A DNA stretch of 63,984 bases, filler included, from Reclinomonas americana ATCC 50394 (taxonomy: Eukaryota): assembly GCA_048213135.1 (NCBI GenBank). It is 10 parts of 7 records of this genome, joined end to end, with 100 filler letters (N's around TTAATTAATTAA, not from the genome) between each part and the next. Parts side by side here need not be neighbours in the genome. Positions count along the whole stretch, not along the records: positions 1 to 11,540 come from PS015688.1; 9 more parts are not named here. The stretch is one strand, 5' to 3'. The notes under the pieces were generated by a model. The model saw only the letters and a list, made by a program, of their open reading frames with translations, had not been told where the DNA came from and searched no databases. Positions within the stretch are counted from its first letter, which is position 1. Each line of letters starts with the position of its first letter. Position numbers and translations under genes: made by a program. Of the stretch, positions 1 to 63,984 are shown piece after piece.

Positions 1-319
1 AGTGGAGGGAGGCGGAGGGGGAATGGGAAGGGGGAGAAGGGGGGAGAAGGAGGGAGATGGAGGGAGAAGGGGGTGAAGGGGTGAAGGGGAGAAGGGGAGA
101 AGGTAAGATGGGGAGAAGGGGAGGATGAGGAGGCAAAATAGGGAAAGACGAGTGAGAGAGTCACAAGTGAGACATAGAAATCCACAGACGGAGTAAGAGG
201 GACGAGAGGAAAGTGAGCGAGGCGATGGGAGAGAGACAAGAAGGAGCGCGAAGACGGCAAATGATAGAAGGTAGAGTGAATGACGCTGAGACAGAAGGAG
301 AAGATGAACAAACTCCTCT

Positions 320-2610
320 GCACCACTCACCACCCGCCGCCTCGCTGCCACCAATGGCATTGGCCACACACGGAGGAACTGCCGTGCGCAGCACGTACGA
401 TTTCGAATGCTCGGCAGCGGAGTCGGGAAGCAGGCATTCGGCGGCGACCAGCTGCGTGTTCCACGGCGACAATTGCGGGTCGATGGATGAGGGATAGTAG
501 TCGAGATCGCCACTGTCGCAGAGGTGAGCGCAGAGAGAAACGGAGAGAGGTGGACAGGGAGGAGCGCACCGCAAGATGCGCAGATTGTACTCTTCGTCCT
601 CCTCGATGCGCTTGCGAGTGGCGGTCTCCAGGCGCTTGTATGTCAGTTCGACGTCGCGATCGAGCCAGCCGGGGCGGGTGACTTGTGACTGCGGGGGGAA
701 GAGAAGATGAGATGAGGGTTCAAGGAAGGGTGTAGTTAGGGACAGAGCCAAGGATCCTAGCATTGTGCTTATTCATGCTGCAGGCCAACGCATTACGAGT
801 TCCTTCTCTTTCCTGTTACCACACCTCCCTCATTCATATCTCTTCCCCGCAAACCATGTCATCACTTCTCTTTTCTCAGCCTGTGACTATGAATCGACAC
901 AGAGCGCACAACGAGCTGACTGTGTCCTTCTCTTTGTTACGTCTCCTCGAGATGTCTCCACTACGTCTTTCTCTATGACTTTCTCCCTCTCACTCCCTTA
1001 CCTTTCCCTCCCCTCCCCTCCCCACCCCACGCAACACTGTGATGATACTCGCTGTGATGATGATGCGGGTGCTCGTGATGCTCATGCTCATGATCGTGGT
1101 GGTAGTGCGGGTGATGCAGCTCGTGCGTCAAGAAGTCACCATACTCCTTCAACTGCACCGCTCGGTGGTACACCAGGTGCATGTGCGCCGGGTGCACGAC
1201 GTCGACACGGATACGACCGTCGGGCTGCATGCTGTACTCGCACCGTTCGTGGTCGAGTTGGCAAACGTACTGCAGGAAGGATTCTGGGGCGGAGGCAAGA
1301 GGTGAGCGATGATGGATTGGGGTGAGGGTTGGCGGTTGGACGTGCGAACCGGCAGTGCACGTATCGAGAAAGTCGTCGTAGAGGCCGGCGGCGATGCGGG
1401 CAATGTTGACGGCGGCGGCTGTGGGGAGGGGAAGAGGGAAGGGGGGAGATTGAGAGAGATATAGCGAGGGATGAACAGAGGAGGAAATCGTCAAGAAGAG
1501 AGAAGCGGAGCAGGAAGAGAAGAGAGAGGTCGGAGTATTAAATGCGAATGAAAGAGGAGGGAGTGAGAGGGAAGAGAAGAAATGTGAAGGAGGGAGACAG
1601 AGAGAGAGCGACTGACAGTGAGAGAGAGAGAACGAGCGACAGTGAGAGAACGAGCGACAGTGAGAGAACGAGCGACAGTGAGAGAACGAGCGACAGTGAG
1701 AGAACGAGCGACAGTGAGAGAACGAGCGACAGTGAGAGAGAGAGAACGAGCAACAGTGAGAGAGAGAGACAGTGAGAGAGAGAAGGAGCGACAGTGAGAG
1801 AGAGAGAACGAGCGATAGTGAGAGAAAGAGAACGAGCGATAGTGAGAGAGAGAGAACGAGCGACAGTGAGAGAGAGAGAACGAGCGACAGTGAGAGAGAG
1901 AGAGAACGAGCGTACAGTGAGAGAGAGAGAGAGAACGAGCGACTGAGAGAGAGAACGAGCGCGCGCGCCAGTGAAACAGAGAACGAGAGGAAGGGAGAAT
2001 GACAGGTTGGAGACACCGCAGCGAGAAGGGATTGCGAGACGCATCCTGCTCCCGATATGAGAGAGAGCACACGGGACAGAGAATGAAGAAGACAGACACT
2101 GAAAGAACGATCAATTAGGGTTTGAGCGGAAACAGGATGACCGGGCGTCCGAGCGAGAAGAAAAAGAAGATGAGGAACGGAATCACACCTGGCGCCGTCT
2201 CCGAGAGTCGTCGAACACAGGCGCGACGAAGGAGCTGTGACCACACCACAATCAATGAGGGTGCGACACAATCAACGACAACAGCGAAGCACTGAACTGG
2301 AAGCTCCAGGAAATCGGCAGCCACGGCCACGTCGCGAATGCGGTCGACAGAGTGCAGCCAGTCGCCTTCGCTCGACATGAACTTGCGAAGAACGGAGCGG
2401 TGTTCCTTGCGGGTGACGGGGTCGGAGGGGCCTGTGCAGGGGGGTGGAAGGGTGAGAGAGGGAGAAGGGAGAAGGGAGGGAGAAGGGAGAGAAAGGACAG
2501 GGGAAGAGAATGACATTGAGGAAATGGCATAGAACAACCCCAAAGGAAGGCGCGATAGAGAGAGAGCGAGAGAGAAAGAGTGAAGAAGAGGCAAAGGAAG
2601 AAGAAGAAGA

Positions 2611-2688
<78 letters not shown>

Positions 2689-3648
2689 GAGGANNNNNNN
2701 NNNNNNNNNNNNNNNNNNNNNNNNNNNNNNNNNNNNNNNNNNNNNNNNNNNNNNNNNNNNNNNNNNNNNNNNNNNNNNNNNNNNNNNNNNNNNNNNNNNN
2801 NNNNNNNNNNNNNNNNNNNNNNNNNNNNNNNNNNNNNNNNNNNNNNNNNNNNNNNNNNNNNNNNNNNNNNNNNNNNNNNNNNNNNNNNNNNNNNNNNNNN
2901 NNNNNNNNNNNNNNNNNNNNNNNNNNNNNNNNNNNNNNNNNNNNNNNNNNNNNNNNNNNNNNNNNNNNNNNNNNNNNNNNNNNNNNNNNNNNNNNNNNNN
3001 NNNNNNNNNNNNNNNNNNNNNNNNNNNNNNNNNNNNNNNNNNNNNNNNNNNNNNNNNNNNNNNNNNNNNNNNNNNNNNNNNNNNNNNNNNNNNNNNNNNN
3101 NNNNNNNNNNNNNNNNNNNNNNNNNNNNNNNNNNNNNNNNNNNNNNNNNNNNNNNNNNNNNNNNNNNNNNNNNNNNNNNNNNNNNNNNNNNNNNNNNNNN
3201 NNNNNNNNNNNNNNNNNNNNNNNNNNNNNNNNNNNNNNNNNNNNNNNNNNNNNNNNNNNNNNNNNNNNNNNNNNNNNNTCATGTACGCCACGAGAACCTC
3301 CAGTGCATCGCCACCGATTTGCTCGAGAATGAGAGGAAGAGTGGAAGAGGGAGCAGAGAGAGGAAGAGAAGGAACAGAGGAGTCAGTCATGGCGTTGTGA
3401 GAGAGAGAAGAAGAGAAGAAGAGCAGTGTCCTCTCTCGCATGCAGTATTGGTCAATTGCTTTCATTCCTCCCTCCTTTCTCTCTCTCTCTTCTGTCTCTT
3501 CCTCTTCTCCTTCTCCTCCTCCTCCTCCTTCACTCTGCGCCGTCATGTACGCCACGAGAACCTCCAGTGCATCGCCATCGACTTGCTCGAGAATGAGAGG
3601 AAGAGTGGAAGAGGGAGCACGGAGAGAGGAGGAGGAGGAGTCAGTCAT
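320..3648 (-). CDS. Multi-exon BTB/POZ(-BACK)-like protein with His-rich segment; partial, crosses an N gap and probably continues past the left edge
   Basis: Spliced pieces read LPLILEQVDGDALEVLVAYM (~3545-3648), ...DRIRDVAVAADFLELP|LLRRACVRRL (~2190-2432; resembles the BTB C-terminal 'AAD.L.L..L...C...L' motif), AAVNIARIAAGLYDDF (~1360-1420), a His-rich exon (~1035-1300) and exons at ~568-690 and ~325-528. Each is flanked by GT/AG and polypyrimidine tracts. Start codon and exon edges are approximate. Confidence 0.45.
1610..1975. repeat. Intronic tandem minisatellite, unit ~ACAGTG(AG)nAACGAGCG, 18-26 nt
   Basis: About 15 visible copies with a variable-length (AG)n core. Confidence 0.9.
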
Positions 3649-4203
3649 GATGGCGTTCTGTGTGTGAGAGAGAAGAGCAGTGTCCTTTCTCGCATGAATA
3701 TATGGAATTGCTTTTGCTTTCTCGCTCACCATCGTCTTCCGCACTCCCAGTTCATCATCTTTCACTTCTTCATCATTCCCTTCTTCTCCTCCTCCTCGCA
3801 CGATCCACTTCATCATGCTACCGCTCCTCACATGCAATCACCCGAGCTCAATCGTCGCCGCCGCACTTGCAGCCAGTGACATGCGCAGCCAACCGTCAAG
3901 TACTGTTTATTGAAATCTGCACTCACCAAGGTATTCTCTTTCTCTCTCTCATTCCTCCCCATATGCATCTATTGCCTCCTCGCCCACATTGTACACCAAG
4001 GCAATTGCAAGGCAATGCAGCGCATCTGGGGATTGTTGCTGCCAAACTCACAAGTATCGAGAAGTTCACTCCAAACCGCGAACACCTGCATGATAATCTC
4101 TATCGTGTCAATCAATAGCGCTCGCGTCGTCGTTTTTCATCGCCAGCAGGGCTCACATCATCGCTATCGAACTAAAACTCTTTCGTCCTCCTCATCCTCT
4201 TCG

Positions 4204-7200
4204 TCACCCCCGTCCACCCTCGTCGGTCACTTCCTCAAGGCCGACACCACCCACAGCACCTAGCGCGTTGGTGAAATCGGGCAAGACGGTACCGAGAATG
4301 CGCTCCACAAGCCCACGAGCGTTTCGACGCATCAAAAAGATCCTCTTGCCGGACACACGGGCGGTGCACGCAGAATCGAACGCCATGCAGCGAAGATAAG
4401 TCACAGAATCCGGGGCAGGAGTCACTAGATCTGCCTGCTCATCAAGAGGCACTTCTTCTCCAGTCGGTAGTGACCAAACCCGTACTTCTCCACGACCACA
4501 GCGACTCACGATGTACTGGCCATCAGGAGTGACGTCGACACACCGCACCCCATCTACGTGTCCCTCCAGTCGTAGCAATTCCTCTCCACTCGCCAGTGAC
4601 CACACTCGCACTGTTTCATCCAAACTGCCACTTACGATGTGCTGGCCATCAGGAGTGACGTCGACACACCGCACCCCATCTACGTGTCCCTGCAGTCGGC
4701 GCACCTCCTCGCCACTGGCCAGTGACCACACTCGCACTGGGTTGTCAAAGATGCCGCCACAGCTCACAATGTGGTGACCATCACGAGCGACGATGACACA
4801 TTGCACCCAATTAGTGTGTCCCAGCAGCCACCGCACTTCTTGTCCACTCGCCAATGACCAAACCCGCACTGTGTTGTCCCCACCTCCGCTGACAATGTGC
4901 TGACCATCGGGAGTCACGACGACACATGTCACCCACTCAGTGTGTCCTTCCAATCGCCGCAACTCTTCTCCACTCGCCAACGACCACACGCGCACTGTCT
5001 TGTCACGGCCTCCGCTGACAATGTACTGACCATCGGGAGTGACGGCAACACACGCAACAGCACCATCGTGTCCCTCAAATCGTCGCAATTCTTCTCCACT
5101 CGCCAAAGACCACACCCGAATAGTCCCGTTCCGACCCCCACTCACAGCGTGTTGACCGTCTGGAGAAACAGCAAATGCTGAGGGTATTCCTTCCACCTTC
5201 CGCAGTTCCTCGCCTGTTGACACAGACCACATCCTCACCGTGCCATCATCACCGGCACTCACAGCATGCTGACAATCGTGGGAGAGCGCAACTGAACGCA
5301 CCAATCCGGTGTGTCCACCCAACCGTCGTACACCTTCATCACCTATCACAGGCCACATTCGTACTGTCATATCTTCACTCCCACTCACGACGAACTGACC
5401 ATCAGGAGTAATCGTGATTGAACGCAGTTGACCAGTGTGTCCCTCCAACCGCCGCACCTCTCCACCACTAGCCAGTGACCAAACTCGCGCAGTCGAGTCC
5501 CCACTCCCGCTGACAACGTGCTGCCCATCAGGAGTGACGGCGACAGTGTACACTGCGGTAGTGTGTCCCTCGAACCGTCGCACTTCTTCTCCATTCGCCA
5601 TCGACCACACTCGTACAGTCTTATCCAAACTGCCACCCAGAATGTACTGGCCATCGGGTGTTACTGCCACTGCATACACCCTATCAGTGTGGCCTTCCAG
5701 ACGGAGCACCTCATCGCCACTTGTCAGTGACCACACCCGTACACTCCTGTCATCACTGCCGCTCACAATGTGCTGGCCATCAGGTGTCACTGCCACTGCA
5801 TTCACCTCACCCGTGTGCCCTTCCAGTCCACGCACCTCCTCACCAGTTGCCAGTGACCACACCCGTACATCGTCCCAGCTGCCACTCACGACGTGCTGGC
5901 CATCAGGTGTCACTGCCACTGCAGATACCCCACCCGTGTGCCCTTTCAGTCGGCGCACCTCCTCGCCACTTGCCACCGACCACACCCGCACAGTCTCGCC
6001 CCAACCGCCACTCACAATGTGCTGGCCATCGGGTGTCACTGCCACTGCATCCACCCAACTCGTATGGCCTTCCAGTCGGCGCACCTCCTCGCCACTCGCC
6101 ACCGACCACACCCGTACAGTCTTGTCCCAACTGCCACTCACAATGTACTGGCCATCGGGTGTCGCTGCCACTGCCCGCACCCCACTAGTGTGTCCTTCCA
6201 TCGGCTTCCTCGGCCACTTCGCACCCATCACATCCGCCCCCCTGAAATCCGCCTCCCTCGCAAACGCCATGCACACATTCACCTCTCTCATATCCGCCCC
6301 GCTCCACACCGTCCTGTGCATCACCGCATCCCTCAAATCCGCACCCCGCACTCGCACACCGGACAGATCGCGCCCACTGAACGACACTTGTGCCACACAC
6401 AACACCGTTGCTGCATTCGCCGCTGCCGTCACCAGTCGCTCCTCATCCACCTTTCGTGACAAATCAATCACCTCCCACAGTCTCGCTTGCAATCGAGGAG
6501 ACCGTCGCACCACCTCGGCCATCTGCTCCACCAGCGATGGTCTATCGTTCAGCAGTCGCACCGCCAACACATGCTGCTGCACATCTTGCATCGTCAACCT
6601 CCTCTCCTCATCCCACGTCTCCCACGCAAACACATGCCGCGCCACACAGTGCTCCAGAAACGACAGATGCACGAAACCCCACTGTGTCGTCCCATACCGT
6701 CGCACAATCGGACAGCACACTCGCACATGCTGGTTCTTGTGACCGAGGAACTTGTCAAACGGTCCCTCTTCCACTCGTCGCAAGGCGAGTGGCGCACCAC
6801 CAAACTCAGCAATATCTTCTTCAAATGCCCGCTCCTCCGACGTCACACGCACCACATTCCTCTCATGCATCAAGCGTGCCAGTCCCTCACAGAATGCCAG
6901 ACACGTCTCCTCACTCGGCACATGCTCCGCATGAAGACGCGTCTGTCTCTCCTGCTCCCTCACGATCCACTGTCGAATGAATCGGTCAAACACATCGCGT
7001 CGAGTCGGTCGCTGCACACCACTCGCTACTAACTTCGGCAGCACACGAGCCACCACGGCCAGCAGGAACGGATTCGACACCAGTGCATCCAGTCCATGCA
7101 CACTCTTCAGTGCATGAATGTACTCCTCGGCAGTCGACCATCGCACGTCACCGTCATCATCATCACCGCCCAATCGTACCAGTCTCACGAAATACTCCTC

Positions 7201-8995
7201 TATCTGCTCCTTGTTGAACGGTGCAATGTGTCGCTCCATCTGATGTTGCATGCACAATTGTCCTCGTGCATCCACCGGTGCAAAGTACCGTCGATACAGC
7301 GTCGCGCCACCCAATGCCGTCAGTGCATAATCGCCACGGCAGGTGATAATCACCTTCACATCACGACACACATCCAGCTGGTTCTTGACAAACAGATTCA
7401 CACCACGGTACAGCTCGTCGTATCCGTCAAGCAACAACAGCAGTGGATCCTCTTTCAATCGTCGCACATCCGACTCACTGAATCCCAACTCGGGCGACAG
7501 TCGCTCCAGTGCCTCCTCCAACAATCGCTCATCGGCGTTGCGCAAAGCACCAAGAGGCACACGAACAGGCACACGTCGACTCTCCCTCATCTGCCACTGC
7601 CGCCATGCTCGCCCTGCCAGCAGCGACATGGTGGTGGTCTTACCGGCGCCACTGTTGCCGAAGAGCACCAGCACACGCTGCGTGGTGTTGGTGTCGGAGA
7701 GGAATGCATCCACCTCGGTCAACAGATCCGTCATGCTGTCTCTCGACACGACGTCACGATCACGGGAGCACAGCAGTGGTACATACATTTGCATGTCCTT
7801 GCGCACACTCTCATCTTCGTGATAGTAGGCCATCTCACGCACAGCCAGTCGATGAAGTCGCTCCTCGAATGTGCTGACACTAAAGTCGAGATGGCGCGCT
7901 TCACGGATACGAGCAGTGAATCGAGTACACTCATCATCCGTCAACTGCAGTCGACAGAGGATGGAGAGGAAGACACCGCCATCACCAAGGTACTCCTGCA
8001 CACTGTCGTGTGTCAATAGCAACTCATCGTGTTTCAGCTTGTTTCTGACACAATGCAGCTCCTCGACTGCCTTCCGTTCATCAGCATTGTCAATCAATAG
8101 CAGCTTGCGACCGTCATCTTCAACAAAGCCACCATACAGCATGACGGAGGTGAGAGCCGTCGTGTCGAAACCGTCACACTGAGGGTCGGATGATGGATTG
8201 GCGTCGAATGCTGCACGCCAGGCCAACAACAAAGGCTGCTTCTCCTCAAAAAGCCTGACTCGTGAGGGGTGGAGCGGCGCGTGGCGCTCACGCCACGCTT
8301 TCACAGCCGCCGCATCCATGCCTGCTGGGGAGAAGCTCGGCACCCACGCCCGTACATCAAAATCGGGATTGTCGCGACTGAACTTCGCCAATACGCGTTG
8401 ACAGCGCAGACGCACGGCCTCCTCCACCACCTCAAAGGCCATGTTGATGCGCTGCAAGTTGATCATGCTGTGCGAGCACGTGAGCAACACCGACACAGAG
8501 AGCGACCTCCGCCTGACAACAACAAACCGCTCTGACGACACTGCCGACGAACTGGTCATGACGGAATACGAAGTACGCGAATGAGCTCGCACACAAACGG
8601 TTCACGCACAGATAGCCGACGCACCTTGCAATTCCGCGCACGGCAGTAGCAGCGGCTGCGGCAGCATGGGACACGGTCACCCGCACGACCAGCTGCGTGC
8701 TGGCCTTGATGCCCAAGCTACGCAGCTTCATCACAGGCGCGTCCTCCAAGTCGTACTCCATCGGCTTTTCCACTCCCACAATCTCCACCTGCTCATCTCC
8801 ACTCTTCTCACGCAGCAAACGCGTGGCCTCGCGCAGCAAGTCCGCGAGAGTGGACATGGCCGACATGCCCTCGACCACCACCGACAGCGACGAATCATGC
8901 GCCGCACTCACATTCACAGAGAACTGCGTGTGTGCATTGGTCAGTGCCACGAACACACGCACACGCAAAGGCACACGCCGCCAAACCGTTGACAT
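4204..8995 (-). CDS. NLR-like STAND protein: N-terminal ubiquitin-like (?) domain, HEPN domain, NACHT NTPase, pentapeptide repeat, 14 WD40 repeats
   Basis: Model: exon 1 8995-8625 (ATG at 8995, donor GTGCGT), 24-nt exon 8551-8528, 60-nt in-frame intron 8527-8468, long exon 8467-4204 (TGA). Motifs: FDTTALTSVML...ELHCVRNKLKH (RxxxxH at 8046-8029); Walker A GNSGAGKT (7659-7636); Walker B LLLLLDGYDEL; NPFLL; GFVHLSFLE; AAANAATVL...FSGRDLSGVRVRGADLRDA pentapeptides (~6383-6213); 14 GH...W repeats (6201-~4450). Confidence 0.9.
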
Positions 8996-9079
8996 GGTGT
9001 GCTCTCCAACAGCAAGTCAGGATGATTGTGTCCTCTTGCCTGTCCTGAGAGACAGACAGAGGAAGAGCAAGAGAGAGGA

Positions 9080-9218
9080 ATGTCTCTGCGGTACCGCATG
9101 CGTCTGAGGACGACTGGTGCCGCCGGCAACAATGCGCTGCTCTCGTTCCCAGAGACAGCCACAGTGCGTGACTTTCTCGAGCAGATCAAGAGCACCAGTG
9201 GTGTGCCAGCGTTTCAAG

Positions 9219-9273
<55 letters not shown>

Positions 9274-9506
9274 AGGAGGAGGAGAAAGCACAGAGAGACA
9301 AGAGAGTGTGAGGCATGAGAAAGAGAAAGATCAAGGAGAGGAAGAAGCAGAAGAAGAAGGGACGAGAGAGTGTTATCAGAGAGTGCAAGACATGAGAGAC
9401 TGCGTGAGAATGAGTGTGTGGGAGAGAGGGAGAGGGAGTGAGAAGCGAGGCAGAGAAGCAGAGTCAAAGAGAAGCACAGAATCGTCAGTGCAATCATGTG
9501 AGAGCT

Positions 9507-9552
<46 letters not shown>

Positions 9553-12500
9553 CATCAAGAGCTGAGAGTGATCAACAGTGAGCTCACATTCGCACATCAC
9601 TGACAACATCATCTTTCTGCTGTTGTCTGTTTCCTCACTCATTCTCTCTCTCAGTGCTTGCCGGTCAACCACCGAAACCTGTCACCTTCCGCTCACTGAG
9701 TGAGCCTCTGGCGGTGGCGTTTCCGTCGGGCGAGGCGTTTTGGGTCGACACGGCCGTGGCGCGATCGCCGTATGCCGATTTGCCAGAGTCGGAGACCGCC
9801 ACTGCTGCATCGTCGCAGTCGTCCTCCTCGTCGTCTGCATCGTCGCACGTGGTGAGAGTCTCATTTGTTACTCACTCTCTCTCTCTCACACACACACACA
9901 CTCACTCCATGGCCACCCTTGCTTTGGCTTGCCTCCGTACTCCATTGTGCCCCTTCTCCTGCCACAGTCTGCTCTCTTTGTTGTCTCGCTCACTCATGGT
10001 TGCTACTCTCTTACAGCCCTCACTCTCTTGTGACCTCTGATCACATCTCGTAGTCCGTTGTTTTCACTCTCTCGCGATCCCCACTCGCGTTCCTCTCACC
10101 GACTCACGGTTGCTGCTCTCCACCCTTGCTTGGCTTGCCTCCGTGCTCCATTGTGCCCCTTCTGCTCCCACAATCTCTGCTCTCTTTGTTGTCTCGCTCA
10201 CTCGCAGTCCTCACTTGCCTCCTCTCCTTGTCCGTTGTTTTCACTCTCTTCATGTTATCGCGATCCCCACTCGCGTTGGTCTCGCAGACGACATTGATTT
10301 CACCCTTGCTGTCGCTCTTCTATGTTCTCACGATCGCCCAGCCTCTCCTGATTGTCTTCTTGCCCTTGCTCTCGCTCTTCCACTCTCACTGACAGCTTTC
10401 TCTCTCCCATGCCGCCTCCTTCTCATGGACTGCTGCTGTATCGTGACCCTTCCCCCCCCCCCCTCCCCCTGCTCTCTCTCTCTCTCTCTTGTGCCTTGCT
10501 TGCTATCCCATGGTTTGTAATTCCGCATTTCACAATCCTCTCTCCCTTTCGTCTCAGCTCGCCCACTCACTCGTGCTGCTGTCTCACGTCATCCATTGTT
10601 CGTGCCCCATCTCACTCGATCACCTCCCCCCGCATCTCTCGATTTTCCATCTCGCACAATCTTGACTCTCCCGCTTTCCTCCCCTTCCTCACTTTATCAT
10701 CCCCCTCACTCCACCAACCAGGCCGGTGAACAAGCAGCCGCCCGCCCGCCACCCCCTGCCGCCTCTCAGTCCGACGAGCTGTACGCCAGCTCCGACTTGA
10801 CGGGCTCGTTTGACATTATGATTCGCAAGATGGAGGACGATAACAGCTGTTTGTTCTCGGCGGTAGGGTTCGTGAAAATAGTGGAAGGGGGAATGAGAGG
10901 ACAGGAAGGAGCATACTGCTTTGAAATCTCACTCAATCCTCCGTGGTTGTGCTCTGTTGCCTTCCGCCTGTCGCCACTCCTCTCTTCTGTATCCCTTCTG
11001 TATATTTACATGATGCGTGCACCACTCCCTTGTCTCGCTGAGGTCGCAGAGCGCCCTGCGTGAGTGGCGGCAGCGTTATGTGTGCGGAGACCAGCCGACA
11101 GTTCGCCAACGCGTATTCGTCGCTCATATTTGACACTGCGTGTGGGGTTGTGTGGGCTGTCACGCCTTCGTGTCAGTCTGTTTGTATGTCTGGAGAATCA
11201 TTTCCTGTCATTCTGTGCTTGTGTGAAGCTTTCTTTTACATCTCGTTGCATCTCCTCACTAATTCTCCTATTATGTCAACTCTGTGAGTGCGTCTGTCTC
11301 TGCACGTCACAATATTCTCGTTCGCTTCGTCGTTTCTGAGTCTGTGCTTCAGGCTCACGTAATTATCTTGACACTTGTTGCTTTCACGAGTCTCTTTCTC
11401 TCTCTATGCTTTTGGTTCGCCAGATCGCTCAGCTCACGCGCACACCGTCTTCTCCGTTCACACTTCTTCTCATTCTCCCTTCCCCATTCCCCTTCTCCCC
11501 CATCTCCCCTCCTCCCTCTCTCCTCTCTCTCCTCCTCCTCNNNNNNNNNNNNNNNNNNNNNNNNNNNNNNNNNNNNNNNNNNNNTTAATTAATTAANNNN
11601 NNNNNNNNNNNNNNNNNNNNNNNNNNNNNNNNNNNNNNNNCCTCCATCTCCCCCTCCTCTCCCCTCTCCCCCCTTCCCTTTCCCCTTCTCCTCCATTCTC
11701 CCCCTTTTTCTCCCCCCTTCTCCCCTTCCCTCTCATTCCCCTTCTCCCCCTCTCCAGCTACGCCATGGAAGGCCAGCGCTCGCTCGCCCCCAAACTCCGC
11801 AACCTCTGCGCCGACATGGTCACCGCCGACCCCGACCGCTGGAACGAACTCGTCCTCGGCCGACCACCCACGCAGTACCGCCGATGGCTGCAGTCGCCCG
11901 ACTCGTGGGGTGGCGCCATTGAGGTGTCGATTTTGGCCGACTACTACCAGACGCAGATCACCGTGTGGAACATTCAGACGGGGCAGACGCTGCGATTTGG
12001 TGCGATGCATGCTTATTATTATAACGGTTTGGAATTCGCTCACATGCTGTCGGTGGCAGGGGAGGGCGAGGCGTATCCGCGACAGATTGCGCTGCTGTAT
12101 GATGGAATCCAGTTGCGTGGGACGGGCTCGCAGGGAGCCGTGGGATTCTCGAGACTGATTGCTCGTGGCATGCAGCTACGACACGTTTGCCGTGGCCCTC
12201 GACCCCGGCAGCGAGGTGTTCGACAAGACAGTGTTCGACAGCAACGACGAGATGCTTACGTTGAAGTGCATGTCGATTGTGGAGTCGATGAAGCAGGTGC
12301 GTGTGCAGTTCAACCATTCTCGTGCATGTCTGCATGTCCGTCTGTTCAGCCGTCTTGCTGCTTTCCCTCGTGCCACCTCTCCGAGTCCTATTTCCCCTTT
12401 CGCCCTCGTACTTCTCCTTCTCTCTTCTCCTGTCTCCTTCCATTCTCCAACTTACTTTCTCTTCTCCTCTCCCCACCCTCTCTCCTTCCATCCCTACCTC

Positions 12501-12637
12501 TCCAGCGCGGCCAATTCACCGACACCGCCAACTTCACCCTCCGCTGCTCCATTTGCCGCGCCAGCATCCGCGGTCAAGAGGACGCACAAAAGCACGCCAT
12601 GCAGACCGGCCACGCGCAGTTTGAAGAGTACCGCTAG
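9080..12637 (+). CDS. OTU1: OTU1/YOD1-type deubiquitinase (Ubl + OTU + C2H2 zinc finger)
   Basis: Exons 9080-9218, 9655-9851, 10722-10867, 11758-11999, 12060-12111, 12176-12296 and 12506-12637 splice in frame. Catalytic motifs DDNSCLFSAVG, WGGAIE, LLYDGIHYD; C-terminal FTLRCSIC...HAMQTGH zinc finger. Confidence 0.93.
11541..11640. other. Artificial scaffold linker N44-TTAATTAATTAA-N44; 12-mer also at 22191, 30165, 38723, 42368, 55663, 57333, 58585, 62511
   Basis: An identical 12-mer giving stops in all six frames, always centred in a 100-nt N block. Confidence 0.97.
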
Positions 12638-12763
12638 AGACATGCGCTGCTTGCAGTGAGAGTGGGTGCCTCACTCTCTTCTGCGCGCGATATCTCCACC
12701 GGTCGATTGTACGTAGTTTGTTCCTAGTGTCCATCATTAGTTTTTAATTCCCTTCTTCCCTTG

Positions 12764-15700
12764 TTATTTCATCGGAAACTGCCGCGCCTGCTCCGCCAGC
12801 ACATCACGAATGATGCGGGCGGCATCCATCTGCAACTCGTAGTCCTCGTCCCCTTCCACCGCCACCAACCCACCATGATCCACAATCTCCTGCTCCCCGT
12901 CGCCGGCGGCATCGACGAGACCCGCCCAGTCGGCATCGGTGAGGCACTCGCGCAGCGCGTGCGCCAGCTCCACCTGCTCGGGCGACGGCGACTCGCCGCT
13001 GTCGGGGGGCGCGAACAGCACACTTCGCGACGCCTCAGATTGGGATGCTGGTGGTGGCGGTGGCGGCTGCGGTTGTGGTGGAGGTTGGGATGGAGTAGCG
13101 ATTTGCACACGTCCCGGCGCCGGTGACCGCGATCGAGGAGGTTTCTTCCCCGAAGACAGGCGCCGCGGACGTCCCAAGATGGCCGCCGTGAGGGATCCGG
13201 TGGACGATTGTGGCTGGAACGATAGCGAGGCGTCTGCAAGGGAAAGAGAGACAGTGAGGGCGAATGGCATTACAAACAACACACGAAAGCGGAGATTGGG
13301 ACGCCCGGGCAGCCGGAAACCCCAGAACCACATGCCCATGAATAACAACAGGCAAGGACATGATGTGCAAGCACACAGAAAACAAGTGACATTTCACAGA
13401 AACCGCACAGCAGACGAAGCACAAATAATCAAACACGTAAAACACGCATTCAAAGACACAAGCAAACACGTGCATGTACAAAAGAAACAAACGACTGGAT
13501 ACAAGTGCACAGATGAATGCACATGAACACAGTTCACCACACCAGCGACGTGCAGAAGCAAACAAGCGTATGATGCACACGCACGGAGAGAGAGAGAGAC
13601 AAGCAGAAAACGCTCACACCAAATCACGCACAAGCACACCATGCAAACAGACAACATGCAGAAAGCATGAAGCAGAATACTTCGATCCACAGCATGTGCA
13701 TCACGACGCCACCAACAGTAGTACACAAACAACGAATGAACATTCAAGAGCACATGCACACCATGAAATCAAACAACAGCAAAAGCCACACAGAAGCATG
13801 GAAGAGAATGCATTGATCTAGAGGATGTACACAAGACGCCACCAACAGGAGTACACAAACATACAATGAACATACAATAGCACAAACACGCCATGCAAAC
13901 AAGTACGACAAATGCCACCTAGAAGCATGAATCAGAATGTCTTGATCTACAGGATGTACGTCACGACGCCACCAGTACAATATACAATACAATACACAAG
14001 CACGATCATCGAAAGGAAGCACGCACACAGAGATAGAGAGAGTACAAACACACAGATAGAAACACACAATACACAGCCAGCGCATATCATCCTTCTCCTT
14101 TCCCTACCATCCTTGTCCTTTCCCTATCACTCTTCTCCTTTCCCTATCACCGTTCTCCCTTGCCCTATCACCCTTCTCCCTTCCCTATAACCCCTCTCCT
14201 TTCCCTATCACCCTTCTCCCTTCCCTATCACCCTTCTCCCTTCCCTATCACCCTTCTGCTTTCCCTATCACCCTTCTCCCTTTCCCTATCACCCCTCTCC
14301 TTTCCAATCACCCTTCTCCCTTCCCCACCACCCTTCTCCTTTCCCCGAGTCGTAACTCTGCTCTGTCGGCGACGGCGATTGACTGGACAGCGACTGCAAG
14401 AAGCTGGCAATGGTGTCGTCGGCATCAGCCGTCATCTCCCCACTTCGACTGCTCCCGCTGCCGCTGTCGTGCTGTGTGCGGTCCAAGTGGTCGACCGTGA
14501 GAGTCACCGCAGAGCCCCGATGTTGGTGATGCATCCCAGCTGCGAGTCCACAGGCAAACATTAGAAAAACATGCACAGCCCCCAACCTTTCCCCCTATTC
14601 CCCAACTATCCATCCTTCCCAAATATCTATCATCCCCCAGCTGCCCATCCTTCTCAGGTTACTCATCCTTCCCCAATATTCTTCCTTTCGTCAGCTGCCC
14701 ATCCGTCTCCAGTCCCCCATCCTTACCCAACTACCCATTCTCCCCCAAGCACCATCCTTCCCCAATTACCTATCCTTCCACAGCTACCCATCCTTCCCAC
14801 ATTACCCGTCCATGTATAATTATCCCTCTTTCCCCACTATCCATCCTTTCCCCTATTACCCAATGATCTCATCCTTCCCCACATCCATCCTTCCCCTCAT
14901 ATCCATCCTTTCCCAGCTACCCATCATCCTTCCCCAATTTCTCCCACACCTTGCTTCTGCTCCTCCATCATGCGCGCAATGGTGGGGAACGGGGCCGCCG
15001 CGGTGGCCGCCAATCGTCGAAACGCCGACGACACCCCCGTCAGCTCCTCGCGCGCTGGATCCGGCGCAGCCTCGCCCTCGCCCAGCAACATGGAGACCAT
15101 CGGCATCACATCGTTCACACGGCGCATGGCCACACGCGTGTCCGCCGCCCGCCTCTCCTCCGCCACCGCGCGCAGACGCTCGGCCAACAGCTCCAGTGGC
15201 AACACCGGATCCGACGACGATCGCAGCAGCGGCGCCATAACATCGGCAGAGCTGCGCGTCGGCGGTAATCTTGTCGTCGTCGGCTGATGTCGCTCCTCCG
15301 CTTGTGACGACCAGTCGTCCTCCTCGCGAGACCATGCATGCGCTCCACCATCGGCAGCACCGCGAGGTGATCTGCTGTGCCGTGTGCGTGACCGTCGCGG
15401 TGGTGGTGGTGGTGACGGAGCCGGCTGCGTCCGCGGACCTCTGCTCGGCTCTTGTGTCCTCCGCACGTCCCTACGTTCTACATGCCACTCTTTCTCTTCC
15501 TCCTCCTCCGCCTCGTCCTCCTGCTGGTGCTGCTCCTCTTCTTCTCCTTCGTCCTCTGTGGGCGGAGAGAATGGCATGTCGGTGACAACTGGCACTTCGT
15601 CTACCACAAGGGGTGGCGGTGGTGCTGGTGCTGGTGCTGCTTCTGCAACAACAGCAGGGGCAGGAGGAGGTGGTGGTGGAGGCGGTGGTTGTGCCAACGT

Positions 15701-18700
15701 CGGCAGTGTGACGGACACGGCTGGTTTCGGCGCCGGTGCGAGCGCCGCACGTGGGGTGCTCTCGGCAGAGATGAGTGGTGTCGACGAGGCTTTCAGTGCC
15801 TCAGCCGTGTCCATCGGCATCGCGGTGCTGTCCAGTTTCTTTGGTGACCCGCCCTGCCTGGGAGTGAAGCGCGTGGAGGCCATCACGCCGGCAGTCGGCT
15901 GCGCAGAGGGGTGAGCAGAGATGAGAGTGGAAGGACTGGCAAAGCGACTCACCCGCACAGTAGAGTCCGTGGAAAATGACGAACGATCTGGTTCCGCGTC
16001 AGGTGGAGCTGTGGTGACAGAGGAGTGAGTGGCGAGCCAAATGACAGAGGAGAAAGGGAGCTGGCGAGCAGAGAGGAGAGACACGAGGAAGTTTTCCAAA
16101 GCAGTGAGGAACTGCAGAATAGTGAACGGGTGGTGTGATAACTGAGCGGGTCAAGAAAGTTTAACAGCGAAAAACAACTGGAAACGCATTGCCAGTGAGT
16201 CACTGCATGACTATACAGAGAACAAGGGAACGCAGGAATGCATTCGCCACTGTATGTCTTTCCAGAATTGGGCGAAAGTGAGCCACCGCGAAAGCACAAA
16301 GTGACGAGGGTGCAAAGTTCAAATGCAAGCCAACAAATGACGCAGTCCAGCACAAAAGCAATCCACCCCAAAGGTATTGAAACAGATCGAGAGACAACGC
16401 AGGATGTAGTTCCTTCGTGACGCCAGCAAGGTCGAAAACAAGTTGAAGAAACTATGTGACCAAGAGCTGAAAGCACAGGCAACGAAATACAATAGCACAA
16501 GGAAGGAACAATCGTTCTTGAGCGACAGAGACTAAAACGAGAGCTGAACAAGCGAGCGATTCAACTAAAATTTGACTTCTCTCCATCTCCCCTCCCCTTC
16601 CCCTTTTCCCTTTCCCTTCTCCCCTTCTCCCCTTCAGCCCTTCTCTCCTCCTCCCCTCCCCTTCTCCCCCCTCTCCTTCCCACCTCTCGACGCCGACATG
16701 GAATCCGCCACTCTCTGCGACAACACTGGCAACAGCGGTGGAACCACCGGCGCGTGAGTGGCCGGTCGCCACGCCGCAGATGCAGCCAACGACTGCCAAC
16801 GCAATCACAATCAACGTAAGCAAGCAACCACCGCACACCGAGAACCTCGTGTGCTCTCACCGCATCCGACTGGCTCCACAACATGTGACTGAATCGCATC
16901 GGCTGCGCCTCGTGCAACACACCCGCATGTGCCGCCGCCACCTCCGTCTGCGTCGATTCCTCGTGCACACCCGAAAACTGCCCCGCAAACTACACCAAGA
17001 CCATCACCATCCCGTCAGCACTGTCCATCCCCACACCATGCTCTGGATTGCAAAACGCAACATCCGATTTCAGCGGCCGATCGCCGTCGCCAAGAGAGGA
17101 CGGTGAAAAAGCGGGCGGCATTGTCGATGGCGAAACGTCGGAAATGTCACCGCCCACGGTGGATGGAGGCCGGTGCTGCTGCTGATGCTGCTGCTGCTGG
17201 CGGTGATGCACGTGCAGCACCGGAAACTCCTCGTCGGCTGGCGACGATGCCAGTGTCGACAGCGTGCCGGCGGCGGACCGCTCACTGACAGCAATCGATG
17301 TGCGCCTCGTGTACGCCGACGGTGGCGACACCACAAACGACACCATTTCCGACGGCTCATCGCCCCTGTGCTGCTGCAGCTGCTGCCGAGGCGGCGGCTG
17401 CGACGGCGGCGGCGTCAACTCTCCCTCTGTGGGTGGCGGAGGCTGGTGGAACTGCAAGAGATCCTGCGTCGACACCGACCGATGGCTGTCCAAGTCGCTG
17501 ACAGCGGTGGCCGCGGTGCGTGCGGCACTGCCTACCAGGTGCGACGTGCGCGGCGAGAGGTCGGTAAAATCAAACCCCGACCGCGGTGTAATACCCGCCG
17601 ACAGCGGCGGTCCATGCAGCAGTGGCGGCACATGGGGTGCACCGGTGCCAGCAGCAGCCATCTGCCTCACAGGTGCCATTCCCGCAGGTCGAATGGGGAC
17701 CGCTGGTGGCGGTGGCAGCGGCGGCGGCGCCGGTGGTGGTGCCAGCGAAACGGGAGTGGCGGCCGTCATCTGTGACATGAAACTGTCGTGCGGCAGATAG
17801 TGACGCGGTCGCTGGCGCGACTCGTCGGCCACCATGACGCCCTCCAGCAGCTGGTCCGTCAGCACGCTGGCGTTTGTCAGTGAGAGGCGTCGTCGCGTGG
17901 TGTCTGCATCCCCGCTCTCCCCCTCAGCAGAGGAGATCGGCTCGTGCCGTCGGCTTCCGCTGTTCGCTCGCCTCCTTGTCGGTTTTTTCGCACTCTCTTC
18001 CACCTCACGCTGCGATGCGCGATGCGAGCGCTGCTGCTGTCGCTGCTGTGACCGCTGTTGTGGAGCTCGGGAATGGTGTGCGGGTGGAGGTGAGGGCGAT
18101 GGCGATGATGATGACAGTGCAACGGGCTCCGCGCTCGAGGCGCGCTGTTTCCGCCGCCTGTTACGCGCCGGTTGCTGCTGCCCGTTTTCGCGCGACGACA
18201 GTGCACGGAGTGGAATGGCCTCGGTTGCGCGCGATCGACCTCCACGCACGGCGGCCTCCAGCAGCTGTGGTGTGTCGGGCGACTGGTTCTCCTTGGCGAC
18301 GCCTGGTCGCCGACTCTTGGTTGGCGATGCCGAGCCCGAGGCGGAGGAGGAGGTGGACGATGAAGTGGAGGAGGACAGATCGGATGGCGGCTTGATACGG
18401 CGGACGCGGGTGCGGCGACTGGCGCGACGAAGGCGCGTGGGAGGCGACAGGGATGAGGAGGCCCCCGCAGCAGCATCGGGTGCGGCGTTGACGGCACGCG
18501 GGTCCACTGCCACCAGAGTCGGCGTGTCGAGGACGCGCTTGTTGGGTGGTGTTTCGGGGGGTGGGGCCACGCGGCGGATAAAGGATTCGTTGGCGAGGAG
18601 GCGGTCGGTGCGGTCGATGTGGTAGGGAGTCGGTGCTGAGAAGTGGGGAAGGAGAAAAAAGGGAGAAGGGTTGAGAGGGGGGAGAGAGGGGGGGGGGAGA

Positions 18701-21630
18701 AAGGGGGGAAGAGAGAAGGAGGGGGAAGGACGGGGGAGAGAGACAAGGAAAGGAGAGGGGAAAGAGACAAGGGAAAAGTACGCCGCGGACTCTACGAGAG
18801 GAGGGAAGAATAAGGAGAACAGAGAGAAGTTGAGGAAGCCTGAAGAGGACTGTTGAGCTCGCCAGCGTGGGTGGACAGAAATAGGAAGAACAGCGAGATG
18901 AAGAAGGGAGGCGGAGAGGAAGGAAAAACACGACGATGCCTGTCGGAAGAAGAGCGAGAGGATGGATGAAAGGGAGGAGAAATACGACGACGACGCGAGC
19001 ATCCAGCTTCAGTTGACAGAGAAATAAGGAAAGAAGAGCAAGAGGAAGGAGAGAGAAGGAGAGGCAAACAGGAAGTGAGAAGCAAGACACTCGAGCTTAC
19101 CAGCGTCGGTGGACAGAGAGAAAAGACAGACAAGTGAGAAGGAGGTGGGAATGAGGGAGAAAGATACATGCCGAGGACAAAGATTACCAGCATCAGCGGA
19201 AGGAAGGATAAGGAAGATGAGAAGGAGGGAGAAAGGAAAATATACGATGAGAACTCTTGAGCTTTGTAGCGTCGGTGGCCACAGAAAAAAGGGAGAAAAG
19301 TGAGAGGAGGGAGGGGAGAAGAGAGAGAAGAAGTATGACAAGGACTCTCGCGAGCTTACCAGCATCTGTGGACAGAAATCGGTCCATGTGATCGGCAGGA
19401 GCTGATGATAGCAATGTGAGAGACGAAATTGTGCATCACAAGCGAGGAAGATAGCAACGCACCCATTTCTGATGTCAAAAACCGAGCTGGTGCCTCTGGG
19501 TAGGATGGCGCAGCACCAAACAGTCGATCGCCAGCCATGGAGGGATAATCTGTTGACATTTTTTCTCGTCAGTCGCTGTCTCTCCACCACCGGAGCACTA
19601 TTACACGACGCAACGTATCGCTGCGCTGTCGTAGGGCATCGATTGAGGTCGGTAAGCGTGCGGATGCGCGGCGTGTATCGGGTGCTGTTGCTGCGGAGCA
19701 TGCGGCATGACTGGGGCGCCCCACACGATTCCCGGAGTGTACAACGACTGATACACCTGCGCTGGCATGCTCATGCCTTGTGGTGGTTGTGTCGGCATCA
19801 TTATTGGTCGCGGTGGTGGTGGTGTCATTCCGGCTGGTGGCAGTGACATGGGAGTCATGGCAGCAGTGGAGGCTGCCGACGAGGCGGGAGTGGCGGTGGG
19901 GTGGGCCGGTGGTGCTGCCAGGGGTTGGATCATGGTAGGCGGTCGGCGGAGGAGTTCAGCGCTGTGAAAGGGAAAAGGTGAGTATAAACAAGAAGAAAGA
20001 TGCTGGACACAGCGGGCAGCAGAAGGAGAAGGAAGAGTGAAGATCAGAACGAAGCACCAGGTCAAGTTGAGTGAATTATCAAGCGCAGCACGGTGGGGAA
20101 GTATAGGGCACAAAAGTTTGAGAAGAGCAGAAGCAGGAGAATGTCGAACACAGCAAGCATGGTTCAGGAATAACATGCGCAGCAGGGAGCTTGTAAAGAG
20201 CTCACGGGAGCAGAGCAAAAGCAGAGGAGTCGAGCAATACAAAAACGATTCAAAGATAAGCACGGCAGGGAACTGGTAATAAACTCACGGGAAAGGCAGA
20301 GGGATACCGAGCATTACAAGAACGATTCAACGATAGGCACAGCAGGATACTCGCATGAACAGCTCGTGAGCGATGTCATACTGACACACGCAGAAGTGTA
20401 GATGCTGAACAATCAAGAGAACGAAACTCGCAAATGCGATTGATCCGCAAAGAGAGAGGCACCGCAAAGAGAGAAGCACGGCAGGGAACTGGTAAAAAAC
20501 TCACGCGAGAAGAGCAGAAGAAGGGATGCCGATCGATTCAACGATAGGCACAGCAGGATACTCGATGTCACAGCGACACTCGCAGAAGAGTGGATGCTGA
20601 ATAATCAAGAGAACGACACCCGCAATACCATTGACGCGCGAAGAAAAAAGCACATTCAAGACCGCTCTTCTGCAACAATCCCCACTCACCGATCCCTGGC
20701 AAACAACTCCGACGTCGATGTGCGAAAGACGCTCCCTCCATGACCACCGCCTTCCCCTACACCACCCAATCGAGAAGCACCGTGATAACTAGCCGGCGGC
20801 GTGACACTCGGCGTGGCGTGTGACGACATGTCGGAGAGCGCATACGAAATCTCAGAACTCATCCACGACTGGTGCCCGCTGGAGGGTGTCACCGACACGG
20901 ATGGCACCGCAGCAGCAGCAGCGGGAGCCTGTGGCGTCTGCGACAGGAGCACCTGCATGCGATCATACAGCTGCGAGGCGGCATTGTAAAAGGCCGAGTA
21001 TTCCACAGGAGGAGGAGGAGGTGGTGGTGGAGGCGCGGGTGGTGGGGGAGGTGGAGGAGGTGGTGGCGGTGCCTGTTGTTGCTGTCGCTGCTTCTGCTGC
21101 TGCGCGGTCACTCGTGGTCGCTGCACTGGAGGCTCCACGAACAGCGGCAGTGGCGGTGCCGGCATGGGGTGGTCACGCAGAACCGGAGCCGTGCTGGCTG
21201 GTCGCGAGGCCGAGGTGGCAGGCGCCGCAGGCGGAGCAGGAGGAGGGGGAGGAGGAGAGGCGGGTGACGGGCGGAGGTAGCGATCGAGGTTCTCGACCTG
21301 GTCAGAGCGAGAGGGAGACACAGTGTGAGAGAGAAGAGGAGTGACGGTGGGGGAGAGACAAGTCGTTTACCTCGGCAAACATGGGTTCTGTGGGTCTCGA
21401 GGGAGGTGGTGGAGCGCGAGTTGTGCTGCTCTTTCGCAGTGCGGGTGCTGCGGGTGCACTTGGGGCGGAGGAGGAGGGCGCCAGGCGAATTCGACCGTGG
21501 CTGTGTGAGAGAGGGAGGGAAGAGAGTGAGGGAGGGAGAGGGAAAGTGGAAGGGCACGGAGAGGGGAGAGAGAGAGGAGGGGGAGGGGGGGAGGGGGATG
21601 GAGAGGAGGGAGTTTGGGGGGAGGGGGAAG

Positions 21631-21665
<35 letters not shown>

Positions 21666-22048
21666 TGAGCGTGTATGTGAGTGAGTGAGAGAGAGTGTGT
21701 GTGAGAGAGTGAGGGAGTGAGTGAGTGAGTGAGTGAGAGTGTGGGTGAGTGAGAGTGAATGTGTGGTTGTAGCGAAGGAGAGCGAGTGAGTGAAGGAGAG
21801 AGAGCAAGGGGTGAGTGCTGGAGTGAGAGAGAGGGTGACTGGTGAGCAGGGAGGAGAAGAGTGCGTGAGTGAGAGAGACAGAGAGAGAGAGTGATTGAGC
21901 GAGCGATTGAGTGCATGCAAGAAGGATCAGAGAGAGAGAGAGAGAGTGTCACGTTGCCTCCTCATCCTTTCTCCTTCCCTCACACTCACCTCTCCTCAAA
22001 GTTGCGGATGTAACTCGACAACTCGGAGAGCGCCGTGCGACTGCTCAT
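12764..22048 (-). CDS. Very large Pro/Ser/Ala-rich, probably disordered protein of unknown function (multi-exon)
   Basis: ATG at 22048 (MSSRTALSELSSYIRNFEE). Exons 22048-21990, 21500-21371, ~21297-20690, ~19960-19615, ~18636-17062, ~16989-16685, ~15935-14952, ~14535-14345, ~13233-12764 (TAA). The first five junctions were checked and are frame-consistent GT-AG; the rest are approximate. No domain recognised. Confidence 0.65.
14100..14345. repeat. Intronic ~19-20 nt minisatellite CCCTATCACCCTTCTCCCTT
   Basis: About 11 visible tandem copies. Confidence 0.85.
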
Positions 22049-22381
22049 CTCTCGCCTCCCACGTGAAGTAGGTGCACTCATTGCACACACTCACTCACTG
22101 AGTGAGAGAGAGAGACTGTTGCAGTGCGGTGTGAGTGCGTGTATGCNNNNNNNNNNNNNNNNNNNNNNNNNNNNNNNNNNNNNNNNNNNNTTAATTAATT
22201 AANNNNNNNNNNNNNNNNNNNNNNNNNNNNNNNNNNNNNNNNNNNNTACGTCTCTCTCTCTCTCCTCTCCTCCTCTCTCTCTCACTCTCACTCTCACTCT
22301 CTCTCTCTCTCTCACTCTCACTCTCTCTCTCTCTCTCTCTTGCACCTTCCTTTTTCTTATCGTCGCTTGTCATTCACGCAG

Positions 22382-22857
22382 GAGGAGGGCGGTGAGGAGG
22401 AAGAGGAGTACTCGGACGACGAGGAGGGCGAAGGTCTGTGTGTGCTCTCGAAATAGTGGAAAACGATTGACTACGATGCTCACGCCGTTCCGCAGAGGAA
22501 ATGGAGGCCAGCGACTCCGAGTCGGATGAGGACTCCGGCAAGGTCGACTCCAAGGCTCTCGGCAAGGCCATTCGTGAGACCATTTTGCAACGCAAGCGTC
22601 AACGCGGTGCGTAATCACACAGAACTCTCGAGTGCCAGTGCATTGCGTGTGTGTGCTCATTTGCGCTCGTGTGCACAGAGGGTGACGACAGCGAGGATGA
22701 GCCTGCGACCAAGACGCAGAAGACGCAGTTGTGTAACCTCTACATGTGCTCAACCTACAAACGTGTCACTCATTTTTGCGAGCAGGAAGGTGGCGGAGCG
22801 TCAGGAAAAGGTGAAGGAGGCGGTGCAAAAGAAGCAGCAGGAGCAGCAGAAGAAGCC

Positions 22858-22891
<34 letters not shown>

Positions 22892-23454
22892 GAGAAGAAG
22901 CAGCAACAGCCGGAGAAGAAGCAGGAGAAGAAGCAAGCGGAAGCAAAGCAGCCGGAGAAGAAGGCCGCAGCTCCCGCCAAGCGGACACTGAAGGCCGGTG
23001 TGGTGGCCGAGGATCTGGCAGTCGGCCAGGGCCCCGTGGCCAGCAAGGGCAAGATGATCGAGGTCAAGTACCGCGGTTTCCTGAAGAACGGTCAAATGTT
23101 TGACTCGAGTGGACGCTTCCCGTTCAAGCTTGGTGAGTGGGAGGTGGAGGGGAGAGAGAGAGGAGAGGGTGAATTCTCACTCTCTCTTTTGTCGTGCAGG
23201 TGCCGGCGCTGTCATCCAGGGCTGGGACATTGGTGTCGAGGGCATGATGGTCGGCGGCAAGCGCAAGTTGACGATTCCGGCGGCGGCTGCGTTGCGTTCT
23301 TGTTTTGGAAAAATCTGCTTTGTTGCAATCAGGGGTGGTGGCCGCTCACACACCTTCTTTTGTTGCACACAGCTACGGTCGCTCTGGTGCGCCACCGGCA
23401 ATCCCGCCGAATGCCGAGCTCACCTTTGAGGTGGAGTTGTTGAAGGTGCGCTGA
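22382..23454 (+). CDS. FKBP-type peptidyl-prolyl isomerase with acidic and Lys/Gln-rich N-terminal region (nuclear FKBP39/Fpr3-like); 5' end lost at a linker
   Basis: VAEDLAVGQGPVASKGKMIEVKYRGFLKNGQMFDSS...FKLG|AGAVIQGWDIGVEGMMVGGKRKLTIPAAA|AYG...IPPNAELTFEVELLKVR* (TGA 23452-23454). Acidic EEEEEYSDDEEG exons lie upstream. Confidence 0.9.
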
Positions 23455-24563
23455 GGTGGTGCCGGCGTGGACAAGTAGGAGTGTTAGGGGGAATGGCAAT
23501 GAAGGGAATAGTTGGGGTTGAAGGGAAAGGGTTAATGTGAAGGGCAGAAAGGGGAAGGGTTGAAGGGGAAGGGGGCGGAGGGAAAGGGAGATGATGGGGG
23601 AGGAGGTGAAGGGGAAGGGCTGAAAGGGGAAGGGGTGAAGGAGAAGGAGTGAAGGGGAAAGGGGATGATGGGGAAGGGTTAAAGGGGGATGAAGGTGACG
23701 GAGAAAGCGGAAGGGAGATGAAGACGAATAAGAGGGAGAAAGGATGAAGGAGAGGAAGGAAACCCAGTGACGCTAAGGAGAGAGGGGAAGGAGGAAGTGA
23801 GCGAGAGGTAATCAGCCCGTCGCGACAGTCCCATCTGGTGCTTTTGCGGTGGCGTGGTATGGTTAGGCGTGCCTTCGATAGAGAGCTGCTTGACTTTGCC
23901 CAGTGCTGAGTCGTCACTTGCGTGAAGTTACATACTACGCCAATCACATTGCTTTGGTTTGACCGCCTTGGGTCGTGGATACAAGGGCGCCAAGAGCTAA
24001 AGGTCGCAGCCTTCAGGCGACTGACTTGGAAGAGTCATTTTTGTGCCAAGAAGTCGAGAACCACACCGACCAGCATGCGATGCTTGGTTTTCCTCCTGAA
24101 GAGAAGAAGACGACTGTATGGAGAATACTTCTCCCTTTCCTCGTTCCCCCGTTCTTCTCCCTCCTCTCACTCTCCTGCTTATTACTCTGTCGACAAACGC
24201 TGATAAGTTCGAGAGTTACATTCGCCAGCGTGTCTTGTTTCGAAGGTCGATCATGAGTCAGCGTCGGCCACGAGATTGCTGCTGGTGCATGACAAACCAC
24301 TATTCAACCACACTTATGCGGTTACGACTTGTTCGAAACTCCGAGAGCGAACATACACCCAAGAAACCTGCTGCTGCCTCAAGATTGGTGTTTGTGTTGA
24401 TGTTTTGGATACGGTTGAACTTGGTCACCAAGGCAGCTGTTGCTTGTTTGCTGGTGAAGCTACCAGGAATCCGCAATCCTGGCACCTTTCAAGTGAAAAC
24501 CAATGCCGACGTTCTCTTGCAGGACTGCATGACAACGACCCCCCCCACTCAATCTCAACAACA

Positions 24564-27500
24564 ATGCGCACGCTCTTGTTGCTGCTGCTTGTGCTGCTCG
24601 CACTGTCCCTCTCCACGGGCATCAGCGCACAGTCCACTCACCACATTGCCTCTGTGCATTACAATGCCTCCACAAAGACGTGACTAGCACACACAAATTT
24701 CCCCCGACCTCGTGCTCTCACACTCACTCTCTCTCTCTCTCTCTCTCTCACATAACAGGTACTCTCTGGTGTGGGACTCGACGGACAGCGACGCTGCGGC
24801 CACTGGAAGTTCTCTCTCTTTTCTTGTGTGGTGATGTTGTGCACAAAGAATCAAGTGTCACTGACTCACACACATCAACAAACAGTCTATTATGATCGTA
24901 TTGGAACGACTGGATGGACCGAGTTGCATGTGGCCACTAACTTTGCGTTTCCGGACGCCGTGCAAGGTCTCTTTTTTGTATATTGATTGCTTGCTGCCTG
25001 TATTGTGTGTAATCATTCTCCGCGGCATGACTGCGCAGCGTACGCGGCGGGATACGTGGAGGGAGCGCTGACTGCGGAGTTTCGTCACTAGAGCCTCTCT
25101 CTTTGTCTATCTCTCATTCAATCTCTGGCGGCAGGCTGGTTCCCCTTGTCTGCTTGTCAGTCTTCTTTGCATTCTTCCTCTCGCTCTCTGCCTCCCTCAC
25201 TCGGTCACAACCATGGTCCGATTCCGCCATTTGCACTTCTCTTTCTTCCTCCTCTCAGTCTTCTTCCCACTCTCAGACTTCTCTGACCACTCGTCTCTAC
25301 TGTCTCCACACTCCTCTCTTCTTCCCCGTCGTTACAATCGTGACCGTCGTTTGCAGCTCGTTCTTCACCTCCTCGTGCCGCTCCCGTTCTCAATTTGCTC
25401 CCCTCGCCTGTCTCTATTCATTCACTCCCAACTCCTTCCCTTTACGATCAATCCCTCCGCTCGCGCCTGCTCTCCATTCCCACTCGCTGTCGTCGTCAAC
25501 TGCACTTCTCTGCCTTCCTCCCTCGCTCATGCCCTCCTCATCCCCTCGTTCTCCATCAGCCTGATTTACAACCACCACTTGAACCTCGTGGCCTCGGTGT
25601 ATCCGTTCAAGAACGGAGTCGTGCCGCCGGCCGCCGCCAAGTTCTTGGCGGATCAGGAGCAGTGGGCGGTGTCGCAGGCGGCCAAGTTTGGGGCGAGCAG
25701 CGATTATTGGTATCATGCGGGATTGGTGATGCAGCAGGCGTTTGGTCTGCGTGATGGATATGATGCGGTGCAGACGCCAGATAAGGTGGGTGGGGAATGG
25801 GGGAAAGGAGGGAAAGAGGGTAAGGAGGGGAAGGAGGGGAGAAGAGGGAAGAGGGATGTAGAGAGATGTGAGGTGGTNNNNNNNNNNNNNNNNNNNNNNN
25901 NNNNNNNNNNNNNNNNNNNNNNNNNNNNNNNNNNNNNNNNNNNNNNNNNNNNNNNNNNNNNNNNNNNNNNNNNNNNNNNNNNNNNNNNNNNNNNNNNNNN
26001 NNNNNNNNNNNNNNNNNNNNNNNNNNNNNNNNNNNNNNNNNNNNNNNNNNNNNNNNNNNNNNNNNNNNNNNNNNNNNNNNNNNNNNNNNNNNNNNNNNNN
26101 NNNNNNNNNNNNNNNNNNNNNNNNNNNNNNNNNNNNNNNNNNNNNNNNNNNNNNNNNNNNNNNNNNNNNNNNNNNNNNNNNNNNNNNNNNNNNNNNNNNN
26201 NNNNNNNNNNNNNNNNNNNNNNNNNNNNNNNNNNNNNNNNNNNNNNNNNNNNNNNNNNNNNNNNNNNNNNNNNNNNNNNNNNNNNNNNNNNNNNNNNNNN
26301 NNNNNNNNNNNNNNNNNNNNNNNNNNNNNNNNNNNNNNNNNNNNNNNNNNNNNNNNNNNNNNNNNNNNNNNNNNNNNNNNNNNNNNNNNNNNNNNNNNNN
26401 NNNNNNNNNNNNNNNNNNNNNNNNNNNNNNNNNNNNNNNNNNNNNNNNNNNNNNNNNNNNNNNNNNNNNNNNNNNNNNNNNNNNNNNNNNNNNNNNNNNN
26501 NNNNNNNNNNNNNNNNNNNNNNNNNNNNNNNNNNNNNNNNNNNNNNNNNNNNNNNNNNNNNNNNNNNNNNNNNNNNNNNNNNNNNNNNNNTTGCTTCTCT
26601 CTCGCTGTGCTCGCTTCTCTCTCGCTGTGCTCGCTTCTCTCTCGCTGTGCTCGTTCCTTCTCTCGTTGTGCTCGCTTCTCTCGCTGTGCTCGTTCCTTCT
26701 CTCGCTGTGCTCGTTCCTTCTCTCGCTGTGCTCGTTCCTTCTCTCGCTGTGCTTGATTCTCTCTCGCTGTGCTCGTTTCTTCTCTCGCTGTGCTCGTTCC
26801 TTCTCTCGCTGTGCTCGTTCCTTCTCTCGCTGTGCTCTGTCCTACCTCCCTTCTCTCTCCCTCACCCTCTCTTACCCTGTCTCCCTCTTTTCCTTCTCGC
26901 AGCGACTCACCATGGACCAGTACCGCTCGATCACGGGTCTGGCTGACTTGTTCGACATTCTGCCGGCGGTGGACCCCACCATGCGTCCCAAGTTGCGGCT
27001 CACCATTCCCACGCGCCATGATCTTTGCTTTGTTGACTCACCGCCGCACGCAGCTTCCACAAGATGGACGAGGACACTCTGCTGTCGTACATCAACCGCA
27101 ACTCGCACTGCTCGTCCTTGGTGCGCGTCACACCGGCACTCGATGAGCTGTTTGCCGGCCACGCCACCTGGTTTGATTATGCCACTATGTTGCGTCCCCA
27201 CCGCTGCCTGCTGTTCGCGGGAGAAGTCTCACATTCTTGCAGGAGCCGCGTGTACAAGCACTTTAACTTTGAGTTCCAGCACACGTCGTTTGCCAATCGT
27301 CGCACTTCATTTTCGTCATTCCCTGGTACGCATTCGTGTTGTTGGTGACATTATTTTTCCCTGCTTGCTGACTTGCGCGTTCTCGCCAGCCACCATCTCC
27401 TCCACCGACGACTATTACGTCAATCACGACACGAAGCTGGTGGTGATGGAGACGACGTTGAGTATGACGTCTTCCTTGTTGCGCACTAACAGAGTACCCA

Positions 27501-30500
27501 CTGACCGTGCGTCCGCGCAGCAACGACGTGTTCAACACGACCCTGTACCAGTACGTGGTGCCGCAGACGCTGCTCTCGTGGCAGCGTGCCGTGATCGCCA
27601 ATCGATTGTCGCACGGTGGCGCCGAGTGGACGCAGACGTTTGCGGAGAATAACAGCGGGACGTACAACTGCCAGTGTTGCGTGGGTTGGGGGGAAGGGGC
27701 GGGGAGAGATCTTTGAGGCAAGATGCAAAGAGAGAGGGTTAGTGGACGAGTGAAGTTGAGCAAAAGAGAGAGAGAAAGAGAGAAAGAAAGGAAGAAAGAA
27801 TGAAAGCCAGCAAGCAGAAAGAAGAAATGGAGCAAGAGAGAAAGGGCAAGAGAAAGAAAGAAAGAAAGAAAGTAAGAGAAAGAGAATGAGAAAGAGGAGA
27901 GAATGAGAGAACGAGAGAAAGAAAGAAGGAATACAGAAGGAAAGAGAAAGAAAGAGGTCGAACGGCAAGGGAGAAAGAAGGAATCAGAGATAAAAGAAAG
28001 AAACAGAGAGGGAGAGAAAGAACGAACGAAAGAAAGAAAGAAGGAAGGAAAGAAGTAAGGAAAGCAAGGGAGAAAGGATGAAAGAAAGAAAGAAAGAGAG
28101 GGAGAAAGGAAGAAAGAAAGGATGAGAGAAAGAGAGAAAGAAAGAAAGAAAGAAAGAAAGGGAGAAAGAAAGAAGAGAGAAAGGGAAGAGAAACAGAGAA
28201 AGAGGGACAAAGATGAGGGAGTTTCCTGATGATTTGAATTCTTATATTCTCTCTCTTTCTTACTCTCTCGTTGCCTCTCTCGCAGGGATCGTGGTCGACT
28301 ACTCCAAGTTCACCCCCGGCTCCGACCTGCAGCCCAACACTCTGTGGATTCTCGAGCAGATTCCCGGCTACGTGGAGTCGGCCGACAAGACGGATCAGCT
28401 GTACTTTGGTTACTGGTGCGATTGTCTCCCCTTCCATCGCTCTCTTTTCCCCCTTGCTGCTGCTGATCAACTTCTCTTGCCTGCGCAGGCCGTCGTACAA
28501 TGTTGCGTGCCGTCGATGACCTGATTGACAAGAGTGTATTGTCTCACAGCCGAATGTACAGGTGCCTTACTTCCCGCGCGTTTTCAACGAGAGCGGATAC
28601 CCCGAGTTTGTCAAGAAGGTGTGTGTGATTGGAGTATTCGCAGGCAACGATACCTTGCATTCAAACGTGGCTCTTGCGTACAGTACGGCGATCAATTTAC
28701 GTACGGCAACTGGTGAGTCGAATGGTGGCATCCACAGACGTGTTCAATGGCTCATGTCGTGGCGATTCCACAGCCCTCGTGCCAAGATCTTCCGCCAGCA
28801 GGCTGCCAGCGTGCAGGACACTGAATCGATGAAGGCGTTCATGCGGTTCGTTGACTGGCTGGCGCCTGGTTGACGCGAGCTGCTCATCGTTCTTGTTCTT
28901 GTTGCAGCTGGAACGAGTACGAGACCGACCCGATTTGCCAACACAACCCAGGTTTATTGTCGACGATTGTGTATTTCACACGTGCGTGTCAACTCATACG
29001 ATGTCACAGCTGCGGCTGTCGCCTCGCGCATTGATCTGCGCGCCAATGTCACCGACCGGTTCGCTGCTGGAGCCATTGACGCCAAGGTGAGACAGGCGGA
29101 GAAAAGCCACAAGAATGGATATTCGTTGTGTGCACAGTCTGTTGCTTTTGCATGATATGCGTCGCCTGTTGTTCTGCACATTGCGCTCCGCTTCTTGCTA
29201 TGCACGGTGTGCTCCGCCTGTTGCTCTTGCACGTTGTGCGTCACTTGTTGCTCTGCTCTGTCTTCGTCGCCCGTTGCTCTGCACTTTGTGCTCCGCCTGT
29301 TGCTCTGCACGTTGTGCGTCGCCTGCTGCTCTGCACGTTGTGCGTCGCCTGCTGCTCTGCACGTTGTGCGTCGCCTGCTGCTCTGCACGTTGTGCGTCGC
29401 CTGCTGCTCTGCACGTTGTGCGTCGGCTGTTGCTCTGCACGTTGTGCGTCGCCTGTTGCTCTGTCCGTTGTGCGTCGCCTGTTGCTCTGCACGGCGTGCT
29501 CCGCCTGTTGCTCTGCGCGGCGTACTCCGCCTGTTGCTCTGCGCGGCGTGCTCCGCCTGTTGCTCTGCACGGCGTGCTCCGCCTGTTGCTCTGCACGGCG
29601 TGCTCCGCCTGTTGCTCTGCACTTTGTGCTCCGCTTGTTGCTCTGCACTTCGCTTGTTGCTCTGGCACGGTGTACACCGCTTGTTGCTCTGGCACGGTGT
29701 ACACCGCTTGTTGCTCTGCACGGTGTACTCCGCCTGTTGCTCTGGCACGGTGTACGTCACTTGTTGCTCTGCTCTGTCTTCGTCACCTGTTGCTCTGCAC
29801 GGTGTGCTCCACTTGTTGCTCTGCACGTTGTGCGTCGCCTGCACGTTGTGTGTCGCCGGTTGCTCTGCACGGCGTGCATCACCTGCTGCTCTGCACGGCA
29901 TGTTCCGCTTGTTGCTCTGCACGGCGTGCTCCGCTTGTTGCTCTGCACGGCGTGCTTCGCTTGTTGCTCTGTCTTCGTCGCCCGTTGCTCTGCACTTTGT
30001 GCTCCGCTTGTTGCTCTGCACAACGTGCTCCGCTTGTTGCTCTGCACGTTGTGTGTCGCCCGCTGCTCTGCACTTTGTGCTCCGCTTGTTGCTCTGCACG
30101 TTGTGTGTCGCCTGTTGCTTNNNNNNNNNNNNNNNNNNNNNNNNNNNNNNNNNNNNNNNNNNNNTTAATTAATTAANNNNNNNNNNNNNNNNNNNNNNNN
30201 NNNNNNNNNNNNNNNNNNNNCGCGGCGTGCTCCGCTTGTTGCTCTGCACGGCGTGCTCCGCTTGTTGCTCTGGCACGGTGTGCTCCGCTTGTTGCTCTGC
30301 ACTTTGCTTGTTGCTCTGCACGGCGTGCTCCGCTTGTTGCTCTGCACGATGTGCATCGCCTGTTGCTCTGCACATTGTGCATCGCCGTAGCTCCACCTGT
30401 CCCTTTGCTTTTTCTCTCTTGTATCTGCTTGCGCTCACCCAGCGTGCTCTCGCGCAGTTCACAAGCATGGCCGCGATCAAGTTTGGCGCCAGTCACGCCG

Positions 30501-30772
30501 TTGCTGGTGCGTTTCGTCAGCAGCGTCCCTTAAAATCTCACCGCGGCCACTCACACTGTGCACTTGCGCGCGCGCGCCATGTTGCAGGACCGACGACGCA
30601 AAACCAGCCGCCGTTCTCCTTTTCTGGCGATTTCAGCTCTGTGGGCCACTCCGGTCTGCCGGTGACGTGGAATTTTGACTGGCAGGTGTTCCAGCCGTCG
30701 CAGGTGCGCCCTCGTCGCACCACCACCTCGACTCTCTTGTCGCAGCAGGTGGAGGAGGACGAGCAAAAATAG
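24564..30772 (+). CDS. Phospholipase B-like protein (PLBD family, Ntn-hydrolase), ~16 exons
   Basis: Signal peptide MRTLLLLLLVLLALSLSTG; GWTELHV; AYAAGYVEGALT; SHCSSLVRV (Ntn nucleophile Cys); GHATW; ISSTDDYY; VMETTN; NSGTYNCQW; EQIPG; GYWPSYNVPYF; PRAKIF; GAIDAK; GPTTQNQPPFSF; HSGLPVTWNFDW. Confidence 0.93.
26591..26836. repeat. Intronic ~19-21 nt minisatellite CTCGCTGTGCTCGTTCCTTCT
   Basis: About 12 visible copies next to an N gap. Confidence 0.9.
29160..30372. repeat. Intronic ~26 nt minisatellite CTCTGCACGGCGTGCTCCGCCTGTTG
   Basis: Dozens of copies on both sides of the linker at 30121-30220, inside the PLBD intron after GAIDAK. Confidence 0.93.
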
Positions 30773-30824
30773 GGTGCATCAAATTTACCACCTTCGCTCG
30801 CTCGCTCTCTCTCCTGTGAACGTT

Positions 30825-31709
30825 TCACTTGGGCGTGGCATGCGCTCGCGCCGGGCTGCGCGAGTCGAAGAACGCCAGCGCCCACACGACCACGAGGGCC
30901 AGCACAGCGGCGTAGCGGCCCATTTCGCCACCGCATGGCACGTAGCCGAGCAAAATCGCACTGGCCACCGTCGCCAGTGCCAGCGGCCAGGTGACGAAGA
31001 ATCCAAACATGCCGTGCGCCTTGAACAGCTCGGCGCTGCTCGATGAATGAGTGCCGTGCTGCACCGACAACAACGAAGAAAAAGAGAAACACTCACCGCG
31101 GCGTCGGCAGCGTCGCGTTGAAGCGCCACGCGGGGTACTGCACGGCCATGCCAAAGTAGAACTCGCTGGCCGCCAACAGGAGGACGGCCACACCGAACCA
31201 GCTGTGCCAGGTGGTGAAGTGGTTGCGGCCGTTGATGGACTTGTTGAAGAAGATGGCACCAAAGCCGAGAATGCCGCACACCAGACCGACGGTTTGCAGC
31301 AGCTGGTGCAGGCGCATGCGCGGCATGTCGAGCTGCGGAACGAGTCGAGCGGGCGAGTAGCTGCGCGAGAAGGCCAAGATGGCCTCGCTCATGCAAATGA
31401 GGAACTGACAAGAGACAAGGGAGAGACAGGTGAGGGATTGACGAATGATACAACAGGCACAGCGGCGACGACACACCGAAATGCTGCGCGGCGGAGTGAG
31501 TAAGAGAAGCGAGAGTGAGTGAGGGTACGCATGGACGTGTCGCTTACCTCATGAGCAGCGGGTGGAACGGGTAGAGGGCGACGGGGACGCCAGACTGCAG
31601 CACAATCACCACCGAGACGAGCACGAGGAGGAGGTGCGGGAGGATGGTGAGGGGGCCGGTGGGCGCGGCATTGGAGGAGGAGGAGGAGGAGGGGGTGGCC
31701 TCGGGGTTC
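30825..31709 (-). CDS. Cytochrome b561 domain protein (CYB561D-like transmembrane reductase); first exon not located
   Basis: FHPLLM-SIS-FLICMSEAIL; RMRLHQLLQ; NKSINGRNHFTTWHSWFG; LFKAHGMFG (four heme-ligand His). Exons ~31709-31548, 31483-31477, ~31405-31097, ~31040-30825 (TGA). Confidence 0.88.
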
Positions 31710-31749
31710 TGGAGATAGGGGGGAAGGGAGGTGAGAGAGGGACAGAGAG

Positions 31750-32810
31750 GGGACACGCAGGAGAAAAAGGGAGAAGAGAGAGGTGAAAGAGGAGATCTGA
31801 AGGAAGGAGAGGGAGAGGGAGACATCCTGAAGAGCTGGGTGAGAGGCAGGTGAGTCAGTGAGAAGCAAGGCAAAGGAGAGGTGAGAGAAAGCCACTGGAA
31901 ACAGTGAAGAAGAAGGAAGGGGAGAAGAGAGGGGAAGGAGAGCAGAGTGAGAGACAGGTGAGGCAGTGAGAAGGAAGGCAATGGGGGGTGAGGGAAAACA
32001 ACTGGAAACAGGGAAGAAGAGGAGGAAGGGGGTGAAGAGAGAGGAAGGAGAGCTGAGTGAGAGACAGGTGAGACAGCGAGGCACAAGGTAATGGGGGGTG
32101 AGGAGAAGGGATGTGAGGAACAGAGGAGATGAAAAACAAGAGGAGAAGAGTGAGAGAAAGAGGGAGAAGAGAGAAAGAGGGAGAAGAGAGAAAAAGGAAC
32201 AATAAGCGAGAGACAGGTGAGGGCGTGAGAAGGAAGGCACATGAGAGGTGAGGGAAAACAACTGGAGACAGAAAAAAGAGGAGGAAGGGGAGAAGAGAGG
32301 GGAAGGAGAGCTGAGTCAGGGACAGGTGAGACACAAGGCCATGGGTCTGGATACAGAGAAGAAGAGGAGAATGGATGCGAGAAACAGAGGAGAAGAGTGA
32401 GAGAAAGAGGGAGAAGAGAGAAAAAGGAACAATAAGCGAGAGACAGGTGAGGGAGTGAGAAGGAAAGTAAAGGAGAGGTGAGAGAAAGTGGAATCAGAGA
32501 AGACGAGGAGGAAGGGGAGAAGAGAGACAGGTGAGTCAAGGTGAGAAGAAAGGCAAAGGAGAGGTGAGGGAATGGGGGCTCTTGAGACAGAGGAGAAGGG
32601 AAGTGAGAAACAGAGGAGATGAAAGACAAGAGGAGAAGAGAAAGAGAAAAAAGGAAAGAGGGAGAGAAGAAAAAGGGAACAGAGACAGGTGAGAAGGCGA
32701 GCAAAGGAGCAACTGGAAACAGAGGAGAAGAGGAGGAAGGGGAGAAGAGAGGGGAAGGAGAGATGAGTGAGAGACAGGTGAGTCAAGGTGAGAAGAGGGA
32801 AAGACAAGGA
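31750..32810. repeat. Degenerate purine-rich tandem repeats in an intron of the cytochrome b561 gene
   Basis: Recurring GAGACAGGTGAG, GGAAGGGGAGAAGAGAGGGGAAGGAGAG and CAACTGGAAACAG blocks. Confidence 0.75.
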
Positions 32811-33119
32811 GAACAAAGTCATGCATATTTGTCGGGAAAATGACACACATCTCATGTCTCTATGATTGAGTGCAACACACACTCTCTCACACTCTCACTC
32901 TCTCACTCGCACACACGAAACGCAACTTCCGTCTTCTTCACTGCACACAAACAACACAATCTCACACTTGTCAGTTTGCAAGTCAAAGAGAGAGAGAGAG
33001 CGGAAAAAGCGCATTGAGTGTGCACAGTGTTGTGTGTGTGTGTGAGAGAGAGAGAGAAAGTGAGAGGAGAGAGAAGAAAAAATACTGACAATGATCCAGC
33101 GGAAACAGTGACAGAAAGA

Positions 33120-33189
<70 letters not shown>

Positions 33190-33544
33190 CGCACTTCTTT
33201 CTTCCGGGTTGCGCGCGAAAAACTAGGTGACGTCATGATTGCGCGCGGGACATGTGTGTGTTTTCGGAGTGTTGCATGCTGAAGCGCACCTGGCCTTGTA
33301 AAGAAGAAGTACTCACAGATGAGTGCCTTTGACTTTCTTGTGCAGAGACTGCGGCATCTGCTTTACACTGCAATTGTCGATAAATTTTCCGAACACGAGT
33401 CGGAAAGCTTGTGTTTCTCCGTGCTGCTCTCGCCCGCGCGCATGCGTATGACGAACTAAGAGAGCTACACACTGCTGCCTTTGTTTGAGGTCAACCACAG
33501 ACACACCAGCAAGAGGCGTTTCGATTTTTTCGCTCTCTCGACGT

Positions 33545-33935
33545 CGACGTCGCGAGGTCTCAGTTTCTGCGTGCTCACTCAGGATGGCTATCACCATACT
33601 GCTGTGTCGCTACCTGAATTAGCAAAGTCGTTGATGCTTGTTACTGTTGTCTGGCTTCTCTGCAAAAACCTCAGGCTCGACATTAAATTTCGACTTTTGC
33701 TCGTGTGTCTGTGAGGGTCTCAGTTTCTGCGTGCTCACGCAGGATAGTGATCGCAATGCAGCTGTGTCGCTGTTCGAATTAGCACAGTTGTTGCTGTTGC
33801 CTGGTTTCTCTGCAAAAACGCCAGGGTTAGATTTTCCGACCTGCTCGTAATATGAGAGTCTCTGTTTCTCATGCTCACTCAGGATAGTGATCGCAATGCA
33901 GCTGCGTCGCTGTTCGAATGAGCAAAGTTGCTTTT
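33545..33935. repeat. Three ~150-160 bp degenerate direct repeats upstream of the M28 gene
   Basis: GTCTCAGTTTCTGCGTGCTCAC.CAGGAT...GCTGTGTCGCT...GAATTAGCA.AGT at ~33557, ~33717 and ~33858. Confidence 0.8.
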
Positions 33936-34197
33936 CTTTGTTGCCGTGAGACTTGTATATATTGGCACGAATATCGAAATTGAAGTTTCTTGTTTAGTGT
34001 CCGCCTGCGTTGCCAGTTCGCCTCTTCTCCCCCGCTGCTCTGCCTTGCTAATGTACGTAATGCATATCAGTTCGCCTCTGAGCGCCACACTCACAAAACA
34101 CAGACAGAAGGCGATCGAACACGCATGAATCGCGAAATTGCATTATGTTTCTTTAGTGTGTGTCTCTCTCTGCGTGAGTGTGAGTGAGAGTGAGAGG

Positions 34198-38374
<4,177 letters not shown>

Positions 38375-38870
38375 GTGCGTCATTCTCGTTCCAGCAAGCC
38401 ACAATATCTCGCTCATATCACTCTTTTTATCCTTCCTCTCCCTCTTCCTTCTTAACCTATCTTCTTCCGTTTTCACTTTCCATGCTCTATTGTCCGTTTT
38501 CCCTTTCTCTCACTGTCTCTCTCTGCCTCCGTCTTCCTCTCCCCCTCTGTAATCCTCCACCTGTCCTCTCTCTTTCATGTTCCCTCTCTTTCTCTTCTTA
38601 TCCTCTTGCTCCCTCTGCTCCTTCCTTCCTATTTTCTGTCTCTCTCCCACTCCCTGCCACTCTCCCCCTTCCCCTTCCNNNNNNNNNNNNNNNNNNNNNN
38701 NNNNNNNNNNNNNNNNNNNNNNTTAATTAATTAANNNNNNNNNNNNNNNNNNNNNNNNNNNNNNNNNNNNNNNNNNNNAACAACGACGTAGCGACACGAC
38801 ACTACTAACTAACTACACTACACTACTACTCTCTCTCTCGTCTCTACTCTACCTCACACTCACACTACTA

Positions 38871-38965
<95 letters not shown>

Positions 38966-38979
38966 TCCCCTACCCACAT

Positions 38980-41900
38980 ACCATAGATGATCATGAACTG
39001 CTTGGTGTACGTCAGCGCCCCGTCGCTCACTTGCACGAACACTTGCAGTCGCCGACTCAGTGGCGGAGCCACCGACAGCGTCAGTTGATTGCCGCCCACG
39101 ACGCTGAATATTGCTGCATGCACGCCGCCGACAATGCTGAATGTCGGCGTCTGTCCCGTGTTGAGATCCACCATGCTCAGTGTGCCCACGGTGAACGGAA
39201 CCGTCGCACTCGAGTACGTCTGCGGACCCGACAGCAGAATGTCGCTCGGACCCACACTCCCTGCACATACACAGTTCAGCTCTCTTTTCTCGGTCTTCTC
39301 CCTCTCTCTCGTCTCCCTGTTCCTCTTTATCTCCCTTCTCTTTTCTCTCTCCATCTCCCTTCTCCCTTCTCTCTTCCCTCTGCCCTCACCCTCTGCCCTC
39401 TCTCTTCCTTTCCCTGCTTCTCCCTTTCCCCTCTCCCTTCCCCTCAGTCTCACCAATCGCGAATGCCGACACCGTCACATATCCCTTGGCTGGTGTCCAT
39501 CGTGTGCACAGTTCGTACGTGTCAACCGCAGCACCCGCCGCCCCAATCGTCAGCGTGATGCTGGTCGCGCTGCCGAATGCACTGCTGACGCTGGTGCTGG
39601 CCACGGCCGTCGGCGGTGCTGTGGCGCCACAGAGAGGAGTGCCAAGCACATATGCCGACGCATCAGCCGAGTTGTTGAGCAGCGCAGTTCCCGTCAGTGT
39701 AATCAACTGGCCAGCCAGTGCCGACACGAAGGTGGCCGACAGCGATGTCACAGTGGGTGCTGCATGCGAGGCAATCAGCACCATCGTGAAACAATAACAA
39801 CACACAATCAGTGCAGAACGCAACCAGCAATGTTGAGGGTCTGATCGAACGACATGGCAGGATTGCCATTGTCGGTCGTGCGCACAATCACCACCAACGA
39901 TGCCGTCACTCCCGCACTCGCAAACTGCAGCTGATTGCCAGACACAATCGTCACCAATGCGCTGCTGGCACCACCAACCACCGAATACGCGAACGACTGC
40001 TGCGAGTCCACATCACTCGTGCTCATTGTGGCGATTGCCAGTCCCGCCGTGCTTGGTGGAATGTATGAGCTCGCGCTCAGTGTCACCGCCGTCGGTGCAT
40101 TGTTCACTGCGAGGAAACAAGGTCAGAATTCACACCAGGAAAAACAACACTCAGAATCAACCCTACGCTCACCCGACATCACACTGAACGATTTGTCGAA
40201 AAACATCGGCGGCGTGCCATTGTCGAACGAGCGAATCATGACTGCCAGCGGACTTCCCGACTGTCCCGCCGCTGTAATCTGCAGCTGTGCGCCAGCGCTT
40301 ACCGAAAACGCAGCGCCGTTGGCTCCTCCACTGACCGCGTACGTGAAGGACTGGCCACCGTCACTGTCTGTCGTGCTCATCGTGCACAGTGGGACGCTAG
40401 CAGTCGACGGCGCGACATACGTGGTCGTTCCAGTGCACGCAATGTCGGTCGGTGCCGAGTTCGAAGAGGCAACGGGTGTGAAAGACATGGTGGAGCCGGT
40501 AAGCGTGCTGGGCACGGTGGAGGTGGAGAGGGCACGGAAGTAGTAAGTCCAATTGGTGGCGAGTGATGTCACCGACGCGGTGAGAGTGGTGCTGGAGGCG
40601 ACGCCCGAGGTGGCCGGGGTGGCCGTGATGGTGGAGGAGCCAATGGTGAGTCGGCGAATGGTATGGTTGCCGTAGTCTGAAGACAGAGGTGAGGACAAGG
40701 AGACAGGGAATGCGCAAAAAACAATAGACATTTCGCACCTCCAATGTACAAAGTGGACGAAGCGGCATGAAAGGCCATGTAATGCTGCGGTTAGAGGTGA
40801 GCGCCCAAGTTGTAAAGAATCTCTGCAGTTCAGACGAGGGCAAACCGGATTACTGAATCGAGCGGTTGTGGGTGAACTCCCGTCTGTTGTGCCTGCAGCG
40901 CCCGCAGCGCCGGCAATGGTGGTGACGGCGCCCGTGCTGATGACGATTCGGCGAATGGTGTGGTTGTACCTCTGTAGTGTTGACAAAAAAAGATAAGCAG
41001 ATGCAATTCTCAAACAAAACAAGAAAGCACGCAACATCGGCGACATAAAGAACGCCTCGTCCCCGATCCAACTGGATGCCAATAGGCCCACTGAAGCGAG
41101 CGGCAGTGCCCGTGGAATCTGTCGATCCTGATGATGCTGCGAGAGAGCCCGCGAAAGTCGACACAGTCATCGCCAGCATGTCGATCACACGAATGTTGTT
41201 GCGATCGCGATCAACTGCTCCAGCTGTCAGAATATTCCCCTCGCCATAATGAACACCGCACACGATCACACACACCGACATAAAGACGATTTGTAGTCGT
41301 GTCCAGCGCCATGCCATTCGGTCCACCAAACTGTGCCGTGGCACATGCTCCGTCAACGGTACCTGACGACCCAATCGTACCGCAGTACGTGGTGACCTCG
41401 CCGCCAAACGTGACCTGGATGGTGGGATTGCACGATCTGAGTTCACATGAGCAGCACTTGCGGTCACAGATGCTCACACGCACCTTCCTGACAGCATTGT
41501 TCAGCCAGTCACTAACATACGCTGCTTTGTTCGACGGATCGACCACAATTGCCTGTGGATTGGTGAACCTCGCATTCGATCCGGTGCCATTCGCTGTGCC
41601 AGATGATCCATTACCAGCCAGCGTTGACACTGATCCAGAAGGAGTGCTTACACGAATTGCATGCATTCCTTGCTGAAGAGTACAGAAATATAAGACAGAG
41701 CATCGGTTACCGTACGCTCACTCAACATGCAGTGCAACCACGCAACATCAGCAATGTACATGTACCCAGTACTCAGGTCGATCGAAATGTCGGTGGGCCC
41801 GCCAAATCGCGCGGCTGCGCCGATTCCGTCGACCAAGGCAAACGCTCCGGCAGTTCCCAGGAATGTCGTTGTCACACCTGCACTTGTCACTCGTCGAATC

Positions 41901-44900
41901 GTCCGATTGCCTGAATCGCACACGAATGCAGTGCCCGACGCATCAATGGCGATGCCCTGCAGAATCAGGTGAGTCAGGAGACGCGCGCACTCCGTGACAC
42001 GAATGGTGGGAAACTCACCGTTGCATTTTTAAGAAGTGCAGCTGTGCCTGTGCCATCTGTCGAACCGATCATGCCTGCCGTGCCCATCCACGTCGACACT
42101 GCCGGCGTTACGCCAAACGCAGCAGCCGTGGGCGCCCACTCAAACGAGTTGGTCATTGTCGAGGCCGCCACAGAGTTGCCCACCACCGCATTCAACGTCG
42201 CCGACGTGGTGGTGACATTGCTGGCCGTCAGTGTGGCCAGCGACTGGGTGGCTGCGGAGCATCGAGGATGAAGAGAAGCACTGTGAATGACCATCACGAG
42301 ACGGGGGATGGGGACGAGGAGGANNNNNNNNNNNNNNNNNNNNNNNNNNNNNNNNNNNNNNNNNNNNTTAATTAATTAANNNNNNNNNNNNNNNNNNNNN
42401 NNNNNNNNNNNNNNNNNNNNNNNAACGGGAAGAGGGTAAAGAATGAGGAGGAGGACGAGGAGGAGGAGGAGGAGGAGGAGGAGGAGGAAGAGAAGAAGGA
42501 GGAGAAGGAGAAGGAGAAGAAGAAGAAGAAGTGGAAGGAGAAGGAGGAGGAGGAAGAAGAGCAAGAAGACGAAGAGGAAGAAGAAGACGAAGAGGAAGAA
42601 GAAGAAGAAGAGAAGACGAAGAAGACGAAGAAGAAGACAAAGTAGAAGAAGAAGGAGGGGGAGGAGGGTGCGGAGGAGAAGACGCAGACGAGAGAAAGTG
42701 TGTGCCTCACCTGTGGTGATGGTGAACGCCTTGTCGAAGAACAGCGCCGGTGATCCATTGTCTGTCGACCGAATCGTCACCGCCAGCGAGCTGCCCGCCT
42801 GCCCCGCCGCCACAATCACCAGCGACTGTCCGCTGATCGAAAACACTCCACTATTCGCGCCGCCGACAATCGAGTACGTAAACGACTGGCCCGCATTCGC
42901 GTCAGTCGTCTGCAACGCACACACGACTTGATTCGCCACCGATGGCGACACATACGTTGTCGACGAGCAGCTAATATCGGTCGGAGCCACATTGGTGGTC
43001 GTGGTGAATGACACCGTGGCGCCATTGATCGTGCTGGGTGTGGAGGTGACGCCGACCGCGCGATAGTAGAATGTCCAGTTGCTCGCCAATCCAGTGAGTG
43101 AGGCGGTGATGGACGTGGCGAGGGAGCCAGTGGAGGTGGCGGGTGTGGCCGACACTGATTGCGACGCCAGCGAGAGACGACGGATGATGTGTGTGGTGTA
43201 ATCGGCAACCAGCACCGATGCCGTCGATGCATCGACAGCGAGGTGTACAGGCGAGTTGAAGCGTGCCACGGTCAGCGCGCTGCCGTCAGCAGATCCGCTC
43301 ATGCCCGCCGCTCCGCCAAGCGTTGTCACTGACGAGTCTGACACACGGAGTTGCCGCACGGTGTTGTTGACGGACTGCGTGGGGGCAAATACCAGTCAGA
43401 ATCAAGGAACGTGACACAGAGTGCGGTGGGGAGGTACTCAACATCGGCAACATAGATGACGTTGCTTCCTGTGTCGTATGCGAGTCCGATCGGCGTGTTG
43501 AAGCGGGCAGCCGTTCCTGCTGATCGGTCAGAACGCACCCAAAGACGATCACACTGGACCCTTGTATGATAAACTCACCGGTGGCATCCGTGGATCCAGA
43601 TGCGCCACTCGTCGAACCAGCCACTGTCGTCACAGTCATCGCCACAGTATCAATGGCGCGGATGGAGTTGTTCGCGCGGTCGGCTGCACTCACGCGCAGA
43701 CAGAAGGCGCAGTTGAGAATGGAAGAATGCACTATCTCGCTCACACCGCGCTCACCAACATACAGCGTGGATCCGACGAGCAGCACGCCATTGGGACCAC
43801 CGAATCGCGCCGTTCCCGCACACGCTCCATCGGCGGTGCCGCTCATGCCTGCGGAGCCACAAAAGGTCGTCACCGCACCGGCATAGGTCACCCGCCGCAC
43901 AGTGTTGTTGAGCCAGTCGCCCACATACACCACTTGATTCGTGGAATCCACCGCCACCCCCATCGGCTGATTGAAGGAGGCGGCTGCACCCGTGCCATCG
44001 GCACTCCCCGATGCTCCGTTTCCCGCCAGTGTGGTGACAGCTGCCCCAGCGGTGACGGAGCGAATAGCGTGGTTTGTCAACTGTGACAGAGAAGCACACA
44101 CAGAGTCAGAGACAGCAGAATGCATCTCGAGCGTGATCACGAATGCCAGCACACACTCACATCGGCGACATACATGGTTCCCGTGGTTTGGTCGATGGCG
44201 AGACCGGCAACACTGTGAGAGTGTGTGAGCGAAGGGAGGGAGGGAGGGAGGGAGGGAGAGATAGCAAGAACGCACTTTTTGAACTTTGCTGCCACTCCTG
44301 TGGCATTCGTCAAACCGCACGTGCTTCCAGCAAAGGTGGTCACTGTGGCTGCAGGGGTGATGCGTCGAAGGAGACAGTTGCTGCAATCATCATCATCGCG
44401 CAAGAAGTGAGCGAGTGAGAGACGAACCAAGGACAGACAGAGAACATGACAAACCCGTAATCGCCCACGAACACATTGCCCATGGCGTCCAAGACAAGTC
44501 CCTGTGGAGAGAGCACACACTCACTGTGTCAGTATACACCAAGTGCAACGGCGTGCGCAGCACGGATCTGTCGGTCACACCATGGGCGTATTCAACAAAG
44601 CACTTGCGCCAACGCCATCCGTCGTTCCCGAGGTACCTGCTGTGCCCACAAAGGTGGAGACAGTGGCAGAGGAGACGCCAATGACCGAGGCGTATGGCGA
44701 CCACTCGAACGAGTTCACGGTGCCGCCGGCGATATTGTTGGGATTGACCCACGCATTGAGAGTGACACTGGTGCCGGTGATGCTGCTGGCGACGGCGGTG
44801 GTCACTGTCTGGGCGTCTGCGGTGGACGGAGGAGAGGGCTGGTGTGAGTGGCGGGAGAGGGAAAGAGGCGTGGAACAGACATGTGCATACACACACGCGA

Positions 44901-44981
44901 CACACACACGCAACTCGCAGTTGCAGCGAGCAAGTGGGTGACCACAATGAAGACAAGTGCGACGGCGAGGTGCGCACGCAT
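38980..44981 (-). CDS. Large secreted/surface protein with two [Fn3-like with inserted 6-blade NHL propeller + cadherin-like] modules, further cadherin-like domains and an Ig/TIG-like domain; 3' end lost
   Basis: ATG at 44981, signal peptide MRAHLAVALVFIVVTHLLAATA-NA/Q. NHL repeats (DG.G.AARF..P.G+A+D....YVAD..N..IR). Cadherin-like NxAPTDI...TTDxDxGQSFTYS...TDNGxPxxxFDK repeats at ~42710-42995, ~40172-40465, ~39825-40106 and ~38980-39260. Confidence 0.85.
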
Positions 44982-45193
44982 GGCGACACGTGTGCGCGTG
45001 TGTGAGTGCTGGTGAAACGGTTGAAACATCTTTTTGGCGCCAAAAATTCACTCAAATTTTCAATCCCGCAGCTCAAATCCTGCATCTACACAGATCAGCT
45101 GACACACAATCGACAAGGCGTCCTCGTCCACATATTCTGCAGCCTTCACTCGAATAATTATCACACACACAAAAGCTCACAGCGCAGGCAAAC

Positions 45194-48100
45194 TCATGGC
45201 AACAACTCTGCCGTGTCACCGACTTTGCGCAGGTGCAAGTATGCATCTGTACCGTAGCCTTCCATGCTCATCAGCACCATATCGCCACCAAAATATCTTG
45301 CATATCTGTGAGATACAGCCATCAGAAGCAGGGAAAAAAACACATCTCTGCGTGAGCATCGACACACGCAACAGGCGCGAAATGGGCAAGCCGTATCCGT
45401 AGCCAGCCATGGGGGTGGCAGAGCCGTGACCGAACCGCGGGTTGTCGGATTGGTGCTCCGCGGTGGTGAACGAGTACGACCAGACGTGTCCCATGGCGGA
45501 GCGAGGAATACCTGGTGGAGAGCAGAGTGAGTGAGGGGATGGGAAGTGCGGGAGGAGGCACAGAATTGATCACCTCCGCCCTCGTCGGAAACCTTGATGG
45601 TGACATCCTCGTCGCCCTCGGCGATGATGATGCGTACGGGAGGGAGCTCATCCGAGTCCTGTAAGGAAGGAGGGGGGTGGGAGGGAATGAGGGAAGGGAA
45701 TGAGGGAGGGAATGAGGGAGGGGAGGGGAGGGGAGGGAAGGAGGAGGAGGAGGAGGAGGAGGAGGAGAAGGAGGAGGAAGGAGGAGGAAGGAGGAGGAAG
45801 GAGGAGGAAGGAGGAGGAAGAGGAGGAGAAAGGAGGAGGAGGGACAGAGGGACGGGGCAGAGACAGGGGGCGAAAAGGAGGTGAGGGATACGATGAAGAG
45901 ACAGGGAGGATGCAATGGGGGTGAGCGCAAAGGAGCGAGCGGAGAGAGANNNNNNNNNNNNNNNNNNNNNNNNNNNNNNNNNNNNNNNNNNNNNNNNNNN
46001 NNNNNNNNNNNNNNNNNNNNNNNNNNNNNNNNNNNNNNNNNNNNNNNNNNNNNNNNNNNNNNNNNNNNNNNNNNNNNNNNNNNNNNNNNNNNNNNNNNNN
46101 NNNNNNNNNNNNNNNNNNNNNNNNNNNNNNNNNNNNNNNNNNNNNNNNNNNNNNNNNNNNNNNNNNNNNNNNNNNNNNNNNNNNNNNNNNNNNNNNNNNN
46201 NNNNNNNNNNNNNNNNNNNNNNNNNNNNNNNNNNNNNNNNNNNNNNNNNNNNNNNNNNNGGGAAGGGAAGGGAAGGGAAGGGAAGGGAAGGGAAGGGAAG
46301 GGAAGGGAAGGGAAGGGAGACAGGGGAGAGAGGGGAGAGAGGGGAGAGAGGGAAGGGAAGGGAAGGGAAGGGAATGGAGGGAGAGCGAGAAAAGAGGAGA
46401 GAGGTGAGTGCACAATGCAGAACTTCGTTCGCAGAGGATGACCATCTTGTGTATTCGTATGAATAACAAGATATTAGCTGAGGCAGATATGTGAGAGAAG
46501 AGTGAAGAGAGAGAGAGAGAGAGAGAAAAGGGTGAGAAACAAGGTAAGGGATGGAATGAGAGAGGGTGCTCAGCGAAAACACATAGAACTGGAGAAGTCT
46601 CACCGAAGCAAGAGCACAATCAGGTGATTGAACAGCACATAGAGAGAGAGAGAGACCTGTCACCTCGCTCTCACACACACAAACACACATACTCACTCTT
46701 ATTCTCCCTCTCTCTCTCTCACTCTCACTCTCTATCACAACTGTCTTCCATACGTGCCTCTCTCACAAACGCACACAATATTGCATGGTCGTGGCTCTTC
46801 TCGCTCTCACTCTCTTTGACCCTGACATTTGTCACTTCCAGTTTTCTACCAGTTCGTCTCTCTCTCTCTCTCTCACTCCCGCTTCGTCTCTCTGCCGCTC
46901 TCCAGCTGGTTCGTCGTCTCCATCCTCACTATCATTCTCCCTAACAAACAGTCGCTGACTTTTGCTGCTGTTCGTACCTCTGCCAATCGCTTCACTGCCT
47001 GTTCGTCTCCTTCTCACTTCCTCCCTCTCTCTCTCTCTCTCTCTCTACTACTCGTACCTCGCTCTACTCTTCGTTCTTCTCTCTCTCTACTCTCCTCCTC
47101 GTCTACTCTCCTCTTCTTACTTACTCCTACCGCCTCTACTCTCCTCCCTTCCCCTCCCGTNNNNNNNNNNNNNNNNNNNNNNNNNNNNNNNNNNNNNNNN
47201 NNNNNNNNNNNNNNNNNNNNNNNNNNNNNNNNNNNNNNNNNNNNNNNNNNNNNNNNNNNNNNNNNNNNNNNNNNNNNNNNNNNNNNNNNNNNNNNNNNNN
47301 NNNNNNNNNNNNNNNNNNNNNNNNNNNNNNNNNNNNNNNNNNNNNNNNNNNNNNNNNNNNNNNNNNNNNNNNNNNNNNNNNNNNNNNNNNNNNNNNNNNN
47401 NNNNNNNNNNNNNNNNNNNNNNNNNNNNNNNNNNNNNNNNNNNNNNNNNNNNNNNNNNNNNNNNNNNNNNNNNNNNNNNNNNNNNNNNNNNNNNNNNNNN
47501 NNNNNNNNNNNNNNNNNNNNNNNNNNNNNNNNNNNNNNNNNNNNNNNNNNNNNNNNNNNNNNNNNNNNNNNNNNNNNNNNNNNNNNNNNNNNNNNNNNNN
47601 NNNNNNNNNNNNNNNNNNNNNNNNNNNNNNNNNNNNNNNNNNNNNNNNNNNNNNNNNNNNNNNNNNNNNNNNNNNNACTTACTTCCCTTAACCTAAACCA
47701 AACTACGCGTCGACGTTTAGTTCGTGCTCGTTCGTTACCTCCTCGTCACTACGCTCTCTACTCTCTCGTCTCTCTCTCTCTCCTCCTCTCTCTCTCTCTC
47801 TCTCTCTAACTGACCTGCTACACTTGTCTTTCTGTCTCTCATCACTCCCTGCGTCATCCTCTCTCTTTTAATCTCCACCCGCTCACTCTCTCCCCGCCCC
47901 CTGTTTTACATACCTTCTCACTGCCATGCGTCTCCACCACGGCTCGCATCGAGTTCTTCAACAACTCAAACAGCATCAGGTGCAGATGCGACGGCACATA
48001 CGTGAAGGTCACATTTGTGGCGCCGCGGATCTGCACCTCGGGCGCCACGCCATAATGCGCCTCGCACACCAGCTTGGCATCCATGGACGCCACCTCGGCA

Positions 48101-48894
48101 ATGGCCGCCGGCGACGTCAGCGCACTGATGATCCCGACGTAGCCGGTGCGCTCAATCTCGGCTTTTCTTTGCGCTGCGCAAACCAACAAGAGCGTGATGA
48201 GCACTTGACTGCTTATAGAATGAAGAGGTCTTCTCCATCTGGCTCACCCATGGGCACCTCGCGAAGCGCCACGTGCTGTCCAATGAGCATGCGCACACTG
48301 ATTCGGCCGCCGTAGAAGCGGTCGAGGAAGCCCTGAATCTCCACCGGCAGCACACTCTTTTTCAACTTGGTCTTGAGTTCTCGCACACCCTCGGCCATGG
48401 TGATGGGCACGTTGGCGTGGCGGTCCTTGATTTCGCGCAGGGTTTTGGTGAAGGCGGCGTCGTCGTCGGCGTTTTGGAATTTCTTGTGTTCCCTGAGAAG
48501 GAGGGGAGAAGGAGGGGAAGGGGAAGGGGGGAGAAGGGAGAGGGCNNNNNNNNNNNNNNNNNNNNNNNNNNNNNNNNNNNNNNNNNNNNNNNNNNNNNNN
48601 NNNNNNNNNNNNNNNNNNNNNNNNNNNNNNNNNNNNNNNNNNNNNNNNNNNNNNNNNNNNNNNNNNNNNNNNNNNNNNNNNNNNNNNNNNNNNNNNNNNN
48701 NNNNNNNNNNNNNNNNNNNNNNNNNNNNNNNNNNNNNNNNNNNNNNNNNNNNNNNNNNNNNNNNNNNNNNNNNNNNNNNNNNNNNNNNNNNNNNNNNNNN
48801 NNNNNNNNNNNNNNGAATGAGAGGAGAGGGCACCGCAAGAGATGGCTTGGGTGAAAGAGAAGAAGGCAGGTGAGAAGAGTGTGAACAGTAGCTT

Positions 48895-48925
<31 letters not shown>

Positions 48926-51010
48926 GTAGCTGGGAAGACAACAGGGAAACGCACGCAGTCGCAGTCACATGAAGAATGCAAGAGGCACAAGGAATGACGA
49001 GAGTATACAAGGGGAACGCAGCCGTAGAATGAAAAGAAAGAAGGAAATAAGGATAGGGTAGCTGGGAAGACAGCGGGGTCACACTCGAAGTCACATGAAG
49101 AATGCAAGAAGCACAAGGGATGACGAGAGCGAACAAGGGGAAAGCTGCAGGGGAATGAAAAGAAGCAAGGCAAATAAGGATTGAGTAGCTGGGAAGACAG
49201 CACGGTTACACACACAACTACAGCACAAGGGATGAAGAGAGTGTACAAGGGGGAAGGTGCAGGGGAATGAAAAGNNNNNNNNNNNNNNNNNNNNNNNNNN
49301 NNNNNNNNNNNNNNNNNNNNNNNNNNNNNNNNNNNNNNNNNNNNNNNNNNNNNNNNNNNNNNNNNNNNNNNNNNNNNNNNNNNNNNNNNNNNNNNNNNNN
49401 NNNNNNNNNNNNNNNNNNNNNNNNNNNNNNNNNNNNNNNNNNNNNNNNNNNNNNNNNNNNNNNNNNNNNNNNNNNNNNNNNNNNNNNNNNNNNNNNNNNN
49501 NNNNNNNNNNNNNNNNNNNNNNNNNNNNNNNNNNNNNNNNNNNNNNNNNNNNNNNNNNNNNNNNNNNNNNNNNNNNNNNNNNNNNNNNNNNNNNNNNNNN
49601 NNNNNNNNNNNNNNNNNNNNNNNNNNNNNNNNNNNNNNNNNNNNNNNNNNNNNNNNNNNNNNNNNNNNNNNNNNNNNNNNNNNNNNNNNNNNNNNNNNNN
49701 NNNNNNNNNNNNNNNNNNNNNNNNNNNNNNNNNNNNNNNNNNNNNNNNNNNNNNNNNNNNNNNNNNNNNNNNNNNNNNNNNNNNNNNNNNNNNNNNNNNN
49801 NNNNNNNNNNNNNNNNNNNNNNNNNNNNNNNNNNNNNNNNNNNNNNNNNNNNNNNNNNNNNNNNNNNNNNNNNNNNNNNNNNNNNNNNNNNNNNNNNNNN
49901 NNNNNNTAAGTAGGCAAGTATGGATAGCGTGGGCAGGAGCTTGAGAGTGGGGCACTTGGGAAGACAGCACGGTTACACACACTGCTGTAGTCACATGAAG
50001 AGCGTAACAGGCACACGGGATGACGAGAGCATACGACGGGAAAGGTGCAGGGGAATGAAGACAAAGAAGGCAAATAGAGACAGGGTAGCTGGGAAGACAG
50101 CACGGTGACACACACAGCTGCAGTCACATGAAGAGTGCAATAGGCACAAGGGACGACGAGAGCGTAAAAGGGGAAGGTGCAGGGGGTGAAAGATTGAACA
50201 CCTCCATGCGTGTAGACTGAGTGGATGAACATCGCTTTCCTCTTCGGCGTCCCCATCTAAGTCTATCCGCATTCACCAGTGCTCTTTCATCAACTCTCTG
50301 GTCTTCCTGTACCCTTGCGTACCTGATTAGTCGGAACGAGTCCACATACAAATCGTGCACGCGCTTTGTGGCAGCCATGTCGGACAGCCCAAAGGGCAAT
50401 GTTTGCAGCTCCAGGACGCGATGTGCTGCGATAAAGGAGGGTGAGATTACTAAGAGATTTCATGCGAGAGCTCACTCGGAGACACACCGAGGCGTGTCGG
50501 CAATTCGTTTTGCAAGAAGCGATCCTCCAGCAGCATTTGCTCCGAGTCCAATGCTGCTGTTCGGCACGCACATGCACGTGCGAGGTGTGGGAGGGAGAGA
50601 AATAGAAGAAGACAACCAGCAAGAAGAGAGCACCAGCAGTGAGCACATCGATTGGAAGAGGTTGAAGGAGGCAGGCAGATCATTCATGAATTGAGAGTCA
50701 CATAAATGTGAACAGAGTGAGAGGTACGGAGTTCACTCCAATAGCAAACACACAGGCGATCGTTACATGGAGAGTGTGACAACTGCGGGGAAGTGTGCAC
50801 ACTGTCGAGGAAAGAGAAGATCGTGTATGGAATACCTTGAACTTGTTTGCGAGAGAGAGAGAGGGAGAGAGAGAAGAAAGTGAGAGCAAGCAAGCCAACG
50901 AAACTTCGGCCGAACTCGTACAACTTTCGCAGCGAGAGTGGCGTCGACCGTCGCAGTGCCATGAATTCAATGTCGGCCAACAGGCGCGCACTGATCCCAC
51001 TTCGTGGCAT
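45194..51010 (-). CDS. PDK: Mitochondrial pyruvate dehydrogenase kinase (PDK/BCKDK family, GHKL kinase)
   Basis: [125 protein letters not shown]; TGA at 45196-45194. Confidence 0.95.
48920..50185. repeat. Intronic ~120-130 bp tandem repeats in the PDK gene
   Basis: Recurring GTAGCTGGGAAGACAGCACGGT...GTCACATGAAGA...CACAAGGGATGACGAGAG...GGTGCAGGGGAATGA on both sides of an N gap. Confidence 0.85.
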
Positions 51011-51632
51011 GGTTGCGTGTCGTGCCACTGCCGATCGACACTGCGACAGGAGAAGGGGTGGGTGCGAATGGAGGGGAACAAGGGGGAAGGGAGAGGGAGG
51101 GAAAAGAGCAGGGGTAAAGGAGAGCATCGACGAAGAGGATGTCAATGAGGAGAACAAGAAGAAGAAATGAACAAGAGAAATAAGAGGAAGAAGGAGGTGG
51201 AGGAGGAGAAGAACAAGAAGAGGAAGAAGAACAAGAAGAGGAAGAAGGAGGTGGAGGAGGAGAAAAACAAGAAGAGGAAGAAGAAGGAGGAGGAGGAAGA
51301 CGAGGAGGAGAAGGANNNNNNNNNNNNNNNNNNNNNNNNNNNNNNNNNNNNNNNNNNNNNNNNNNNNNNNNNNNNNNNNNNNNNNNNNNNNNNNNNNNNN
51401 NNNNNNNNNNNNNNNNNNNNNNNNNNNNNNNNNNNNNNNNNNNNNNNNNNNNNNNNNNNNNNNNNNNNNNNNNNNNNNNNNNNNNNNNNNNNNNNNNNNN
51501 NNNNNNNNNNNNNNNNNNNNNNNNNNNNNNNNNNNNNNNNNNNNNNNNNNNNNNNNNNNNNNNNNNNNNNNNNNNNNNNNNNNNNNNNNNNNNNNNNNNN
51601 NNNNNNNNNNNNNNNNNNNNNNNNNNNNNNNN

Positions 51633-51746
<114 letters not shown>

Positions 51747-51932
51747 CTCGCACACACATGCACACACACACAAGCCACTCTCTCACACACACACACAAAC
51801 ACACACACTCTCTCTCTCTCTCACACTCTCTCCCTCTCTCCCCACACCTTTCTTTGTTTTTCGACTTTAGGGTTGTTTCGCGCCAAAACCTTTAAATTTT
51901 CCCGCAACGCGTAACCCTTCTTTCTGTCAAAT

Positions 51933-54900
51933 ATGTTTCGAGTGAGCGTTGTTGCTCTCTCTTTGTTTCTGCTCTCAGTGCACATTGTGGTGGCGAATGT
52001 GCCCAACAGCCCATACCCACAGGTGAGAAAAAGAAGAAGAAAGATGACCTTATGTGGATCGGAGAAATATACTCTCTGTCTCTTGCTCTCTTCTTCTTCT
52101 CCTTCTCTCCTGTTTGCTGTTGTTGTTCTTGATCCTCTCCTCCTCCTCCCCTCCTTCCTCTTCTTCTTTTTCTCGTCTTTCTCCTCCTTTGTCTTCTTCT
52201 TCTTTGTCTTCTTCTTCTTTTCCTTCTCCTGTTGCCTTGCTGCTGCTGTTCTTGCTCTTGACCCTCTCCTCCTCCTCCTCCTCCTCCTCCTCGTTCGTCT
52301 TCATGTTCATCTTCTTCTTCTTCTTCTTCGTCTTCTTCCTCGTTCTCCTCCTTGCTCTTGTTCTTCTTGTTCTTGTTCTTGATCCTCTCTTCCTCCTTCT
52401 CCTCCTCCTCCTTCTTCTTCTTCTTCTTCCCCTCCTCCACCTCCTCCTCATCCCTCTCCTCCCTCTCCCCCTCCCTCTCCCCTCTCTCTCCCATTCGACA
52501 GTCACCCGCCTTGCCCCCCGGCACCCTCCGCACCATCTACGTGCTCGACCAGCAATCCTTGCCCTCCGCCTCTCTCGTCTCCCTCATGCAAGGACTGCAA
52601 GGCCTCCTCGCCCGCCAGTCGGCCTCCGCCGCCGGTATCTTTATCCTCCCCAATGCCGGCAGTCGAGCCGGCGGTCTCCTCTGGCTCCAGCACATGCAGG
52701 CGAATCAGTCGCTGTTGCGTGTCAGTGTGGACACGAGCATGATGCACGATGCGGTGTCGCTGTTGATGCATGTGGTCAAGGGCGTGGTGCGCGTCGATGT
52801 CTACTTTTTGTGCGATGAGGCGTCGCTGGCGGCGGCGGTGTCGTTGTGTGCGACGAGGGAGGCGGTGCCGGTGTTGGCCGATGATGAGATGGTGGCCAAG
52901 GGTGCGTAATAGGAGAAGGGGGAGAAAGGCGATAGTCAGACAGAGGGGAAGGAGTGGAAGGGGGAAAAGGGAAGAGAGAGATGAGGCTGGCGGTGCCTGG
53001 TGTTTGCCATTGATCAGGTGATGTTCAAGATTGAGCAATAAGAGAAGGAGAGTGACAGAAGAAGAGATTGGCGTCCTGCTTTTTGCACACACATGCACAC
53101 ACACACACTCTCGCCTACATTGTTTCTTTTCGCTTCCTCCATCGCAATTGCTTTCTCTCTCATTCTCTTTCCTGCCTTCGTCATTCATTGTATTCCTTTC
53201 CCCTTTTCGCCTCATTGTTTCTTATCGCCTTTACCATCAATCTAGTCTCACTCTAGCTTTCTTTCTCCTTCCTTTCTGTCCTCCACCAGTCGCTGTACTC
53301 CTTTCCCCTTCTCGCCTCATTGTTTCTTATCGCATTTACCATCAATCTAGTCTCACTCTTTGCTTTCTCTCTCCTTCCTTTCTGTCCTCCACCAGTCGCT
53401 GTACTCCTTTCCCCTTCTCGCCTCATTGTTCCTTATCGCCTTCACCATCGATCTAGTCTCACTGTAGCTTTCTCTCTCCTTCCTTTCTGTCCTTCACCAG
53501 TCGCTGTACTTCTTTCCCCTTCTCGCCTCATTGTTTCTTGTCGCTTCCTCCAGCGATCTAGTCTCAGTCAGTGCACTCTCTCCTTCTTTTCTGTCCTTCA
53601 CCAGTCATTATATTCCTTTCCCCTTTTCGCCTTTGTCACTGCGGGATACGATCAACACGATGGGAGACAGAGCGAGCAAGTGTGTGTGTGTGTGTGTGAG
53701 AGATAGAGAGTTGTCGGGGAGAGCAATGCTGCACGCAGTGTCAAATGTGTTCCCTCTTTCTTTGATCATTCCTCTGTATCTTGCTCCGTGCTCTTCACGG
53801 TTGTTCTTGCCGCTTTCATTCACTCCTCGTTGTTGTCTCTGCTTCCTTCGTTTCTTTTGCTTTTCCGTTTTCCGTGCCACTTCGTTCACTCTGCCTCGCC
53901 TCGCTTCTGCTCTCCGTCAGTCCCTCATTTCTTTGTGTGCTCATGTCTCCCTTCTCTCCTTCTCATGCACACATCCTCTTTCATCATTTGCTGACCCTGT
54001 TTCCCCCCTTTCCCTTTCCCCCTCCCTTTCCCTTTCCGATCTCCCTGTCCCCTTTCCCTTTCCGATCTCCATGTCCCCTTTCCCTTTCCCTCTCCCCTTC
54101 CCCGTTCCCCTTTCCCATCTCCCTCCCCTTCTCCCACTGCAGCCGCCGGCCTCACGCGCCTCGCCGACGTCCGCGGCATGACCGACGACCAGGTGTGGCA
54201 GCAAGTCAAGGGCAGCACCAGTCGCAGCATTCTCGTGTACCAGGATCCCACGAAACTCGCAGTTGCGAATGTTCTCCCTTCCCCCACTTCACCATTGGCT
54301 CATCATTCATCGCCGCAGGGTGGCTACCTGGCCGACTACGCCGTCTTCTCGCGCGCGTTTACCATTTTCACCAAGGACCCGAAAGTCGACAAGTCGCGTG
54401 TGGTGAGCGAGGCGCTCGGTGCGCTGCAACCACAAGCCGCCACACTTGGGTGGGGCACGTCAGAGGACGGGCTGGTGCGTCGTTACTCCTCATCTACGTG
54501 GTTGTACCCATTGTTTCACCCACTCCCGATCCACCAGGTCGGTCCTGTGAGCTCGCACGCCGGCTTTGTCAACGCCGCCGACTGGGCGTGCAACTTGAGT
54601 GTGCTCACCTCCATCAAGGTTCCGGGCACATTCATGCAACCGGCACACTCGCAGCCGCGCCCGGAACCGCGGGTCGGCAAGCACACGGTCAGCTTTCTCA
54701 TGACTGACGGCGATAATGTGCAGTGGTTGCGTGTTCTATCCCCCTCTCTCTATCTCGCAAGAGATGTGATTTTCCTCACTCTTGCCCTCCAGGATGCTGA
54801 ACGATTTTGCCACGGCCACCAACTGGTATGGATCGCCACAGCGAGGCCAGGTGCCCATCGGCTGGACATTGGCACCGGCGCTCTCCGAGGTCGCGCCGCT

Positions 54901-63984: not shown

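Follow-up and report, generated by a model that had tools for sequence, protein, structure and literature searches.

A NACHT-pentapeptide-WD40 receptor-like gene with a candidate HEPN-like N-terminal domain on a eukaryotic contig

The locus and its contig

The first contig of the window (the whole stretch of DNA that was analysed, 63,984 nt) carries an intact gene for an NLR-type immune-receptor-like protein that combines a NACHT switch, a pentapeptide linker and 14 WD40 units (Table 1). The stop-to-stop open reading frame on the minus strand (4204-8601, 1465 codons) is real and intact. With ATG 8466 as its start, it codes for 1420 aa, made up of a predicted helical domain of ~215 aa, the NACHT domain, the pentapeptide segment and the WD40 units; further in-frame candidate ATGs of the main exon lie at 8559 and 8442. 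The NACHT match exceeds the curated Pfam cut-off (41.6 bits against 26.7, E 1.5e-10), the Pentapeptide family matches residues 694-726 (E 4.9e-5), and WD40 matches 14 stretches (E 2.1e-142) that can be divided into 14 units of 39-44 aa. The first-pass annotation had proposed this domain core on an intronless exon of ~4.3 kb, and both points are borne out, with all three domain types fully supported, the 4.26-kb frame open throughout and the NTPase motifs intact. Both Walker motifs fit GxxxxGK[ST] and hhhhDGxDE; the consensus of 89 relatives reads GDSGAGKS and DGYDE.

Table 1. Features of the receptor-like gene and its neighbour (residues count from ATG 8466)
Feature	Position	Strand	Remark
OTU1-like deubiquitinase (UBX-like domain), first exon, head-to-head	9080..9222	+	PF21403, E 9.9e-8
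Candidate upstream coding exon (exon 1), ATG 8995, 123 codons + 2 nt	8625..8995	-	codon usage like NLR gene
Candidate 157-nt intron, AAG/GTGCGT ... CACAG/C	8468..8624	-	no coding signal in any frame
Alternative: two candidate introns around a 24-nt mini-exon (8528..8551)	8552..8624 and 8468..8527	-	
Main uninterrupted coding exon, 1420 codons from candidate start ATG 8466	4207..8466	-	
N-terminal all-helical domain, residues 1-215, candidate HEPN-like effector	7822..8466	-	sequence-level orphan; helices from low-confidence model
FDTTALTSVML, residues 100-110	8137..8169	-	fits D..sLL only in extended alignment, without statistical support
DERKAVEELHCVRNKLKH, residues 129-146, helix ending RNKLKH	8029..8082	-	only segment matching HEPN_Swt1 profiles
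NACHT NTPase domain, residues 264-428	7183..7677	-	Pfam PF05729
Walker A GNSGAGKT, residues 270-277	7636..7659	-	
Walker B LLLLDGYDE, residues 343-351	7414..7440	-	
Conserved AAANA junction and pentapeptide-repeat segment, residues about 681-750	6217..6426	-	
14 WD40 units, residues 758-1343	4438..6195	-	mean pairwise identity 61%, DNA period 126
C-terminal tail, about 77 aa	4207..4437	-	no family match
Stop codon of long ORF	4204..4206	-	

The window consists of at least ten contigs chained through N44-TTAATTAATTAA-N44 linkers, and the contig of the receptor-like gene spans 1-11540. Another contig in the window carries bacterial-type genes. Because the contigs of the window are separate pieces, only the OTU1-like gene counts as a true neighbour, and the first-pass statement that all neighbouring genes are intron-dense can be set against this one gene alone. 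It is the sole recognisable neighbour, its introns are inferred to be some 430 and 900 nt long, and its ATG lies 84 nt from the candidate ATG of exon 1. No assembly gap separates the two genes, and the GC content of the gene region (0.54-0.61) is similar to that of its contig (0.558). The first-pass attribution to a protist holds as far as a eukaryote with spliceosomal-type introns, but nothing narrower is supported.

We consider it very improbable that the locus holds no working host gene but a relic without expression, or an associated organism's DNA misassembled onto host sequence. The assembly is very fragmented, with a contig of bacterial-type genes in the same window, and the organism's proteins are absent from protein collections, all of which would suit such a reading; against it stand the long open frame with every NTPase motif preserved, the gap-free contig shared with an intron-bearing gene and the resemblance in GC content.

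Relationship to other NACHT-pentapeptide-WD40 proteins

The NACHT-pentapeptide module aligns end to end with the NACHT-pentapeptide-WD40 family of Mortierellaceae and their endobacteria at 25-33% identity, and a 551-residue NACHT-pentapeptide query is covered to 98-99% by named family members. Across the 122 proteins that were fetched, 81 align over at least 350 of 505 NACHT-pentapeptide residues. The order of parts is collinear with that of the family, namely NACHT, a helical region, the AAANA junction, the pentapeptide segment and then the WD40 repeats. An AANA..-type junction had been claimed at first pass and is indeed present: AAANAATVLCVAQVSFSGRDLSGVRVRGADL fits the consensus AAANAITILVRAGVQFNGADLRGIQIPGADL of 89 relatives, in which most columns are 80-90% conserved. 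Kinship with Mortierellaceae and their endobacteria, also proposed there, is fully supported by the alignment and by the available text of PMC11291939, but the ciliates named alongside them are absent among the 120 matches listed.

A FastTree phylogeny gives the query a long branch and places it outside a 98* clade that contains all 43 fungal and 12 endobacterial rows. Topology tests, to be read with long-branch caveats, did not reject a grouping of the query with the Mortierellaceae/endobacteria core (p-AU 0.228). Placement with Mortierellaceae alone was rejected under the same caveats (p-AU 0.00097), which also argues against misassembled DNA of an associated organism. The earlier suggestion of a recent acquisition or retroposition is not supported, given this rejection, the long branch and a best identity to any relative of 33%.

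The N-termini of four relatives were checked, and matched TIR_2 in P0096 (E 7.9e-11) and P0039 (E 0.0028) and ARM_5 in P0033 (E 5.8e-69), with a weak TPR match only in P0010. Judged by these matches, the N-termini of the family are swappable (TIR, ARM-like), and we therefore take this position to be the effector slot. The present protein has its own head where its relatives have a TIR or ARM-like N-terminus. A HEPN_Swt1-like domain is seen in none of the 122 proteins fetched.

The N-terminal domain and the upstream exon

Searches of 1.84 billion protein representatives and a metagenome scan returned no true homologue of the N-terminal domain. The only Pfam match among 24,736 models is HEPN_Swt1 (13.1-14.0 bits, E 0.06-0.12), seen in three of four slices of the domain and absent from the fourth; it is not significant, being about half of the PF18731 gathering score of 27.5 bits. 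Pfam HEPN_DZIP3 gave no match. We built a custom profile from 34 cyanobacterial HEPN_Swt1 segments, which scored 15-18 bits on DERKAVEELHCVRNKLKHDELLLTHD, where shuffles reached at most 10.2. The full profile scored 15.1 bits against the N-terminal domain (maximum of 7.7 in 2000 shuffles) and its C-terminal half alone 18.0 bits (maximum of 10.2 in 3000 shuffles). The N-terminal half scored 0.1 bits, no better than shuffles (maximum of 9.6), and left FDTTAL unaligned. Because the profile was chosen after the Pfam match, these scores are not independent of it. Among real sequences, the highest score in the 122 proteins fetched (192,967 aa) was 9.7 bits, and that of 612 ORFs of the window, with the gene's own ORF excluded, 4.3 bits. 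Local hhalign gave E 4.9e-4 at a probability of 31.8%, and global hhalign a probability of 0.4%.

The stretches FDTTALTSVML and RNKLKH, which the first-pass annotation had taken as marks of a HEPN domain, are present from residues 100 and 141, and they fared differently as evidence. HEPN domains are expected to have a conserved acidic residue upstream, in helix 2, to which the FD+T.L pattern would correspond. D101 can be aligned with the D..sLL motif of HEPN_Swt1 in the extended hhalign alignment, but FD+T.L drew no score against the N-terminal half of the profile and has no statistical support. The bare R-x4-H motif is at chance level, occurring in 57.7% of 200,000 shuffles of the 225-aa N-terminal domain, which itself holds six Rx4-6H matches. 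An RN...H arrangement is rarer (2.2% of shuffles), and RNKLKH (residues 141-146) is its only instance within the 1420 aa. The HEPN Rx4-6H motif, with a polar residue after R, terminates helix 3 and precedes the loop to helix 4 (PMC3710099, available text). RNKLKH likewise has N after R and closes a predicted helix (130-146) that is followed by a loop and a helix at 153-172, all in a low-confidence model. R141, N142 and H146 are the candidate catalytic residues.

A HEPN domain would form a four-helix up-down bundle with an insert between helices 2 and 3. Structure prediction added little on this, since the AlphaFold2 single-sequence model of the domain (pLDDT 42.9) is unusable and Foldseek found no match to it at E <= 0.001. 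Of the 30 nearest ESM Atlas clusters, 12 belong to a set carrying HEPN_DZIP3, one more carries HEPN_DZIP3 with DUF4559, the cluster at rank 18 is HEPN_Swt1, and eight have no family. The Atlas rates its own evidence as weak (recognition 2067, below 2300), and three of the ten best named matches share the family or clan of the best one. The local profile match is observed directly. Taken with the language-model neighbours, it amounts to a HEPN signal that is specific but thin, is sub-threshold and lies within about 27 residues around RNKLKH, which leaves the first-pass HEPN reading with a local match but no significant one and an empty fold search.

These data allow a head that is not HEPN on the same NLR-type receptor, namely a helical module new to this lineage, perhaps an adaptor, a head for membrane targeting or pore formation, or some other enzyme; the ER..V.EL...RN...H stretch would then resemble HEPN by chance or convergence. 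Such a head would fit a profile signal that is sub-threshold in Pfam, limited to one helix and lost in the N-terminal half and in the global alignment, as well as the missing homologues, the unusable fold and the Atlas clusters without a family; many unannotated helical N-termini are also found in fungal NLR surveys (PMC9815663, in the parts available). We nevertheless hold it to be somewhat unlikely, as the single weak match falls on a known NLR/STAND effector family and on none of roughly 24,700 others, the motif helix outscores all 3000 shuffles and all real-sequence controls, and both the N following R and the position at a helix end suit HEPN. HEPN domains N-terminal to NACHT or STAND modules are documented in animals and bacteria (PMC3710099 and PMC9646362, available text).

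An improbable variant is a HEPN-derived head that has lost catalysis or has a regulatory role, binding RNA or dimerising as the HEPN of Swt1 does, with output through a partner protein. In the available text of Anantharaman et al. (PMC3710099), the HEPN of eukaryotic Swt1 is described as probably lacking activity and the conservation of Rx4-6H across the Swt1-like family as only partial, and the upstream acidic position here has no confident alignment; the same text has the motif usually lost in inactive HEPN domains, however, and here R, the next N and H are all present at canonical spacing. Our preferred reading, held at slightly better than even confidence, is a eukaryotic NLR-type STAND protein of the NACHT-pentapeptide-WD40 family with a lineage-specific helical head of ~215 aa, most likely an Abi2/Swt1-type HEPN that has diverged very far, a fold that we infer.

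The gene may begin further upstream. Exon 1, which the first-pass annotation had put forward as a missed first exon, is supported as an open piece with an ATG and a coding signal: it scores +0.35 and +0.19 bits per codon when codon usage is trained solely on the NACHT or solely on the WD40 portion, is coding-like in the ATG-8995 frame only, the five other frames being negative, and ends in a strong donor at its 3' end. The mini-exon proposed with it is not required, because a single 157-nt candidate intron (8624-8468) joins exon 1 in frame. Because the acceptor AG lies at 8553-8552, the mini-exon would in any case be 8551-8528, one base off the junction first given. Frame compatibility is little proof of a splice, because 148 GT..AG pairs would keep the frame, and the inferred introns of the OTU1-like neighbour (about 430-900 nt) far exceed 157 nt. 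The short distance of 84 nt to the neighbour's ATG also counts against exon 1. A splice of exon 1 to the NACHT exon is plausible.

The proposed beta-grasp or ubiquitin-like (Ubl) fold of exon 1 fared less well. No Ubl family matched in Pfam at E <= 10 or in PADLOC and NCBIfam, and no Ubl structure was found by phmmer against PDB or by Foldseek. Against the beta-beta-alpha-beta-beta-(3-10 helix)-beta order taken as the Ubl beta-grasp criterion, the AlphaFold model, of unusable quality (pLDDT 41.6), has strands at 8-19, 22-31 and 35-43, a helix at 50-65, a strand at 71-76, a helix at 91-94 and a strand at 101-108. Rad60-SLD and ubiquitin clusters are among its Atlas neighbours at 0.88-0.89; values below 0.9 count as a lead only, and a ubiquitin-like fold of exon 1 is accordingly a lead only.

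Proposed working and comparison with known systems

Because a short stretch of the otherwise orphan head resembles the HEPN RNase catalytic helix, a receptor that senses a trigger and cuts RNA is plausible but unproven. By analogy, a trigger would be bound by two seven-bladed WD40 propellers, after which the NACHT module would exchange nucleotide and oligomerise. The N-terminal domains would be brought together, and their paired RNxxxH helices might form metal-independent RNase sites that cut cellular or invader RNA, with growth arrest, death or virus restriction as the outcome. In front, an exon of about 123 aa with a ubiquitin-like look is probably joined on through one short intron.

A bolder form of the preferred reading, possible but in our view doubtful, is a non-animal eukaryotic NLR in which a bacterial/fungal-type chassis bears an active, extremely divergent HEPN RNase head and a spliced ubiquitin-like cap, as an independent HEPN-NLR invention. 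The head would then be a HEPN lineage with no detectable relative in 1.84 billion protein clusters, the HEPN-NLR design, so far one of marine animals and bacteria, would have been invented independently here, and effector swapping on this chassis (TIR, ARM-like, HEPN) would reach protists. An active HEPN RNase head would extend the RNase-armed NLR design past animals and bacteria and offer, in a compact receptor encoded by a single exon (4.3 kb), a way to test whether NACHT oligomerisation can switch on a HEPN nuclease. To our knowledge, such switching has been inferred from domain architectures and shown for no NACHT protein. A head other than HEPN would make the gene one more orphan-headed NLR. 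In either case it documents the reach among eukaryotes of a chassis earlier discussed for Mortierellomycota and endobacteria, and the exchange of its N-terminal slot between TIR, ARM-like and the present head domain.

In RNase L and Ire1, the KEN domain is a HEPN-type RNase that is activated once ligand binding pairs two copies. It serves as our working model by analogy only, as the sensor and switch domains of these proteins are unrelated to those here and KEN is circularly permuted.

Closer in architecture are the DZIP3/hRUL138-like and CXorf38-like HEPN-NACHT proteins of bivalves, cnidarians and cephalochordates, which, in the available text of PMC3710099 and PMC9646362, have an Rx4H HEPN with N after R placed N-terminal to NACHT, sometimes with C-terminal WD40 or TPR, and are read as RNA-cutting NLRs. 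The nearest Atlas clusters of the present head are HEPN_DZIP3, yet Pfam HEPN_DZIP3 does not match it; its NACHT is of the bacterial/fungal pentapeptide-WD40 type, and its HEPN homology is putative. In Npun_F6454 and other bacterial HEPN (Swt1/Abi2 clade)-STAND-TPR proteins (PMC3710099 Table 1, as available), a HEPN of the family matched here is fused to a STAND NTPase and a repeat sensor, but the STAND and the repeats are different ones, and bacterial HEPN_Swt1 domains score 34-147 bits on the Pfam model against 13-14 bits here.

Bacterial NLR-related NACHT proteins, including TIR-NACHT-pentapeptide-WD40 forms (Kibby et al., bioRxiv 10.1101/2022.07.19.500537), follow in the available text the same logic of effector, NACHT and repeat sensor in one polypeptide, and pentapeptide and HEPN are both listed there as NACHT-protein domains. 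They share TIR heads with two deep-branching relatives of the present gene (P0096 and P0039), whereas the gene itself lies on a eukaryotic contig beside an intron-bearing gene. Mortierellomycota and their Mycoavidus/Glomeribacter endobacteria have NACHT-PPR-WD40 NOD-like receptors (Evol Lett 2024, PMC11291939) that differ in an N-terminus of 500-700 aa of ARM-like or TPR-like helices, where the present protein has a 215-aa RNxxxH domain, and in being only 25-33% identical, in a clade that leaves out the query and in another host; as far as the available text describes them, they are built on the same chassis of NACHT, AAANA junction, pentapeptide segment and WD40 repeats.

The NLR gene, its family and its placement

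The NLR gene lies on the minus strand in a stop-to-stop frame of 1465 codons (8601 to 4204) with in-frame ATGs at 8559, 8466 and 8442. With the ATG at 8466 taken as residue 1, the protein has 1420 aa. Its NACHT, pentapeptide and WD40 matches are listed in the table, and both Walker A (GNSGAGKT, residues 270-277) and Walker B (LLLLDGYDE, residues 343-351) are intact. This NLR-type gene is genuine and intact, and its family is known. Family searches of the helical region between NACHT and the pentapeptide repeats and of the 77-aa C-terminal tail matched nothing further, and tblastn found no paralogue elsewhere in the 63,984-nt window.

The 14 WD40 units, of 39-44 aa each, are unusually alike, with a mean pairwise identity of 61% (range 36-81%), and their DNA forms period-126 arrays with 76-82% matches. 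The differences between units are confined mostly to a few positions (unit positions 4-5, 7-8 and 23-26). We take this likeness with clustered differences to be the pattern of internally conserved, fast-diversifying fungal NLR repeats.

With residues 240-790 as the query, 366 proteins were matched at E <= 0.001 among 7997 candidates scored. Among the best 120 of these, Mortierella, Entomortierella and Linnemannia and the endobacteria Mycoavidus and Glomeribacter predominate, at 25-31% identity across 98-99% of the query; some of the best 120 are WD40-only matches covering 6-12% of it. Among 122 fetched proteins, 81 could be aligned across 350 or more of the 505 NACHT-pentapeptide residues. The NACHT-pentapeptide junction that the first-pass annotation had named was borne out in an alignment with 89 relatives, where the query reads AAANAATVLCVAQVSFSGRDLSGVRVRGADL and the family consensus AAANAITILVRAGVQFNGADLRGIQIPGADL, with columns mostly 80-90% conserved. 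The core belongs to the 'NACHT-PPR-WD40' family of NOD-like receptors that, in the relevant sections of an Evolution Letters article (PMC11291939), is described as common to Mortierellomycota and Mycoavidus. A genome-contig scan with the NACHT query returned zero relatives.

N-termini were examined in four fetched relatives of this NACHT-pentapeptide-WD40 chassis. P0096 and P0039 carry TIR_2 (E 7.9e-11 and 0.0028, respectively), P0033 carries ARM_5 (E 5.8e-69) and P0010 has a weak TPR match, which indicates that the N-terminal position is the family's exchangeable effector slot. P0096 and P0039 are deep-branching relatives, and P0039 comes from a eukaryotic proteome (EukProt), which places the chassis, with another effector, in one or more further eukaryotes outside the fungi.

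Trees were computed with FastTree (90 rows) and IQ-TREE (44 rows). In the former, the branch of the query is long, at 1.64 changes per column, and the query lies outside the starred (98) clade that holds all 43 Mortierellaceae, all 12 named endobacterial and 27 unnamed rows; it falls within an unresolved basal grade beside four unnamed proteins, with P0039, the sole EukProt protein, immediately beyond that grade. Across the rows, identity to the query reaches at most 33%. In the 44-row IQ-TREE analysis, holding the query with Mortierellaceae alone was rejected (p-AU 0.00097) and holding it with the fungal/endobacterial core was not (p-AU 0.228), in tests that involve long branches and whose groups were named after the first tree had been seen. 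From the tree placement, the AU tests and the 33% identity we conclude that the gene was not imported recently from any of the lineages sampled, and the recent acquisition proposed earlier is unsupported; the chassis may have been transferred long ago. The rejected Mortierellaceae-only placement, the long branch and the low best identity also rule out contamination by Mortierella. In GC content the gene (0.54-0.61) resembles its contig (0.558).

Surroundings of the gene in the window

The window consists of at least ten contigs of 1.2-13 kb joined by nine identical filler linkers, N44-TTAATTAATTAA-N44. The contig of the NLR gene spans 1-11540, so that genes past 11540, beyond the first linker, are not its physical neighbours. 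No Rfam matches or tRNAs were found in the window.

The left flank of the NLR contig holds many microsatellites and an assembly gap (2694-3278). Two near-identical exon-like pieces, about 250 nt apart within 3300-3700 on the minus strand (...SSTLPLILEQ[VI][DG]GDALEVLVAYM...), border on this gap and on extended (CT)n and (CA)n tracts; no family was assigned, and either a local duplication or an artefact of assembly may account for them.

Other contigs carry eukaryotic exon fragments, among which phospholipase B lies in three pieces and is thus intron-split; a 405-aa GxGYxYP ORF has one metagenome protein as its sole database relative. The contig 58641-62466 holds uninterrupted bacterial-type genes and probably stems from a contaminating or associated bacterium whose DNA entered the assembly; 57389-58540 (GC 0.67) is grouped with it.

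Features of the NLR protein and of the window (nucleotide positions unless residues are stated)
Feature	Position	Strand	Remarks
NACHT	residues 264-428		Pfam E 1.5e-10, 41.6 bits, cut-off 26.7
Pentapeptide repeats	residues 694-726		Pfam E 4.9e-5
WD40, 14 stretches	4438-6195	-	Pfam E 2.1e-142
OTU1/YOD1-like deubiquitinase	9080-11540	+	UBX-like first exon, PF21403 E 9.9e-8; head to head with the NLR gene
Exon fragments: FKBP, phospholipase B, cytochrome b561, NHL repeats, branched-chain ketoacid dehydrogenase kinase (BCDHK), GxGYxYP	22457-23440, 27037-28870, 31096-31548, 41214-42028, 50127-50459, 53995-55209		
Short-chain dehydrogenase	59321-60169	-	E 2.5e-40
TetR regulator	60184-60798	+	
Family-3 solute-binding protein	61065-61910	-	
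Filler linkers	11541-11640, 22147-22246, 30121-30220, 38679-38778, 42324-42423, 55619-55718, 57289-57388, 58541-58640, 62467-62566		

A candidate upstream exon

Upstream of the NLR frame, an ORF starting at ATG 8995 (MSTVWRRV...QLVVRVTVSH...; exon 1) is coding-like in that frame only. Its codon score was +0.42 bits per codon when trained on the whole gene, +0.35 when trained on the NACHT part alone and +0.19 when trained on the WD40 part alone, and the five other frames of the region scored negative; for comparison, the N-terminal domain of the NLR protein reached only +0.04 and -0.04 in the latter two, independent trainings. The coding signal stops at a strong donor, AAG/GTGCGT, with 8624 as the first intron base, and the codon score gave no coding signal in any frame between 8624 and 8468. 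A single 157-nt intron over this interval, ending CACAG/C, retains the frame and yields ...VRGIA-S-MINLQ.... The model of the first-pass annotation requires two introns, of 73 nt and of 60 nt, the latter with a weak donor (GCG/GTTTGT), around an exon of 24 nt (8551-8528). Its upstream ORF piece exists and is coding-like, but its junction is one base off and the single intron is simpler.

Frame compatibility is weak evidence for splicing because 148 GT..AG pairs satisfy it. The inferred introns of the OTU1-like neighbour, microsatellite-rich and preceding its catalytic exon (DDNSCLF, near 10790-10900), measure about 430 and 900 nt, compared with 157 nt for the candidate, and only 84 nt separate ATG 8995 from the divergent ATG of that neighbour at 9080. 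We judge it somewhat more likely than not that exon 1 is part of the NLR mRNA.

The ubiquitin-like reading of exon 1 proposed earlier has two leads behind it: the order of elements predicted in a low-confidence model (pLDDT 41.6), and ESM Atlas neighbours at 0.88-0.89, which include Rad60-SLD, ubiquitin and TINCR clusters. On the other side, no ubiquitin-like match was found in Pfam, PADLOC, NCBIfam, a PDB sequence search or the Foldseek comparison that had been suggested, and a metagenome-contig scan returned zero relatives of the exon. The ubiquitin-like fold is a lead rather than a finding, and a ubiquitin-like cap spliced to the NLR gene is plausible.

The N-terminal domain and known HEPN-NLR designs

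A low-confidence model (pLDDT 42.9) predicts an all-helical N-terminal domain, from residue 1 to about residue 215. A word-index search yielded 0 of 2885 word-sharing candidates scored, and HMMER, run in full against 1.84 billion representatives, gave no true relative; its two matches were rejected as tandem-repeat artefacts with 1-8 bits per stretch. The domain is absent from all fetched chassis relatives and had zero relatives in the metagenome-contig scan. Together with exon 1 it matched 0 families in PADLOC and NCBIfam and gave no meaningful phmmer match in the PDB, and its model had zero Foldseek matches.

The sole Pfam match of the domain is HEPN_Swt1, seen in three of four slices at 13.1, 13.3 and 14.0 bits (E 0.12, 0.10 and 0.061), which is half the curated cut-off; the remaining 225-aa slice had no match. 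The match spans profile positions 74-102 of 115, the catalytic helix. For a second profile we used 34 HEPN_Swt1 segments of cyanobacteria, drawn from the genomes with a match (3 of 5 and 31 of 251). It scored the domain at 15.1 bits against a best of 7.7 in 2000 shuffles; it is not independent evidence because it was chosen on account of the Pfam match. In its alignment, DERKAVEELHCVRNKLKHDELLLTHDS is laid on aeralvselieiRnkwaHnskfstddt. When 612 six-frame ORFs from the window were scored, the NLR ORF came first with 10.9 bits (runner-up 4.3 bits), and the best of the 122 fetched proteins (192,967 aa), used as a real-sequence control, reached 9.7 bits.

This signal lies wholly within about 27 residues. 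The C-terminal half of the profile alone scored 18.0 bits (at most 10.2 in 3000 shuffles), whereas the N-terminal half, at 0.1 bits, did not exceed shuffles (maximum 9.6) and left FDTTAL unaligned, so that the FD+T.L motif invoked earlier in favour of HEPN adds no statistical support. With hhalign, the local mode gave E 4.9e-4 and a probability of 31.8%, and the global mode a probability of 0.4%. Nor does a bare RxxxxH carry weight: 57.7% of shuffles contain R-x4-H, and six Rx4-6H matches lie in the domain. The form RN...H is uncommon (2.2% of shuffles). RNKLKH, with a polar N after the R, stands at the end of a predicted helix, with a loop and a further helix behind it in the low-confidence model; Anantharaman et al., in the pertinent passages of PMC3710099, site the HEPN Rx4-6H precisely there, at a helix end before a loop. 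Of the 30 nearest ESM Atlas clusters, 12 belong to a set that carries HEPN_DZIP3, one carries HEPN_DZIP3 plus DUF4559 and one carries HEPN_Swt1; by the Atlas's own rating this evidence is weak (recognition 2067).

By sequence, then, the domain appears unique to the NLR protein, with a HEPN signal that is specific but sub-threshold. We lean slightly towards a HEPN-derived domain, and hold an active RNase to be somewhat less probable than that.

HEPN-bearing receptors are already known. As described in portions of PMC3710099 and PMC9646362, DZIP3-like and CXorf38-like HEPN families stand N-terminal to NACHT in cnidarians, cephalochordates and oysters, and more than 50 oyster NACHT proteins bear HEPN, some with C-terminal WD40 or TPR repeats. 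HEPN-STAND proteins of bacteria are covered in the same parts of PMC3710099, and HEPN as an effector in animal conflict proteins in a section of PMC8195603. Because HEPN-NACHT and HEPN-STAND proteins are thus documented in animals and bacteria, the design itself is not new. In a survey of fungal NLR effectors, HEPN has 0 occurrences in the main text (PMC9815663), and a literature search across titles and abstract openings found no published description of a HEPN-NACHT-pentapeptide-WD40 protein in a protist. If the HEPN assignment is true, what would be new relative to these systems is the combination of the NACHT-pentapeptide-WD40 chassis, the host and an orphan HEPN lineage.
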